Shown here in pieces: positions 1 to 64,000 of a stretch of 64,000 nucleotides of DNA (position 1 is the first letter of the stretch; the number at the start of each line of letters is the position of its first letter). Under the pieces are notes generated by a model that did not search any database, was not told the origin of the DNA, and saw nothing but the letters and a program-made list of their open reading frames with translations. The position numbers and the translations under genes were made by a program. Source of the stretch: a virus. The stretch lies in IMG/VR virus record IMGVR_UViG_3300020048_000003, one strand, 5' to 3'.

Positions 1-33
1 GTAAAGCCGTGAGTTCGATTCTCACCAGCATCT
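1..33 (+). tRNA. tRNA 3' fragment truncated by the window start
   Basis: T-loop-like GAGTTCGATTCTC followed by an acceptor 3' strand. The 5' half lies outside the window. Confidence 0.3.
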
Positions 34-48
34 CAAACAAATTAAAAT

Positions 49-133
49 GCCGTAATGAGCGGAGTTGGTCTATCGCAGTTGGCTCATATCCAACCGTCTT
101 AAGTGACATCGTGTGTTCGAATCACACTTACGG
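49..133 (+). tRNA. tRNA, CAT anticodon loop (Met/Ile2-type), with an unusually long variable region
   Basis: Acceptor GCCGTAA/TTACGGT. Anticodon stem GTTGG/CCAAC with loop CTCATAT. T-arm GTGTG-TTCGAAT-CACAC. Variable region of about 16 nt. Confidence 0.5.
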
Positions 134-150
134 TACAAATATATATACAT

Positions 151-224
151 GGTCTTGTATATCAATTGGTTAGATTGCAAACCTGATAAGTTTGAGGTTG
201 GAGGTTCAAGTCCTCCCAAGACTA
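151..224 (+). tRNA. tRNA-Ile (GAT)
   Basis: Acceptor GGTCTTG/CAAGACT. Anticodon stem CAAAC/GTTTG with loop CTGATAA. T-arm GGAGG-TTCAAGT-CCTCC. Confidence 0.6.
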
Positions 225-235
225 CAAAAACAAAT

Positions 236-314
236 GCTGCTGTATCCCCGCTGGCTTATATCCAGTCATTAACAAGGTAATTGGTGTATGTGGGTTCGAG
301 TCCCTCCAGCAGTA
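236..314 (+). tRNA. tRNA-like gene, isotype unresolved
   Basis: Acceptor GCTGCTG/CAGCAGT and a canonical T-loop GGTTCGAGTCC. The anticodon arm could not be folded confidently by eye. Confidence 0.35.
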
Positions 315-319
315 CAAAT

Positions 320-401
320 AGTGATGTAATCAGCCGATCCTGATAAGATCGAGAACTGTAATTGGTTTTGAAACTGTGAGTTCGAGTCTCACCTTCACTA
401 C
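320..401 (+). tRNA. tRNA-like gene with anticodon loop CTGATAA (GAT) and a long extra arm
   Basis: Anticodon stem CGATC/GATCG. T-arm GTGAG-TTCGAGT-CTCAC. Acceptor AGTGATG/CTTCACT with one mismatch. Confidence 0.4.
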
Positions 402-600
402 AATGAAATAATATAAATATAGTATAAACAATTAAATTATGAAAGGAAAGACACTAAATTAATCTGAATGTGAGAAACCCGCCCTGCCTCGCTAGCAAGG
501 GAATGGCTGTTCAAGACTGCGTACTGTTGAGAGGTGGTATGAGGGTAAATGTCAGATGATTGTCAAAATAGCGTAACAGAAATAAATTTAAAATAGTAAG

Positions 601-688
601 TACTCGTTGCTTTAGTTGGCCGAAAAGTCCAGACTGTTAATCTGGTAAGGTTTATCCTTCATCGTAGGTTCGAATCCTACCGAGTGCG
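601..688 (+). tRNA. tRNA, type-II-like, anticodon loop CTGTTAA (GTT)
   Basis: Acceptor GTACTCG/CGAGTGC. Anticodon stem CCAGA/TCTGG. Long variable arm AAGGTTTATCCTT. T-arm GTAGG-TTCGAAT-CCTAC. Confidence 0.5.
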
Positions 689-873
689 CATTTTGACAGT
701 ACCAATGTATCATTAACTTAATCGCGGGGATGCATACTCTTTCGTTGTTACGACTGAGCGTTCGGGTTCAAAGATAGAGGAAAGCGGTTGATACCCCTAT
801 ACCAATTAAAATTTAGAGATTTAAAGAAAACTTCCAGCAATAAAAAAAACTTTGACTGTTAATCAAATCCAAA

Positions 874-1164
874 ATGTTTTCTGTTCTCTTTTTTTTTTAT
901 TTTGAAATTATTTTATATCTTTATAAAATGATAGAATTAATTTGTCCAAGATATAGAGTTTGTAAATTTAGATGTGAGCATAAATTTCTTCATCAACAAA
1001 ATGACTCCTGTAAGCTTATATGTGTATCAGGGAACTGTAATTGTGTATCATCATCGGTATATTATAGAAAAGAAAAATTAGAAAAAATTAAAAATTATGG
1101 GTGTTCAGGAGAAAATACAACAGGAGAACTTAATCTTAAAGAGTTTAAAAAGAGAAATTCTTAA
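874..1164 (+). CDS. small hypothetical protein, family A
   Basis: ORF track. Carries the RKEKLEKIKN motif immediately before the next ATG at 1097. Confidence 0.3.
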   Translation: MFSVLFFFYFEIILYLYKMIELICPRYRVCKFRCEHKFLHQQNDSCKLICVSGNCNCVSSSVYYRKEKLEKIKNYGCSGENTTGELNLKEFKKRNS

Positions 1165-1309
1165 ACATGCTAAAAAGAATGAAACTTATCACTATTGGGA
1201 TATATCTGGTTTATCCGATTCTATGGTGAAAAGTATAGTTGTTGAGTTAGAAAAAGATGGTAAGAATGTAAATAGTAAGGGACCAAATTATAAAATTATA
1301 AGGTGGTAA
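1097..1309 (+). CDS. small hypothetical protein
   Basis: ORF track. Its ATG directly follows the A-rich family A junction element. Confidence 0.35.
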   Translation: MGVQEKIQQENLILKSLKREILKHAKKNETYHYWDISGLSDSMVKSIVVELEKDGKNVNSKGPNYKIIRW

Positions 1310-1313
1310 TATA

Positions 1314-1408
1314 TTGCAGATTAGAGAAGTGGCTGTAATCCAGAGAAGATACTTATCTCGTCCCCGCGCATGAAGGGGAAGAGCCGTGGTTCGATTCCAC
1401 GATCTGCG
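1314..1408 (+). tRNA. tRNA, type II (long variable arm), isotype unresolved
   Basis: T-arm CGTGG-TTCGATT-CCACG. Variable-arm hairpin TCCCC-GCGCATGAA-GGGGA. Acceptor 3' strand ATCTGCG. Confidence 0.45.
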
Positions 1409-1500
1409 ACAATTTGTTTTTAAGAGATAATTTTAAATAGTAAACCCTATCTTCATAAAAAACATGAAAGTGCTTCTGAAGAGATAAAAATGATAATGAG

Positions 1501-1974
1501 ATGAAATTTGGTGTAGCGATTTTGATAATTGAAAGTATGTTTCATAAAAGAGAAATAAAACTTAGTGGAATGGATTTCGGCTGGGGAAATGGGTATGTGT
1601 TATTACCAAAAAATCATCCTTTATATGGAGAAGATTATGATGCTGTTTCGGTTAATACTATTGATATTCATGGTGGATTAACTTATGGTTGTGAGTTTGA
1701 TTCAAATCATTTTATTAAATGGATAAATAGTAGAGAAATTGATGGTGATGTTACTATGAACAATTATCAGAAATTTAATGGTTATTGGATGTTTGGCTTT
1801 GATACTTCCCATTTGGGTGATAGTTTACTTACTTGTCCAAAATCATATGTTATGAGTCAGACCATCAATCTTTTAGAACAATGTATAAGTGATGATATAT
1901 ATAATATTCAAAAATATAAAAGATTCTATCAAAGAAAAGATAAATTAAAAAAGATAGATTTATTAAGTGAATAA
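1501..1974 (+). CDS. hypothetical protein, family A
   Basis: ORF track. C-terminal RKDKLKKIDLLSE tail. The stop abuts the tRNA at 1975. Confidence 0.5.
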   Translation: MKFGVAILIIESMFHKREIKLSGMDFGWGNGYVLLPKNHPLYGEDYDAVSVNTIDIHGGLTYGCEFDSNHFIKWINSREIDGDVTMNNYQKFNGYWMFGFDTSHLGDSLLTCPKSYVMSQTINLLEQCISDDIYNIQKYKRFYQRKDKLKKIDLLSE

Positions 1975-2053
1975 GCCTCTGTATTAGCCTTGTCTTCGAA
2001 ACAAGAGACGTATAATAGGAACGAAAATGTGGGTTCGAATCCCACCAGAGGTT
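1975..2053 (+). tRNA. tRNA-like gene, anticodon loop CTTCGAA (TCG, Arg?), reduced D-arm
   Basis: Acceptor GCCTCTG/CAGAGGT. Anticodon stem CTTGT/ACAAG. T-arm GTGGG-TTCGAAT-CCCAC. Confidence 0.45.
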
Positions 2054-2120
2054 CAACATCTTAATCTATGAAAATAGAAAAATACGAGTTTTAATTATTT
2101 ATATATAGAAATAAAACAAT

Positions 2121-3110
2121 ATGAATAATTTTAATTGTAAAATATGTGGAAAAGAATATCCATTATTATTAAGTTTTAGTAAACATTTAGCAAATAAACA
2201 TAAATATAATGGAGGATTAGTACAATATTATATTGATTATGAAAATTTCATAGTTCCTAAATGTATTTATTGTGATAATGAGGCTAAAAGAAAAGAAGGA
2301 TTAGAGTATAGAAAAACTTGTGGTGATAAAAATTGTATTAAAAAATTAAATATTAACAAAAAACACACAGAAGAAACAAAATCACAAATTAGTAAAAAAT
2401 TAATTGAGTCTCATAAAAAAGGTGAGCATTCTGGTTGGGATTTTATTAATAAGGATTTGAATAGAAGAAGTTATCCAGAAAAATGGTTCATTAAGAATGT
2501 ACTAGAAAAATATTCTTTTTATTACAAATATACAATAGAAGAAAAATTTCCTTTTGGTAAGTATTGGCTAGATTTTGCTATTATTGATATGAAAATTGAT
2601 ATAGAAATAGATGGTCAACAACATTTTAGAACGATTGATGCTATTGAACATGATAAAGAAAGAGATGAATTTGTGTTGAGTAAAGATTGGAAAGTATATA
2701 GAATTGCTTGGATTGAATTGAAAAATAATAGAGAAGATGTTGTTGATGATTTTTTAAATTGGATTGAACAAAATGAAATTAAATATCATAAATATGATGT
2801 TGATGAAATTGTTCATAAATTTAAAAAAAATAATTATCGAACTTATGATGTTAAAAAAATTAAACCATCAAAACATAAAAAATCTATTGAATATTTTTCA
2901 GATAGAAAAAATCAATATGATTTGAGGCAAATTCCTAATATAGAAAAAATTATTAATAGTGATATTGATTTTTCAAAAGAAGGTTGGGTAAAAAAGGTTT
3001 CTATTCTAATTGGTATATCAGAGAATAAAGGTTCGGGTTGGATGAAAAGAAACATGAATGAATTTTTTATTAATAATTGTTGGAAAAGAAAATCAAAGAA
3101 GGTCTTGTAG
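2121..3110 (+). CDS. homing-endonuclease-like protein (zinc-finger N-terminus, NUMOD3-like motif, C-terminal Vsr/DUF559-like endonuclease fold)
   Basis: CxxC...CxxC at the N-terminus. HTEETKSQISKKL resembles NUMOD3. IEIDGQQH...DKERDEFVLSKDWKVYRIAW resembles the DUF559/Vsr-like nuclease fold. The 3' end overlaps the tRNA at 3101. Confidence 0.5.
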   Translation: MNNFNCKICGKEYPLLLSFSKHLANKHKYNGGLVQYYIDYENFIVPKCIYCDNEAKRKEGLEYRKTCGDKNCIKKLNINKKHTEETKSQISKKLIESHKKGEHSGWDFINKDLNRRSYPEKWFIKNVLEKYSFYYKYTIEEKFPFGKYWLDFAIIDMKIDIEIDGQQHFRTIDAIEHDKERDEFVLSKDWKVYRIAWIELKNNREDVVDDFLNWIEQNEIKYHKYDVDEIVHKFKKNNYRTYDVKKIKPSKHKKSIEYFSDRKNQYDLRQIPNIEKIINSDIDFSKEGWVKKVSILIGISENKGSGWMKRNMNEFFINNCWKRKSKKVL

Positions 3111-3172
3111 TTCAACGGATAGAATTAAAATTTGCGGAATTTTAGATATGAGTTCGATTCTCATCAAGATCA
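3101..3172 (+). tRNA. tRNA (anticodon loop TTGCGGA, GCG, Arg?)
   Basis: Acceptor GGTCTTG/CAAGATC. T-arm ATGAG-TTCGATT-CTCAT. D-loop AACGGATAGA. Confidence 0.5.
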
Positions 3173-3197
3173 CAAAATTTAAGAATAAATTTAACAT

Positions 3198-3443
3198 ATG
3201 AAATATTGTCCAAGACATGGTGAAGTTGAGCCAGGATTTCTTTTAATAGAGACTTCTAGTGGTTCGTTTAGTATAGAACAAAATGATTGTCCAATTGACA
3301 ATTGTTTTGAAGATTGTTTTGATATGCCCTTATCAAATAGCACAAAAGAAGAACTTAAAATATATCAGAAGTATGTGGTACAATCTGAAAGAGTAGAAAA
3401 ACTTAAAAAACTCAAAAAATTTCCAAGATATTTTTTTTATTAA
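3198..3443 (+). CDS. small Cys-rich hypothetical protein, family A
   Basis: ORF track. C-terminal tail ...VEKLKKLKKF. Confidence 0.4.
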   Translation: MKYCPRHGEVEPGFLLIETSSGSFSIEQNDCPIDNCFEDCFDMPLSNSTKEELKIYQKYVVQSERVEKLKKLKKFPRYFFY

Positions 3444-3484
3444 AAACTTTTTTATACTTTTGTATTATAATTAATAAAATAAAT

Positions 3485-3567
3485 GCCCCGATGGTGAAAT
3501 AGGTAGACACGTAAGACTTAAAATCTTATTCTCATTGCGAGAGTGCCGGTCCGATTCCGGCTCGGGG
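3485..3567 (+). tRNA. tRNA-Leu (TAA)
   Basis: Acceptor GCCCCGA/TCGGGGT. D-arm GGTGAAATAGGTAGACAC. Anticodon stem TAAGA/TCTTA with loop CTTAAAA. Long variable arm. T-arm GCCGG-TCCGATT-CCGGC. Confidence 0.7.
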
Positions 3568-3678
3568 TACAAAATCAAAAATAGAAAAAACTTAATAAAA
3601 AATAATACTATATAATAATATGAAAAATATCTTAAACATAGTTCAACAACAACAGATTTAGGTCTGATTGGGTTAACT

Positions 3679-3951
3679 ATGTCTTTTTTTACCCAATCTC
3701 CTGAGGATTGGGTTTTTTATTTTAAAATAATTTGGAATATGGAAAATAATAAAGGAAGAAGAAATGAAATAACAAAATTAAAATGGAAGAAAAGAATTTC
3801 ATTTTTAAGAACACAATATAATGTTGAAGAACCTGCAAAATTATATTGCTATAAGACAACTGGAAAACCTTGTAGTTGTCCTATGTGTTCACCTTATAAA
3901 TATGATAGAAATGAAAAGCATAAAAAGAATTTTGAAGATGATGTTCAGTAA
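3679..3951 (+). CDS. small Cys-rich hypothetical protein
   Basis: ORF track. Confidence 0.35.
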   Translation: MSFFTQSPEDWVFYFKIIWNMENNKGRRNEITKLKWKKRISFLRTQYNVEEPAKLYCYKTTGKPCSCPMCSPYKYDRNEKHKKNFEDDVQ

Positions 3952-4000
3952 AAATGTGTTTTCATTTAAAATGAAAACGATAAAATAATGAACAAATATT

Positions 4001-4071
4001 GTCCTGTGGTGTAATTGGCTAGCACGAAACACTTTGACTGTTTTAGATAAAGTTCGAATCTTTACAGGACA
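4001..4071 (+). tRNA. tRNA-Gln (TTG)
   Basis: Acceptor GTCCTGT/ACAGGAC. Anticodon stem AAACA/TGTTT with loop CTTTGAC. Confidence 0.6.
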
Positions 4072-4077
4072 ACACAT

Positions 4078-4165
4078 TGACCTATGATGGAAAAGAGTAG
4101 ACATACCAGGTTTTGACCCTGGTGCCCCAACGGGTGTGAAGGTTCGAGTCCTTCTAGGTTAGCCA
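4078..4165 (+). tRNA. tRNA, type II, with a genomically encoded CCA; anticodon loop TTTTGAC
   Basis: Acceptor TGACCTA/TAGGTTA. Anticodon stem CCAGG/CCTGG. Variable-arm hairpin. T-arm GAAGG-TTCGAGT-CCTTC. Ends GCCA. Confidence 0.5.
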
Positions 4166-4168
4166 TAT

Positions 4169-4242
4169 TGACCCGTAGAATAATTGCGTAGTTCGTCACC
4201 CTTTGAAGGTGTATGGTATTGGTTCGAGTCCAATCCGGTCAA
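4169..4242 (+). tRNA. tRNA (anticodon loop CTTTGAA, TTG)
   Basis: Acceptor TGACCCG/CCGGTCA with one mismatch. T-arm ATTGG-TTCGAGT-CCAAT. Confidence 0.5.
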
Positions 4243-4247
4243 CATAT

Positions 4248-4321
4248 TATCCAATAGCACAATCGGTGGTTGCAACTGCCTCTGAAGCAGTAGGTTATAG
4301 GTTCAAGTCCTATTTGGATAA
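4248..4321 (+). tRNA. tRNA-Gln (CTG)
   Basis: Acceptor TATCCAA/TTGGATA. Anticodon stem ACTGC/GCAGT with loop CTCTGAA. T-arm ATAGG-TTCAAGT-CCTAT. Confidence 0.55.
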
Positions 4322-4324
4322 CTT

Positions 4325-4362
4325 TTGAAGCTAAAAGTTTTGAACTTTTAGCTTTTTTTATT
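4325..4362 (+). terminator. rho-independent terminator after the tRNA cluster
   Basis: Hairpin AGCTAAAAGTT-TTG-AACTTTTAGCT followed by a T-run. Confidence 0.55.
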
Positions 4363-4384
4363 ATATAATAAAATAAAAAATAAT

Positions 4385-4975
4385 ATGGAAGTTAGACCGA
4401 TTTTTGAGGTTAAGAGTACGATTGATCAGACGGAATATTACTGGTTTCAAGATGCTTTTTCGGAGGAGGAGTTAATTTGGATGGATAATTTGAAAGAATT
4501 ATTTCCTTATGAAGTTGCATCTATTGTTGGTGATACTGGTTATGTTGATTCTGTTAGAAAGTCTAAAATAAAGTGGATTACTTTGGATGATACAACTCTT
4601 TGGGTTTATGATAAGTTGAAAAATTTTGCAATTGAGGCGAATAATACGATATGGGATTTTGATTTGCGTTCAATAGTGGATCCGATTCAATATACTGAGT
4701 ATAATGAGGGAGGTGATCATTATGATTGGCATCTTGACATAGGACCTGCGAGTATTAATCATAGGAAAATAAGTATAGTAGTTCAGTTGTCGGATCCTGA
4801 TGATTATGATGGTGGTGATTTTGAATTATATTGTGGTGGTGAGTTTAAGAGGTTGCCTAAGTTAAAGGGTTGTGCTATTTTATTCCCAAGTTTCTTATTA
4901 CATCGTGTTACTCCAGTTACGAGGGGAATTAGAAAGACGTTAGTTCTTTGGATTGGTGGAGGAAGTTTCAAATAA
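4385..4975 (+). CDS. 2OG-Fe(II) oxygenase family protein (prolyl-hydroxylase-like)
   Basis: HxD...H triad: DWHLD and LHRVTP, plus RKTLVLW. Confidence 0.6.
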   Translation: MEVRPIFEVKSTIDQTEYYWFQDAFSEEELIWMDNLKELFPYEVASIVGDTGYVDSVRKSKIKWITLDDTTLWVYDKLKNFAIEANNTIWDFDLRSIVDPIQYTEYNEGGDHYDWHLDIGPASINHRKISIVVQLSDPDDYDGGDFELYCGGEFKRLPKLKGCAILFPSFLLHRVTPVTRGIRKTLVLWIGGGSFK

Positions 4976-4978
4976 AAA

Positions 4979-5010
4979 AAGCCGTTCTAATAACGGCTTT
5001 TTTTATACAT
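4979..5010. terminator. bidirectional rho-independent terminator
   Basis: AAGCCGTT-CTAAT-AACGGCTT flanked by A- and T-runs, between convergent genes. Confidence 0.6.
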
Positions 5011-5392
5011 TATATTTATCTGCATCAATTTTCATAATAATATCATTCATATTGACTTTACCGAGGTATATTATTTCTGGTTCGTCTGTCCAGTATTTTA
5101 AAATAAGTAGGTTATTTCCTCTTAGTTTAAATCTTATTCTACAGTCACCGTTTCCCATTCTACCGTAGTGAAGAGTATATCCTTTATTTATATAAGACCA
5201 ATCAGTTTTTCTGGGATTACCTAAATGTGCATTATTATGAGAGACACTATTTATTTTATAGTTTACTTTATAATTTGGAAAGAAGTTACTATCAAAATAT
5301 GTTTTTATTTTGATTAGTTCTTGTTCGTATTTAATGGCTTTTTCTTCGGTATCAAAGAGTTTGCCATCAAGAGTTTGATATTTTATTTTCAT
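5003..5392 (-). CDS. hypothetical protein
   Basis: ORF track. A class-1 promoter element lies upstream at 5408-5420. Confidence 0.5.
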   Translation of the reverse strand: MKIKYQTLDGKLFDTEEKAIKYEQELIKIKTYFDSNFFPNYKVNYKINSVSHNNAHLGNPRKTDWSYINKGYTLHYGRMGNGDCRIRFKLRGNNLLILKYWTDEPEIIYLGKVNMNDIIMKIDADKYNV

Positions 5393-5440
5393 ATCTTTGA
5401 TTTAGAGTGCAAAGGTATGGAAATATTTTTAATAAAAAAA

Positions 5441-6187
5441 CTACAATATATTGAATTGTTTTATTGAGTCAATAATTTTTGTATTAAGAAATTCTTTAAT
5501 TTCTTCTTCTGTGAAGCAATAATTTTTTCCTTTTGTGAGCATAAGTTTAATCAGATCAATTTTTTGATCAAATTCAATTTTGTTAAGATCAATAAGAACT
5601 AGTGATAGAGTTTGAAATAGTATTGATGTTTTTTCTTTTTCTGAGTAGAGAAGAAATTTTCTAGTTTGTTCACCAGTTTTTACTTTTTCACCTTTTATAT
5701 TTTTAAGTTTTATGCTTCTTTGTTCTTTTATTGGAATTTCTTCAAATCTATATGGGTTAACATAGTTTCTAACACCACGAATTTTTAGCATAATGTTGTT
5801 TATGAAATTACCGCCATATGTTTTTGTTTTTTCTCTTTTTTCATTTTCAACGTAGTATATTTCACCTTCTTTAAAGGATTTTCCAGAACTATATCTACAT
5901 CTAACGAATTGTCCTGTATAATTTTTTTCTGAGTCTAATGGTGCTCTATATGATCCAAAATCTTTATGATAATCTAATGATTTACCATCAATATCAGTAA
6001 AATTAGCAAGTGAATAAGTACCAATATTTTTGAGTGTTATTTTTCTCTCGGTGGTATGACTTGTATAAATACAGGTAGCTACATAGGTTGCACCTTTTAA
6101 GAGTTTTGTAGAATTTCTTGCGTTTATGCAGATAACTTTTATTGGTTCGTGATAAGGTGTCATAGATTTATATTTGGTTTTTAACAA
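5441..6187 (-). CDS. hypothetical protein
   Basis: ORF track. Confidence 0.5.
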   Translation of the reverse strand: MLKTKYKSMTPYHEPIKVICINARNSTKLLKGATYVATCIYTSHTTERKITLKNIGTYSLANFTDIDGKSLDYHKDFGSYRAPLDSEKNYTGQFVRCRYSSGKSFKEGEIYYVENEKREKTKTYGGNFINNIMLKIRGVRNYVNPYRFEEIPIKEQRSIKLKNIKGEKVKTGEQTRKFLLYSEKEKTSILFQTLSLVLIDLNKIEFDQKIDLIKLMLTKGKNYCFTEEEIKEFLNTKIIDSIKQFNIL

Positions 6188-6262
6188 AAGTAAGTATTTT
6201 TTATGGAATAAAAAAATGAAAATGAAATTTTAATATATACCGTAAAACTATAATTATTTATT

Positions 6263-6901
6263 ATGATCAGAAAATCTCAGAATGGGTATGATATAATTCA
6301 AGGTATAGTAAATAATGATTATTTTGTTAGTGATTTATCTAATGATAGGTATAAATTTTATTATAGGATTCAAAATTTAAATAGAGAGCCGGTTCAGGAA
6401 TTTAGAAGACCTAGTTATGTATTGAGTTTAATATTTTTATTTTTAATTGTGGTATCAGGATTTTTAATTATAGAACAGCAGCCAAGAAACGTTTCTGAAA
6501 AATTATTTAAGACTTATTATAGTTCTGAAAATATTATTGATATAACTCGTTCTGATGAAGTTAATGTAGCGATAGTTAGATTTAAAGATAAGGATTATGC
6601 TGAAGCATCGGTATTATTTTCAAATATAATCAAGAGGGATAGTACAAATATTGCTGTTATTTTTTATAATGGTATATGTCAAATTGAGAATAATGAACTT
6701 GAGAATGCTATAAAATCTTTTCAGTATATAATACGATATGAAGATACTTTATATGTTGAGCATGCAGAGTGGTATTTGGCGTTATGTTATTTAAAAACCC
6801 ATCAACTTGATTTAGCAAAGGTTCAATTCAAAAAGATTGTAAGTGAGGATGATAATTATTATAAAAAAGATGCTCAAAAGATTTTATCTGAGTTGAAGTA
6901 A
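6263..6901 (+). CDS. membrane-anchored TPR-like protein
   Basis: Internal hydrophobic helix LSLIFLFLIVVSGFLII. The C-terminal region has TPR-like helices. Confidence 0.4.
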   Translation: MIRKSQNGYDIIQGIVNNDYFVSDLSNDRYKFYYRIQNLNREPVQEFRRPSYVLSLIFLFLIVVSGFLIIEQQPRNVSEKLFKTYYSSENIIDITRSDEVNVAIVRFKDKDYAEASVLFSNIIKRDSTNIAVIFYNGICQIENNELENAIKSFQYIIRYEDTLYVEHAEWYLALCYLKTHQLDLAKVQFKKIVSEDDNYYKKDAQKILSELK

Positions 6902-7315
6902 TTTAATTTTTCTAATTTTAATTAACCAATCTTTATATTCAAGTCTTTCTCCATTGAGATAATAATTTTCTAATCCAGGAAAATTTACAGAGTGATTGTT
7001 CCATATTCTATAGAAAGCTTCGCGGGATTCATTGTGCATTTCACAATTTTTTAGATGTAGGTAGTTTACACATTCGTCAAGATTGTGGTCTTTATAGCAA
7101 ATACAAGAAATTTTATGTTTATTTCTTTTTATAAAGAGGTAGAATTCTTGTACTACTCTACTTTTTTTATTATGTCCTTGATTTTTGTGTATTGTGTGGT
7201 AAGTTGATCTTTCAAATATAATATTATCAATAGTAACGCTAATGATTTTACTCATTATAATTTCTCTACTTTTTGGTACACTTTTACTAGGTATATCTAA
7301 TCTTAGTTTAGCCAT
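6884..7315 (-). CDS. hypothetical protein
   Basis: ORF track. Confidence 0.4.
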   Translation of the reverse strand: MAKLRLDIPSKSVPKSREIIMSKIISVTIDNIIFERSTYHTIHKNQGHNKKSRVVQEFYLFIKRNKHKISCICYKDHNLDECVNYLHLKNCEMHNESREAFYRIWNNHSVNFPGLENYYLNGERLEYKDWLIKIRKIKLLQLR

Positions 7316-7842
7316 TTAGATTTCTCACTTGGAAATTGAAATTGGTTTTTATTTGAGGATTTTAAAGCAGAATTATTTCTTTTTATAAATTTAGCGGAAT
7401 ATGAGTTTGTATATTCCTGACTAACTTCTTTACCATCAAGATAAACAATATATTCTCCTGTTTCGTATAGTGTATCGTTTTCAATTTTAGATTTTACATT
7501 GAAAAAGTACATTTTTGTTTTTGAGCAAGTTGCGGTAGAATCGCCACCTTCAATTATATAATCTCTGTATATGAGATAATCATCATTTACATGTGCGCTT
7601 ATAATGATAAAAGGAGCATCTGAAATGATGATGTTAAGCATATCAAAGTCATATGAAATTCTTCTAACTGAAGTTGTTGTATCTTCAAAAAACCCTGTGT
7701 AGATTGTGTTCATACCTTTAGGGTTTGGATTATCTTGTTCGCTTGCCCATTCGCCAATAAATTTATTATACGTTGGTTCTTTTGAACATCCGATAGTAGT
7801 AGTTAGTACTAGGATAAATAGTATTTTAATGAGATTTTTCAT
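7303..7842 (-). CDS. putative lipoprotein
   Basis: Signal peptide ending LTTTIGC, a lipobox-like Cys. The upstream gene ends in the family A motif. Confidence 0.5.
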   Translation of the reverse strand: MKNLIKILFILVLTTTIGCSKEPTYNKFIGEWASEQDNPNPKGMNTIYTGFFEDTTTSVRRISYDFDMLNIIISDAPFIIISAHVNDDYLIYRDYIIEGGDSTATCSKTKMYFFNVKSKIENDTLYETGEYIVYLDGKEVSQEYTNSYSAKFIKRNNSALKSSNKNQFQFPSEKSKWLN

Positions 7843-8132
7843 AAGTTTTTTATTTTTTGGAGTTTTTCTTTTCTTAATTGTATTCTTATTTCTTTTAATG
7901 TGTTTTCAAATTCAGCACCTGGACAAACATTAGCATGAAACCATTCTTTTTTTGAATACCAATGTCTTTTATATCTTATTTGATGTCTAATGTTTAAACA
8001 ATTACTATTATTTGGTATACCATACTCAATAATTTTAATATCATCTAATGATATTGATTTTCTTGTATAATCATTAGATTTCTGAATATATCTTTTCAAT
8101 TCGTCTATTGAGTGTGGAGTTTTGTTTAGCAT
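7839..8132 (-). CDS. hypothetical protein, family A
   Basis: C-terminal LRKEKLQKIKNL overlaps the next start. Confidence 0.45.
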   Translation of the reverse strand: MLNKTPHSIDELKRYIQKSNDYTRKSISLDDIKIIEYGIPNNSNCLNIRHQIRYKRHWYSKKEWFHANVCPGAEFENTLKEIRIQLRKEKLQKIKNL

Positions 8133-8545
8133 TGTTTTAATTGTTTAAGTTTTAGGTATCTTTCTGCTTGTTGTAAATCTTCATTCAATACAAAATAAAA
8201 TGGGTCATACCAAATTTCGTTTTGATTATTTATTTCATTTTCTAATTCATCCCAAAATTTACCATTTGTTTGAAAGATGTATAATTTATTTTTTTTAAAT
8301 GTAAATGTTTCAAACAATGGTTTACGTTTCTCGGCATATTTATTATAATTATGATTTGAACGATGATAAATCATGTTATCACCTGAAAAATCAACATAAT
8401 CACAATTTGATGAAAGGTTAAAATTTTTGAAATTTTTTACATATGAAGTTTCTTCAAAATTTTCATCAACTATTATGTTTATAATACTATTTCTCAAATG
8501 ATAAACATCACCATATTTTTTGAATAATTTAGTCTCCATACGCAT
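8126..8545 (-). CDS. hypothetical protein
   Basis: ORF track. Confidence 0.45.
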   Translation of the reverse strand: MRMETKLFKKYGDVYHLRNSIINIIVDENFEETSYVKNFKNFNLSSNCDYVDFSGDNMIYHRSNHNYNKYAEKRKPLFETFTFKKNKLYIFQTNGKFWDELENEINNQNEIWYDPFYFVLNEDLQQAERYLKLKQLKQC

Positions 8546-8756
8546 CTGCCTTATAAAAAATAATATCCATTATAAGAGTCTGAAAAAATGCACAAAAAAC
8601 TGGTATTGTTAAAATATCATGTATTGTAATATTTGGTGTTTCTGCCGCCCATATCCAAAAACAAGCATAAATCAAATAACTAAACACAAACATAAATCCA
8701 ACCCATATAACTCTAAAACTTTGCCATTTTGTAAAGTATCTTTTTATAGTTTTCAT
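8529..8756 (-). CDS. small membrane protein
   Basis: Two hydrophobic helices. Confidence 0.4.
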   Translation of the reverse strand: MKTIKRYFTKWQSFRVIWVGFMFVFSYLIYACFWIWAAETPNITIHDILTIPVFCAFFQTLIMDIIFYKADAYGD

Positions 8757-8761
8757 AGTTT

Positions 8762-8953
8762 TTAATATATTGAGATTATATTTTCGGGATAAACTAACAT
8801 AACATCTGGAGTATCAAAGTCCATATCCATATCATCTTTTTCAAGTTTTACTAAATACATATCATGGTGATTATTTCCGTTTCTTACTTTGTCGTAAACT
8901 ATACCTGTATAGTCACAATCGTCAATTCTAAAAGTTATTTTTCTACCTATCAT
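8762..8953 (-). CDS. hypothetical protein
   Basis: ORF track. Confidence 0.35.
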   Translation of the reverse strand: MIGRKITFRIDDCDYTGIVYDKVRNGNNHHDMYLVKLEKDDMDMDFDTPDVMLVYPENIISIY

Positions 8954-8981
8954 AATTTTATTTTATTTTGAATACAAATAT

Positions 8982-9335
8982 ATGCTTTTTTTGTTTATAA
9001 AAAAATTATATATACAAAAAAAAGTTATTCTTATGAAGAATGTTAGAAGTTATGAATCTTTTGATTTTAATTTTGATGAAGATAGTAGTAGAGTTTATGG
9101 TAAAAATACCTTTGAAGTAACTGTAAATGGTATTCCATTAGCAGTTGAGGGAGAGGTTATAGAAGGTAGTAAGGGTGATAGAGATACACCTGGTGTTACT
9201 GATTCTTTTGAAATATCAAAAATTTACATGTTTGATGAAGATGATCAAGAGGTAGAAGCAACACCTCAAGAATTAAAGGGTTTAGGTATATCTTATGATG
9301 ATATTGAATTTGAGGTACTTAATCAGATTGATTAA
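8982..9335 (+). CDS. acidic hypothetical protein
   Basis: ORF track. Confidence 0.4.
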   Translation: MLFLFIKKLYIQKKVILMKNVRSYESFDFNFDEDSSRVYGKNTFEVTVNGIPLAVEGEVIEGSKGDRDTPGVTDSFEISKIYMFDEDDQEVEATPQELKGLGISYDDIEFEVLNQID

Positions 9336-9526
9336 TGAATACCCAGATACCAAACACCTTTAATTTTTTCAAATTTATATTGAATTTTATCTTTCTTCAA
9401 CATGTTATCAAATGGTTTAATATCTGATTTCCATTTATCACCACGGGCGACAATTTCTTTAATATGAATATAAACTTGTTCAACATTCAAATTTTCAAAT
9501 TTCAAATTTCTTAGTTTTTTTAACAT
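9332..9526 (-). CDS. hypothetical protein
   Basis: ORF track. Confidence 0.35.
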   Translation of the reverse strand: MLKKLRNLKFENLNVEQVYIHIKEIVARGDKWKSDIKPFDNMLKKDKIQYKFEKIKGVWYLGIH

Positions 9527-9528
9527 TT

Positions 9529-9870
9529 TTATAGGGTTTTTTTAAGTTCTTCAATTTCTTTTTCGTGTCTTTTTATTTCTGATAATTTTGCTTTGTAATC
9601 TTTTTCTAATGATTGTTCATAAGTTTCTCTGAAATTTTGAATAATATTCCAAAGACCCCAGACTATGCAGAGTACCATAACGGCTGAGAAAAAATAGATA
9701 TCAAATCTAGTAAATAGATTTGTACTATTGTATGGTGGAATAAAATATAAACAGGTTGCACTTCCAACAACGTAAAATGACCATAAAAATATACTGAATA
9801 TTTTTAGTACAGTATATTTTCTTTTACTTTGCACATTTACTACTTTATATCTACTTTGCATAATCTTCAT
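9529..9870 (-). CDS. membrane protein with a coiled-coil tail
   Basis: Two transmembrane helices followed by a charged C-terminus. Confidence 0.45.
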   Translation of the reverse strand: MKIMQSRYKVVNVQSKRKYTVLKIFSIFLWSFYVVGSATCLYFIPPYNSTNLFTRFDIYFFSAVMVLCIVWGLWNIIQNFRETYEQSLEKDYKAKLSEIKRHEKEIEELKKTL

Positions 9871-10204
9871 ATTTTACTAGTTGCTTTTTTGTTTCTTCTA
9901 TTGCGTTATCACAATTTTTAATACCATTTTCTTTTGATTTAATTTCTTTTTGAAAATCTTCTTTTGTTCTTTCATAGAATATAATTCTTCCTTCTAAATA
10001 TTTCTTGTAGGTTGTTTTTGAGACTGAAAACATTGCATAAAATCCAGCAAAAGCACAGAATAATATAAGAAATTTTATAACGCCCATAGTTGGATCAGGA
10101 TTAAAATTTAACCATATGAACAATCCAAATGCTGAGAATCCGTAGATAAGACAAAACATTATCTTCAAAACTTTATCTGCTGTGAAACTTTCTAAACTTC
10201 TCAT
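9851..10204 (-). CDS. membrane protein, paralog-like of 9529..9870
   Basis: Similar architecture: two transmembrane helices and a KE-rich tail. Confidence 0.45.
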   Translation of the reverse strand: MRSLESFTADKVLKIMFCLIYGFSAFGLFIWLNFNPDPTMGVIKFLILFCAFAGFYAMFSVSKTTYKKYLEGRIIFYERTKEDFQKEIKSKENGIKNCDNAIEETKKQLVKYEDYAK

Positions 10205-10542
10205 TTTTTTCTTATAATTAAATCTTCATCAATAAAATCATGACTATATTTACCATTATCAAGTTTGTATTTGATACGGTATTTTTTTGTATTTTCATCA
10301 AATACAAGAGGTTCATCAAATGGCGGAAACATATCTACCATACCAAATAGCGTATCTATGTCTTTTTCACCTGGTACAGTAAAATAGACATAGTCACCAT
10401 TTTTATATTTTGGTTCAACTTTTTGTGGTTCTGGTTTAGGTTCAGAACATGCGGCTAACAATAATATTGTTATAAAGGTTAAGAGAATTTTATTTATCAT
10501 CTTCGTTTGAGTATTTGACATAAATATCACTATCAATGTCAC
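10201..10542 (-). CDS. putative lipoprotein
   Basis: MINKILLTFITILLLAACSEPKPEP: signal peptide plus lipobox Cys. Confidence 0.5.
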   Translation of the reverse strand: MTLIVIFMSNTQTKMINKILLTFITILLLAACSEPKPEPQKVEPKYKNGDYVYFTVPGEKDIDTLFGMVDMFPPFDEPLVFDENTKKYRIKYKLDNGKYSHDFIDEDLIIRKK

Positions 10543-10681
10543 GGTTTTTTAACATTTTTTTAAGTAAATCTTCTTTTGTCCTTTTTGCAGAATTTTCTGA
10601 AATTGCGTGCATTTGTGCAAAGAGACTAATTCCACCAAACAACAGTACAAGTGCCATAAGTAAGTAATATCCAGTTCCCAT
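10490..10681 (-). CDS. small membrane protein
   Basis: ORF track. One transmembrane helix. Confidence 0.35.
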   Translation of the reverse strand: MGTGYYLLMALVLLFGGISLFAQMHAISENSAKRTKEDLLKKMLKNRDIDSDIYVKYSNEDDK

Positions 10682-10708
10682 AGTTTTTAAGTTTTTTTAT
10701 AGTTTATT

Positions 10709-10873
10709 ATCGTGTCATTTCAAGTGCGTCCTCAAGAGAGAAATTCAATTCTACTTTATCGGTAAAAAAATCAGCTTTTTCAGCATCGGTGAGATCATTG
10801 ATTGTCATAGAAGGTTTTACACCACATTCAATCATTTTTGATTCAACTTCAAAATTTTCAGTATAGTTTGTCA
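10709..10873 (-). CDS. small acidic hypothetical protein (55 aa; not in the ORF track)
   Basis: Hand translation gives MTNYTENFEVESKMIECGV.... A class-1 promoter element lies directly upstream at 10913-10926. Confidence 0.35.
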
Positions 10874-10945
10874 TAGTTTTGTAGATTAAAGTGATTAGTA
10901 ATTCGTTAACAATGCAAAGATACGGATTTTACCCGGAAGAAAAAA

Positions 10946-11152
10946 TTACTTCAATTTTTGAAATTCTTTGTAAATAGCAATATCACAAAAAATATTTATT
11001 ATTGTTGCGACACTTCCAATTATTGTTAAAGATGGAAAATAAAGAAATCCTTTGGTGAATCCAATATAAAGTACTGGAAATGTGTATATTATATGCACAA
11101 GTATAGATACTAGTATAAGTGCTTTTAAAATAAGTTTGTTATAATTATCCAT
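10946..11152 (-). CDS. small membrane protein
   Basis: ORF track. Two transmembrane helices. Confidence 0.4.
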   Translation of the reverse strand: MDNYNKLILKALILVSILVHIIYTFPVLYIGFTKGFLYFPSLTIIGSVATIINIFCDIAIYKEFQKLK

Positions 11153-11501
11153 TAGTTATTTTTTTTAGAAAAAATGCATCTTTTTTTGAAGTTCTCACAA
11201 AAACTAAGTGGCTTAATATTTCTGTGAGTTCGCTTTTAATATTACAATCCATTAAATTATCAATTCCAAAGACTAAAATTTGATTTTTAAATTTCTCATT
11301 TCCAATTAGTTTTGCAATTGTACCACCTGCTTCAAGTATTTTTGGTATTATAGTTTCATCTTTTAATGTTTCAAGTTCAATATTTAATTCAATATCATTT
11401 TTTATAATTTCACCGTTCACAATGATTTGTGAATTTTTCATTCTTGCTTTTATGTCGTTAGCAAATAATCCGTGTATTTTTAAAATTTCTGAGAGTTTCA
11501 T
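11145..11501 (-). CDS. hypothetical protein
   Basis: ORF track. A class-1 promoter element lies immediately upstream. Confidence 0.45.
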   Translation of the reverse strand: MKLSEILKIHGLFANDIKARMKNSQIIVNGEIIKNDIELNIELETLKDETIIPKILEAGGTIAKLIGNEKFKNQILVFGIDNLMDCNIKSELTEILSHLVFVRTSKKDAFFLKKITNG

Positions 11502-11531
11502 AATGCAAAGATATGCAAAAGTTTAAAATAA

Positions 11532-11562
11532 AAAAAGTGGACTAAAAAATCCACTTTTTTTG
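11532..11562 (-). terminator. rho-independent terminator after the TonB receptor gene
   Basis: GTGGA-loop-TCCAC hairpin with a T-run on the minus strand. Confidence 0.45.
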
Positions 11563-11577
11563 TTTTCAATGAAGAAA

Positions 11578-14500
11578 TTAGAAAATATAACGTACTCCAA
11601 CTTGTGCTCCCCAAGTACTTTGAGTTGAAAGTACAGGTGTGAATGTTGATGTTGGTAATGAAGAACCAGTATAATTCATTTGATAATGAGGAATACCATC
11701 TGTTCCAGTTTTACTCATTTTTAATAAAGTAATATCATATGAACCTAAGGTTTGTTTTTGATAGATACCCCAACTTGAGTTTAGTAAATTTCCAACATTT
11801 AATAAATCTAAGCTTATTTGTAATGTTTGTCTTTTATTATTTTTACCTACTCCTGTAAATATATCTTGTAAAAGTTTTACATCAAATCTATTTACCCAAG
11901 GCATAATAACACCATATCTCTCAGCATATTGTCCTTTGTTTTCTGATAAGTATTCATCTTGATCAACATAAGCCCAGAAAGCAGCATTTTGTTCTTCTGA
12001 TGTAAATATTGTTTCAAATGTACCATCTGCTAATTTTTTAGTAATAGGATCAAAAATTATTTCGGACTCATCTTTAGGAATATACATAAGGTCAGCGGCA
12101 TTACCATCACCGTTCATGTCATTTGAATAGATATAATCTAAACGACCTTGGCTACTACCTTGATATACTAATGATACTGAAGTTCCTAAATGTTTAAGAT
12201 ATTCTTTATGATAAGTTACTGAACCTATAACTCTGTTAGGTACAGCGAATTGTGAATAACTTAATTCTAAAGCATTTTGACTTGCTACTGTTGGATTGCT
12301 TGCCCATGCTGATGATGCTGCGGAACCTGGATTTGAAGTAAAGTCTTTTACACCAAAGTGTGTATAAGCAATAAAGCCACTAAATCCATTTTGGAATTGT
12401 TTACTTAACTGTGCGGTTAATGAATATGAGTATCCATTTTCAATTGAAAGTTCATTAGTTAGAACCATTGCGTTGCTAACTCCTGGATTGATTTTGCGAG
12501 TAGCAGAGAAGTATCTTGGTCGCATATCTGGACCATTGAATGTTGCGGTGCTATCTTTTTGGTTTGCATTATATTGAATAACATCATTGATATTATTTGA
12601 ATACATACCTTCAAATGTTCCAACAATACCCCAAGGTAATTTAACATCAACTGCTAAATTAGTTCTCCAAACTTGTGGCATTTTGAATTTTGGATCAACA
12701 ACAGCAATAGAGCCAGGTGCAACACTTGATGGTTGACTTGGAAATAATGTTGTGTTGGATAAGTGATAGAAAGGATCTGGATTGAAAGTTAAATCTACTA
12801 ATTGAGCAGCTTTTGTAACTTCAACTGTGTTTTGTAGAGTTCCAGAATTTGTTGGTTGGTTTGTGAACCATACAAATGGTAATCTACCTGTAAAAACTCC
12901 TGAACCTCCTCGTACTTGAAGTGATTTATCTCCCTTAACATCCCAGTTAAAACTTACTCTAGGAGAGAAGGTGGGTTTGGATTCGGGCCATTTGCCAGCA
13001 TCTAATGTTAAATCTTCACCATTTAAATCTTTGAAAGTTAAATCTGTGATTGATGGATTAGGAATTAAATTATCAAAATATATTGGTAGTTCAATTCTTA
13101 AGCCTGCTGTTACTTTCAAATTATCTAAAATTTGAATTTCATCTTGTCCATAAAGAGCAGCGTAGCCAAAGGTTAATTCAGCATATCCATTTCCTGCGCC
13201 TTCATAAGGATAAGTTAGACCAAATGTAGTAGGAATTCCACCATTATAAAAATCATCCATAGATGCATATCTATAATAGCTTGTTCCATATCTTTTGTAA
13301 CTATTAGCAAAATACATTTGATCATAAGATGCACCTATTGTAAATGTGTGCATTCCCATATAATAGTTATAGTTATTAATAAAAGTTAATGTGTTATTTT
13401 TTACATCATTATCTTTTGTAAATAATTCATAACCAAATGACATGTAAGGATCTCCATCTTTATAAATATCAACAAATGGAAAAGGTGAACTGTTACTATT
13501 TCTAGTATCTTGAATTTTAGTATAAGTAAATAAGAATTTATTTGCAGATTTACCCCAAACACTATTTAATTCTGCTGATACTGAACCTACTGTATTAAGA
13601 AATCCATAATTAGAATTACTGAATGCCATAGATTTTTCTCCAATACGACCAAATGTTGAACGAGTTCCTGGTGCACTTGTTGCATTAACTTGTTGATCGT
13701 TAGTTGATTCAACATAGTTATATCTAACAGCGAATTTGTGATGTTGGTTAATATTCCAATCAATTTTTCCTAAAATTTTGTAATTATTACTTTCAAAATT
13801 TCCAAAATTTTGATAACTTCCAGCATCATATTGATATGTATTTTTGAGATAATCACTCATAACTGACATATCAGTAGCAGTTGTTCTAGAAATATAATTC
13901 GCAGCATCTGGTTCAATACCATTTTCTGGATCGCTTACACTCCAAGGAATTCCTGGATATGATGATTTTTCCTTTTCTGCGTTAAAGAATATAAATAATT
14001 TATTCTTTATAATTGGTCCTCCTACTGATGCTCCGTAACTAAGTGTACTTTGATCGGTTAGTGTTAACTCTTTATCTTCTACTTTTTTTCCATTGAAGGA
14101 TTTATCACGGAAATAAGTATAAGCGGTTCCTTTCCATTCGTTAGTACCACTTTTAGTAACAGCATTAATATTTGCACCTGTAAAATTTGACTGTCTAATA
14201 TCAAATGGTGCGACATTTACGCTAATTTCTTCAATAGCATCTAAACTAATTGGTTGTGCATCACCACCTGGTAGTGATTTTGTGCTTAGTCCGAAGTTGT
14301 TGTTGAAGTTTGCACCGTCAACTGTGATGTTATTGTATCTTCCATCACGACCTGCAAAACTGGTTCCGTTGGATTGTGGTGTCATTTTAGTGAAATCTGT
14401 AATACTTCTATTGATAGAAGGTAATGCTTTGATTTCAGCCAAATTGATGTTTGTTGATGCTCCAGTTTTATTACCATCAATTAATTGATTTTTTTGTGCT

Positions 14501-14925
14501 GTTACTTCAACACCTGTAATTTCACTGGCATTTTGAGATAGTGTTTCATTTAATCCTAGTGTTTGTCCTAAGTTTAAATTGATATTTTCCTCAACAATTG
14601 GTTTGTAGCCAACGTAGGATATGGTTAGTGTGTAAGGTCCTCCAACTTTTAAGTTAGTAATTCGGTAGAGCCCATCCACATCTGTAACTGTGCCGTATTG
14701 TGTTCCTGTTGGAACATGAACTAATACAACACTTGCACCTGGCAATGAGACTTTGTTTTCTCCATATATCTTACCACTTATACCTGAAGTGGTAACTTGA
14801 GCAAACATTATCAAACTGCTAAATGAGAACAATAGAAAAAAGATTAATCTTTTTAGGTTTTTTGTCATAGTTTTGATTTTTTTTTTGACTTCCCGCGGAA
14901 TTACGAGAGTTATCATTTTTATCAA
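11578..14925 (-). CDS. TonB-dependent outer-membrane receptor (Bacteroidetes type: CarbopepD_reg N-domain, plug, 22-strand barrel)
   Basis: Signal peptide. N-terminal domain VTTSGISGKIYGENKVSLPGASVVLVHVPTGTQYGTVTDVDGLYRI. Plug-like region. C-terminus ends ...VGVRYIF. GC is noticeably higher than flanking DNA. Confidence 0.85.
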   Translation of the reverse strand: MIKMITLVIPREVKKKIKTMTKNLKRLIFFLLFSFSSLIMFAQVTTSGISGKIYGENKVSLPGASVVLVHVPTGTQYGTVTDVDGLYRITNLKVGGPYTLTISYVGYKPIVEENINLNLGQTLGLNETLSQNASEITGVEVTAQKNQLIDGNKTGASTNINLAEIKALPSINRSITDFTKMTPQSNGTSFAGRDGRYNNITVDGANFNNNFGLSTKSLPGGDAQPISLDAIEEISVNVAPFDIRQSNFTGANINAVTKSGTNEWKGTAYTYFRDKSFNGKKVEDKELTLTDQSTLSYGASVGGPIIKNKLFIFFNAEKEKSSYPGIPWSVSDPENGIEPDAANYISRTTATDMSVMSDYLKNTYQYDAGSYQNFGNFESNNYKILGKIDWNINQHHKFAVRYNYVESTNDQQVNATSAPGTRSTFGRIGEKSMAFSNSNYGFLNTVGSVSAELNSVWGKSANKFLFTYTKIQDTRNSNSSPFPFVDIYKDGDPYMSFGYELFTKDNDVKNNTLTFINNYNYYMGMHTFTIGASYDQMYFANSYKRYGTSYYRYASMDDFYNGGIPTTFGLTYPYEGAGNGYAELTFGYAALYGQDEIQILDNLKVTAGLRIELPIYFDNLIPNPSITDLTFKDLNGEDLTLDAGKWPESKPTFSPRVSFNWDVKGDKSLQVRGGSGVFTGRLPFVWFTNQPTNSGTLQNTVEVTKAAQLVDLTFNPDPFYHLSNTTLFPSQPSSVAPGSIAVVDPKFKMPQVWRTNLAVDVKLPWGIVGTFEGMYSNNINDVIQYNANQKDSTATFNGPDMRPRYFSATRKINPGVSNAMVLTNELSIENGYSYSLTAQLSKQFQNGFSGFIAYTHFGVKDFTSNPGSAASSAWASNPTVASQNALELSYSQFAVPNRVIGSVTYHKEYLKHLGTSVSLVYQGSSQGRLDYIYSNDMNGDGNAADLMYIPKDESEIIFDPITKKLADGTFETIFTSEEQNAAFWAYVDQDEYLSENKGQYAERYGVIMPWVNRFDVKLLQDIFTGVGKNNKRQTLQISLDLLNVGNLLNSSWGIYQKQTLGSYDITLLKMSKTGTDGIPHYQMNYTGSSLPTSTFTPVLSTQSTWGAQVGVRYIF

Positions 14926-14975
14926 AAAATAAACAAAAAGTTTTAAAAAGATTAATCTTTTAATACTTGCTGATA

Positions 14976-15362
14976 TTATTCACCATCATAATCATCAACA
15001 ATCTTGATGCCAAGTTCAATTTCAATTGTGTTAAGTTTTTCAACTTTTTCTTTTTCGGTTTCGTATGTTTCCACTATTGCTGATAAAACATCACGAAGTG
15101 ATTTGAATTCTTTTCTTGAAAGAAAGTTTTCAACTTTCTTTTCTGTTTCTATGTCATTACTTAAAGAGTAAAATCTATCAAGAATACCATGTAAAAGATG
15201 TATTTGCTCATTGGTTTTAAGTGATAGTGTTTTTTTAACAGCATCATCCAAATCTAATGTTGAAAAATCTTCTTCTTTTTCAACATTTAATGTGTTTTTA
15301 ATTAAATCCAATTCGGATTGTGGTGTTTCAGCGTAAAAAGTGTATGTTCCTTCGGTTATCAT
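14976..15362 (-). CDS. acidic hypothetical protein
   Basis: ORF track. Confidence 0.45.
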   Translation of the reverse strand: MITEGTYTFYAETPQSELDLIKNTLNVEKEEDFSTLDLDDAVKKTLSLKTNEQIHLLHGILDRFYSLSNDIETEKKVENFLSRKEFKSLRDVLSAIVETYETEKEKVEKLNTIEIELGIKIVDDYDGE

Positions 15363-15382
15363 TTTATTTTATTTTTTAATGT

Positions 15383-15796
15383 TTATACATTAGTATTATC
15401 TTCGGTTGATTCTGTTGGTGTTACAGGTATAATAGGTGTTATCGTTGTTAAACTGTCGTTTAAATGATAAAGTTGGTTCAGATGCAGCGAATTTTCTTTT
15501 GTTGATGCAGGATCAACAGGTGTTACAGTGCTATTACTTTTTGCTTTTTCTGCCTCAATTAAATCCCATACTTCTTTAAAAACCATATCAGATTTAAATG
15601 CGGCAATAACGTAAGCTATCAGAACAATATTCATAAAAATTAAACAAATTAATATCATATGAAATATTGATGTTTTTGGTACCATATAAAGTGCGGCAAC
15701 AAGCCATCCGGTCATTATTAGTCCACGATATACGTTTTGTTCAAGATTTTTTACAATCTCAATAACTGTTGATGTTTTTAATTTTTCTATTTTCAT
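15383..15796 (-). CDS. membrane protein
   Basis: Two transmembrane helices and a Thr/Pro-rich tail. Confidence 0.45.
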   Translation of the reverse strand: MKIEKLKTSTVIEIVKNLEQNVYRGLIMTGWLVAALYMVPKTSIFHMILICLIFMNIVLIAYVIAAFKSDMVFKEVWDLIEAEKAKSNSTVTPVDPASTKENSLHLNQLYHLNDSLTTITPIIPVTPTESTEDNTNV

Positions 15797-16125
15797 TAGT
15801 TTTTTTGTTTAATTGTCATTGCTATTGGATAAGAGGAACTTCTACCTTCTACAATATATAATGTATCAGCATCACAAGTATATTGATATATAATACCAAA
15901 CTGTTCAGAATTAGATTTACTAATCAGTTTGAAGTTATTTGGAATTTCAATCTTTTTTTCTTCGGGTTTTTCTTCAGATTCAACTGATTTGCAGCCTGTT
16001 AAAAAACTTGCTAATCCAAATAGAACTAGAAAAAATATTAATGCAAATAAAATAGATGCTCTTCCGTGAAAAACATTTGCTCGTTTTTGATTGTAATCAA
16101 TCATTTCTTTTAATTCTTTTTCCAT
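15796..16125 (-). CDS. membrane protein
   Basis: One transmembrane helix near the N-terminus. Confidence 0.4.
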   Translation of the reverse strand: MEKELKEMIDYNQKRANVFHGRASILFALIFFLVLFGLASFLTGCKSVESEEKPEEKKIEIPNNFKLISKSNSEQFGIIYQYTCDADTLYIVEGRSSSYPIAMTIKQKN

Positions 16126-16354
16126 ATTATTTATTTTTAGTGTGTTCTAACATTTCGTATACTGTGTACAATGCCACAAGAATTGGCAACATCCATATTA
16201 TTTCCATTAAAGTGATTTTATAAGTTTATTCCTATCATTTACGATTTTTTCAATGAGTTTTTTATTATCATTAGAAAATTTAATCTGAACTACAACATAA
16301 GTTATAATTGCAATTATTGCTAATGATATTGGTATCCAAATTAAAATGTCCATA

Positions 16355-16678
16355 TTATTTTTTATTTTTTGTTTCTAAAAAGGTGTACGCTGCAATTATT
16401 TTCTGCATTTGAGCAGTAGTATTAACGCCTGGATTTTTATCTGGATGCCATTTCATAGCCATTTTGCGATATGCTTTCTTTATTTCAGCAAATGTAGCGC
16501 CAACTTCAATACCAAGAATAAAATATGGGTCATCCACACCAAGAACTGTTACCGCTTCTTCATAACCCATTCTTTGATTAAATGCTTTTTTCCATTGTGA
16601 AGCATCACCATAACCATCAACTGAAGGATTATAAGTTTTATATCCATCCATAAATCCCTTTTTTGCTTTTGTTGTCAT
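16355..16678 (-). CDS. J-domain (DnaJ-like) co-chaperone
   Basis: [33 protein letters not shown] with the HPD motif. Confidence 0.75.
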
Positions 16679-16687
16679 AGATTTAGT

Positions 16688-16951
16688 TTAATTTGATTTG
16701 AGATTAAGTGTAACTGGAACTTCGTGTCCTGGTAATCCAAGTGCCTGTAAGTGTTTACAAGTACGGTAACGCCTCCAACCTGGGCAGGAGCAACCCATAT
16801 GACCTTTTATGATATTCTGTGAAACGATATAAACTCTATCAGACGATTCCGAACGAATTTCAAAGCGATTTTTCCACAATTTATTATCTGGAAGAAAATC
16901 AGATTTTTTCACATATAATGTTATTGATGAATCTTTTACCAAATTTGACAT
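16688..16951 (-). CDS. SWIM zinc-finger protein
   Basis: CSCPGWRRYRTCKHLQAL, a CxC...CxH pattern. Confidence 0.55.
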   Translation of the reverse strand: MSNLVKDSSITLYVKKSDFLPDNKLWKNRFEIRSESSDRVYIVSQNIIKGHMGCSCPGWRRYRTCKHLQALGLPGHEVPVTLNLKSN

Positions 16952-16980
16952 ATCTTGTTTTTAAGAGGTTAGCACTATAT

Positions 16981-17028
16981 TGTTTCAACAGTACAAAAGT
17001 ACTATTTTTCTTTGAATAAAAAAAATCC
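16981..17028 (-). promoter_or_regulatory. class-2 promoter element (~46 bp; contains TACTTTTG, matching the Bacteroidetes -7 box, on the minus strand)
   Basis: One of 5 near-identical copies of TGTTTCAACARTACAAAAGTACAATTTTT..TGAATAAAAAAAAT. About 40 nt upstream of the start of 16688..16951. Confidence 0.5.
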
Positions 17029-17082
17029 AAATGAAATAATAATTATAAAAAAACTTTTAATATAAAATTTTATAAGTAAATT

Positions 17083-17898
17083 ATGTTTACTTTAAAAGAA
17101 TTGCAAGATAAAGTTGAAAAAGGAATATCAGAATACATAGGTTTTGATGTGAATAAAATTTTTGAACAATCTGATTATATTACAATTTATGGTGGTGCTG
17201 TCCGTGATAGTCTTGCTGGTGTTGAAATACACGATATAGATATTTTATGTATGCCAAATTCTGCACATAAACTTAAAACCTATCTTAATTCAGTTGGTTA
17301 TGAATCACTTGATTTATATGACCCTGATACTTTGAATATGTATCATGGTATATCATTAATTTCAGAACCTTGGACCCTTATGAATGATAAAAAGAAAATT
17401 ATTCAAATTATTAGACCAAGATGGAATGGACAACTTTATAGAAAAGGTAAAATTAGTGAATATCATGCGGCTGAAGTGACAAATTATCAACTAGCATATT
17501 ACAATTTAATAAAAAATGTTGATATTTCTTGTTGTGGTGTATTTTTAGAAAATCATGATAGAGAAATTAGGTTAAGAGAGGCTTGTAAAAATTCAATAAT
17601 TAATTGCTTATCTCAAACTTATACAGTTAACAAATGGGCAAAATTATATAGTTCAAATAGAACTGAAAATAGAAAACACAAATTATCAACTAGAGGTTGG
17701 ATAGAACTTGATCAAGCTATATCTATTAGTAGTCCATATACTCCGGCTCATAAAATATTCTTAAAAAAAGAAAGATTATTCAAAATTATGAATTTAGAGT
17801 TTAATCCTGAGTATAATTATAAAATTTGGACAGAAGAAGAATATTTAAATAGAATTAAACCTTTTGAGCCTATTGATATTTGGGATTTACTCAAATAA
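17083..17898 (+). CDS. Pol-beta-type nucleotidyltransferase, tRNA CCA-adding/poly(A) polymerase head-domain family
   Basis: IYGGAVRDSLAGVEIHDIDIL matches the GGxVRD...DxD head-domain signature. Confidence 0.55.
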   Translation: MFTLKELQDKVEKGISEYIGFDVNKIFEQSDYITIYGGAVRDSLAGVEIHDIDILCMPNSAHKLKTYLNSVGYESLDLYDPDTLNMYHGISLISEPWTLMNDKKKIIQIIRPRWNGQLYRKGKISEYHAAEVTNYQLAYYNLIKNVDISCCGVFLENHDREIRLREACKNSIINCLSQTYTVNKWAKLYSSNRTENRKHKLSTRGWIELDQAISISSPYTPAHKIFLKKERLFKIMNLEFNPEYNYKIWTEEEYLNRIKPFEPIDIWDLLK

Positions 17899-17902
17899 AA
17901 AA

Positions 17903-17930
17903 GCCAGATTTTTTCTGGCTTTTTTTCTTA
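17903..17930. terminator. bidirectional rho-independent terminator
   Basis: AGCCAGA-TTTTTT-CTGGCT with a T-run, between convergent genes. Confidence 0.55.
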
Positions 17931-17935
17931 AAGTT

Positions 17936-18709
17936 CTATTTTTTACTCCAAGTTTCAAATTCTTTTACTATTTCTAATAATTTTGGATCCAATTTTTCAT
18001 ATGCTTCATCTGAAATTGAGGTTGGTATTCCATAAAATGCTTGTGCTATTCCACCAGCCATACAACCTGTTGTATCGCAATCACCACCTAACCATATAGT
18101 TAGACGAATACAATCTTCGTAATTTTTACTTTCCAAGAAACATACAATTGCTTCTGGTACAGAACCTTGACAAGTTTCTTGAAACCAATAATCTGGTTTC
18201 CGTTCGGCAATAGTTGTATCAAGGTCGTAATCAAAATTATTTTCAATATAATTTTTTATTTCTTGTTTACCTTGTCCAGTTCTTGCTAAGAAGATAGCAG
18301 CGGCAATTGCTTGTGCGCCTTTAATTCCTTCTGGGTGATTATGTGTAACTTCGGCACTTTTCTTTGCCATTTCCAATGTTTTTTCCAATGTATCATAGGC
18401 AAATCCAATTGGACTAATTCGCATTGCGGAGCCATTACCAAAACTATTGTATGGTTGTGGATCTGAGAAATCTATCCATTTTTTGAACATTCCGCCATAT
18501 CCAGCATTTCGGAACATTCTTGCATATTTTTGATATGTTTCTGTGAAATCTAAGTTGTGCATTATACAATCTGCTGTTGCTACGGATAAAACTGTATCAT
18601 CAGTAAATTTAGATTTTTCAGAAAAAAGTGGAAAATCATTTTTTTCACCTTTCCAATTTTTGAATTCATATACGGAGCCTATAATATCTCCTGCGATTGC
18701 ACCTATCAT
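17936..18709 (-). CDS. ADP-ribosylglycohydrolase (DraG/ARH family)
   Basis: MIGAIAGDIIGS...TDDT...GGDCDTTGCMAGGIAQAFYG match the family signatures. Confidence 0.7.
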   Translation of the reverse strand: MIGAIAGDIIGSVYEFKNWKGEKNDFPLFSEKSKFTDDTVLSVATADCIMHNLDFTETYQKYARMFRNAGYGGMFKKWIDFSDPQPYNSFGNGSAMRISPIGFAYDTLEKTLEMAKKSAEVTHNHPEGIKGAQAIAAAIFLARTGQGKQEIKNYIENNFDYDLDTTIAERKPDYWFQETCQGSVPEAIVCFLESKNYEDCIRLTIWLGGDCDTTGCMAGGIAQAFYGIPTSISDEAYEKLDPKLLEIVKEFETWSKK

Positions 18710-18737
18710 AATTTTTTATTTTAAAATAGTGAGAAAA

Positions 18738-19067
18738 TTAAGAAAAGTTTAGTTCTTTAATTTTTTGTAATTTTTTCTGACGATTTTGATTCTTCATTTT
18801 TCTTTCTAATTGAAGAATTTTATTATCACTCCATTTATTAAATATCATATCTCTTATATGACTAAAATCGTTATCAGCAAGAAATCTTTCAACTTTTGTT
18901 ATTTCTAAATCACGATCACCAGAAAGTGTATATTCAATATCCATTACATGTAGAATAAAGTCTCTAACTTTTATGAGAGATAATGAAGAAAGATAATTTT
19001 TTAATTCAACTATCTCAATAGGATTTAGTTTTGCGACTAATACTATATTTAAATCAAATTTTTTCAT
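18738..19067 (-). CDS. hypothetical protein, family A
   Basis: C-terminal tail ...RQKKLQKIKELNFS. Confidence 0.45.
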   Translation of the reverse strand: MKKFDLNIVLVAKLNPIEIVELKNYLSSLSLIKVRDFILHVMDIEYTLSGDRDLEITKVERFLADNDFSHIRDMIFNKWSDNKILQLERKMKNQNRQKKLQKIKELNFS

Positions 19068-19069
19068 AA

Positions 19070-19711
19070 TTAGAATTTATAAAGTTTAGTAGGTTTACGA
19101 CTTTTTAACATATGGAGGCTCATGTTCATTTCAGAAATTCCTTTTTCTAATTTAGCTTTGTCTCCTATTCTTTTAAGAACCCATCCTTCAAGCATGTCAA
19201 CTAATGTGATTTTTTTCCAAAGTTCTAAGAAATTTTCATAGAAAGTTTTTACTCTATACACATTTTCATTAATTTTATAGAGATAATCATTTTCATCAAC
19301 AGTACCGAAAAGTTCATCAAGTAATTTTACTCTTTCTTCAAATGTAGTACCAATAAGATATTCACCATTATAAACCAAAATGTCAAAAATTACAAATTTG
19401 TGATTCCAAGGTTTACCATCAATTCCTTTTTTATTTTTATTCATGTATTCGCCAACAATAACATTCCAGTTATCATTACCGCAATTAAGAACTTCTAAGT
19501 CATTGATTTTCAATTTGAAATTTGATAAATTCTCATTTTCATGTCTACCAAAATTTTTGAAATCTTTTCCTTTTATGTAGATAGTGCAACATGAACCATT
19601 CAATTTTGGTTGACCTAAATACATACCTTCATATTGTCCAAGTTTTTCTGGATTAGTTGTGTACTCTGGACGAGGAGGATAGTAGTACTTAAAACGAGTA
19701 TATGGTTGCAT
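19070..19711 (-). CDS. minimal ATP-dependent ligase (DNA/RNA ligase nucleotidyltransferase superfamily)
   Basis: Motif I KLNGS around the Lys. Motif III VIVGEY. FDIL. Motif IV EGWVLK. A class-1 promoter lies upstream. Confidence 0.55.
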   Translation of the reverse strand: MQPYTRFKYYYPPRPEYTTNPEKLGQYEGMYLGQPKLNGSCCTIYIKGKDFKNFGRHENENLSNFKLKINDLEVLNCGNDNWNVIVGEYMNKNKKGIDGKPWNHKFVIFDILVYNGEYLIGTTFEERVKLLDELFGTVDENDYLYKINENVYRVKTFYENFLELWKKITLVDMLEGWVLKRIGDKAKLEKGISEMNMSLHMLKSRKPTKLYKF

Positions 19712-19732
19712 ATTTTTCTATTTTGATTAGAA

Positions 19733-19746
19733 TGCAAAGATACGGA
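19733..19746 (-). promoter_or_regulatory. class-1 promoter element (coding strand CCGTATCTTTGCATT; -7 box TAnnTTTG)
   Basis: One of about 11 copies of TGCAAAGATACGG on the plus strand, each 15-40 nt upstream of a minus-strand start codon. Confidence 0.5.
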
Positions 19747-19765
19747 AATATTATGGATTAAAAAA

Positions 19766-20089
19766 TTAACTTTTATACCAAGGTTTATATTTCTTGATTT
19801 GTTCTAGTTTTATTTTTCTTTTTACTTTAATATCAACAATCACTTCTTTTGGTTTGAATTTATAAAATTTTGATTTTTCAAAAATTGATATTCTATCATT
19901 TATAAACTTGAGTCTAAATCCTTCGCAGTAGCTAAAATTAGACCAACGGTAAGCTTTGGAAATATCCTGAGTAATCTCGTATGAATAACCAAGAGGTCTC
20001 TTCCTAAAGGTTTTAATGTAGCCTACGAAAGTTTGCTCATTTTTAATTTCAATTACATAAATACCTGATTTAAATTTTATTTCTTTCAT
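19766..20089 (-). CDS. hypothetical protein, family A
   Basis: C-terminal tail KRKIKLEQIKKYKPWYKS. Confidence 0.45.
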   Translation of the reverse strand: MKEIKFKSGIYVIEIKNEQTFVGYIKTFRKRPLGYSYEITQDISKAYRWSNFSYCEGFRLKFINDRISIFEKSKFYKFKPKEVIVDIKVKRKIKLEQIKKYKPWYKS

Positions 20090-20153
20090 TTAGCAAAATT
20101 AAATTAAAATCCATTATAAAAAAATAATATATAAAGAAAAGTAATATTTAGAT

Positions 20154-20354
20154 ATGAAGATAAAAAAATTTTCAAAATTAAATGAGGGATTTTTAGACAA
20201 ATCCGAGTATTTCTGGGAGGTTAGAAAGAATATAAATAATTTTGGTTTTGATAATGATGAAGTCTTAGATTTTTTTATTGCTGAAATTGGTAAAGAAAAG
20301 AGTAAAGAGATATTAGAGAAACTGCACGATAAATTAGAAAGAGATGATTTTTAA
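20154..20354 (+). CDS. small hypothetical protein
   Basis: ORF track. Confidence 0.35.
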   Translation: MKIKKFSKLNEGFLDKSEYFWEVRKNINNFGFDNDEVLDFFIAEIGKEKSKEILEKLHDKLERDDF

Positions 20355-20374
20355 GAAAAAATAATAAACACAAA

Positions 20375-20887
20375 ATGAAAACAACAAATAATAAAATACT
20401 TCCTTTTTCAATATTTGAAGGGTATGATGATGGTGATATTGGTATAGAAAATAAAAAAGAGACTGTTGAGAAATTAAATAAACTATTATCTAATTATTTC
20501 ATTTTATATATGAAGTTATTAAATTTTCATTGGAATATTGTTAGTAAAAGATTTAATAATATTCATAAATTCTTTGAAGAACTTTATGATAAAATTTTTG
20601 AAAATATTGATAGTGTTGCAGAAAGAATTAGAATAATTGGTGGTAGACCTATAAGTAGTTTGGAAGGCTATTTAAAAAATACGGACTTGAAAGAAAATAC
20701 TGATTCAGATGTTCCTGATGTTGATAAAATGATAGAAGAAATTCTCTATGATTATGAAACAATAATAAAAGAAATTAGAGATTATTTAAGTGATGATTTA
20801 GATAATGGTACAAGTAAATTTTTAGAAGATTTAATTGAAGCACACGAAAAAGACGCATGGATGTTAAGATCAAATTTAGAGAATTAA
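20375..20887 (+). CDS. Dps-like ferritin (DNA-protection-during-starvation family)
   Basis: LNFHWNIVSKRFNNIHKFFEELYD...IDSVAERIRIIGGRP matches the Dps signature NFHWNVKG...HE.FEE.Y...D.IAERI..LGG. Confidence 0.65.
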   Translation: MKTTNNKILPFSIFEGYDDGDIGIENKKETVEKLNKLLSNYFILYMKLLNFHWNIVSKRFNNIHKFFEELYDKIFENIDSVAERIRIIGGRPISSLEGYLKNTDLKENTDSDVPDVDKMIEEILYDYETIIKEIRDYLSDDLDNGTSKFLEDLIEAHEKDAWMLRSNLEN

Positions 20888-20891
20888 TGTT

Positions 20892-21233
20892 ATGATAAAT
20901 TTAATTACTATAATAATACCGTTTATAATCACCATATTATTTTCAATATTTAATGGTTTAATTATTAATTGGAGGTCGGCTACAGGTGAAGATGCGATTA
21001 GACTTTCAAAAAAATGGCATAAAGTTGGATTTTTAATACATATGTTAATTGTAGCTGAAATTTTTTTACTTGGTGGTTGGATATGGGGAATAGTTGGATT
21101 TTTTACAGTTTGGATTATACATAATATAATCATTGCGATTCAAATGGGTCAGAAATGGTATTATGTTGGAACAACATCTTGGTTTGATAGACAAATACGA
21201 AAAATATTCAAGAATGTAAATTTTGATAAATAA
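20892..21233 (+). CDS. membrane protein
   Basis: Three hydrophobic helices. Confidence 0.45.
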   Translation: MINLITIIIPFIITILFSIFNGLIINWRSATGEDAIRLSKKWHKVGFLIHMLIVAEIFLLGGWIWGIVGFFTVWIIHNIIIAIQMGQKWYYVGTTSWFDRQIRKIFKNVNFDK

Positions 21234-21238
21234 AAAAA

Positions 21239-21262
21239 GCCACCTATTGGTGGCTTTTTTTT
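21239..21262 (+). terminator. rho-independent terminator
   Basis: GCCACC-TATT-GGTGGC followed by a T8 run. Confidence 0.6.
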
Positions 21263-21436
21263 AACATATTAATTACTATCTCTATTATAAAATCTAATTT
21301 TTGCTTTTTTGGCTTATCTATATTATATATTATTATTATAAATTTACCAAGTCGGGGGACTGTTACACCTTTCCATATTTTATTAATTTATTGGTTAATA
21401 ATCTGTTAGTGAGTTTATATTGAATTCTTCAAAGAA

Positions 21437-21592
21437 GAATGGATTATTCAGGAAAATTGCAAGTATCAATTCGGTTAGAATCATCAACAAAATTAACAAC
21501 GGTTTTGTCAAAATTCAAATTGGGAGAAAGTTTCAAAGAAGATTCAAATCCGAAACCAGTAGTCAACAAATCATCAAACATATCATTCATAA
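21437..21592 (-). CDS. small acidic hypothetical protein (49 aa; not in the ORF track)
   Basis: Hand translation gives MNDMFDDLLTTGFGFESSLKL.... A class-2 promoter copy lies upstream. Confidence 0.3.
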
Positions 21593-21620
21593 TTTTTAAT
21601 TTTTAAAGGATTAGTGTTTC

Positions 21621-21666
21621 TGTTTCAACAATACAAAAGTACAATTTTTATTTGAATAAAAAAAAT
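21621..21666 (-). promoter_or_regulatory. class-2 promoter element
   Basis: Second copy of the ~46-bp repeat. Confidence 0.5.
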
Positions 21667-21677
21667 TCTATAAAAAT

Positions 21678-22685
21678 TTATTGAAAAGTTTGATTATTTA
21701 TTACAGGATTTTCGTTTATATTAAGTACATTTACTGTTACTGTTGCTGAACTTGATAGAGCCGGTGTACCATTATCAATTACTTTAATCACTAATGCGAA
21801 AGATGGTGTTGTTTCATAATCAAGTTGAGAAGGATTAGTTACAAGTAATGCACCTGTTGCGGCATTTATAGAGAATGTGCCACCCGTATTTCCAGACTCA
21901 ATTGAGAAAGTTTTTGTTTGTCCAGCATCAGGATCAGTGGTGACAATAGTTCCAACTAATGTGGCATTTGCAGAATTTTCATTCACATTAAATGTTTGAT
22001 TATTAATAACTGGTGTTTCGTTTACATTAAGTATATTAACTGTAATTGTTGCTTGTGCAGATAGTGGTACAGTTGCATTGTCTTGTACTTTTACAACAAT
22101 AGGAATGGATTGAACTGTTTCATAATTCAATATTGGAGAATTAAAAACTGTTAATACTCCTGATGTTGCGTTTATTGCAAATACTCCTCCAGTGTTTCCT
22201 GATACGATAGAATATGTTTTTGTTTGTCTTGCTTCTGGGTCCGTAGCAACTACGGTACCAATTACTGTACTATTTGATGAATTTTCATTTATACTAAATG
22301 TTTGAGGTGCAATACTTGGCACAGTATTATATTCATTTAATGTGATAAGATAAGTAGAAAATTTAGGATCTGGTAGACCATTTGTTGTACCATTATCTAA
22401 TAGTTTAAGTGTGAAAGTAAATGTAGTTAATGTACTATTATTTATTGCTGTAGCGTCATTTACAAATATATCACCAAGTGTATTTTTCCATAGTGTCTGT
22501 GTTTCTACTATACTCCAAGTAATTGTGTTATTTTCAGGATCACAACCTGTAAAATGTTCAACTTGTAAGTTGGCTGTTACTGGTTTATAGAAATTTATTG
22601 GTTTTACTACATATGTAGGACATATAGTTTGACTGAAGCCAATGAATGACATTAGCATTAAGATGATTGTAAATAATTTTTTCAT
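21678..22685 (-). CDS. secreted cadherin-like repeat protein
   Basis: Signal peptide. Tandem ~95-aa repeats containing SGNTGGVFAINATSGVLTV..NYETVQS, a cadherin-like L.YE signature. Confidence 0.55.
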   Translation of the reverse strand: MKKLFTIILMLMSFIGFSQTICPTYVVKPINFYKPVTANLQVEHFTGCDPENNTITWSIVETQTLWKNTLGDIFVNDATAINNSTLTTFTFTLKLLDNGTTNGLPDPKFSTYLITLNEYNTVPSIAPQTFSINENSSNSTVIGTVVATDPEARQTKTYSIVSGNTGGVFAINATSGVLTVFNSPILNYETVQSIPIVVKVQDNATVPLSAQATITVNILNVNETPVINNQTFNVNENSANATLVGTIVTTDPDAGQTKTFSIESGNTGGTFSINAATGALLVTNPSQLDYETTPSFALVIKVIDNGTPALSSSATVTVNVLNINENPVINNQTFQ

Positions 22686-22731
22686 AATTTTGATATTTAT
22701 TATATATATTTAGTGTGATTTTTTTAAAAGT

Positions 22732-23370
22732 TTAATTTGGAAATATGAAATTGAAACATAAATTATAAGTATATCCATTTAAGATATTGTCTGGTGTCAT
22801 AGTTAAATTGATAGTATCTGTAAATTTATAACTAACACCACCAGATATTTTAAAAAATTTAACTATATTTAGTTCAACTTCGGCACCAGGTTCAATAATA
22901 TAAAATATATCTTGATAATTATCATCATAAATTGTCAGGTTATTATTATCACAATAAGAGGCTGAACCTACACCACCTTTAAAAGTTGCATTAACGTGAA
23001 TTGGTAATACTGGAAAAAATCTTACTTCGGTGAATAAACCACCATATCCATATCTAAAATATCCACCCCGACTTTGATATCCATAGATTGTAGAATAATT
23101 ATAAGGTATGTATGGATTATACAAATTATCAGAATTTGTATAACCATACACACCAATAGCAAAATTCTCATTTAATATACAACCTATTGATAGTCCAATT
23201 TCAATTGCTCTATTATCACTTAAATTTTGGTCATTTAACAACTGATAACCTAATTTAAATGAGCCAGATAAAGATACTCTTGTGGTATCAGAATTTCCAA
23301 AGAGATTAATATCTTGTGAAAATGTAGATAAACTACATAATATAAAAAGTAAAATAAATATTTTTTTCAT
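22732..23370 (-). CDS. putative outer-membrane beta-barrel protein
   Basis: Signal peptide. Alternating Gly/Tyr-rich amphipathic strands. The C-terminus ends in an aromatic residue. Confidence 0.45.
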   Translation of the reverse strand: MKKIFILLFILCSLSTFSQDINLFGNSDTTRVSLSGSFKLGYQLLNDQNLSDNRAIEIGLSIGCILNENFAIGVYGYTNSDNLYNPYIPYNYSTIYGYQSRGGYFRYGYGGLFTEVRFFPVLPIHVNATFKGGVGSASYCDNNNLTIYDDNYQDIFYIIEPGAEVELNIVKFFKISGGVSYKFTDTINLTMTPDNILNGYTYNLCFNFIFPN

Positions 23371-23371
23371 T

Positions 23372-23857
23372 TTAATAATTTTGAGTAAGAACTAATTTAT
23401 ATGCAACATTATAAACTCTGCTACCGTGATTGCTACAACTTGATGGATGAAGGGGTTTTCTACATTTATGATATGTAGCACCACATACAGGACAAGTTAA
23501 GGTGTATTTTACAATTTTTTTAAGAGACTTTGCACGACCTTCTTCACCATCTTTATATTTTTCAGCGCCATGACAACGTTTTCCATCACCACCAAGTTCT
23601 ATACATTTGGCTTTCCAAACTTTATCATGATTGTGTATAGGAGTTAATGCGTGTGCAATTTCGTGTAAGATAGTATCTTTGATTGCCCAATCAGTCATTA
23701 AAGGAACAAGATATTGAGAAAGTTCAATTTGTTTATCGGTGTAATCACAACAACCGAAGGCTCTTTTCCTTCTATTGGTAGTTACAGTCCAATTTTTCAA
23801 TTCGCTATGATTTTTCAGTAAATTTTTTGTTAGTGTAATTGCCTGATTTATAGTCAT
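23372..23857 (-). CDS. SprT-like zinc metalloprotease with a C-terminal zinc ribbon
   Basis: HEIAHAL HExxH motif. C-terminal CPVCGATYHKC...C..H. Confidence 0.55.
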   Translation of the reverse strand: MTINQAITLTKNLLKNHSELKNWTVTTNRRKRAFGCCDYTDKQIELSQYLVPLMTDWAIKDTILHEIAHALTPIHNHDKVWKAKCIELGGDGKRCHGAEKYKDGEEGRAKSLKKIVKYTLTCPVCGATYHKCRKPLHPSSCSNHGSRVYNVAYKLVLTQNY

Positions 23858-23898
23858 ATGATTTTTTTAGAGGTTTAGAGGTTTAGAAAGATTTATTC

Positions 23899-23945
23899 TG
23901 TTTCAACAATACAAAAGTACAATTTTTTCCTGAATAAAAAAAATT
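23899..23945 (-). promoter_or_regulatory. class-2 promoter element
   Basis: Third copy. Preceded by the TAGAGGTT TAGAGGTT tandem. Confidence 0.5.
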
Positions 23946-23956
23946 ACATGAAAAAA

Positions 23957-23980
23957 AGCCACCTTTCGGTGGCTTCCCAG
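23957..23980 (-). terminator. rho-independent terminator (minus strand)
   Basis: AGCCACC-GAAA-GGTGGCT with a T-run on the minus strand, after 23988..24335. Confidence 0.5.
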
Positions 23981-23987
23981 GCTGGCA

Positions 23988-24335
23988 TTAGGAACTGGCA
24001 GTCTGATGTTCTTTTAATTTTTCTAATCTAATATTAAATAAATATCTTATAATATGTTTTTGCATTTCATAAAAATTAATATCTGACAATTTGACAGGTT
24101 TTTCTAATTTTTCGTCCCATAAATGAGACATTCCTGACACTCTAAAGAATAAATCATTAAATATTTTAATTTTTATATTATCTTTTTCAAAAACTACATT
24201 TTCAAGTTTTCTCCTACAATAGAATTTACCAAATCTATGTTCATCAGTTTCATCATAATCTTCGTGAAATGAGAAACCTTCTGATTCTAGGTCGGAGATT
24301 ATTTTTTTAACTGAATTACTCTCCAAGTTTGTCAT
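23988..24335 (-). CDS. hypothetical protein
   Basis: ORF track. Confidence 0.45.
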   Translation of the reverse strand: MTNLESNSVKKIISDLESEGFSFHEDYDETDEHRFGKFYCRRKLENVVFEKDNIKIKIFNDLFFRVSGMSHLWDEKLEKPVKLSDINFYEMQKHIIRYLFNIRLEKLKEHQTASS

Positions 24336-24408
24336 ATTATTTGGTTATTATAGTTTATAAAAAAGGACAACAAGAGATTTCTCTTGTTGTCCTAACCTCT
24401 TCTAACTC

Positions 24409-25014
24409 TTAACGGGTTTCTTTCAACATAAGAACTGGGTTGATATCACCAATAAGTCCTTCAACATCACCATTTCCTACGGTGAAAGCTTCGTTGATTG
24501 CATCTGACTTAATGTTATAGGTAACACGGTTGGTAAAAAGTTCTTCTTTTTCAGCATCGGTCATAAAGTCGTTTGCTTCACCAAGGATCAGTTCTTCAAT
24601 TTTCTCGGCATATTTGCGATAAAGTTCGTCATTCATAATGAGTTCTGATTTTTCTTCAACGAAAGTTTCGCCATATTTTTCACGAAGTTCAGTTGCGCGG
24701 TCTTCGTCCATTGCTCCGGTATATTTCTTTACAACGATGAACATAACTTTGTCACCATTTTCTGATTCAACTTTAATTGATTCAGGATTGCGTTTCAGTT
24801 TGGTATACATTTTCTTGTATTCATCAAGAGCGGTTGCTTTGATTTCACCTTCAACTGATTTCTGCTCGGCAGTCAGGTCTTTAATGTCGTTTTTCACTTT
24901 ATTGAATTTTGCAAGTTTTTCTGCAAAATCAGCACCTTTTACAACTGCAACTGGGTGTAAGTCTTTCTTTACAGTTTCTTTTTTTGCTACTACGGTTTTC
25001 TTTCCTAATGCCAT
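24409..25014 (-). CDS. Lys/Glu-rich hypothetical protein, probably highly expressed
   Basis: Two tandem class-2 promoter copies lie upstream. Higher GC than its neighbours. Confidence 0.5.
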   Translation of the reverse strand: MALGKKTVVAKKETVKKDLHPVAVVKGADFAEKLAKFNKVKNDIKDLTAEQKSVEGEIKATALDEYKKMYTKLKRNPESIKVESENGDKVMFIVVKKYTGAMDEDRATELREKYGETFVEEKSELIMNDELYRKYAEKIEELILGEANDFMTDAEKEELFTNRVTYNIKSDAINEAFTVGNGDVEGLIGDINPVLMLKETR

Positions 25015-25048
25015 AATGTTATGTTTTTTTTAGAGGTTTATATCTTAT

Positions 25049-25095
25049 TGTTTCAACAGTACAAAAGTACAATTTTTATCTGAATAAAAAAAATC
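25049..25095 (-). promoter_or_regulatory. class-2 promoter element (proximal copy)
   Basis: Fourth copy. Confidence 0.5.
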
Positions 25096-25142
25096 TGATT
25101 AAAAATTTCTTTTGTTAATGTTTTTGATGATTGAGTGTTAGT

Positions 25143-25188
25143 GTTTCAACAGTACAAAAGTACAATTTTTATCTGAATAAAAAAAATC
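25143..25188 (-). promoter_or_regulatory. class-2 promoter element (distal tandem copy)
   Basis: Fifth copy, about 95 bp from the fourth. Confidence 0.45.
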
Positions 25189-25509
25189 CTATTTTTTAAT
25201 TTTTTTCGCAATGAATTCAATATCTTTAATAAAAGTTTGAATTAATATATCTCCAAAATAACCCATTCCAGTTCCTTCATAATTTTCTGATAAAAAGAAA
25301 AGTTTCATAATGGTAAATCCAAAATATACTGTCCATACCGCAGTACATAACATTGATAAACAGAGGTAAATTACTTCTATTATTCCAAATGGAAATAATG
25401 TGGCACCTATCAAAAATGCCGCAGACATAATATAAAGAACAATAGTTTCTTTAAGTGTTGTATAAAAACTTTTTAAGTCTTGATTAAATTCTAATGCTGT
25501 CTTTTTCAT
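25189..25509 (-). CDS. membrane protein
   Basis: Three transmembrane helices. Confidence 0.45.
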   Translation of the reverse strand: MKKTALEFNQDLKSFYTTLKETIVLYIMSAAFLIGATLFPFGIIEVIYLCLSMLCTAVWTVYFGFTIMKLFFLSENYEGTGMGYFGDILIQTFIKDIEFIAKKIKK

Positions 25510-25513
25510 AATT

Positions 25514-26554
25514 TTATTCTTCTTCTTCTCGTAAATATGTTTTATTAATTTCTACAAATTTTTCAAGTAATACTTGATGTTGATTATATTCGCCGCATTG
25601 TGGTGTTACATATAATTGATATGGTTTAAAATAACCTGACATACAATGTAAATTGTGCCTAATGGTTACAAGATCACACAACCAGCCACCAAAAGTTTTC
25701 ACATCTTCAATATATTGATCAACAATTGTAATGGGTTTTTTTGGTTCATTTTGAAAATTAAATTTCTTTGTCATTTTTCTCCAACTCCAATCGGAATTGC
25801 TCATTCCAATAATCCAAAATAATTGTTCTGCTTGTTTATCTTCTTCAAGATATTCCCACAATTGCCACATTGATTTATCACCAACCCACATTTTATCTTC
25901 TGGAATTTTCACAACACTATTTAGACTAGAATATTTATCAGTAAGATTGTGTATGGATCCTGATTTATGATGTAACCAAGTACCATCTGAATAGAATTTT
26001 TCACCATTAAATTCCCAAGTCTGATTGTATCTACTGATTTGACTTAACAAATATGTAGCATTTTGATTAGTTTCACCTTCAAAATCTGTGGCTTGTGCTT
26101 GTCCAACATAAGTAAAACCAAGCAATTCCAATATTTGTTTATTACCAAATTCTAAACTTCCAGCACCACCATAACCTTTATGAACATTAGTGCTCATAAA
26201 GTCATATACTTTTCTGTCAATAAACATGAATTCCCAATCTTTAATTTCACTTACTTTTTTGAGGTGTGCTGGAAAATCATCTTCATCATCACGAATTAAA
26301 CCGCGAGTAAAAAATGTACAAAATTGTTCAATTGTACAATTAAAATATTCTTCAATTTTCTTTGTATTATCATTTTTTTCAATATCCTCAAGTCCACCAT
26401 AATCATCATACTTACCAAAGATAGGAAGAGTTGCAGGAAGATATGGTAGATATGAACCATTCATCCTATCATTTTTTAGTGGTAAAAGAACACACTGTTG
26501 ACCTGCTGTTATAGCTATTTGACTTATTCCACAATAAACCGACCAAGAACCCAT
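25514..26554 (-). CDS. hypothetical protein
   Basis: ORF track. A class-1 promoter lies at 26577-26589. Confidence 0.5.
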   Translation of the reverse strand: MGSWSVYCGISQIAITAGQQCVLLPLKNDRMNGSYLPYLPATLPIFGKYDDYGGLEDIEKNDNTKKIEEYFNCTIEQFCTFFTRGLIRDDEDDFPAHLKKVSEIKDWEFMFIDRKVYDFMSTNVHKGYGGAGSLEFGNKQILELLGFTYVGQAQATDFEGETNQNATYLLSQISRYNQTWEFNGEKFYSDGTWLHHKSGSIHNLTDKYSSLNSVVKIPEDKMWVGDKSMWQLWEYLEEDKQAEQLFWIIGMSNSDWSWRKMTKKFNFQNEPKKPITIVDQYIEDVKTFGGWLCDLVTIRHNLHCMSGYFKPYQLYVTPQCGEYNQHQVLLEKFVEINKTYLREEEE

Positions 26555-26667
26555 ATTTTATATTTTTAGATTAGAATACAAAGATACAGAATATTTTTGA
26601 AATAAAAAAACTTAATGTATTTTTTAGAATAAAATAAAATGCTTAAATTTGCTTAAAATAAAACAAT

Positions 26668-27576
26668 ATGGATAAATTAGGATACGCTTGTATAAACACA
26701 ACATTAGCAGAAAAAGATATTACTGTTAATAGAGGTATGGTTCAGAGAACATTTAAGACTAAAGGTCTAAATTATGTTTCTGAACTTATCATTCTTAACG
26801 TTCAAGATTTTATATCTATAATTGAATGGAATGAAAAAAATAATATCAAGAATTATAGAATGAGTTCTGATATGTTTCCGTGGTTCACTCACTATAATTT
26901 AGAAGATTTGCCTCAGTATCAAAAAATAAAATTTTTGATGAAAACTGCTGGCAATTTAGCAAAAAAGTATAATCATAAATTAAGTTTTCATCCAGGTCCT
27001 TTTAATTGCTTGGCATCACCAAATCCTGATGTTGTTAAGAAAACTATTTTTGAATTAAATCAACATTCAAATTTAATTGACTTATTAGAACTTGATGAAA
27101 GTCCGTTTTATAATATTAATATTCACATAGGAGGCGTTTACGGTGATAAAATAGGTACGATGGAGAGATTTATTGAAAATTTTAACCTACTCTCAGAACC
27201 CACCAAAAAGCGGTTAACTTTAGAAAATGATGATTCAAATGGTTATACTGTAAAAGATTTATATACAGTTCATCAACGAACTAATATTCCAATTGTTTTT
27301 GATACATTACATTACTATTGTAATCCAGGTGATATGAGTTATGAAGATAGTTTTAATCTTGCATACTCTACTTGGAATAGTATTATTCCTGAAATACATC
27401 ACGCATCAAGCAAGAAGTTATATGAAGATGTAAAGGCAACTATTAAAACACATGCTGATTACATATTTGATGAAATAAATACTTGTGGAAAAGATGTTTA
27501 TGTTACTATTGAAAGTAAGGCAAAAGAATTAGCTTTACTGAAATATAGAAAAGATTATCATAAATTATATTCATAA
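26668..27576 (+). CDS. uvdE: UV damage endonuclease (UvdE/UvsE family)
   Basis: MDKLGYACINTTL...NYRMSSDMFPW plus His-rich C-terminal barrel residues typical of UVDE. Confidence 0.65.
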   Translation: MDKLGYACINTTLAEKDITVNRGMVQRTFKTKGLNYVSELIILNVQDFISIIEWNEKNNIKNYRMSSDMFPWFTHYNLEDLPQYQKIKFLMKTAGNLAKKYNHKLSFHPGPFNCLASPNPDVVKKTIFELNQHSNLIDLLELDESPFYNINIHIGGVYGDKIGTMERFIENFNLLSEPTKKRLTLENDDSNGYTVKDLYTVHQRTNIPIVFDTLHYYCNPGDMSYEDSFNLAYSTWNSIIPEIHHASSKKLYEDVKATIKTHADYIFDEINTCGKDVYVTIESKAKELALLKYRKDYHKLYS

Positions 27577-27758
27577 TGCCATATAAATATTTTTTAGAAC
27601 CTTGTGCTTATTGTAATAAAACTTTAATTGGAGAACATATTTGTTTGGTAGAGGAAAATTTTATAAATATATGTCGTTCTTGTTTTAATAATAGACAAAG
27701 AAAAGAACAAAGAAAAGAAAAGTTAAAAAAATTAAGCAATGTTCTTGATTTGCTCTAA
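27576..27758 (+). CDS. small zinc-ribbon protein, family A
   Basis: CAYCNK...CRSC. C-terminal tail RKEKLKKLSNVLDLL. Confidence 0.4.
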   Translation: MPYKYFLEPCAYCNKTLIGEHICLVEENFINICRSCFNNRQRKEQRKEKLKKLSNVLDLL

Positions 27759-28160
27759 TTTCATTTTTCTGTTAATTTTATTTATTTGTTTAATATAATA
27801 TTCTTTAGGTAAGAACATTCTATTTGTATCAAAATCATTACTTACCGTGTGAATTTTTTGTCCAGTTATTTCTTCAAATATTAAGCAAGGATCAAAAAAT
27901 GATATTCCATTTATAAAATCAACATGATGTATTCTTATGATTTGTTTAAATATTTCAGGATGATAATATTTAAGTTGTTGTATATCACAAGGTTTCATAA
28001 TTTCATGTATATCAACCACAAATGGATATACACGAATTATATATTTTTTATGTAAAGCAACATATTCTCTATAACTAATATCATAAAAATGATATTCTTT
28101 TAAATTTAAAAGAATATCATTTATTTCATTTGATTCTCTTATGTGCCAGGTGTTTAACAT
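27732..28160 (-). CDS. hypothetical protein, family A
   Basis: C-terminal tail RKMKLEQIKNIA. Confidence 0.45.
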   Translation of the reverse strand: MLNTWHIRESNEINDILLNLKEYHFYDISYREYVALHKKYIIRVYPFVVDIHEIMKPCDIQQLKYYHPEIFKQIIRIHHVDFINGISFFDPCLIFEEITGQKIHTVSNDFDTNRMFLPKEYYIKQINKINRKMKLEQIKNIA

Positions 28161-28366
28161 TTTTTTAGTTGTTCTAATTTTTGTTTCCTGATTTCTTTAG
28201 TATCTATGAATAAATTTTTACCATAAAACATGTCTAAACCTATATCATTTATCACCATAATTAATAAACTATCTTCATGTAAAACTTCGTACCATTTACC
28301 AATTGTAAGTGATGTGTGATATCTAGGATCATTTTCTTTATTTTTTATACATAATACTTTTTTCAT
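28154..28366 (-). CDS. small hypothetical protein, family A
   Basis: C-terminal tail RKQKLEQLKKC. Confidence 0.4.
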   Translation of the reverse strand: MKKVLCIKNKENDPRYHTSLTIGKWYEVLHEDSLLIMVINDIGLDMFYGKNLFIDTKEIRKQKLEQLKKC

Positions 28367-28638
28367 TCACTTAACTTATTAAGTTTCTGTAATTTGTATT
28401 TTCTTTTTACTAATTCTAATTTTGATTTAATATCAGGTGTTTCTGATGCAAAAAGAGTGTATTTTTTACCTTCACCTACATCATTCCAAGACACATATTC
28501 ATAGTCATGAAAGATTTGAAGATATTCTTTTATGTGATTATAGAGGATTTTATTCACAACAATATCATTTCGTGTCGTAGTATATACACGAAAAAAATGT
28601 AATCCTTGTTGTAATATGTCACCTTCTTTAATTTCCAT
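28363..28638 (-). CDS. small hypothetical protein, family A
   Basis: C-terminal tail KRKYKLQKLNKLSE. Confidence 0.4.
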   Translation of the reverse strand: MEIKEGDILQQGLHFFRVYTTTRNDIVVNKILYNHIKEYLQIFHDYEYVSWNDVGEGKKYTLFASETPDIKSKLELVKRKYKLQKLNKLSE

Positions 28639-29261
28639 TATTCTTTTTTATGATATGATTCAACAGTTTTAAAACTCCAAGAAGGGTCTGGTTTATATTC
28701 AGAATTTAAAAAATACTCATAAATAGGTTTCCAATCAATTTCCGGATCGAATCCTGATTTATCTTCAAATAAGACATTATAGTAAGGTTTCTTATCATAA
28801 CAACCAAATGTACCTTTTGCATCTGAAATTTCAGGGTTTTCATTTACATATTTGAAATGTATACCATCTTTTGCAAAAGTGTCCATATAAACTTTAATTT
28901 CATCAGGATATGATGATGTGAAAAGAATCATAATAATATCAGGACGATTTTTTGTAATAAACTGAAGAGTTTCTTTTACATATGGATAGTAACTTACTTC
29001 TTTTACATTTTTACGATAATCAGGACGAGAGATAACACCATGTACATCAAAAAGCCAATATGTTTCATACCATTGTCTTTTTTCAGCATGATCAAACATT
29101 TTTTCAATCCATTTTAGTAATGAAGGTTTATAGTTAGATAAAAATTCTTCAATAGGAACACCAGCAAACCCCATTTTTTCAATTTCAGCCCATTCAATCT
29201 GAAATTGTTCTGGAGTAATGTTACTTAAATGTTTACGGAGATTATCTAATAGTGTGTTCAT
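28638..29261 (-). CDS. hypothetical protein, possible HAD-like phosphatase
   Basis: Weak DxDG-like motif LFDVHGVI. Assignment tentative. Confidence 0.3.
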   Translation of the reverse strand: MNTLLDNLRKHLSNITPEQFQIEWAEIEKMGFAGVPIEEFLSNYKPSLLKWIEKMFDHAEKRQWYETYWLFDVHGVISRPDYRKNVKEVSYYPYVKETLQFITKNRPDIIMILFTSSYPDEIKVYMDTFAKDGIHFKYVNENPEISDAKGTFGCYDKKPYYNVLFEDKSGFDPEIDWKPIYEYFLNSEYKPDPSWSFKTVESYHKKE

Positions 29262-29438
29262 ATAGTTTCAATTGAAATTTTTGCTTTGATTCCGTGAGTT
29301 TTAGAATATTCATTTGCAATTTTGAAAACTTTATTAAAGACGATATCATACTCCTTTACAGTACAGGGAGCATCTAATGCTTCTGTTGTAATTATTAGAG
29401 ATTCAGTTTTAACTACAAATTTAAATTGTTTTTTCATA

Positions 29439-29882
29439 TTATTCGCCTTTTAAATTTAATTCACCAATTTTTAACATCCTAATTAAAAGTTTCACATCTT
29501 TATATTTAGCATATTTTTGATTTCTTTGTACCCTAAGAGATAAATTTTCAACTTCACCATAATTAGTTGATCCAGAGCATATTACCTTGAATTTTTTACC
29601 ATATGGTTTGGCTTTATCTTCTGTTGTTCTAGCAAAGGGATTAAAATTGTTCATAGGTGCAGAAACTGTACAATTTTTATACAGAGTATAATTTTGTCTT
29701 TTGAATTTCATTTGCCAAACAATAAAGAGTTCATCACCTTGTTCTTCACAGTTATTGACTAATTCTAAAAATTCGTTTAGAATTTTATCGGAAAGAATAA
29801 TTAATTCAAATCCTTTTTCGGATTGATTAGTCATTTTAACGAATTGCTTATCTTTGTGATAAAATTTTAAAAATCTCTTCAT
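29439..29882 (-). CDS. hypothetical protein
   Basis: ORF track. A class-1 promoter variant TGCAAAGTTAA lies upstream. Confidence 0.45.
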   Translation of the reverse strand: MKRFLKFYHKDKQFVKMTNQSEKGFELIILSDKILNEFLELVNNCEEQGDELFIVWQMKFKRQNYTLYKNCTVSAPMNNFNPFARTTEDKAKPYGKKFKVICSGSTNYGEVENLSLRVQRNQKYAKYKDVKLLIRMLKIGELNLKGE

Positions 29883-29951
29883 ATCTTATAATAGTTTTAA
29901 TTAAATGCAAAGTTAAAAAATTATTTAGAATAAAAAAATTATATATATGAA

Positions 29952-30287
29952 ATGAAACATTTACAAATTTATGAAAATTTCATAACTGATTTATTTAAAA
30001 AAAAACAAAAGAGTAAACTTCATCAGGCACTATATCCTGATAATAATAATTTTTTATCTGTAGTTAAAATTAAATATCAGATAGGAGAAATATTAAAAAG
30101 AGTAGAAGATGGAAGATTAGGAAAAGTTCTTGCACATGAGCCTGGTATAACTAATGATAATCAGTTAGAAATAGTATATATGATTAAATTTGGTAATGAA
30201 CTTAATGGATATTTTAAAAAGGATCTTGAAGTACCAACAGAAGAAGAAAAAGAATTTTTTGAAACTATAAACAAATATAATTTATGA
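29952..30287 (+). CDS. family B cassette protein (N-terminus MKHLQIYENF, C-terminus NKYNL)
   Basis: Conserved termini. The stop overlaps the next start as ATGA. Confidence 0.5.
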   Translation: MKHLQIYENFITDLFKKKQKSKLHQALYPDNNNFLSVVKIKYQIGEILKRVEDGRLGKVLAHEPGITNDNQLEIVYMIKFGNELNGYFKKDLEVPTEEEKEFFETINKYNL

Positions 30288-30892
30288 GACATTTACAAAT
30301 ATATGAAAATTTTTCAACTGATGAGATGCTTTTAGAAAGCAATAGGAATATATATCGTTCTATACAAGATAAAACTATTAAAAAATTAGCTTTAAATTTA
30401 TATTTTGTTGGTACATTTCAAATGGGAGTAACTATATTATATCCAATTGTTGAAGCACTTGTGAATAATTCTGATATACCACAAATAATAACACCTGAAC
30501 ATATTGTTTTAATGACAATATTTTCAATTGCTCAAATTTTAAATGTGAATACAGAAGATGTTAAGAAAATTAAAACAGAGTTGGAAAAAGATAATCTTGT
30601 GGAGGTTACAGAAAAGGTTAAAATATCATTACAATCTATATACAAAATATTTAGTTACGTGGCTAAGAGATTTAATAAAATAGTAGATGTTTTTACTGAT
30701 GTATTGGCATATGTAGCATTAGGTACGCCTTTTTATCTTGCGTTATTAGAAATGATATCTAAGGAAGGATTGAATTTAGATACATTACCTCAAAAAGTTC
30801 TTGTTTTTGGTACTGGTGTTGCAATTTTTGCATTTAAAAGTTTTGCTGAGGCAATTGTGAATATCATCAAAAATAAAATGAATAAAAATTAA
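30284..30892 (+). CDS. family B cassette protein with a membrane region (N-terminus MRHLQIYENF)
   Basis: Conserved N-terminus. Several hydrophobic helices. Confidence 0.5.
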   Translation: MRHLQIYENFSTDEMLLESNRNIYRSIQDKTIKKLALNLYFVGTFQMGVTILYPIVEALVNNSDIPQIITPEHIVLMTIFSIAQILNVNTEDVKKIKTELEKDNLVEVTEKVKISLQSIYKIFSYVAKRFNKIVDVFTDVLAYVALGTPFYLALLEMISKEGLNLDTLPQKVLVFGTGVAIFAFKSFAEAIVNIIKNKMNKN

Positions 30893-30939
30893 AAACATAT
30901 CTAAGTTTTTTTCATATATAAAGAAAAAATTAGATTTTT

Positions 30940-32133
30940 GTGGTTGTTCAGAGTGATTTAGAGTACTTATTACAGTTTGTTTCAAAAGATTTTCAATATT
31001 TAACTCAACAAGTAAAGATACCGTATAAAGGTATAAATTTGAAATGTAATTATCTTATTAATATAATACATGAACTTTTAATAAAGTACTATTTCAGTAA
31101 TAATACAGAACTAAAATTCAATTTATCATCCACTATTCTCAGAAAAAGATACGGTGAACATTATAATTATTATATAGAGTATTTATGTAATAATGGATTT
31201 ATGAGTTTAGTTTCTAAATATTATGTTGGTAAAAAAACTAATACTTATAAATTAGATTCTAAATATGTTTATGATGTAATAAGATGGAAAAATTGTGATA
31301 ATTTTTTATTGAAAAAAACAAAAGATAGATTTGAAACATCTATAACTGAACTTGGTGAAAGTTCTATATTGCCATCAATAAGAAAAAAATTAGTAACATC
31401 ACTAGGTAATATAGAAATTGATTATGATGGTGCATTTAAATATCTTAATGAATTGAAAAATAGTAATTTAATAGATGATTCAAAATATTATAAGAATTTA
31501 ATATCAATTGAAAATATAAATATTAATGTTAATAATATTTATTTTAATTTTGATGATTTTGGAAGATTTCACACCAATTTTACTATTCTAAAAAAGGAAA
31601 TTAGAAATAAATTTTTAACCATAAATAATGAAATGCTTGCTGAAGTTGATATTAAAAATTCGCAACCATTATTTTTTGCTGTTTATTTGAAAGAAGAGTT
31701 ATTTAATGAGATAAATGAAGATACAAAAAAATATTTTGATATAGTAAAATCAGGATTACTTTATGATGATATAATTGAAAATTCGGAATTAACAAATAGA
31801 AGTGAGGCTAAAGAAATGATGTATAAGGTTTTATTTGGTAATAATAAGTCAAATAAGAAAGAAAACGCTATTTTTAAAAAATTATATCCATCAGTATATG
31901 AGTATATTTGTGAATATAAGGATTTAAGAGATAATTATAAAGAATTGGCACATGATCTTCAACGAAAAGAGAGCAATTTTATATTTAATAATGTTATAAA
32001 AGAGATATTTGAAACTTATCCTGATGTAACATTATTTACGGTTCATGATTCAATAATATTTTCTAAATCTTATCAAGAAAGAATTGAAGTTATATTTAAT
32101 AAACATTTTCAAAATTTAATAAAAATTTTTTAA
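30940..32133 (+). CDS. hypothetical protein
   Basis: ORF track (397 aa; N/K-rich). Confidence 0.5.
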   Translation: MVVQSDLEYLLQFVSKDFQYLTQQVKIPYKGINLKCNYLINIIHELLIKYYFSNNTELKFNLSSTILRKRYGEHYNYYIEYLCNNGFMSLVSKYYVGKKTNTYKLDSKYVYDVIRWKNCDNFLLKKTKDRFETSITELGESSILPSIRKKLVTSLGNIEIDYDGAFKYLNELKNSNLIDDSKYYKNLISIENININVNNIYFNFDDFGRFHTNFTILKKEIRNKFLTINNEMLAEVDIKNSQPLFFAVYLKEELFNEINEDTKKYFDIVKSGLLYDDIIENSELTNRSEAKEMMYKVLFGNNKSNKKENAIFKKLYPSVYEYICEYKDLRDNYKELAHDLQRKESNFIFNNVIKEIFETYPDVTLFTVHDSIIFSKSYQERIEVIFNKHFQNLIKIF

Positions 32134-32143
32134 TATATAGAAT

Positions 32144-33088
32144 ATGAAATTTTTAAAAAGTTTTGAGGAAACTTTATATAAGAAGCATCGTCCGAGTGAA
32201 ATGTCAAGAGAAGAGTTACTAGGACATATTTTACACTTATATGGTTCTATTCCTTTATATAAACAAAAATCACAAACAGTCTTAAAAAAGATATTATATG
32301 GCAAATTTCCAGTATTTGGTGAAGATGTACATTTAGATCATAAGAATTCTCATGATAAAGTTAGATTTGTTGATTATTTTGATTCTTTATTAAATGCTAA
32401 AGAAGTTAGAGGACATAATTTTGAAGGATTTATTGCTGGATTATATGATGGTGAGTTATCTAAACCTGGTGAAAAATATGATATAACAATAGATGGTAAA
32501 ACATGGAGTTTAAAGTTTGTTGATAATCCATCAAAAGCACCAGAAATAGGTAGTTTCTTAGCGCCTATAATAGAAAATGGTTTACAAGCAACTGTTAAGG
32601 AGAAACAAGGATTAACAAAGATATTTCAGAGTAAAAATAATGATTTAAAAAAACAACTCTTTGATATAGTATCAAAAGGTATAACAGGTGGTTGGTTGAT
32701 TGCTTATCCTATGAAAACCAAAAAAGAATTTTATATACAAATTCATATTATAGATTTGGTTGATATGGAAAATTTATTAATGCAGGGTTATAGCACATCA
32801 CCAAAAGGTGGCTTAAAGTCTTTATATTCTCTTGCTTTAAGTGCAAGGTATAAAACTTTTGAAGATGTTAAAAATTATAAAATTATAATTCCTGAAATAT
32901 CAGATGATGAATTAAGAGAAATTTATATTTCTGATAATGAAGAAATTTGGGGTACAGAAGTTTTTGGTAAAAAAACATATAAAATAAGACCAGATGTTTT
33001 AAAGTATATTAAGAAAAATTCAAAAGATATTGGTAAAAAACTAATGGACTTTGAAGAACCTACAAAATTTGATGATCTACCATTTTAA
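32144..33088 (+). CDS. hypothetical protein
   Basis: ORF track (314 aa). Confidence 0.5.
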   Translation: MKFLKSFEETLYKKHRPSEMSREELLGHILHLYGSIPLYKQKSQTVLKKILYGKFPVFGEDVHLDHKNSHDKVRFVDYFDSLLNAKEVRGHNFEGFIAGLYDGELSKPGEKYDITIDGKTWSLKFVDNPSKAPEIGSFLAPIIENGLQATVKEKQGLTKIFQSKNNDLKKQLFDIVSKGITGGWLIAYPMKTKKEFYIQIHIIDLVDMENLLMQGYSTSPKGGLKSLYSLALSARYKTFEDVKNYKIIIPEISDDELREIYISDNEEIWGTEVFGKKTYKIRPDVLKYIKKNSKDIGKKLMDFEEPTKFDDLPF

Positions 33089-33684
33089 TCTTCAAATGTA
33101 TTTTTTAATCTCTCCAATTTAAATTTTCTTAGAGCAACTTTTACTTTATATCTTTGAAAGAAATCAGTTTCAAAGTTATCTTTTGCATTGACAAATGCTT
33201 GTTCTATTATATTACCATCTTTATCAATAATTTGATAAGATTCTTCTACTTTTATGTGTGATTTTCCTCTTATTATTTCTTCTTTTATTCCAAAGGTGTT
33301 TATTTTAGGACCAGGTTCATCTTCTGTGAAAAACACCCCAGCAAAATAATTCATGTTGTTAGACTTGAACATACCATTTATTATATTTCCATATTCAAAT
33401 GTTATTGAAAATGGTTTAGGTTGTATAACTTTTTTATATGCAGAAAAGAAAATTTCAAAATTTGGTTGATAATTATAAGTGCAATATACAGTTTCATCAA
33501 TGTCTAAATCATTGAATTTTATATATTTTAAATCAAATCCAATATCATCAAATTTTTTAAGTAAAATTCCATAATTGATACTAGAAAATTGATATTTTAT
33601 TTTTTTTGAAATTAAAAAACTGTAATCAAATTTAATTTCTGATCCATAATAATGAAATTGTATATGTATAGTATCGTGATACAT
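33085..33684 (-). CDS. hypothetical protein
   Basis: ORF track. Confidence 0.45.
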   Translation of the reverse strand: MYHDTIHIQFHYYGSEIKFDYSFLISKKIKYQFSSINYGILLKKFDDIGFDLKYIKFNDLDIDETVYCTYNYQPNFEIFFSAYKKVIQPKPFSITFEYGNIINGMFKSNNMNYFAGVFFTEDEPGPKINTFGIKEEIIRGKSHIKVEESYQIIDKDGNIIEQAFVNAKDNFETDFFQRYKVKVALRKFKLERLKNTFED

Positions 33685-34031
33685 TATTTAGACATTTGTA
33701 CTAATGCGTTATCAATAAGTCTTTTGGATGCTTTGCTCCATTCAACAAAAAAGTTATTCTTTTCAAATTCTTTAACTGTAGTCATAAGATTTTCATCTTC
33801 AGGAATACGAATATAATCCTCTATAATAGAATCGCTTTTAATTTTTTCGTATTTCTTCATATCTTCAGTATATTTATTCTTTAATTCTGAATAAATATCA
33901 AGAACACCATCTATATCCGAATTTGGATTGATTTTTTGAACTTCTTCAAAAACTGGTTCGGAAGGTTTTGGTGCTACTCTACGATTAAAGTAGAGTACTA
34001 ATTCAAATTTTTCGGTATAGTTATAGTCCAT
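33684..34031 (-). CDS. hypothetical protein
   Basis: ORF track. A class-1 promoter lies at 34053-34066. Confidence 0.45.
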   Translation of the reverse strand: MDYNYTEKFELVLYFNRRVAPKPSEPVFEEVQKINPNSDIDGVLDIYSELKNKYTEDMKKYEKIKSDSIIEDYIRIPEDENLMTTVKEFEKNNFFVEWSKASKRLIDNALVQMSK

Positions 34032-34085
34032 ATTTTTACTTTTATTTGTTAATGCAAAAGTACGGAAAATTATCGGATTAAAAAA

Positions 34086-34409
34086 TTATAAATTATATTT
34101 ATTTGCTTCCATTTCTATATCTAATTGTTCTAGATATTCTTCTGGTAGAAATACTTCAAATCTGATTGCCTTGTTGTCTAGTAAAAATTTATACTCAAAA
34201 TCATTAAAATCATGATAAAATTTTTGAATATTCTTTTTTTCTAAAATTCGTGCATATTTAATAACAATATTGAGCATACCTTGATTTTCATAAAATAAAA
34301 CATTATCTGCTTCATATTTTTTCAATATATAATGATAATATTTAACGTATTTTTTGTTAAATAACTTATATTCAATGCTTAATGCTTCAAATTGTTTAAC
34401 GTGTTTCAT
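34086..34409 (-). CDS. family B cassette protein (MKHVKQFEAL ... ANKYNL)
   Basis: Conserved termini. Confidence 0.5.
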   Translation of the reverse strand: MKHVKQFEALSIEYKLFNKKYVKYYHYILKKYEADNVLFYENQGMLNIVIKYARILEKKNIQKFYHDFNDFEYKFLLDNKAIRFEVFLPEEYLEQLDIEMEANKYNL

Positions 34410-35205
34410 TTTCTAATATCATTTTTAAATGTGTTGGTAGTTCTAAATCTATATCAAAATCTCTTTTTATTCTTTCCTTCATGTATGTGAAAGTGTAATG
34501 TTTATAATATAATTTTGACCAATTTGAAGGTATTTTTTTATTTAATTCTTCTATTGTTATTGGTAAATAATTTTCATGTAATTCTCTTGACCAATTTTCA
34601 ACATAAGGATATTTTAATAACCAATGTAAAAGAGTTCTATAATTATCAATAGGACCCCAATATTGTTCAAATTCTTTTAATTGTTTAGGATCAGCTTTAT
34701 CTCTTATTATTTTAGTGAAAACTGGACTAAATTTCATGTGTTTTAATGATGGAATCATATCCCTTACTATAATATACTTGAATGTATCAATAAATACTTG
34801 ATCATTCCAAAATTCTCTAATACTTTTTGATGTGCCATATGAATAAACTTCATGAATAACTGATGATAAATATAATGCTGGTGTTTCATATTTATCTGTT
34901 TCTTCTTTTACTAATTCCCAATCATTTGTGAATAAAATATCAGACTTTTCATTCTTCAAAATATTTATCATTCTATCGTCTAAATCATAACCTATTAATT
35001 TTATATCAGGATTTATTTCGTGTATCTTTTTGAGTATGAAACCATTAGCACAACCAAAATCTACAATACAATCTGGTTGAATTTTATTTAGAAAAAACAA
35101 TTTTGATCCTAATCCTTTTTCCATTCTAGATAAATATAAATCTAAATTTGGAATAGGTTGAGCATCAATACTTTCAGTTACTATAAAGTCATTATAAGAT
35201 TTCAT
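34396..35205 (-). CDS. class I SAM-dependent methyltransferase
   Basis: Motif I IVDFGCANGF. Confidence 0.5.
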   Translation of the reverse strand: MKSYNDFIVTESIDAQPIPNLDLYLSRMEKGLGSKLFFLNKIQPDCIVDFGCANGFILKKIHEINPDIKLIGYDLDDRMINILKNEKSDILFTNDWELVKEETDKYETPALYLSSVIHEVYSYGTSKSIREFWNDQVFIDTFKYIIVRDMIPSLKHMKFSPVFTKIIRDKADPKQLKEFEQYWGPIDNYRTLLHWLLKYPYVENWSRELHENYLPITIEELNKKIPSNWSKLYYKHYTFTYMKERIKRDFDIDLELPTHLKMILENETR

Positions 35206-35561
35206 AAATTATATTTTTTTGCATTTCTTCTTAGTTCAATCCATTCGTAAAGTTTAACTGATTCATTAAATTCCATATGAATATAAGAAATTCTATCATA
35301 TGTTGTATCGTGTTCGTCAACAATCTCATCATAAAATTCTACCATTGAATCTATATCATCATATTCATCTAATTGTTCTAATATAGAATCATATCCTTCT
35401 TTTTTACATGCAAAATAAACTTTATTTGCTATAAAATTAAAAGCATCAGTATAATTATCAAATAACCATCTATAATTACTATATCCATCACCAATTCTCT
35501 CAAACGAATAGATATGAGGTTTTTCAGATTCTAGATTTTCGTTAAATTTTATAATTTTCAT
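35202..35561 (-). CDS. family B cassette protein (MKIIKFNENL ... AKKYNL)
   Basis: Conserved termini. Confidence 0.45.
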   Translation of the reverse strand: MKIIKFNENLESEKPHIYSFERIGDGYSNYRWLFDNYTDAFNFIANKVYFACKKEGYDSILEQLDEYDDIDSMVEFYDEIVDEHDTTYDRISYIHMEFNESVKLYEWIELRRNAKKYNL

Positions 35562-35914
35562 AAATTGTATTTTTTTGCTACTTTATTAAGTTCTTTATCT
35601 TCTATCCATTTTTTATATTCTCCTGGTGATCTCCACATTGGAGCATAATTTTTTTGACCACAATTATCACATATCCATTCTGGTGGTTGCATTCCACCTT
35701 TTGGTATTGGTGTTAATTTATAACTATCACATTTAGTACAAATATAATATCTATCACCAAATACGGTGTCATATAGATAAGGATTAAAATTATCTTCAGG
35801 TTGTTCTTGTTTAGTTAAATAATTTCCTTTCGCATTATACAATTCACCTGTACTCCAATTCTTTTTAAATTTAGGTTTCTTTTTGAAGAACTCATAGATT
35901 TTTACGTGTTTCAT
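35558..35914 (-). CDS. family B cassette protein with a zinc ribbon (MKHVKIYEFF ... AKKYNL)
   Basis: CTKCDS...CDNCGQ. Confidence 0.5.
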   Translation of the reverse strand: MKHVKIYEFFKKKPKFKKNWSTGELYNAKGNYLTKQEQPEDNFNPYLYDTVFGDRYYICTKCDSYKLTPIPKGGMQPPEWICDNCGQKNYAPMWRSPGEYKKWIEDKELNKVAKKYNL

Positions 35915-36291
35915 TATAAGTTATATTTATTTGCGATTCGTCTAGTAGGATCAGTATCTTCTATATCTTGATTTAAATTTGAATTTTTTTCTATTTCTTC
36001 TTGTTTTTTAGCAATACTTTTCAATTCTTTCCAATATTTTTTAGAAAATTCATAACGAGTAATTGTATCTCCTTGTGATACAGATACAAAATATTGATTA
36101 GAAATTGCATTATCATTATAAAAACAAAAATACCTTTTATTATCTATTTTAAATCTATATCCAATTTCGTCTTCAATTTCAATTTGTATATTTTCATCTT
36201 TTAAAATTTCTATAATGTTTGACATTATTGGATCACCTATTTTTGGTTTATCTAAACCAAACAATTCGTTAATTTGGAGTATGTGTTTCAT
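35914..36291 (-). CDS. family B cassette protein (MKHILQINELF ... ANKYNL)
   Basis: Conserved termini. Confidence 0.5.
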   Translation of the reverse strand: MKHILQINELFGLDKPKIGDPIMSNIIEILKDENIQIEIEDEIGYRFKIDNKRYFCFYNDNAISNQYFVSVSQGDTITRYEFSKKYWKELKSIAKKQEEIEKNSNLNQDIEDTDPTRRIANKYNL

Positions 36292-36294
36292 ATT

Positions 36295-36735
36295 TTATAA
36301 ATTATATTTTTTGATATCCTCTCTTCTTTGAATAACTTCTCTTGTTATTCTTTTACCTTCATCATCAACACCTCTTTTTTTATACTTATTAATAAGTTCT
36401 ACAATCCAAGGTTCTAAACTTCTACCACCATTACCTTCAACTTCACTTCTAAGTTCTTTTGGTAACCAAATATGATATAGTTTAGTATCTTGTTGAAATC
36501 TTGATCTCATTTCTAACATGGTCATAGCAGCTACACTATTTGAGTCTGCTTGTATTCTTACCATATTTTCAATATCCAATCCTTTTTTAAATAATTTTTT
36601 TACTGGAATAAAGGTTTCAGATGCAAGAAAGATGTAAAAATCATGATCTTCACTTAATGGATTTTCTGTTAATAAATCTCCTAAAAGTTCTATTTTTTCT
36701 TCTGTTTTTGATTCAAATGTTTTTAAATGTTTCAT
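36295..36735 (-). CDS. family B cassette protein (MKHLKTFESK ... KKYNL)
   Basis: Conserved termini. Confidence 0.5.
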   Translation of the reverse strand: MKHLKTFESKTEEKIELLGDLLTENPLSEDHDFYIFLASETFIPVKKLFKKGLDIENMVRIQADSNSVAAMTMLEMRSRFQQDTKLYHIWLPKELRSEVEGNGGRSLEPWIVELINKYKKRGVDDEGKRITREVIQRREDIKKYNL

Positions 36736-37262
36736 TATAAGTTATATTTTTCTGATTCTAGAAAGAATTCAAATTCACTTTTTGTTAAATATTTTATAAA
36801 GTTTTTTATTTCTTCTATCGTATTAATTTTATAAAAATTTACTCCATTTTTAAATTCTTCTGATGTTATTTTTTGAAAATTGTTTGCTTTTTCACATACA
36901 TATACTAAAAAATCTGCAATATTTTTTTCTATTTCTGATATTTTTATTGGATAAATATTATCTTTTATAAAAATTTTTAATAATATTTTATTATCATTTG
37001 TTTTTAGAAAATCAATGGTATTTAACTTTAACATTATATAATATAAACTTTTTCCATCAAGTGGATTATCTTTCATCTTAACGGTCATATTATTTACAGA
37101 AAAATTAAAATCTTTACCTTTTGGCTTTTTTAATTTTGCAAATAATTCTAATTCATCAAGAAAACTTTTTGTTGAATTTACTAATAATTCAACATTTTTT
37201 TTACTTGTTACTGAATCTTTATTAAAAAAATCAAAAAATTCAAATGTTTTTAAATATTTCAT
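36735..37262 (-). CDS. family B cassette protein (MKYLKTFEFF ... SEKYNL)
   Basis: Conserved termini. Confidence 0.5.
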   Translation of the reverse strand: MKYLKTFEFFDFFNKDSVTSKKNVELLVNSTKSFLDELELFAKLKKPKGKDFNFSVNNMTVKMKDNPLDGKSLYYIMLKLNTIDFLKTNDNKILLKIFIKDNIYPIKISEIEKNIADFLVYVCEKANNFQKITSEEFKNGVNFYKINTIEEIKNFIKYLTKSEFEFFLESEKYNL

Positions 37263-37798
37263 AAATTGTATGATTTTATATCTTTTAAGAAGTTAATTGC
37301 TTCTTCAAGTTCTGTTAATTCGCTATTATATATTTTTATTTTTTCATTTTTATTATCATGTATATTTAATAGAATATATTCATCTTGTCCATAAGTATTA
37401 TCTGGTACATGTGATTGTGGTAATCCCATTACGTTATAGAAACTTGCCGAAAAAATAAAATTTAACTCATAATGAAATTTCATATGTAAAAATGCACTTT
37501 TTACTTTGCCAATATAAGAAGAATATCCCCACTTATCTTTTTTCATATTCCATTCAATATATTTACCTTCAATAAGAGGCTTAAATGCTTTATCTCTAAA
37601 TTCTTCTGCTATCATACCTTTTTTACCCCAAGCATTTATATCTTTTGAATCTTTAAATGTTATCATCTTCTTTTCTATAATTTGATCTCTATACGTATTG
37701 TAATCTTTCCATAGCATACTTAAATCAACTTCTCTAAAACTTTCATTTTCAAGAAACTCTCTAATAGTTTGATTTTCATATGGTTTAATATATCTCAT
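37259..37798 (-). CDS. family B cassette protein (MRYIKPYENQ ... KSYNL)
   Basis: Conserved termini. Confidence 0.5.
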   Translation of the reverse strand: MRYIKPYENQTIREFLENESFREVDLSMLWKDYNTYRDQIIEKKMITFKDSKDINAWGKKGMIAEEFRDKAFKPLIEGKYIEWNMKKDKWGYSSYIGKVKSAFLHMKFHYELNFIFSASFYNVMGLPQSHVPDNTYGQDEYILLNIHDNKNEKIKIYNSELTELEEAINFLKDIKSYNL

Positions 37799-38082
37799 AA
37801 GTTATATTTATCTGCTTCCATTTCATAGTCTGGTACTAATCTCATTTCATATGCTGTTTTCCATCCACCACCAGTTTTTTGTACACCACCTCTATTATTT
37901 ATATCTTCACAAAAATAAGAATTATCTCTAAATCCACTCAATGTTACAATAAAAAAAGTATTTAATTCTTCACCTCTTTTATCCAAAACTTTTACAATAT
38001 CACCATTTTTAAATTTTTTAGTAGCATTAATAACAGTATAAGATGCATCAGTTTTTGTTTCGTATGTTTTAATATGTTTCAT
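37795..38082 (-). CDS. family B cassette protein (MKHIKTYETK ... ADKYNL)
   Basis: Conserved termini. Confidence 0.5.
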   Translation of the reverse strand: MKHIKTYETKTDASYTVINATKKFKNGDIVKVLDKRGEELNTFFIVTLSGFRDNSYFCEDINNRGGVQKTGGGWKTAYEMRLVPDYEMEADKYNL

Positions 38083-38417
38083 AAGTTATACCTATTTGCT
38101 ATTATTTTTAAACCTAATTCGGAATTCTCTATTTCTTCTGGTGTTAGTTTTCTAACAAAATATATTTCTTCAAATTTACAATCATCAATTTGAATTTTTT
38201 GAACACCTAAAATAGTTTCAATCATAACATCGTAATAAATATTATAACCTTTTTGTTTTTTTCTTTTTTCACCTAATTTTAATATCCATTTAATATAACA
38301 ATCAATTTCATTATCGTGCATCATTAGTTTTACTAAATCACCAACACGTACAAAGTCATTATTTTCACATAAAATTTCATAATTATCAAACATTTCAAAC
38401 TTTTTTATATACTTCAT
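38079..38417 (-). CDS. family B cassette protein (MKYIKKFEMF ... ANRYNL)
   Basis: Conserved termini, with codon-level variation (AGG TAT AAC TTA). Confidence 0.5.
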   Translation of the reverse strand: MKYIKKFEMFDNYEILCENNDFVRVGDLVKLMMHDNEIDCYIKWILKLGEKRKKQKGYNIYYDVMIETILGVQKIQIDDCKFEEIYFVRKLTPEEIENSELGLKIIANRYNL

Positions 38418-38794
38418 AAGTTATATTTCTTTGCATTTTTATAAATATCTGTATCATTCATATATTCAACAAAGTATTCAATTTGTTCTTTATTAAGAGA
38501 AATTTTTTCAGATTCTTCACCATTATCCCAACTAATATATACACTAATATTATCGTCATCTTTATTTACTCTATATACATCAAAAGCATCTTCATATTCA
38601 GTATAATTTTTATTATCTTCCTCTAATACTTTTGGTAATAAGGTAGGATTATAAAATAAAAATTCTTCCATTCTTCTAAATAAATTTTGTTCTCTAACAA
38701 ACATATCAACCCTTTCATCTAAAAATTTTGATAATTTACTTGCTGACCATCCAACTTCTAAAGTACTTGATTCATAATTTTTTAGATATTTCAT
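38414..38794 (-). CDS. family B cassette protein (MKYLKNYESS ... AKKYNL)
   Basis: Conserved termini. Confidence 0.5.
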   Translation of the reverse strand: MKYLKNYESSTLEVGWSASKLSKFLDERVDMFVREQNLFRRMEEFLFYNPTLLPKVLEEDNKNYTEYEDAFDVYRVNKDDDNISVYISWDNGEESEKISLNKEQIEYFVEYMNDTDIYKNAKKYNL

Positions 38795-39651
38795 AGTTCC
38801 ATTAATTTGTTTGTATATAGATAATACATAAATGCTGTCATGATTTTTTCACGACTCCATTTATCAATCATTATGGGTATATTTAAATATTCTTTATATT
38901 TATTTGAGTACTCATCTTCAAATTTTATTAAATATTCGTTGAATATTGTTAATGAATCTGCTTTAACTATATCACTATAAAGCTTATATGGATCCGTTTC
39001 TTTTTGTTTCTTTTTTAATTTATCAATATCTTTTGCTCTATCAACATTTAAGTATAAAATATCACTAATTTGTTGATCTGTCAATCCTCTTTTTACATTT
39101 TTTAAGTGATTAACAATAATATTTGTGATAATATTAGATTTTCTACCATACATTTTTTTAACAATTCTAGTAAAATTTTCTGCAAATTCTTTTTTGAAAG
39201 TATTTGTAATATCTTCAAAGTTTTCTTCTTCTTTTTTTAATTTTCTTGTTCCTGAAAATTCATGTAGCCAATTACCAGATATTAATTGATAATTTTTATA
39301 GCCTCTCTCAATCTTTTTTGTGATTTCTGTGAATGTTGATTGAATTCTTTCTACTCTTTTCCATTGTTCATTTCCAAAATCATCTTTTTCAGTTAATAGA
39401 TATGTTTCAACATAATATTTTCTATCATAAGAAAATAGAATAAATAATTTATCTTGATGAATAGATATGATTAATGTATTTTTTGATCTACGTAAAGCAG
39501 AAACAGCATCTTTTTTATATGTTAAATTTTTCCATTGTGCATCATCAGAAATAGCATAATTCTTTTGTATGCTTTTCATTACTGAATATGGTACACCTAT
39601 TTCTAATAATGATGTTTTTTCAAATAATTTGAAAGATAATATAAATTTCAT
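38791..39651 (-). CDS. family B-like protein, first gene of the minus-strand array (MKFILSFKLFE)
   Basis: N-terminal similarity only. Confidence 0.45.
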   Translation of the reverse strand: MKFILSFKLFEKTSLLEIGVPYSVMKSIQKNYAISDDAQWKNLTYKKDAVSALRRSKNTLIISIHQDKLFILFSYDRKYYVETYLLTEKDDFGNEQWKRVERIQSTFTEITKKIERGYKNYQLISGNWLHEFSGTRKLKKEEENFEDITNTFKKEFAENFTRIVKKMYGRKSNIITNIIVNHLKNVKRGLTDQQISDILYLNVDRAKDIDKLKKKQKETDPYKLYSDIVKADSLTIFNEYLIKFEDEYSNKYKEYLNIPIMIDKWSREKIMTAFMYYLYTNKLMEL

Positions 39652-39826
39652 ATTTTATATATATTAAAATGGTAATATGATTTTTATTTTTGGTTTGATA
39701 AAAAATGAGTTTTTTTATTTAATATATAATAGAAAAAATAATAAGGCATATTACAAAAAAATATCTTTTACTGATGGCGAAGAGGTAGTCATATAAAGAC
39801 CTTATAAAAAAATAATTAAAAGAAAA

Positions 39827-40528
39827 ATGAGAATTAAAAAATTAATGTATGATTCGTTCTACTCAAATAATGAAGCGTTTTCAGGTGTTACGTCAGTAGA
39901 AAGTTTAGGAAGCGATTTATATTTTCACTATATAAAACAAAGTAGTGGACACTATAAATTATCGGGAAATACAGCTGCATTGGCATCAGGGGTAATTTTT
40001 GAGGATAGTGTTACCACATCAATTGTTGTTACACCAGCAGCAAGTTATCAATATTCAGGTTTAACTGTACAAATAGCTGTTGTCAATCAAGATGGTATTG
40101 ATGTACTCAGTGAATGTAGTATTTTAAGTTCAAATCCTGTTGTTGGACAAACTGGCTCAACTAAGGGACTTATAACAGTTACTAACACAGGTGTAACTAC
40201 AATTAATGTTACACATAATGATGGTCCAACTGGATCCGCAACTGTAACAGGCTACTGGCCAGGTCCAGTAACAATTACACCTCTTGTAGCAACTGGCGTA
40301 ACTGGAACAACTCTACAATTTACTTTAACTAGTGATCCAACAGGAAGAAATATAACTTCATTAGCAACTTGGACAAGTAGTGCAACTGGTGTTACTATCG
40401 GAGCATCAACAGGTTTAGCTACAATTGCCGCACACGCAGGATCAACTGCGACAATAACAGCAACATATGGAACATTAACAGGTTCAGCATATGTACCAAC
40501 ACGAACTCTTACTATTTCCGGGGCTTAA
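39827..40528 (+). CDS. bacterial Ig-like (Big_2-like) domain protein, Thr/Ser/Gly-rich
   Basis: ITVTNTGVTTINVTHNDGPTGSATVTGYWPGPVTITP repeats. Higher GC than the surrounding DNA. Confidence 0.5.
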   Translation: MRIKKLMYDSFYSNNEAFSGVTSVESLGSDLYFHYIKQSSGHYKLSGNTAALASGVIFEDSVTTSIVVTPAASYQYSGLTVQIAVVNQDGIDVLSECSILSSNPVVGQTGSTKGLITVTNTGVTTINVTHNDGPTGSATVTGYWPGPVTITPLVATGVTGTTLQFTLTSDPTGRNITSLATWTSSATGVTIGASTGLATIAAHAGSTATITATYGTLTGSAYVPTRTLTISGA

Positions 40529-40545
40529 CTTTAATGTTTAATCAA

Positions 40546-40578
40546 AACAAAAAGACCATTTTTCAATGGTCTTTTTTT
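40546..40578. terminator. bidirectional rho-independent terminator
   Basis: AAGACCATT-TTTCA-AATGGTCTT with A- and T-runs, between convergent genes. Confidence 0.6.
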
Positions 40579-40603
40579 GTTTCTGTAAAACTCTGATTAT
40601 CAA

Positions 40604-41545
40604 TTACTTTTCATCATCTAATTCAAAGAAGTCTTCTGCATCATCGTTTTCGCCGAATGTTGCTTCATCTTCAGGTTCTTTAGTTGAGAATGTATCAGAT
40701 GCTTTTTGTATTGCTCTTTCTGACATATTAATATCGTTTCCGACTAATACTTCAAGAATTTGTGATACTTTGTAGCGATCTTCTGCTGTCCATTCTTTTG
40801 GAAGATGATCTTCCAAATTAACAGTGCGTTCCATTAAGAATTGAGTAATCTTTTCTTTAACTTTAGGATTTGTGATTTTGTTTTTTCCAGTTTTTGGATC
40901 AACTTCAACAGGTGCTTTCTTACCTTGAATTTGAATAGGAGAGATATCCATAAATGTACTTGAATCATAATTAGGATAATCACCTAATTGTTTCATAACA
41001 AGTTTAAAGTTTTTACCATTAGCCAAGTCAAATACATTACAAGGGTCGCCTGAAATGCCATCTTTTTGGTCTTTGATTTTTTCTTTAATCTTGTAGCCAT
41101 AAGGATAAATTAGAATTTTTCCTTCTAATTCACGATTTTGTTCATCTTCAATAACAAGAATATAAGAATAATATTTTGTGTTTCTTCCAATAAGTTCTGC
41201 CTTTTCTACATCAGAAGCATTTTTTGAATTTTTTAATTTCCAGTACATTGTACAAAAATCACACTTGTCAGTAAAATTTTTCATACAGTCATAATATCCC
41301 ATTAATTCAGGATGATTTTTAAAATCAACATAGTGCTGGTGTTTTTCAATTGCTGCTTGTAATACTTTTCCTTCTTTGGAGAGATTGGGTAAAAAACGGA
41401 TTGTTGAGATATATCCTTTTTTCTTGTCGGTAATTTTTGGACGATAGATACCATCTAAACTACCACCTTTTTTTTCTAGAAAATCTAGAGTTTCACTTCC
41501 TGCGTCAATACTGTCAAAAATATCAACATTTTCAATTTCTTTCAT
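40604..41545 (-). CDS. putative ssDNA-binding protein (T4 gp32-like)
   Basis: His...C-x7-C-x2-C zinc site HPELMGYYDCMKNFTDKCDFC. Acidic C-terminal tail ...DDAEDFFELDDEK. Confidence 0.4.
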   Translation of the reverse strand: MKEIENVDIFDSIDAGSETLDFLEKKGGSLDGIYRPKITDKKKGYISTIRFLPNLSKEGKVLQAAIEKHQHYVDFKNHPELMGYYDCMKNFTDKCDFCTMYWKLKNSKNASDVEKAELIGRNTKYYSYILVIEDEQNRELEGKILIYPYGYKIKEKIKDQKDGISGDPCNVFDLANGKNFKLVMKQLGDYPNYDSSTFMDISPIQIQGKKAPVEVDPKTGKNKITNPKVKEKITQFLMERTVNLEDHLPKEWTAEDRYKVSQILEVLVGNDINMSERAIQKASDTFSTKEPEDEATFGENDDAEDFFELDDEK

Positions 41546-41668
41546 TGCCTTTAATTATTTTTAATAAGCCTTTTAGCCTTAAAATATTCTAAAACCTCTT
41601 ACAGTCTTAAAACATTATATATGTTATATAATTAAATATATGAAAAGTTTAATTTAGATTAAATAAAA

Positions 41669-41971
41669 TTAAAGATATTTTATCCAAGAGTATGGCTTTC
41701 TTTTGCTTAAATACCCTAGGTTGTGGTCATTTTGATATGCTTCTTTTTCAAATGAAATTTCATGATATCCTTTAAATGCCCACTCAATCAAATACAAAAT
41801 ATAAAAAGGTAAAATCAACATTTCTAATTGTTGTTTATAATGTATTTTCTCGTGATTTAAAGTTTTTATATTATGTGGATGTTTTAGATATATTCCAAAA
41901 GGGCAGAGAGATATTCCTAATATTTCACCAAAAAAATATTTTATTGGTTTATTTATTTTTCTTATTCTCAT
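41669..41971 (-). CDS. small membrane protein
   Basis: ORF track. Hydrophobic helices. Confidence 0.35.
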   Translation of the reverse strand: MRIRKINKPIKYFFGEILGISLCPFGIYLKHPHNIKTLNHEKIHYKQQLEMLILPFYILYLIEWAFKGYHEISFEKEAYQNDHNLGYLSKRKPYSWIKYL

Positions 41972-42356
41972 TTTTTATACCTTTTATATCTATAATATAT
42001 TTTTTATTTACTTTTTGCTTTATATCTGAATTTTTGTAGAAATCTTCAAATTTATAACCAAGTTCGTCTAGTTTTAGGTTAAGCATACATTGTAAATTAT
42101 AGAGGTTAAATTGCCAAAAGTTTATATAAAATTGAGAATAACCTTCAGCAGTAAATATATCAAAGTTTTCAAGATTCTTTAAAGTCATATTTAGAAATTC
42201 AATACAAAAATCGTTATATTTATATTTATATTTGATTTTAGATTTCTTCAAATCATTGTTAATGAACTCTATGGTCGTTTTATATGCTTTATAGTCATCA
42301 ACAAAAGAATTGATTAAAGCTGTTTTAATAATCTTTTTCCTATCTTCAACTTCCAT
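41949..42356 (-). CDS. hypothetical protein
   Basis: ORF track. Confidence 0.4.
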   Translation of the reverse strand: MEVEDRKKIIKTALINSFVDDYKAYKTTIEFINNDLKKSKIKYKYKYNDFCIEFLNMTLKNLENFDIFTAEGYSQFYINFWQFNLYNLQCMLNLKLDELGYKFEDFYKNSDIKQKVNKKYIIDIKGIKNENKKNK

Positions 42357-42425
42357 ACAGTATATATTAAAAAATTATATTTGATAAGTATAAATTTTAT
42401 ATATAAAAGAAATTAAAAATATAAA

Positions 42426-45137
42426 ATGGCTTTATTAAAGTTATCAAGTATAAAACCTACTATTGCAACAAATGCACAATCATCTGATTTATCAAGTTCT
42501 GTGAGTGGTAATTTAGGTCTTATAGAATCTCAAACAAATTTAAAGAATAATGATTACATTAATATTAGGAATGCTGTTAAAATATTAGAAAAATATTCTA
42601 ATTGGAATGGATATACAAAACTTTATACCGAAGTACAGAGTAATTTTCATTTAGGTGATATAGTTTATATTACATATACAGAACCGACAATTGATTCAGA
42701 GACATTTAATCTTGAAAATCCATCCGTACCATTTGCTGATTTCTATTTGGGTTATAAAGTATTACATGCTAATCCATATAAAAATATGGTTGTTATTGAT
42801 AGATATTTCAATGATATAACTTCTGGTAAAAAGTTAAAAAATCAATATCTAAGTAAAATATCTTGTAGAGGCGGTGATTATTATGATGATGTTGCTGATG
42901 GTGTAGTTTTTTACGATTGTAATATTTTTAATAACACATTTGCACCATTAACAGGCATAGTTAGTGGTTCAACAATTGCTGGTGCAGTTATAAATTGTTT
43001 CGGAGTTAGTTCTATATCAGATTCTGGTGGTTCATATTCAATGAATGTGCCTATTGGTCCTGTTATCTTAAATTGTCAAGCAACTGGTTATATTGGTAGA
43101 ACACTTTTTTTGAATATACAAGAAAACACAACAAATGTACAAGATATTCTCATGACTCTTGGCTCAAATTCAATAACTATAAGTGCTGATGCTACAACAA
43201 TTTGTGCAGGTAAAACTATTACATTTTCTGTTAGTAGTATGATAGGCTATTCAGATCCAATAGTTAGTTATTTATGGAAAATAAATGGAATAAACGTAGG
43301 AACTGATAATTCAATTTTTGCATATAGTTCATTTTCAAATGGTGATGTTGTAACATGTGAAGTTAATGATGATATTACTTCAAGTGTAAGTAACTCTATT
43401 ACAATAACTGTTCAGCCAGTTAAAAATGTAAATATACATATTGCAAATACTCCAAATTCTATGTTTGGAAATAGATGTTATGTTAATCTAATATATCATA
43501 TTATGTTTGTTGCTACAACAGAAAATGTTTGTGCTGGTGATGTTTATCAATGGTATAAAAATGATATTGCGGTTGGTACTAATTCAAATACTTATGAAGA
43601 AATTGCACCAATGGAATTAGATAGATTCTATTGTGTTGTGACAAGTGGCTGTCTTTGTCCAAATGTACCATCGGCACAATCCAATACAGTAGAATTACGT
43701 TCTAGAAAAATACATATAACAAGCAATCAAGCATCAAATACTATTTGTAGCGGAACTACAGTTCATTTTTATGCTACACAATCTGGATTTAAGGATCCTA
43801 TATATACTTGGAAAGTTAATGGTGTAGCATCTATGTTTATACCAACAAACAACACAACCTATTCTACTATGTTATCAACTGGTGATATTGTTACTTGTGA
43901 ATGTAAAGATGCTAATGATAGTTTTCCTGCTGATACAAGTAATCCAATAACATTTATCGTTGTTCCATCTTCTACATTTGAAGTTGAAATTGTTAATCCT
44001 ATTTATATTCCATCTGGTGGATATAATACTATTTATTTTAATCCTTCTAACACTTCAATGAATCTTGAAGGTGAAATCCAAGGAACAGCATATACTGGTG
44101 ATACATTAAAATGGTACAGAAATGCCACTTTACTTTCAACAACAGTTATTACGAATCCATTATCACCAACTTCAACATATACATTAGATTTACCACAAAA
44201 TCAGGATCAGATAAATTTAGTTGGTCATAGTACCTGTGTTTGTAATGTTGTGAGAGATGTTACATTTAGTGCCGAACTTATCGCTATGTCTGTTCAGATA
44301 TCTTCAAATAATTCTTCAAATTTATGTTCAGGTAGCACAATTGCATTTACATCTTCTTTAATAGGATTTATAATTCCTACATATCAATGGAAACGAAATG
44401 GATCAAATATTGGTGGTGCTACAACATCAACATATTCATCAGCATCATTAAATAATGGCGATGCAATTACTTGTGTTGTGACAGAGTCACCTAATTCTAT
44501 TACAAGTAATGCGATTTCTGTGATTGTTAATAAGAAAACTGATTTTGAACTTGATATAACACAAAATTCATCATTACCTATTTATAATTCTAATCCACCT
44601 TCTTCCGGTGATTATTTTATACCTGTTGCTAATGAAGATGGATTAAGTATATCTTTTACTGCTATCGCAAATGCAAATCCAACTGTAACATATTCACCAA
44701 CATATCAATGGTACTATATTAGAACTGGTGTTCATGCTGTGAATGGAGCAACAACAACTAATTTAGTCTGGAATGAACCTTTAAATAACGATACTATTTA
44801 TTGTAAAATGAATAGTAACTATAATTGTATAAATACATATGGTCCTATTGTTGATAGTCAACAAGTTAGAATTGTATTTAAAAGTATAAGTATTTTATAT
44901 TCACCACCTAATTTTTATTCAAGTATTATTGGATTTAATACACCAATATATCAATGGTTCTCTGGTACAACTATAAGTAATGTTGCTACATGGGTTGGTG
45001 CAACAAGTTCAACTTCTCCTCCTAGATCATATTCTAGTGGAAATGCAGTTCAATGTATGGTAACTGAAGGAGATGTATTATCTGGAGATTATGATTATTT
45101 TGCTTACAGTGAAGTTTTAGTTTATCCTTTTACTTAA
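42426..45137 (+). CDS. large Ig-like/PKD-like repeat protein (adhesin or tail-fibre candidate)
   Basis: At least four repeats of ICxGxTxxF...Y.WK.NG.......Y.....GD.VTCEV. Confidence 0.55.
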   Translation: MALLKLSSIKPTIATNAQSSDLSSSVSGNLGLIESQTNLKNNDYINIRNAVKILEKYSNWNGYTKLYTEVQSNFHLGDIVYITYTEPTIDSETFNLENPSVPFADFYLGYKVLHANPYKNMVVIDRYFNDITSGKKLKNQYLSKISCRGGDYYDDVADGVVFYDCNIFNNTFAPLTGIVSGSTIAGAVINCFGVSSISDSGGSYSMNVPIGPVILNCQATGYIGRTLFLNIQENTTNVQDILMTLGSNSITISADATTICAGKTITFSVSSMIGYSDPIVSYLWKINGINVGTDNSIFAYSSFSNGDVVTCEVNDDITSSVSNSITITVQPVKNVNIHIANTPNSMFGNRCYVNLIYHIMFVATTENVCAGDVYQWYKNDIAVGTNSNTYEEIAPMELDRFYCVVTSGCLCPNVPSAQSNTVELRSRKIHITSNQASNTICSGTTVHFYATQSGFKDPIYTWKVNGVASMFIPTNNTTYSTMLSTGDIVTCECKDANDSFPADTSNPITFIVVPSSTFEVEIVNPIYIPSGGYNTIYFNPSNTSMNLEGEIQGTAYTGDTLKWYRNATLLSTTVITNPLSPTSTYTLDLPQNQDQINLVGHSTCVCNVVRDVTFSAELIAMSVQISSNNSSNLCSGSTIAFTSSLIGFIIPTYQWKRNGSNIGGATTSTYSSASLNNGDAITCVVTESPNSITSNAISVIVNKKTDFELDITQNSSLPIYNSNPPSSGDYFIPVANEDGLSISFTAIANANPTVTYSPTYQWYYIRTGVHAVNGATTTNLVWNEPLNNDTIYCKMNSNYNCINTYGPIVDSQQVRIVFKSISILYSPPNFYSSIIGFNTPIYQWFSGTTISNVATWVGATSSTSPPRSYSSGNAVQCMVTEGDVLSGDYDYFAYSEVLVYPFT

Positions 45138-45152
45138 AAAAACAATTAAATA

Positions 45153-46463
45153 ATGAAAATAACACAAGCCGTTTTAAAATATTGTAATGTTTATGGTATA
45201 ACATTTAGTGATAAATATTCAAATATAAAATCTATTGTTACAAGTGATAATTACAATTCTAAATTTACTAGTGAATCACAAACTTCTACTATATTATTAA
45301 ATGATTCATCGTATTATAATAGAGTAGAAAAATGTAAATTATTTAATTGTAATGTTGAAAATGGACATTTTTTGAATTCTAATTTTATTGGTTTATCTGG
45401 TGTGACAAACTACATTAATGAAGGTTATTTTAGTGGATGTACTTTTTCTGGATATACAATAAATGGTGGTAAATTCTATAACTGTGTTGTACATTCAAAT
45501 AATGTATGGGAGAATGGATATTGGGACAATTCAAATGGTACGGTAGATTTTAGAGCATCTTGGCACGATGGTATCTGGAATAGAGGAAGATTTGCAAGTG
45601 ACCAAGGATGGACAGGTGGTACATTTAATGGAGGTACTTTTGAATATCCAGCAATTTGGTATAATGGTATAGCAAATGGTGGAATATTTAGTGGAGCAAC
45701 TTGGTGGAGAGGCTTAGTTAGAAACGCAACTTTTATGAATTCACAATTTAATGGTGGCGTTTTCAATTCAGGTAAAATAATTAATAGTGCAATTCAAGGT
45801 GGTATAATTAATGGTGGTAGTATAAATAATTCAGTTGTAACTGCTTATTATAATCATACAATTCTCAATGGTGGAACATTGTCTGGTGGTTCATTGAGTG
45901 ATATGAACGTTGAAGTTAGAGGTGCTAATTTAAATTATATAAATACAACTTATTGTACTATATATGCAACTAATTCAATAGGTACAAGGTTAGATGGTGC
46001 TATAATATATGGTGGAATTTTTAAAAATTGTAATATTGAAAGTGGTGATATATATAACGGCACCTTTACTAATTTATCGGGCACTACGGGTCCAAGTAGT
46101 TCATTTACAATACACAATGGTACATTTGATAATAGTTATTTTCAAAATGCGACATTGATTAAAAATGGTAATTTTGTAAATTGTGTTGCAAATAATATAA
46201 CTTGGGATTATGGTATTTTTACAGATGGAAATATGTTAAATAGTATTTGGCGTGATGGGTATGTTAATGATTCATTTTTATCTGGAACGACATGGCACGA
46301 TGGTCAATTTTATGGATCTGAATTTTGGTCGGGAACACCGACTAGTAAATGGTTAGGTGGAATTTTCCATTATGGATATTTAGATGGTATTTATTATACA
46401 CAAGCACCTACAACAAAATGGTCTTCTCAACAGCAAGTAGCACAACCACCTTCATCATTTTAA
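45153..46463 (+). CDS. beta-helix-like repeat protein, Gly/Asn-rich (fibre or receptor-binding candidate)
   Basis: Dozens of GG.F.N/ NG.F.NS pseudo-repeats. Confidence 0.5.
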   Translation: MKITQAVLKYCNVYGITFSDKYSNIKSIVTSDNYNSKFTSESQTSTILLNDSSYYNRVEKCKLFNCNVENGHFLNSNFIGLSGVTNYINEGYFSGCTFSGYTINGGKFYNCVVHSNNVWENGYWDNSNGTVDFRASWHDGIWNRGRFASDQGWTGGTFNGGTFEYPAIWYNGIANGGIFSGATWWRGLVRNATFMNSQFNGGVFNSGKIINSAIQGGIINGGSINNSVVTAYYNHTILNGGTLSGGSLSDMNVEVRGANLNYINTTYCTIYATNSIGTRLDGAIIYGGIFKNCNIESGDIYNGTFTNLSGTTGPSSSFTIHNGTFDNSYFQNATLIKNGNFVNCVANNITWDYGIFTDGNMLNSIWRDGYVNDSFLSGTTWHDGQFYGSEFWSGTPTSKWLGGIFHYGYLDGIYYTQAPTTKWSSQQQVAQPPSSF

Positions 46464-46518
46464 ATAAACTTATATGTATATTTTATCTATATGAAATTAT
46501 TAAAAAATAATTGAAAAT

Positions 46519-46860
46519 ATGGATGAAAATTATTATAATATCGTTGGAAACAATGGTGAAAAAAGAGTTTATACAATTCCTATTGGTACAATATCACAAA
46601 AAGATGCTCAAGATACTATAAAAAATCTTATGATGGATTATAGAGATGATGTTGATTTTACTGTTGATTATTTTTTTCCGACTGAAGAAAATTTTCCATT
46701 AGAATTTGATACAGAAGAAGAAACTAAATATCATGACGAATGGATTCCACCTACATTAGATGAAATATGTGATAATTTAGAACAGAAACACAAGTTTTTA
46801 AGTGATGGTGAGTCAATTTCAATTATGAGATTAGTTGAATTTTATAGAAATTATAAATAA
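46519..46860 (+). CDS. acidic hypothetical protein
   Basis: ORF track. Confidence 0.45.
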   Translation: MDENYYNIVGNNGEKRVYTIPIGTISQKDAQDTIKNLMMDYRDDVDFTVDYFFPTEENFPLEFDTEEETKYHDEWIPPTLDEICDNLEQKHKFLSDGESISIMRLVEFYRNYK

Positions 46861-46861
46861 A

Positions 46862-47293
46862 ATGGCATTTAACTTAAATATAGGCTATCCTAATGATCCT
46901 GTTTATACAAATTTATTTATAATAAATTTTGATGATGAATATATGAAGGAGAATTGTTATAAAATGGATAAAAAATATTGTTATTTTAATGCTAATGAGA
47001 TTAATGAGAAAATTGTTCCATTAGAATATATTTATAGACTAATTAAAAATAAAGAAGTCTTTGACTTACCTATTTATATTCATAATAAAAAAGAAACAGT
47101 AATACAGATTATTATATTAGAAAATTTTCAATTTACCAAATTAAAAGATGTTGTAAATTTTGATTACAGTAGATTTTCTGATATTATGAAATTAAGAGTG
47201 AGATATAAATATAAAAATATGGTATTGTGTAATGATTATAATAAATATTTGAGAAAAAAGAAATTAGAAAATATAAAAAAAATATCTGAATAA
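46862..47293 (+). CDS. hypothetical protein, family A-like tail
   Basis: ORF track. Start moved to the MAFNLN ATG that follows the upstream stop. C-terminus KKLENIKKISE. Confidence 0.4.
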   Translation: MAFNLNIGYPNDPVYTNLFIINFDDEYMKENCYKMDKKYCYFNANEINEKIVPLEYIYRLIKNKEVFDLPIYIHNKKETVIQIIILENFQFTKLKDVVNFDYSRFSDIMKLRVRYKYKNMVLCNDYNKYLRKKKLENIKKISE

Positions 47294-47294
47294 A

Positions 47295-48242
47295 ATGGCA
47301 AGAGGAAGTAATTATATTTCATATTTTGGTGGAAAGAATAAAGCATCAAATTGGATTTGGTCACAAGTAACACCAGAAATGAAAAAATCAACAAAAATTT
47401 TTACTGAGGTTTTTTCGGGTGCTTTTTGGGTTTATCTTAATGAAGATTTTAGTTTTGCTGATAAAATCATATATAATGATATGAATCAGTATCTTACAAA
47501 TTTTTATGCTTGTGTGAGTACTCCAGAATATGTGGAACACTTAGAAAAACTTAGTAAACCAGGTGAATTATTACATTTTAATGTAAATTTAAAATCAACA
47601 CCAAAAGAAACTTATGATCATTATTACAGTTACTTTAAGGAATTGTTTCAAAAATATCGTCAAGAACTCTATTATGATAGAATAGGAGAACAGTTTACTA
47701 TAAATATACCTGACTTTGATCTTGCCGTAAAGTATGGTATAATGTTACGTCATGCGTTCTCAGGTATAAGTAATGATAAACAATGTGGTTTTTCTTATTC
47801 AGCATCTTCTTATATTGAAGGCAAAAAATGTCCAGAACCAAAATCGCAAATGCTAATAAGAAAAGTTAAAGATCCAATTTTAACAAATAAACTTAATAGA
47901 GTTAGCGCATTTGAATGTCTTGATTTTGAAGAACATATAAACAAATATGATTCAGAGAGTACATTATTTTATTTGGATCCACCTTATTATAGTACTGAAT
48001 TTCAATATTATAGAGGTAAAGAACATTTTGGAAAAGAAGGTCATCAAAGATTGGCAAATGTATTAAAAGATATAAAAGGAAAATTTATTTTATCTTATTA
48101 TGATTTTGATGGTTTAGATGAAATGTATCCGAGGAATGAGTTTAGATGGGAAGAAAAATCTTTTACAAGAGCAAGTACAACAATATCAAATCAAACTCTT
48201 GAAGAGAAGCAAGGTCATGAAATTTTAATCATGAACTATTAA
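47295..48242 (+). CDS. Dam-family N6-adenine DNA methyltransferase (alpha class)
   Basis: N-terminal YFGGKNK and FSGAFWVYLN (motif I), then DPPYYSTEF (motif IV). Confidence 0.7.
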   Translation: MARGSNYISYFGGKNKASNWIWSQVTPEMKKSTKIFTEVFSGAFWVYLNEDFSFADKIIYNDMNQYLTNFYACVSTPEYVEHLEKLSKPGELLHFNVNLKSTPKETYDHYYSYFKELFQKYRQELYYDRIGEQFTINIPDFDLAVKYGIMLRHAFSGISNDKQCGFSYSASSYIEGKKCPEPKSQMLIRKVKDPILTNKLNRVSAFECLDFEEHINKYDSESTLFYLDPPYYSTEFQYYRGKEHFGKEGHQRLANVLKDIKGKFILSYYDFDGLDEMYPRNEFRWEEKSFTRASTTISNQTLEEKQGHEILIMNY

Positions 48243-48257
48243 AAATAATAAAAAATT

Positions 48258-48698
48258 ATGGAACAACAATATTTCATACCAAAGCATAAGGATGAATATT
48301 TACCTGAGATAGTAAACGAAATGATGCTAAGTGGTAGAATACAAAGAGTTTATCCTTGGAATAATAGTATTTTATCTATTGAAAAGAGATTTTTTAGAAA
48401 ATTAAAAATTCAAAATATTGAGAATAGATTAACAGGTGATAATAAAAAATTATTAGATGTTTTAATTGATGAAAAATTTACACATTTATTAACTCCATCT
48501 GAATATAAAAAAAGAACAACGACACAAAGTTCAAGTGGATTTTCAGGTACTTGGGGTATGAGTGGTACTTCAGGTGTTTCAGGAGTTTCAGGTGGTTATG
48601 GAGTTTCAGGAAGTAATACTATTACAACTGGAAATTATAATACTGCTATTGGTCATACTGTATTAGCAGCAGGAACATATACTACATATACCATATGA
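48258..48698 (+). CDS. hypothetical protein with a Gly/Ser-rich collagen-like tail
   Basis: GFSGTWGMSGTSGVSGVSGGYGVSGS. Confidence 0.45.
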   Translation: MEQQYFIPKHKDEYLPEIVNEMMLSGRIQRVYPWNNSILSIEKRFFRKLKIQNIENRLTGDNKKLLDVLIDEKFTHLLTPSEYKKRTTTQSSSGFSGTWGMSGTSGVSGVSGGYGVSGSNTITTGNYNTAIGHTVLAAGTYTTYTI

Positions 48699-48872
48699 AA
48701 ATAATATTATAGTAAATCACTAAATTTTTCTTTACTGTTCCAATGTGCTAATTTCCAAATAGGATAAGATAGTATTATTAAGAAAATCATAAAAAAATAT
48801 GATATGATACCTATCATACCCATAAATGCGAAATAAAATAAAAATAAAATGTCTCTCATAACTTATATATAT

Positions 48873-49220
48873 TTATTGTAAGTATTCATTTTTTTCATAC
48901 CAAGAATCTTTCCATAATTTTTCAGATTCTATTATAATCTCAGGATTTGTAATTTGATGTAATTTAGCTTTTCTTCTATATGTGATATTAACAAAGTCAA
49001 ATTCATATATTTCACTGAAGTTGTATTCTTGATCATAATTAATTTTTGTATATCTGTGAATTAAATATAATTTATTATCAACAAATAAACTCATTAAATC
49101 TAAGTACCATGTATTTGGTGCTTCAGAAGAATTTGATAATGATAAAAACAATTCAATTTTTTCTTGTTCAATTTTAGAGATAAGTGATTTTATAAAATTC
49201 TCACTTTCATCATAATGCAA
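48873..49220 (-). CDS. hypothetical protein
   Basis: ORF track. Confidence 0.45.
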   Translation of the reverse strand: MHYDESENFIKSLISKIEQEKIELFLSLSNSSEAPNTWYLDLMSLFVDNKLYLIHRYTKINYDQEYNFSEIYEFDFVNITYRRKAKLHQITNPEIIIESEKLWKDSWYEKNEYLQ

Positions 49221-49313
49221 TACAAATTCATGCCAATTGTTATTGTTAGTTATTTTTTATTAAAAATTTCTAAAATATAATTATCTTTATCATTTTTAAA
49301 TAGAATTGACGAT

Positions 49314-49634
49314 TTAAGTAACATCGTTTAATTTTTTAAGTTTTTCTTTTCTTTGATAAGTTATTATTAATTTTTTCATTAATTTATCACGTTCAAACTT
49401 ATTATAACCTAATTTTTGCATCATATTTGAAGTTATATTATTAGGTATGTTTATAATTTTTTCATATTTGCCTCTACTAAGTCTTTTTACAAATCCGGAA
49501 TTAAGCATATGATTAATATATTGACCCTCAGTAGAATTGCTGCTATCGGTTATACGGAGAGATATTCTCATTTCTTTTTTTGTAAATATTTTATTATTAT
49601 TTACAAAATCTACAACATCAGACCACTTACTCAT
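49314..49634 (-). CDS. hypothetical protein, family A
   Basis: C-terminal tail QRKEKLKKLNDVT. Confidence 0.45.
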   Translation of the reverse strand: MSKWSDVVDFVNNNKIFTKKEMRISLRITDSSNSTEGQYINHMLNSGFVKRLSRGKYEKIINIPNNITSNMMQKLGYNKFERDKLMKKLIITYQRKEKLKKLNDVT

Positions 49635-50064
49635 TTGTTAATTTTTTTAATTTTTCTTTTCTAAGTTCTTTTAATGGTGTTTTATTAAAATCTTCTATGT
49701 CAACAAAACAACCTCCACCAAAAAATGCTTGTATGCCAGATTTACTTGTTAGTGTCATTCCCAAATAACTTTCACCATCTAAATGAAATGAACCAATTTT
49801 TTCTATATAATTTTTACTACCATTAAATACATCTGTATCATCACCAATTGTTAGAACTTTATTATCATTAAGTCTTAAAATTGAATGAATATAATAATTA
49901 TCATACCAATTATATGTAGCATTTAATATTATAAAATTAAATTCTGAGTCTTTTTCTGTTATTATTATATTATTCCACTTCTCACGAGTTCTTAATTTTA
50001 AGAATCCATATTTTTCCTTGGTTACTATTCGTTTATAATAACTTAAAATTTTATAATTGGACAT
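49627..50064 (-). CDS. hypothetical protein, family A
   Basis: C-terminal tail LRKEKLKKLTNE. Confidence 0.45.
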   Translation of the reverse strand: MSNYKILSYYKRIVTKEKYGFLKLRTREKWNNIIITEKDSEFNFIILNATYNWYDNYYIHSILRLNDNKVLTIGDDTDVFNGSKNYIEKIGSFHLDGESYLGMTLTSKSGIQAFFGGGCFVDIEDFNKTPLKELRKEKLKKLTNE

Positions 50065-50119
50065 TGTTAATCTTGTTTAGTTTATTTCTTTAGAGTATAA
50101 TTTTTATATATAATAAAAT

Positions 50120-50593
50120 ATGGATAGTTTTAATAATTTTTTGAATGAGAGACGAACATGGACAAAAGAAATGCTCCAAAAAGAAGTAGATAAATATAAA
50201 ACTAGAGGAGAATTTAAGAAAAAAAGTGTAGGTGCATATATTAAATCTAGAAGATTAGGTATTTTAGATGATTTATTTAAAAATCATGAAAATCTAGGAT
50301 TTGATGAAAATAGAAAAACTAAAAATTATTGGACCGAAGAGAAATTACAAGATGAAGTTAATAAATATAAAACAAGAGGAGAATTTTGGAAAAATAATAG
50401 TGTAGCGGCAAATATAGCACTTAAGAAAGGATTAATGAATAATTTATTTAATAAACATCAAAACTTAGGTAATACAGATAAACAAGTTATATCTGGATAT
50501 TGGACAGAAGAAAAATTACAAAAAGAAGCCAATAAATATAAAATAGACATAGTTTTAGGGAAAATAGTAATGGCGCATACAAAGCAGCATTGA
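50120..50593 (+). pseudogene. N-terminal repeat-module fragment of a frameshifted GIY-YIG endonuclease gene
   Basis: Two and a half copies of the ~38-aa module WTEEKLQ.E.NKYKTRGEF.KN...A...KKGL...LF.KH.NLG. The third copy breaks near 50555-50585. The frame then continues in 50590..51309. Confidence 0.5.
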
Positions 50594-51309
50594 GAAAAGG
50601 GTTATTAGATGAGTTATTTAAAAATCACACAAATTGTGGCTACTTAAATAAGGATGAATGGAAAGAAAATAGTTATGTAATATATGCTTATGAATTACAA
50701 GAATACAATAAAGTTTATGTTGGATTAACCAATAATGTAAAAAGAAGAGATATAGAGCATTTATGGAGTGAAAAAGAAGCATTAAGTTTATTTTGTAGAG
50801 AAAATGATATAACATACCCAAAATATAACATTCTAGAAGATGATTTAAAATCAACAGAAGCACAGAAAAGAGAAAAATATTGGGTTGACGTCTACAAAGA
50901 AAATGGCTGGGAAATGTTTAATATCGCTAAAGCAGGTGCATTAGGTGGTTCTACAATAAAATGGAACAAAAAGTCATTACAACGAGAAGCAGATAAATAT
51001 AAAACAAGAACAGAATTTCAAAAAAATAATGGTGGTGCATATTTTGCCGCTTGCAAAAAAGGAATACTAGATGAATTATTTAAAAATCACTTAAACCTAG
51101 GACGTACAGACAAACAAGTTATTTCTGGTTATTGGACAAAAGAAAAATTACAAGAGATAGTTAATAAATATCTTACAAGAGGTGAATTTCAAAAGAACGC
51201 GAATTCTGCATATCAGGCCGCTCTTAAAAAAGGCTTAATGGATGAATTATTCAAGAATCACACAAATGATAGAAAATATATAAAATTTTTTGAAGATGTT
51301 AAAAAATGA
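50590..51309 (+). CDS. GIY-YIG homing endonuclease catalytic domain flanked by the same repeat modules
   Basis: YVIYAYELQEYNKVYVGLTNNVKRRDIEH matches the GIY...YIG...R...E/H signature. Confidence 0.6.
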   Translation: MRKGLLDELFKNHTNCGYLNKDEWKENSYVIYAYELQEYNKVYVGLTNNVKRRDIEHLWSEKEALSLFCRENDITYPKYNILEDDLKSTEAQKREKYWVDVYKENGWEMFNIAKAGALGGSTIKWNKKSLQREADKYKTRTEFQKNNGGAYFAACKKGILDELFKNHLNLGRTDKQVISGYWTKEKLQEIVNKYLTRGEFQKNANSAYQAALKKGLMDELFKNHTNDRKYIKFFEDVKK

Positions 51310-52128
51310 TTATTCTGATTTTTTTAGTTTTTCTACCTTTCTTCGTTTTCTTTCTTGATAGGTTATACCTTTAATAAAATGATTATCAATTTCATTTTGA
51401 TATTTTTGTCTATAGTCCTCAACATTATTTAGTCTTTCTTTTGCCATTTTAATATAATTTTCAGATATATCAATACCTACATAATTACAACCAAACAATG
51501 TTGCTGAAAGTGCGACGGTGCCAGATCCGCAATAAGGATCTAATACAATTTTATCCTTATCATTGTCAAATATAGAGTAGATAATCCTTGTAGGCAATTC
51601 TAACGGAAAAGGCGCAGGATGTGGGTTTTTATTCTCAGGCATTATATCCCATATGGCTGTAGCATTTGCGTGTTTTGGTAAAAGTTCTTTTCCTATTTTA
51701 GAATGGTTTGGTTTGTATAGCCAATAAATTCTTTCGTCTGTTTGCCAAAATCTCCATCCTCTTAAATTTCCAGTTATTTTTCTATTCCATACAATTTCTT
51801 GTTTAATCATGAAATTAGTTTTACTTAACCAAAGTATTGGATGAATCATATTTCCTTCATCCCATCTACATTTATGATTATAAAAAAATGAACCACCAGG
51901 TTTTAAAGTTCTATAAACTTCATTGATTACTTCAATCTGACGACTTTGATATACATCTTCTGGAAGATTATCATCATAAGAATCATACTTTACTTTTTTA
52001 ATAATCTGACCTTGATTATTTCGCTTATTATAGGGTGGGCTTGTAATTGCGAGATCAAAATAGTCAGAATCTATCAATTGTAATGTTTTTAATGTTTCTC
52101 CTATTAGTAATTCATTTAGTGGTTTCAT
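51310..52128 (-). CDS. DNA methyltransferase, beta class (N4-C/N6-A; motif IV SPPY before motif I), family A tail
   Basis: DLAITSPPYNKRN, then LDPYCGSGTVALSA. C-terminal tail RKRRKVEKLKKSE with no downstream gene. Confidence 0.7.
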   Translation of the reverse strand: MKPLNELLIGETLKTLQLIDSDYFDLAITSPPYNKRNNQGQIIKKVKYDSYDDNLPEDVYQSRQIEVINEVYRTLKPGGSFFYNHKCRWDEGNMIHPILWLSKTNFMIKQEIVWNRKITGNLRGWRFWQTDERIYWLYKPNHSKIGKELLPKHANATAIWDIMPENKNPHPAPFPLELPTRIIYSIFDNDKDKIVLDPYCGSGTVALSATLFGCNYVGIDISENYIKMAKERLNNVEDYRQKYQNEIDNHFIKGITYQERKRRKVEKLKKSE

Positions 52129-52256
52129 TTAGTTTTTTTAATTTTTCTTTTCTTTTCTTTGCTATGTTTTCACAGTCTGGGCAAAATTTTGAATTTATAC
52201 AATTTCCCTTAGCTTCATGTAATTTTACATGTGGACAAAGAAAACAATGTTTATCT

Positions 52257-52574
52257 TTACCTGGGCAAATTACTTTCATTAATTTGGTCTATTTTATTTT
52301 TACGTTCTTCTTTTATATCAATAATACCATATTTATCATGAAGCATTTCCAATATATCACGAACAATTACAATTTTAAGAGTCATTTCTTCTGCAAATGT
52401 ATCATCAATAGAAATATCAAATTCATTTTCTAAATCTATAATCATTTGAACTTGATCTAGAGAGTCTAGTCCTAATTTTACTAAATTTGTACCTAAGTTT
52501 ATATCATGATATTCAACACCATATTCTTTAATGGCTGCACTAACTGCTTTAAATAATTTTTGATGTACGTTCAT
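52257..52574 (-). CDS. acyl carrier protein-like
   Basis: LGLDSLDQVQMIIDLENEFDISI matches the ACP phosphopantetheine-site motif [21 protein letters not shown]. Confidence 0.6.
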   Translation of the reverse strand: MNVHQKLFKAVSAAIKEYGVEYHDINLGTNLVKLGLDSLDQVQMIIDLENEFDISIDDTFAEEMTLKIVIVRDILEMLHDKYGIIDIKEERKNKIDQINESNLPR

Positions 52575-53189
52575 TTAACTCTCATTTTTTAATTTGTTAC
52601 TAAATTCCACAAATAATCCTAACCAATGTTTAGGATTACAATCTTCATCATATATTCTATGTTTTAAAGAATTCAATGATGAATATTCTATAATGCTTCC
52701 ATTATCTTTAATTTGTTTACCAAAGTCTAATATTCGTAGAGCATGATAGATATTTTTACTTACATAATCAAAATTTTCATCTTTATATGAAAGAATTGCA
52801 TTGTGCCAACTTGCTGAAGCCAGACTTATAACTTTTTTACACATTTCTTTCTCATTATACTTATTCATTTTGAAGTTAAAAGTTTTCTTTACTATCATTT
52901 CTTCTGGTAAAAATATACATTCTAATGCTGACATTTGATAATTATTTATAGCATCTATAAATCCACCTCTTGAGTAGCAAGTACCTTGAATTTCTCTATT
53001 TTCAGATGAAATTGCATTATCTTTAAATGCTCCGCTTGGTAAAAGTGAACGCTTATGAACTATGATATAATCATAGTCTGAAAATTCAGTATTACTACCG
53101 TAAACATGAGAACCATAAGGATATATGTTTAATATATCATTTATGTTTAGATTTAAACTTTCACAAATTTCTTCAGCTGTAAATTTCAT
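52575..53189 (-). CDS. Pol-beta-superfamily nucleotidyltransferase domain protein
   Basis: YPYGSHVYGSNTEFSDYDYIIV matches GS...G...SD.D. Confidence 0.5.
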   Translation of the reverse strand: MKFTAEEICESLNLNINDILNIYPYGSHVYGSNTEFSDYDYIIVHKRSLLPSGAFKDNAISSENREIQGTCYSRGGFIDAINNYQMSALECIFLPEEMIVKKTFNFKMNKYNEKEMCKKVISLASASWHNAILSYKDENFDYVSKNIYHALRILDFGKQIKDNGSIIEYSSLNSLKHRIYDEDCNPKHWLGLFVEFSNKLKNES

Positions 53190-53349
53190 TTTTTTATATT
53201 ATTTAGTTTTTTTTGTCTAACATATCTTTCAATAACATCAAATGGTAAAGAATCTAATATTTGTTCATGTGATAGGTCTTTTATGCGCGGAAACCATTCC
53301 TCATATCCTTCTGTTATAAATATTCCAGGTCGTTTATATTTATTTAAAT

Positions 53350-53622
53350 CTATATTGATTGGCATAATTTTTTCAATTTTAATTTTCTATCTAATTTCTT
53401 AGTTGTGAATCTTGATGAAAAACAATTAATTATTCCTATATCACTATAAATTTGTACTTCATCAGCGTTATATTCTCTATATGATCTAATTACTGTATAT
53501 TCATTACCTTCTGTTAAATAATGAGTTAACCCCATGTTACAAATACAGATGATTCTATCACCTTCTTTCCATTTAGGGGTTCTCTTATCTGTTGGTTCAA
53601 AATATTTATATTTCATTTTCAA
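53350..53622 (-). CDS. small family A protein
   Basis: C-terminal tail LDRKLKLKKLCQSI. Confidence 0.4.
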   Translation of the reverse strand: MKMKYKYFEPTDKRTPKWKEGDRIICICNMGLTHYLTEGNEYTVIRSYREYNADEVQIYSDIGIINCFSSRFTTKKLDRKLKLKKLCQSI

Positions 53623-53881
53623 TGTTTTTAATCTTTTTTCTTCTTAATTCTTTTATTCCTGTAAAATGTTCTAATCTTGGATAACCATATAATGCAACAA
53701 ATAAGTTATAATTTATATTTACAAATTTAGTTGATAAAATAGTGATAAAATTATGATTATCATCAATATCAGTTATAATGAATTTATCATTTTTATTGAT
53801 AAGATGAGAACGACCCTGAGGATCTGTTGTTCTAAACTCTATTTTAGCAAATAAAACATCTCCAACCTTATAACCGTACAT
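53606..53881 (-). CDS. small family A protein
   Basis: C-terminal tail LRRKKIKNIENEI. Confidence 0.4.
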   Translation of the reverse strand: MYGYKVGDVLFAKIEFRTTDPQGRSHLINKNDKFIITDIDDNHNFITILSTKFVNINYNLFVALYGYPRLEHFTGIKELRRKKIKNIENEI

Positions 53882-54239
53882 TTTTTATCTTATTTAATTT
53901 ATCTTTTCTTACCGCCTTTAATGATATTGCAAAATAGTCTGAAATATTTGTATCTTTTGCTAATTCATAATATTTGAAAAATTCATCTTGAATTTGAATA
54001 GTATAGTTACGATCAACTTCGCTATTCAGATAATATACAGGATAAGATGAAACATGCAATTTATATTTTTTACCAAATATAAATCTACTATTATGATAGT
54101 TATTACTTTGATTTGGTGGTACTTGCGTACCAATTGGATATAAGTATTTCGTATCATAGCCAGTTTTTATACAATATAGTTCAGTAATTTTACCGGCTAT
54201 AATATCTCTTGCTATTTCATTGTCTTTCTTTTTGTCCAT
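53868..54239 (-). CDS. small family A protein
   Basis: C-terminal tail VRKDKLNKIKNVRL. Confidence 0.4.
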   Translation of the reverse strand: MDKKKDNEIARDIIAGKITELYCIKTGYDTKYLYPIGTQVPPNQSNNYHNSRFIFGKKYKLHVSSYPVYYLNSEVDRNYTIQIQDEFFKYYELAKDTNISDYFAISLKAVRKDKLNKIKNVRL

Positions 54240-54453
54240 TTATTTTCTCCAATTTTAATTTTCTGTATTTACTCAAAGTTATAAAATAATTTTCAATATA
54301 GTTTATAGAGACTTGAGTATCACATCTATCACCATGTAACATATATCTACCTACATAATTTAAATCTTCAATTTCATAAATTTTACCTTTTTCAAAGTTA
54401 AATCCCCATTGTTTATGCGTTGAAAAATCATCTTTTATTGCTATGTATTTCAT
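54217..54453 (-). CDS. small family A protein
   Basis: C-terminal tail YRKLKLEKINGQKERQ. Confidence 0.4.
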   Translation of the reverse strand: MKYIAIKDDFSTHKQWGFNFEKGKIYEIEDLNYVGRYMLHGDRCDTQVSINYIENYFITLSKYRKLKLEKINGQKERQ

Positions 54454-54673
54454 TTAATTTTTGTTTTCTTTCTTTTTGTATATCTATAAAATGATATTTG
54501 AAATATTCTTCACTAAATTGTCCAATATTTCGTCCTAATATAGATTTATTATTATCATAAACAAAGTAGTTGTACGGATAAAACTCACGTTGTTCAATAA
54601 TTTTATAAATATAAATTTGATTCATTTCAAATGATGAATTTGGTGCAATCGGGACAACTAATTTACATTTCAT
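54428..54673 (-). CDS. small family A protein
   Basis: C-terminal tail ERKQKLNEIHSNKR. Confidence 0.4.
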   Translation of the reverse strand: MKCKLVVPIAPNSSFEMNQIYIYKIIEQREFYPYNYFVYDNNKSILGRNIGQFSEEYFKYHFIDIQKERKQKLNEIHSNKR

Positions 54674-54992
54674 TACTTAGTTTTTTTAATTTTTCTTTTC
54701 TTTCGTTTTTTAAGTTTGTGAAATAATCATGAAAATATTTTTGTCTATCATATGATGTAATACTAATTTGATAATTTTTCTTGAATGAGAATTTATAGCC
54801 TGGTGCAATATCATATAATTTTGTCTTTCTACTTGAAAGAAGATTTTTATTATAATCTATCATATCTTCTGGATAAAAACGCATATATACAACATTAGCA
54901 TCAGCACAAATTTCATATTCATAATATTTGCCTGCCTGAAATTTTCCAAAGCCACATTCAATAGTTTTGATACATTTATATTTTTCCGCCAT
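54663..54992 (-). CDS. small family A protein
   Basis: C-terminal tail ERKEKLKKLSNEM. Confidence 0.4.
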   Translation of the reverse strand: MAEKYKCIKTIECGFGKFQAGKYYEYEICADANVVYMRFYPEDMIDYNKNLLSSRKTKLYDIAPGYKFSFKKNYQISITSYDRQKYFHDYFTNLKNERKEKLKKLSNEM

Positions 54993-55293
54993 CTGAAATA
55001 TTTTTTAATTTTTCTAACTTTTGTTTTCTTAAGAAGACTTCTCCCATATATCTAAAGTTATATCCTTCAGGTCCATAACAATCATAATCATTCCATTCAA
55101 ATTTAGTACCATCATTTTCAACAGATACATAGAAAAAGCCTCTCTTTCTTATTCCTTCTACTATATAATCATCTTCAGAAGAATTTGATAGTCTACTTAA
55201 AATAGCATCAATGCGCATCGGTCTAAATCCTAAATGCCGCATAGAATCTCTGTAACCAGTCTTTTCAGTTATCTTCCAATATACATTTTCCAT
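54976..55293 (-). CDS. small family A protein
   Basis: C-terminal tail LRKQKLEKLKNISDGGKI. Confidence 0.4.
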   Translation of the reverse strand: MENVYWKITEKTGYRDSMRHLGFRPMRIDAILSRLSNSSEDDYIVEGIRKRGFFYVSVENDGTKFEWNDYDCYGPEGYNFRYMGEVFLRKQKLEKLKNISDGGKI

Positions 55294-55459
55294 TTAGTTT
55301 ATCAAGTTTTTCTTTTCTCATTTTTACAATATCTTTACAATCAGGACATTGAGTATTCATATAACAATTCCTGTCCTCTTTGTGATTTTTTCCATGATAA
55401 CAATCATTTTCCCATTTACACATATGAGCCATTGGACAAATTACTATTATTTTTGGCAT
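55265..55459 (-). CDS. small Cys-rich family A protein (starts MPKI)
   Basis: Eight Cys. C-terminal tail MRKEKLDKLNGK. Confidence 0.4.
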   Translation of the reverse strand: MPKIIVICPMAHMCKWENDCYHGKNHKEDRNCYMNTQCPDCKDIVKMRKEKLDKLNGKCILEDN

Positions 55460-55689
55460 ATTTTTTTTAATTTTCTCTTTCTTAATTCCTTTAAAGTTGG
55501 TGTAGGTTTAGGTATCATACTATACTCTATATAACCTCTCATAAAAAGTATAGATCCAAATAAAACATCAATTGCTACTATTGTATACCATTTAACGTGA
55601 TCAGAAGCACTAAATATTAGAAATGCTGTCATAACTAACATTATCTTACCAAATTTCTTCCAATCAACTGTTTTTAGAAATTCTTTCAT
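55447..55689 (-). CDS. small membrane family A protein
   Basis: Two transmembrane helices. C-terminal tail LRKRKLKKICQK identical to that of 55888..56148. Confidence 0.4.
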   Translation of the reverse strand: MKEFLKTVDWKKFGKIMLVMTAFLIFSASDHVKWYTIVAIDVLFGSILFMRGYIEYSMIPKPTPTLKELRKRKLKKICQK

Positions 55690-55900
55690 TTATTTCTTGT
55701 ATTTTTAGTTTTCTAAAATATTCTATTTGATCTCTCTTTTTTTGAAATTCAATTCTTTTATATTCACCCAAATAATATTCATTTTTTATAATGTTTTTAC
55801 AATGAGGACACTTATCATCATAACCTTGCACCACATAATCACAGTACTCACAACGAATTCTGTAATATTTTTTTGGTTGACATGGTGTTATTTTTGGCAT
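55664..55900 (-). CDS. small zinc-ribbon family A protein (starts MPKI)
   Basis: CEYCDY...CPHCKN. C-terminal tail FRKLKIQEINER. Confidence 0.4.
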   Translation of the reverse strand: MPKITPCQPKKYYRIRCEYCDYVVQGYDDKCPHCKNIIKNEYYLGEYKRIEFQKKRDQIEYFRKLKIQEINERISKNS

Positions 55901-56148
55901 ATTTTTTTTAATTTTCTCTTTCTAATTTCTTTTGTCGCTGGTATAAATAAATCACTTCTAAAAGAAGAATTCTTATACTCTTTTACTTTTATCCATTCTT
56001 CATTTAATCCTTTAAATCCAAATTTTATATCAACACTTTCAACAACATGAATTGCATTAATATTATAAGTATTTTTATAATACATCAACGATTCAATATC
56101 GCCTGATAATCTATTCTTATCAAATATAACTAAATCTCCTTTTTTCAT
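55888..56148 (-). CDS. small family A protein
   Basis: C-terminal tail IRKRKLKKICQK. Confidence 0.4.
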   Translation of the reverse strand: MKKGDLVIFDKNRLSGDIESLMYYKNTYNINAIHVVESVDIKFGFKGLNEEWIKVKEYKNSSFRSDLFIPATKEIRKRKLKKICQK

Positions 56149-56630
56149 TTTTCATTTAACTTTTTTTCATACATCATTTTAACTCTATCAACATCAATAG
56201 TTTGAAAGTTAGTCATATATCCAATTTCGTTATATGCTGATCCCATTTTTTCAATAGTATCAATACATAAGCCTTTAATTGAATCTAAACTTAAATTGTT
56301 ATTAATAGTTGGCAATGCTAAGTATAAATAAATACAAATATCATTGTTATTTGAATTGTATGCAATTTGCTGAAATTGATATACCATATCTTTATCAATT
56401 TTTCTGATAATATGAGATAGTATCATATTGGTATCTTCACATACTTTATTACCACATGTTTTCCATAAGTTGAAACCAAGAGCCACAACCATTTTAAGAT
56501 CCTCTACAGGATTTTTAGAATTGGTCAATGCTTTTGTAAACCGATTCATTTGGTTTGCAATAGTTGACTCTACATTATCATATGTTTCACCCTTTGAAGG
56601 ATTGTTGATTAACTTTTCTACATCTATCAT
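56145..56630 (-). CDS. hypothetical protein
   Basis: ORF track. Confidence 0.45.
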   Translation of the reverse strand: MIDVEKLINNPSKGETYDNVESTIANQMNRFTKALTNSKNPVEDLKMVVALGFNLWKTCGNKVCEDTNMILSHIIRKIDKDMVYQFQQIAYNSNNNDICIYLYLALPTINNNLSLDSIKGLCIDTIEKMGSAYNEIGYMTNFQTIDVDRVKMMYEKKLNEK

Positions 56631-56641
56631 ATTTTATTTTA

Positions 56642-57127
56642 TTAAAAAAATTTACTCCAGAATTTTTTTTTCTTTTCTGGTAATTTAAAATCAGCTTCAA
56701 TCTGTTCAGGTTCAGCAGGTTTAGTAGGTTCAACTTCAACAACTTTTTTTACTACCGGAATTGGATCAGGCATAGTTTTAGATATTTCCTCTAAGGCTTT
56801 TAACTTAGTTGCTCTATCTTCAAGTCCAAACGCTTCAATTAGTTTCTGCATTGCTTCTTTTTCTTTCTGTACTTTTATAATTGCTTCAGCATTTTTAAAA
56901 ATTTCATGTGCTTTCAAGAAAATTTCTGCGGATAACTTCCTATTCACAAAGGCATATTGTTGTGGTGATATTAAAGTAACCTCTCTTGAATGAACATGCA
57001 TTAGAATATAATAATTCTTTACTTTATGCTTGATTGAGGTAAGTGTTTGATTGGACCAGTTGTCTGGATAATCTAATTCTTTTAATAGCTTTGCCGCTAA
57101 TGCTTTTTCAAATATTTCTACGTCCAT
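56642..57127 (-). CDS. hypothetical protein
   Basis: ORF track. Confidence 0.45.
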   Translation of the reverse strand: MDVEIFEKALAAKLLKELDYPDNWSNQTLTSIKHKVKNYYILMHVHSREVTLISPQQYAFVNRKLSAEIFLKAHEIFKNAEAIIKVQKEKEAMQKLIEAFGLEDRATKLKALEEISKTMPDPIPVVKKVVEVEPTKPAEPEQIEADFKLPEKKKKFWSKFF

Positions 57128-57176
57128 AATTATAATTTTATATGGGGCTAATATATGAAGAATATTTAAAATAAAA

Positions 57177-57205
57177 AAACCTCCGAAGAGGTTTATTTTT
57201 TTGTT
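57177..57205. terminator. rho-independent terminator (hairpin flanked by T-runs on both strands)
   Basis: AACCTC-CGAA-GAGGTT. Confidence 0.5.
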
Positions 57206-57579
57206 TTTACTGTTGGCTCAAAATCTTTTTTTAATTGTCTATTATAGTAAGTTTCAAAGTCGGTTTTTAGAAAAGACCATTCACGATTTTTAAAATCAAC
57301 ACAACCATTTACAGTCTTTACATCACTTGAATATTGAATTGAAATTCTATTGTAATACCAATAATTTTGAATACTACCTTTGAAATTTTTATATGTAAAA
57401 GAATATGTTATATCTTTTTTACCATATCCATCCCTTGGTGTGTGTTTTGTGAATTTGAATCCTTTTTTCGTAAGGAAATCTATTGGAATTTCAATAACAG
57501 TTTCATAAACTTCATTGGTTAACTTTTCAACCTCACTTCTTAATTGAAGAAGTTCATTTAATTTTTTCTCAGGAGTCAT
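57193..57579 (-). CDS. hypothetical protein
   Basis: ORF track. Confidence 0.45.
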   Translation of the reverse strand: MTPEKKLNELLQLRSEVEKLTNEVYETVIEIPIDFLTKKGFKFTKHTPRDGYGKKDITYSFTYKNFKGSIQNYWYYNRISIQYSSDVKTVNGCVDFKNREWSFLKTDFETYYNRQLKKDFEPTVKTKK

Positions 57580-57583
57580 ATTT

Positions 57584-57844
57584 TTAGTTTATCATGTTAA
57601 TAACATCTGAAATTTCAGAATTGAATAATACCTTTTGCTGTTCAGCACTAGAGGTATTGAATAAATCAAGGATTTTATGAACAGTATCAAGAACTTGTTC
57701 TTTTTCTGCGTCACCATTCAAATTTTCTTCAACTAAACTTTCAAAAATGCCAAATTTACCATTGTTTTGGCAAAGAGTTGAAAATGAATGTTCTACTTTA
57801 TTGATGAATTTCTGTGTCATAGTTTTACCGTTTTGATAGTACAA
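57584..57844 (-). CDS. hypothetical protein
   Basis: ORF track. A class-1 promoter lies at 57840-57852. Confidence 0.45.
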   Translation of the reverse strand: MYYQNGKTMTQKFINKVEHSFSTLCQNNGKFGIFESLVEENLNGDAEKEQVLDTVHKILDLFNTSSAEQQKVLFNSEISDVINMIN

Positions 57845-57873
57845 AGATACGGAAAAGGTTTAGAATAAAAAAA

Positions 57874-58419
57874 CTACAGATAAAAAATTCTGTTAATTTT
57901 TCTCTGGCTATTTATTGTTGGTACTATGGTTAGCACATTTATATTAGTGTTATCTTCAAATAAATTATCAACATTATATTCTAAAATTAAAAAAGCAAGT
58001 AAATCAGGTACTTTAATAGCAATTCTATTTGTTCTAAAATCGCTTGTCATTCTTACTGCAATTTCTTTAAAATGTTCATGAAATAATTTTTTTATTGCTT
58101 TTTCAAATACTTCATTAAATTCTGATATTGAGTCTGATATAGTTCTTACTTCTACTCTATATTTAAATGGATGTTCTTTTGTGTTATACCAAGTAAAATT
58201 TAATTCTTTATTAAAACTTTCATCATATATTTTAGTTACTAGTTCAGCATCATATAAAAAATGATCCTTTTTTATAATAGTTTCAAAATCTATTTCATCA
58301 GCAAATATAGATACATCTGCAAATTTAGCCTCTAAATATAATTGAAAATTTGTTATCATTCTAATATATATTAAAATGATAAAGTAAAAAATTAATATAT
58401 AAAAGAAAAAATATTTCAA
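57874..58419 (-). CDS. hypothetical protein with an N-terminal transmembrane helix
   Basis: ORF track. Confidence 0.45.
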   Translation of the reverse strand: MKYFFFYILIFYFIILIYIRMITNFQLYLEAKFADVSIFADEIDFETIIKKDHFLYDAELVTKIYDESFNKELNFTWYNTKEHPFKYRVEVRTISDSISEFNEVFEKAIKKLFHEHFKEIAVRMTSDFRTNRIAIKVPDLLAFLILEYNVDNLFEDNTNINVLTIVPTINSQRKINRIFYL

Positions 58420-58482
58420 TGAAATATATTAGATTGTTTGAAGATAATAAGATATAAAACAGTTTAAATGGAAACATTTATA

Positions 58483-58512
58483 AAAAAAGAGCCAAAAGGC
58501 TCTTTTTTTATA
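58483..58512 (-). terminator. rho-independent terminator after the helicase gene
   Basis: AGAGCC-TTTT-GGCTCT with a T-run on the minus strand. Confidence 0.55.
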
Positions 58513-60061
58513 AAACTTCATTTAAGAAGTCTTCCATACTTAGTGAGGCAATTCTTTCATCTTCATAATCAGCCTCTACTTCTTCAATATTTTTACCGAT
58601 ATTAGGACACCTTTTTTTCAATTTATTCAATGCTTCTGGTCCATCAATAGTTGGTAATCCATTTGCATCATTTGATATAACCATATCATCAACTGGATTG
58701 AATCCAAAATCTCTCATTTTGTGAATTAGTTCACCAATATGCTCTTTACTATCTTTATTTTCATGTATAATTTCTGGTATAATAACCCAAGCATACTTTT
58801 TAATGAAATCTTTCAAATTTAGAGGGTTTAATACACCATCTTCCAATTTTTTGCGATCTCTTGGATCTGGTCTTGCCGAACGACCATAAGTCTGAAAAAA
58901 TTTAGAATCACTTAATTCTCTTAATGGCATAATCCCTGTGAATCCAGAAATATCAATACCTTCAGCAACTATATCATAGTGTAAAACAATAAGTTCCTTA
59001 CTTGGATCTTCACCATCTATTTTTAATCTTTTAAGAAAATCTTGTCTTGTTGTTTTTTCACCATTTATATTATTACCAATAGCATCATTAGATGAAACCA
59101 TATAAATATTAACACCACGGATATTCCTTAAATAATCATATTCTGGACTATTTAAAAATTTAACCATATCTTTTGTTCCAGTAACACTCAACAACATTTT
59201 TGGTCTAAGTTCAGACACATATTGATGTTGTTTAAATGATTCAAGTATAATATTAGGAATACTATTTTGAAATTCATCTTTATTGAATTCTAAACTTTGA
59301 TTTTTAAGACGAACAAAGTGCATTCTTGGTCTAACCATTTTACCTTTTGAAATTGCTTCCATTGGTGTCATTGTGAATAAATTCTTACCATAAAATTTTT
59401 CGTTGTTCATACCCCTACCTTCAGATGATTCTGAATGAATTTCAGTAGCAGTAAAGAAATAAAAACGATTTGGTTTTAATATTTTTAATAGTTCAAAAAA
59501 TTTACCTTGAACTAAATATTGTGCTTCATCATTCACAACGATTTCAATTTTTTTCTCGTCTTTCAATGAAAGTTCAATTCTATCAGCACTATTATAAGTA
59601 GAAAAGAAAATTAATGGTAAATTTTGGTTTTCAGATTTTTTGATCATTTCTTTTATGATATCTGATGATGTACCATTTGCAATATCAGAATAAGGAATAT
59701 TATCTTCTAAATTTTCATTTGCATTTTCACGAATTTTTTCCAATTCCTGAATATCAGTTTGCCCACCTGAATGAACGCACATATACCTTGCTTCAACACC
59801 AAATTTAACTAAAAATGAATAAACTTCTCTAAGAAGTTGATAAGATAACATAATACGAGGAGCATTTATCACATAAATCCTAAATTTATTAGGATTTTTC
59901 AAAATATCAATAGCAATTATAGCGGCTTGAATCCTTGTTTTACCTGTACCTGTAGGAAGAATAACTTTACCTTTTTTACTTAGGTTAGTTGCTTGTAATG
60001 CTTCTTGTTGGTAGTCATACAAGGAATCTATAATTTGTTTAATTTTATTTTCGTTTTTCAT
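58508..60061 (-). CDS. SF2 (DEAD/DEAH-like, ResIII-type) helicase
   Basis: Motif I ILPTGTGKT, II VNDEAQ, III FSTYNS, VI QTYGRSAR. Start set at MKNENKI (60061) because a class-1 promoter at 60081-60092 lies inside the longer ORF extension. Confidence 0.7.
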   Translation of the reverse strand: MKNENKIKQIIDSLYDYQQEALQATNLSKKGKVILPTGTGKTRIQAAIIAIDILKNPNKFRIYVINAPRIMLSYQLLREVYSFLVKFGVEARYMCVHSGGQTDIQELEKIRENANENLEDNIPYSDIANGTSSDIIKEMIKKSENQNLPLIFFSTYNSADRIELSLKDEKKIEIVVNDEAQYLVQGKFFELLKILKPNRFYFFTATEIHSESSEGRGMNNEKFYGKNLFTMTPMEAISKGKMVRPRMHFVRLKNQSLEFNKDEFQNSIPNIILESFKQHQYVSELRPKMLLSVTGTKDMVKFLNSPEYDYLRNIRGVNIYMVSSNDAIGNNINGEKTTRQDFLKRLKIDGEDPSKELIVLHYDIVAEGIDISGFTGIMPLRELSDSKFFQTYGRSARPDPRDRKKLEDGVLNPLNLKDFIKKYAWVIIPEIIHENKDSKEHIGELIHKMRDFGFNPVDDMVISNDANGLPTIDGPEALNKLKKRCPNIGKNIEEVEADYEDERIASLSMEDFLNEVL

Positions 60062-60113
60062 AGTTTTTCTGTTTTGATACTGCAAAGATACAATAAAATA
60101 TTGGAACAAAAAA

Positions 60114-60710
60114 TTATTTTTTCAATTCCGATGCAATATTCCTGCATAAATCCCAAAAATGAAAGTTGTTATCCAAAAGAGATTTCAAATCTTCAATACC
60201 ATAACATTTAACAAATCCTTTAAACATTTCATTATCTGTATAAAAATTTAATCCTTTTGCAGTAGTGAAAACATAATGTCTTGGCACATCTGTATTGCTC
60301 TCTGGTGCAATAATTTTAAATTTAAACATAGCATCAGCAATGAAGTTACTAAGATGGTCTTCATTTGCGGTTAGAGTTTTCATGGTGTTTGAACGATATT
60401 TAACTTGAATTGCACATTTTTCACGAAGTGAATTTAATCCTGTACCATCAACACCATTATCATCAGATTGAACTGGTTCATACCCAGCAATATTGATTCT
60501 ATTATCATATTGAGAGGTTTTGATAATAAGTTCTACTAAAAATTCAAAACCATCACCAACATATTTATCCCTATCATATCGATCTGGATCAAGTTTACCT
60601 TGTTTTTCAAGTTTTCGCATGAATGTTGACATTTTGTTGGTATCTTTGAATAAAGCAACAATATCATGTGCTCTTTTACCAAATCCGTGTTGAATATCTT
60701 TTGAAGTCAT
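60114..60710 (-). CDS. Mrr-like PD-(D/E)xK restriction-endonuclease-domain protein
   Basis: GYEPVQSDDNGVDGTG...REKCAIQVKYRSN matches the Mrr catalytic core D.G.DG...Q.K. Start set at MTSKDIQ because a promoter at 60734-60744 lies inside the longer ORF. Confidence 0.55.
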   Translation of the reverse strand: MTSKDIQHGFGKRAHDIVALFKDTNKMSTFMRKLEKQGKLDPDRYDRDKYVGDGFEFLVELIIKTSQYDNRINIAGYEPVQSDDNGVDGTGLNSLREKCAIQVKYRSNTMKTLTANEDHLSNFIADAMFKFKIIAPESNTDVPRHYVFTTAKGLNFYTDNEMFKGFVKCYGIEDLKSLLDNNFHFWDLCRNIASELKK

Positions 60711-60767
60711 AGAGGTTTTATTTTTGATTGAAGAGCAAAGGTACAAAATTATATTGAGATAAAAAAA

Positions 60768-61079
60768 TTAAGTTTTAACTTGAACCATAAAATCTACCAT
60801 ATCATCAATTGTGACTTTTGTGAAATCCATATCACAACCTTCTTTATTTGTATCATTTGGTATCAAGATATAATGATATAATAGTTTATATCTATTATCT
60901 TTATTATCTAATAAATATTCATAGATAATATAGTTTAGAGCATGTAGCGGTAATTCATTAATCTTAATATCAGATTTTTTTGGTTTTGTAAATTGCTTAT
61001 TTGAACCAATCTTATATTGATTATTCTGAAGTTTTTCTAAAATTATATCGTAGTATTCTTTAATTGTCATATCAATCAA
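60768..61079 (-). CDS. hypothetical protein
   Basis: ORF track. Confidence 0.4.
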   Translation of the reverse strand: MIDMTIKEYYDIILEKLQNNQYKIGSNKQFTKPKKSDIKINELPLHALNYIIYEYLLDNKDNRYKLLYHYILIPNDTNKEGCDMDFTKVTIDDMVDFMVQVKT

Positions 61080-62547
61080 TAAATTCTTTCCAGAAATCTT
61101 TTCTAAATAATTCTAAAATTTTTGGATATGCCAATGGGTTTCCAGCAGTTGAAACAAATTTAGTATTTAAATTTATATTTTGAAATTTTTTGCTTTTTAA
61201 GCAAATATCAATTTTAGATAAATTCTCAACATCATCAATTATTCCATATGCATATTGTGTCATTCCATATAATCCATTATTATCAATAACACTTGTTGGA
61301 TTTGCACCATTACCTAATATAAGTTTTACAATACCAAAATGTCCATTGGTGTTTTTATTAGACCAATGCAAATTAAATTTATTATCTTTTAACACACTAT
61401 AAATACAAGGATATTTAAATTCTGTTGTCATTTCTTTTGACATAAATGGTTTTCTTGTTTCGTATGCTGAATAACTATGTAGAATTTTAACTTTTTCTTC
61501 ATTATTCTTTGCTAATAATTTTTTAATTTCTGAGAACATCCCATTAGGAATAAATTCCATATCGTTAAGATTAACATTCTCTATTGTACCATCTTGACAT
61601 TTAACAATTGTTTGCTTATTTTTTATTGTATTAATATTATTAATACAATAAAAATCATATGGTGTTGTTGCGTTAAAAGTTTTTTCACCATCTGCACTAT
61701 TATGCATCTCAAGATAAATAATATATTTTGATAATAATAGTTTTTGTATATTTTTATATATTCCATCAACATTTCTCCATCCTGATGGATGAACCATAGT
61801 CATATATCCACCTTCTGATAATACTGAAACATATTTTTCAACAAAAAATTGCCAAATAGATTGTGTTTTTTTAAATCCTTCTTTTTTTTCTTGATATGGT
61901 GGATTTCCAACCATAACATCTAGTTTTTCAATTTTCCATTCATTTTTCATATGTTCATCAAATTCTTTTTCTAAAGAATTGCCCCTATACAAGTTCAATT
62001 TGAACTCATTTCTTGGATCAATACTTACCATCCAAAAGAACATATTTTTTATCTGAAGTTCAGCAACATAAATCATATTTTCAACAATATGTTTATATCT
62101 TTTTTCTTGGTTAGGTTCCCATGATTCAAGACCAATCATCAATCGTTTTATGATTATAACCATAAAATTACCAACACCATTACAAAAATCTCCCCATTTC
62201 AAATTAGGATTATTCCATACCTCAACTGGTAAAGTATCTAGCATGTCATTTATCAACCAAAATGCTGTAAATATTTCACCATATGATTTTTTCTCAACTT
62301 CTCCAACTGGATTATATTTTCTTATTCTTTCAATAACTTTATCTAATTCGGATATTCTATCAATAGATTTTATTTTTATAAGCATATTTTTTAATTCATT
62401 GTCTTTTTTATAACAAAGAGCAGCAAGCATAGCAATTCTTTTTTTCTCTCTAGGTAATCCTTCAATTATAACTCGGATTTTTGCACCATGTTGAGATTCA
62501 ATAATGTCTAAAACACTTTGTTCTATATTGTATATATTATTTTTCAT
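61072..62547 (-). CDS. N6-adenine DNA methyltransferase, gamma class, with a C-terminal target-recognition region
   Basis: Motif I-like WGDFCNGVGNFMVII precedes motif IV VMVGNPPYQ. A class-1 promoter lies at 62578-62590. Confidence 0.7.
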   Translation of the reverse strand: MKNNIYNIEQSVLDIIESQHGAKIRVIIEGLPREKKRIAMLAALCYKKDNELKNMLIKIKSIDRISELDKVIERIRKYNPVGEVEKKSYGEIFTAFWLINDMLDTLPVEVWNNPNLKWGDFCNGVGNFMVIIIKRLMIGLESWEPNQEKRYKHIVENMIYVAELQIKNMFFWMVSIDPRNEFKLNLYRGNSLEKEFDEHMKNEWKIEKLDVMVGNPPYQEKKEGFKKTQSIWQFFVEKYVSVLSEGGYMTMVHPSGWRNVDGIYKNIQKLLLSKYIIYLEMHNSADGEKTFNATTPYDFYCINNINTIKNKQTIVKCQDGTIENVNLNDMEFIPNGMFSEIKKLLAKNNEEKVKILHSYSAYETRKPFMSKEMTTEFKYPCIYSVLKDNKFNLHWSNKNTNGHFGIVKLILGNGANPTSVIDNNGLYGMTQYAYGIIDDVENLSKIDICLKSKKFQNINLNTKFVSTAGNPLAYPKILELFRKDFWKEFID

Positions 62548-62685
62548 TTAGATTGTTTTAAGTTTCTTATTCAACTCTGCAAAAGTACGGATTATTTTTG
62601 AATTAAAAAAACTTTTAGTAATTATAAATGTACTGAATTATTATCCGAATTAAAAATTAAAGTTTATATTTTAATATATAACTAT

Positions 62686-63042
62686 ATGAAATATTTTAAG
62701 TCGTTTGAAGATTACTCTAATTACTCAAGTAATAAGTTAAAATTTCCAGATAAAAATTTCCAGATGGCATTTATGGAGGATATGATGGATGTTTATATGA
62801 ATCCTGAATCTTTTTATAAATTTTATTTCAAAGGTGGCTTAACAAGAGAAATGATGTTAGAGTATATTGATCTTTTTATAAAAGTAAGAGGAGGTAATTT
62901 TTTAGGAGACCTTTTTGATAGAGAAATTTTCAGAGACTTATTACTTTTTAAATTTTTTAATGTACCATTAAGTGATATAGATTCAAATATTGAACCATTT
63001 CTAACTGATTTTGAAGTAGATACAAATAAATATAATCTCTAA
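62686..63042 (+). CDS. family B cassette protein (MKYFKSFEDY ... TNKYNL)
   Basis: Conserved termini. Confidence 0.5.
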   Translation: MKYFKSFEDYSNYSSNKLKFPDKNFQMAFMEDMMDVYMNPESFYKFYFKGGLTREMMLEYIDLFIKVRGGNFLGDLFDREIFRDLLLFKFFNVPLSDIDSNIEPFLTDFEVDTNKYNL

Positions 63043-63071
63043 AAGAGATATTTACAAAAGTAAATTAATTT

Positions 63072-63374
63072 ATGAAATATATCAAACTATTTGAATTACT
63101 TGAACTTGAGCAATATAGTAAATATTGGAAGATAAGAACAGATACACCATACTATAACATTAGTTTAGATAAAATAAAAATGCCAAAAGATATACAAAAA
63201 GATTATTTAGATTCAGAAATAAGAAGAAGATATTTTAAAAATTTAAAATTTGTTTTTATTGCAAAAGAACAAGCAGGAACAGGATTTGAATGGACTTGGA
63301 GTGGTTATGAAACTGAATATAGAAAAAAGTTCAGAAATATGGGTGATCACATCAGAAGATTTAGAAGAATATGA
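63072..63374 (+). CDS. family B cassette protein (MKYIKLFELLE). The KYNL junction downstream is in a different frame.
   Basis: The stop at 63372-63374 precedes the junction element AAATAAATATAATTTATGA, which reads ...VNKYNL in the +1 frame. Confidence 0.45.
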   Translation: MKYIKLFELLELEQYSKYWKIRTDTPYYNISLDKIKMPKDIQKDYLDSEIRRRYFKNLKFVFIAKEQAGTGFEWTWSGYETEYRKKFRNMGDHIRRFRRI

Positions 63375-63404
63375 ATTAAATAAAACTGTAAATAAATATA
63401 ATTT

Positions 63405-63689
63405 ATGAAATATATTAAAACATACGAATCATACATCCAGCCTGGAAACAAAGAAGTAAATTACAAAATAGGTGATATAGTAGTTTGTAGTACTAAAAAA
63501 AAACTTATGAATCCAAATGATCCTGGTAAAGTGCCAATATATGGTAGAAAATATAAAATATTAGATATGTTTCAAAATCAATATCTAACAATACAAGATA
63601 TTGTTGATACTTCTTTTATTCAAATTGGATGGGATAAAAGAAATTTTACATCAGAAATAAAATGGGATTTAAATAATTATAACTTATAA
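63405..63689 (+). CDS. family B cassette protein (MKYIKTYESY ... LNNYNL)
   Basis: Conserved termini. ATGA overlap with the next gene. Confidence 0.5.
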   Translation: MKYIKTYESYIQPGNKEVNYKIGDIVVCSTKKKLMNPNDPGKVPIYGRKYKILDMFQNQYLTIQDIVDTSFIQIGWDKRNFTSEIKWDLNNYNL

Positions 63690-63690
63690 T

Positions 63691-64000
63691 GAAGTACTTA
63701 CAAATATATGAAAGTTGGTATAAAGATTGGTTTCTTAAAAATAAAAAAGAAGAAGAACCAATAATTTATCCTAGTGCTGAAAATCAATATTGGAAACGTA
63801 TTTTTTCAATAACTTTGAATCCAGGATACGGTGCGGTTGTTTTTGATCAAAAACACTTTAATATTGAATTAATTATGAAATTTACGTATGAAATTGATTT
63901 GATGGATGATGGAAAAGGTGGTGAATATCATTTTGACGGAATTTGGAAAACTGCTTTTGATTGGAGTGTTTATTATAAAAATAAGTCTCCCTTATTTGGT
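63691..64000 (+). CDS. family B cassette protein, 3'-truncated by the window end (MKYLQIYESW)
   Basis: Conserved N-terminus. Open to the end of the window. Confidence 0.45.

Follow-up and report, generated by a model that had tools for sequence, protein, structure and literature searches.

The second gene of a tandem array at the end of the analysed stretch of DNA (64,000 nucleotides of the virus record IMGVR_UViG_3300020048_000003 from IMG/VR, hereafter the window) lacks 8 nt that its nearest relatives retain. We consider it likely that this lineage-specific frameshift probably inactivated one dispensable cassette, as part of ordinary birth-and-death turnover. The lesion is neither a programmed event nor evidence for a DNA signal at the junction between neighboring genes, and the short termini shared by the genes of this family are conserved as peptides rather than as a DNA motif.

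Four plus-strand ORFs with the family signature MK[YH][IL]Kx[FY]E…K[YF]N[LI] occupy the region from 62686 to the window end. The preliminary description had placed four more genes of its family B on this strand, and the ORFs starting at 62686, 63072, 63405 and 63689 agree with it. The features discussed below are as follows.

62669..62680, plus strand: start-region or promoter-like motif TTTTAATATATA, 5 nt ahead of the array's first gene
62686..63042, plus strand: cassette 1, 118 aa, MKYFKSFE…TNKYNL and stop (ORF translation)
63035..63065, plus strand: twin small hairpins ATCTCT-AAA-AGAGAT and ATTTAC-AAAA-GTAAAT (RNA fold)
63072..63374, plus strand: cassette 2, frame-0 ORF, 100 aa, MKYIKLFE…RRFRRI and stop (ORF translation and homologue alignments)
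63345..63346, plus strand: 8-nt deletion within the conserved MGEVEI motif, where relatives read AAGT[T/A]GAA (DNA and protein alignments)
63346..63408, plus strand: stranded 3' end of cassette 2, where the +1 frame still encodes (V)ITSEDLEEYELNKTVNKYNL and stop
63394..63410, plus strand: junction 17-mer AAATATAATTTATGAAA, in which the now out-of-frame KYNL-stop of cassette 2 overlaps the Met-Lys of cassette 3
63405..63689, plus strand: cassette 3, 94 aa, MKYIKTYE…NNYNL and stop (ORF translation)
63689..64000, plus strand: 5' part of cassette 4, MKYLQIYE…, running past the window end

The N-terminal M-[KR]-x-[ILV]-K-x-[FY]-E is present in all four genes of 62686-64000. The C-terminal K-[YF]-N-[LI] stands in frame before the stop in cassettes 1, 3 and 4 (the last of these as read from contig L067), and cassette 2 has it in the +1 frame only, due to the 8-nt deletion. 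Cassette 1 uses the rare CTC as its Leu codon, and its homologues occupy the equivalent position in contigs L001 and L065. The genes form a tandem same-strand array in which stops and starts overlap or nearly abut, with ATGA at 63405, TAATG at 63689 (where the start of cassette 4 shares one base with the stop of cassette 3) and a 29-nt hairpin spacer at 63043-63071. The array had been expected to continue past the window end, and L067 indeed extends it to 15 consecutive family genes over 62686-67851 in window numbering. These include the complete cassette 4 (165 aa, ending …TTNKYNL at 64186), and a DUF723 nuclease-like gene starting MITKFQLYE comes after the 15th cassette. Fourteen of the 15 end in frame with [KN]-Y-N-[LI], cassette 2 being the sole exception. 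A first locus of the same family lies on the minus strand at 34086-39651, with additional members in the window at 29952-30892, 32144 and 5003-5392.

The motif TTTTAATATATA occurs as six exact copies in the window against 0.46 expected, five of them 4-6 nt before an ATG and one at 23 nt, with matching orientation in all. A scan for sigma-70 promoters and terminators within the array gave no enrichment. The twin hairpins extend over the cassette 1 stop and the 29 nt that separate it from cassette 2, and the same element is present twice in L065, one copy having three compensatory pair changes in stem 2 (ATTGTT…AACAAT). No promoter match was obtained for 63035-63065, and an Rfam scan of 62400-64000, the twin hairpins included, returned no match.

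Translation confirmed the earlier reading that the ORF 63072..63374 ends short of the junction element and that the …VNKYNL of this element lies in the +1 frame. From the frame-0 stop (TGA, 63372-63374) it is 19 nt to the 17-mer (63394-63410) and 30 nt to the next ATG (63405). The open +1 frame covers 63247-63408 and closes with …EDLEEYELNKTVNKYNL and a stop. A database search with the repaired cassette 2 protein identified a single close homologue that is intact, P0001 (125 aa; contig L001), and a profile search gave 46 homologues of varying distance, 38 of which were aligned. One profile-search homologue, P0002, lies on L065, with the upstream gene and the spacer as in the window. All 7 contig-derived and 38 aligned database homologues are in frame through YMGEVEIT.EDIE.W…NKYNL. 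The relatives of cassette 2 found by the metagenome scan are all distant (26-32% identity), and searches of the INPHARED phages by megablast and tblastn gave no match to the locus or to cassette 2.

The DNA alignments locate the missing bases. L001 and L065 read ATGGGTGA-AGT(T/A)GAA-ATCACA where the window reads ATGGGTG-ATCACA; in the three-way alignment of window, L065 and L001, ATGGGTG[AAGT(T/A)GAA]ATCACATCAGAAGAT, the bracketed 8 nt are missing from the window. The undeleted form of the site would read AAGTTGAA, and the window reads GGTG^ATCACA. Frame 0 is native through …KKFRNMGD and continues with the out-of-frame tail HIRRFRRI and a stop, and the old frame resumes at ITSEDLEE…. An A6 run (63323-63328) was considered as the shift site and rejected, since the homologues keep frame 0 native through FRNMGD and the gap is at 63345/63346. 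A recent frameshift was one of two alternatives offered in the preliminary description, together with a comparison to related phage genomes as a way to check it, and that comparison favors the frameshift: L001 and L065 are both intact where the window has the 8-nt gap, cassette 2 is the only broken cassette among 15, and the motif is conserved in the intact homologues examined. The stranded tail of 62 nt contains no stop in the ancestral frame, and its identity to L065 and L001 is similar to that of the gene upstream of the deletion. The window-specific changes in the tail are few, namely synonymous ones and a TGG-to-TAT change at a Trp that is usually conserved. The sequence comparison fits a recent deletion, on a scale where the nearest intact relatives are about 15-20% divergent in nucleotides.

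The likely effect on the protein was assessed on an AlphaFold2 (AF2) model of the intact homologue P0001, built from a 38-sequence alignment (mean pLDDT 84.6). This model shows residues 1-18, the N-terminal family motif among them, as coil of low confidence (block pLDDT 52 and 65), and the strand 99-103 (EVEIT) and the helix 108-123 have block pLDDT of 91-97. The deletion falls in the strand and removes the helix. As the last β-strand and the C-terminal helix are lost, the model suggests that the cassette 2 product of the window is structurally compromised and most likely inactive; a truncated yet functional product is possible. A Foldseek search of the P0001 model against the PDB gave no match with E below 0.5. 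The single-sequence AF2 model of cassette 3 was unusable (pLDDT 38.9).

We propose the following course of events. The locus would be an operon-like array of small accessory genes, mostly joined via overlapping stop and start codons, each cassette carrying an unrelated, fast-evolving core between an N-terminal M-K-[YH]-[IL]-K-x-[FY]-E and a C-terminal …[ND][AT][KN]-K-[YF]-N-[LI], with both terminal peptides maintained through protein-level selection. A lineage-specific 8-nt deletion at 63345/63346 would then have struck cassette 2, so that translation would quit the native frame after …NMGD and end at 63374, leaving 62 nt downstream that would still read …ITSEDLEEYELNKTVNKYNL in the old frame. 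The remnant is probably still readable because there has been too little time for decay, and its last bases presumably persist because the ATG of cassette 3 and its immediate upstream context are under selection. An ATGA overlap is typical of translational coupling, and the lost stop/start overlap may reduce the coupling to cassette 3.

The other alternative in the preliminary description was a role of the junction as nucleic acid, such as coupling, a promoter or a recombination site. We considered it as an initiation or coupling region for the downstream gene and as a short homology for cassette exchange. The 17-mer AAATATAATTTATGAAA with up to two mismatches is found 11 times in the window against 2.45 expected, a count reached by none of 100 shuffles. 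To avoid circularity, C-termini were picked solely by the N-terminal motif of the downstream gene, which gave 130 junctions. In this set the Asn codon is AAT in 78 cases and AAC in 30, with no one-step non-synonymous neighbours. The Tyr position is TAT in 74 and TAC in 17, with the conservative Phe as TTT in 12 and TTC in 4, and the final Leu/Ile is encoded by TTA, CTA, CTC, TTG, ATA and ATT. The rarer synonymous codons are used at least as often as in the background (AAC 27% vs 13%, TAC 15% vs 9%), and a TATAAT-type promoter within the KYN codons was rejected since TAC and AAC are no rarer there than in the background. The stop/start geometry also varies, with the ATGA overlap at 88 of the 130 junctions and at about 122 of 230 when sampled by the C-terminal motif, and TAATG, TAAATG and spacers among the others. 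Synonymous codon agreement for the same amino acid is 0.795 within loci vs 0.801 between loci; the observed value was reached in 650 of 1000 permutations of the labels. This comparison shows no sign of gene conversion or junction homogenisation, and concerted evolution of the junction DNA was rejected in the absence of a within-locus excess of synonymous agreement. The sole visible constraint at the nucleotide level is that Leu/Ile codons favour a final A, as the ATGA overlap requires. Synonymous sites are free, the stop/start geometry is variable and there is no homogenisation; the termini are thus conserved as peptides.

We regard retention of the junction as nucleic acid as unlikely. On its side are the ATGA overlap at most junctions, the non-coding spacer before cassette 2, which ends AATTAATTT-ATG, similar to TATAATTT-ATG, the synteny of window, L065 and L001, which ends exactly at the junction after cassette 2, and the DUF723 nuclease-like genes, which share the N-terminal codons. 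Against these, the amino acids are fixed while synonymous positions vary at background rates, the geometry of stop and start is not fixed, and the sequences upstream of the first genes of the arrays differ. The within-genome homogenisation expected from gene conversion or frequent junction recombination is also lacking. The last 10-15 nt or so could alone serve the downstream start, which would leave the retention of the whole 62-nt tail unexplained. The nucleic-acid role proposed earlier is therefore unneeded and mostly contradicted by the synonymous codons, the geometry and the lack of homogenisation. What stands of it is a limited dual role, as the last bases of the element are the ATG of gene 3 and its upstream context, and most junctions are ATGA. 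With this, the tempting misreading of the repeated junction as a DNA signal is removed.

A sequencing error had been named as the scenario that would overturn the earlier reading. We judge it very unlikely that the gap is an assembly or sequencing artefact and that the true genome retains all 8 nt and ends cassette 2 normally, with KYNL in frame. The gap lies in the non-repetitive GGTG^ATCACA, unlike a homopolymer length error or a typical base-calling error, and the only nearby run (A6, 63323-63328) is not the deletion site. It is repeated in a second assembly record: L067 (ENA, ERZ27262924, a MEGAHIT-style contig of 209,136 bp) has no mismatches to the window over 10,596 nt, lesion included. 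The exact 100-aa cassette 2 product is recorded from both JGI (286,618-bp contig) and ENA, and cassette 3 is 100% identical to P0047, recorded on the same 286,618-bp JGI and 209,136-bp ENA contigs, although the JGI and ENA records were possibly assembled from the same sequencing data. Similar sporadic lesions in other cassettes on other contigs also speak against an artefact.

Programmed recoding, by +1 ribosomal frameshifting or by transcriptional slippage at A6 to restore a full-length KYNL-ended protein, is extremely improbable. Any +1 shift between 63250 and 63371 would bring translation back into the KYNL frame, the A6 run lies upstream, and re-pairing in the +1 frame is conceivable at TTT-A (about 63360). 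However, all 45 homologues examined are unsplit and need no frameshift, and shift-prone codons, hungry codons and stops are lacking at the homology-defined frame junction NMGD | ITSED (GGTG^ATCACA). A6 is a short run for slippage of RNA polymerase, and slippage at that place would replace the conserved F.NMGE motif. The A-AAA-AAG heptamer (63322-63328) would promote a -1 shift where +1 is required. Cassette 2 resembles programmed frameshift genes such as dnaX, prfB and the phage tail chaperone G/GT in that two overlapping frames reconstitute a homologous full-length protein; unlike them, it has no conserved shift site, its split is not conserved and its slippery heptamer shifts the wrong way.

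Decay of this kind is sporadic elsewhere in the family. A scan of 270 KYNL-type ends identified a frameshift candidate (L054:1517-1648) and a remnant (L022:7532-7645), and a Zn-ribbon cassette of L053 is split over two frames. Lesions affect roughly 1-2% of cassettes, a frequency that fits random decay better than a maintained recoding device. A near-identical relative, P0028 (57 aa, …RRRYKKI and stop), from a 607-bp contig of the NCBI MAG GCA_041445565.1, is truncated as well. Cassette 2 is comparable to frameshift pseudogenes in accessory genes, in which a short non-triplet deletion truncates the ORF and an undecayed remnant stays readable in the old frame. There is no essential difference from these; what is special here is that the remnant holds a family-wide C-terminal motif overlapping the next start. 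The frameshift itself is of little weight, being one decaying cassette of fifteen in arrays that turn over by ordinary mutation.

A scan of IMG/VR with the junction pattern gave 56 stretches, 52 of them with arrays, on contigs of 21-30% GC and up to 330 kb. The same pattern gave only four stretches in 596 Gb of bacterial and archaeal genomes, none with arrays, and the family is restricted to viral low-GC contigs. From the 52 viral contigs, 230 non-redundant members were collected (median length 113 aa), with the consensus M-K-[YH]-[IL]-K-x-[FY]-E at the N-terminus and [LI]-x-x-[ND]-[AT]-[KN]-K-[YF]-N-[LI] at the C-terminus. The cores are unrelated, comprising Zn-ribbon-like (weak, sub-threshold Pfam matches), ankyrin, membrane-like and unknown folds, so the termini are not parts of one fold; the nuclease-like genes carry the N-terminal motif only. 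Ten family members had no significant match in Pfam or PHROGs, a full-text literature search on KYNL with phage gave nothing relevant, and the surrounding KYNL-ended family appears undescribed. LR756502, suggested by blastn with the junction, was rejected as a member, its 40-kb region having MKYIK-type N-termini (MKYIKTYE-type, on varied proteins) and no KYNL ends.

The window probably belongs to a huge, low-GC, Mahaphage-like phage with a Bacteroidota host, as judged from its gene content. Its gp32-like SSB (40604-41545) has best matches of 43-47% identity in uncultured phage genomes of 634-735 kb, sizes that correspond to the four largest complete genomes of Al-Shayeb et al. 2020, members of the Mahaphage clade with predicted Bacteroidetes hosts (PMC7162821); LR756502 is one of them. 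The window also encodes a CarboxypepD_reg/TonB-dependent-receptor-like protein of a type that is typical of Bacteroidota, several DNA methyltransferases, nuclease-like genes and a protein (42426-45137) that weakly matches tail and Hoc-like PHROGs.

Two known phage systems bear a likeness to these arrays. The T4 prohead protease cleaves by the site rule (L/I)-x-E at the leader end. The leader consensus here, [IL]-K-x-[FY]-E, has an aliphatic residue at P5, a variable P3 and an aromatic P2 and does not satisfy this rule. The capsid targeting sequence (CTS) of T4 nevertheless recalls the present leader as its closest functional analogy. In T4, the injected internal proteins are highly diverse, and the CTS is the only feature conserved among them (PMC3012670). 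IPI/II/III and the polymorphic IP loci with CTS are likewise small, diverse phage proteins with a shared short N-terminal leader, much as about 200 unrelated cores share M-K-[YH]-[IL]-K-x-[FY]-E here, where the leader is unstructured and outside the fold in the one confident model. However, the leader is unlike MKTYQEFIAE and has no (L/I)-x-E protease site in register, the conserved C-terminal K[YF]N[LI] is absent from T4 internal proteins, and the genes lie in long arrays joined by overlapping stop/start codons.

The second system is that of the PeSLs, promoter/stem-loop cassettes located between small novel ORFs in T4-type hyperplastic regions, non-coding promoter-plus-terminator units thought to act via DNA homology (PMC2839356, PMC4122927). 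Here, too, blocks of small novel ORFs lie between repeated junctions, and the gene content of close relatives (window, L065, L001) changes exactly there. In contrast to PeSLs, the junction is coding and under peptide-level selection, usually with no intergenic DNA and with no DNA homogenisation; the rare twin-hairpin spacer at 63035-63065 is the only PeSL-like part.

By analogy with the CTS, the N-terminal octapeptide and the C-terminal K[YF]N[LI] might form a bipartite peptide tag that submits hundreds of unrelated small effectors of Mahaphage-like huge phages to common handling, although we hold this to be rather unlikely. If true, the handling would be capsid loading for co-injection, as a CTS analogue, or timed recognition by a protease or chaperone, and cassette 2 with its frameshift would represent a natural 'tag-less' allele. 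Alternatively, the 5' codons may act in phage-specific translation initiation, or the termini may act as degrons. In summary, the arrays define a large family of small proteins of huge phages that share only two terminal peptides, both under clear peptide-level selection. Should these peptides serve as a signal for sorting or processing, they would mark out an entire repertoire of candidate host-manipulation or anti-defence effectors in uncultured huge phages and could offer a portable cargo-delivery tag.

The boundary between cassettes 1 and 2 of the KYNL array at the window end is occupied by a twin-hairpin spacer in place of the usual ATGA junction:

63035-63065, twin-hairpin spacer, ATCTCT-AAA-AGAGAT then ATTTAC-AAAA-GTAAAT

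Stem 1 includes the rare Leu codon CTC. Two further copies of the spacer (112-140 and 2272-2300) are found in L065, a contig carrying a close, intact relative of cassette 2, and in one of them stem 2 differs by three compensatory base-pair substitutions (ATTGTT…AACAAT). A search of Rfam gave no match for the spacer at 63035-63065; possible roles for it are attenuation, processing or uncoupling.

The 8-nt deletion in cassette 2 gave rise to an 8-bp palindrome, GTGATCAC, which includes GATC (63343-63350); its presence in this DNA methyltransferase-rich genome is probably a coincidence. Decayed cassettes also occur elsewhere:

L053 (viral contig), about 2243-2534, minus strand, Zn-ribbon cassette split over two frames
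L054 (viral contig), 1517-1648, minus strand, cassette of ~86 codons split mid-gene
L022 (viral contig), 7532-7645, 37-codon C-terminal remnant 3' of an intact gene
GCA_041445565.1, 607-bp contig, P0028, a near-identical copy of cassette 2 cut to 57 aa

The 12-mer TTTTAATATATA is present in six exact copies in the window, against 0.46 expected:

6228, 32128 and 62669; minus strand, 39658, 42361 and 58365

Every copy is oriented with its adjoining gene, lying 4-6 nt upstream of the start in five cases and 23 nt upstream in the sixth; for two of the copies, that gene is the first of a family array. The motif is also found in L054, 3' of a strong terminator-like hairpin. We regard the 12-mer as a candidate motif of phage promoters or start regions, perhaps those of leaderless or near-leaderless mRNAs.

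We also observed a second conserved-terminus family in the window, composed of small minus-strand genes in runs:

7839-8545, 27732-28638, 49314-50064, 51310-52128 and 53350-56148, minus strand, second-family runs

Their products end in …(R/E)KLKKL(xx-xxx), an ending shared by a DNA methyltransferase, and each gene overlaps the start of the next by 8-26 nt, with A-rich sequence (e.g., AGAAAAGAAAAATTAAAAAAACTAA-ATG) before that start. Also on the minus strand, in otherwise phage-like surroundings, is the following gene:

11578-14925, minus strand, CarboxypepD_reg and outer-membrane beta-barrel protein (TonB-dependent-receptor/SusC-like), 1,112 aa

The presence of this gene fits a Bacteroidota host, and its product may be an auxiliary surface protein.

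Inside KYNL-family arrays, or at an array end, lie DUF723 / PD-(D/E)XK nuclease-like genes that look like homing endonucleases:

L001 (contig with a relative of cassette 2), 1856-2578
L065, 861-1583
L067 (second assembly record of the array locus), 14463-15263 (window numbering 67867-68667)

Their N-termini show the family motif (MKYIKTFE, MKYIKLFE, MITKFQLYE), but KYNL is missing. Many genes of the 642-kb Mahaphage genome likewise begin MKYIKTYE, MKYIELFE or MKYLNKYKLFE (region L066, LR756502.1 39938-79986), for example:

L066, 20020-20289
L066, 18594-19112, minus strand
L066, 17728-18597, minus strand

Because none of the many L066 genes with such starts has a KYNL ending, the N-terminal motif is wider than the C-terminal motif in the Mahaphage clade.
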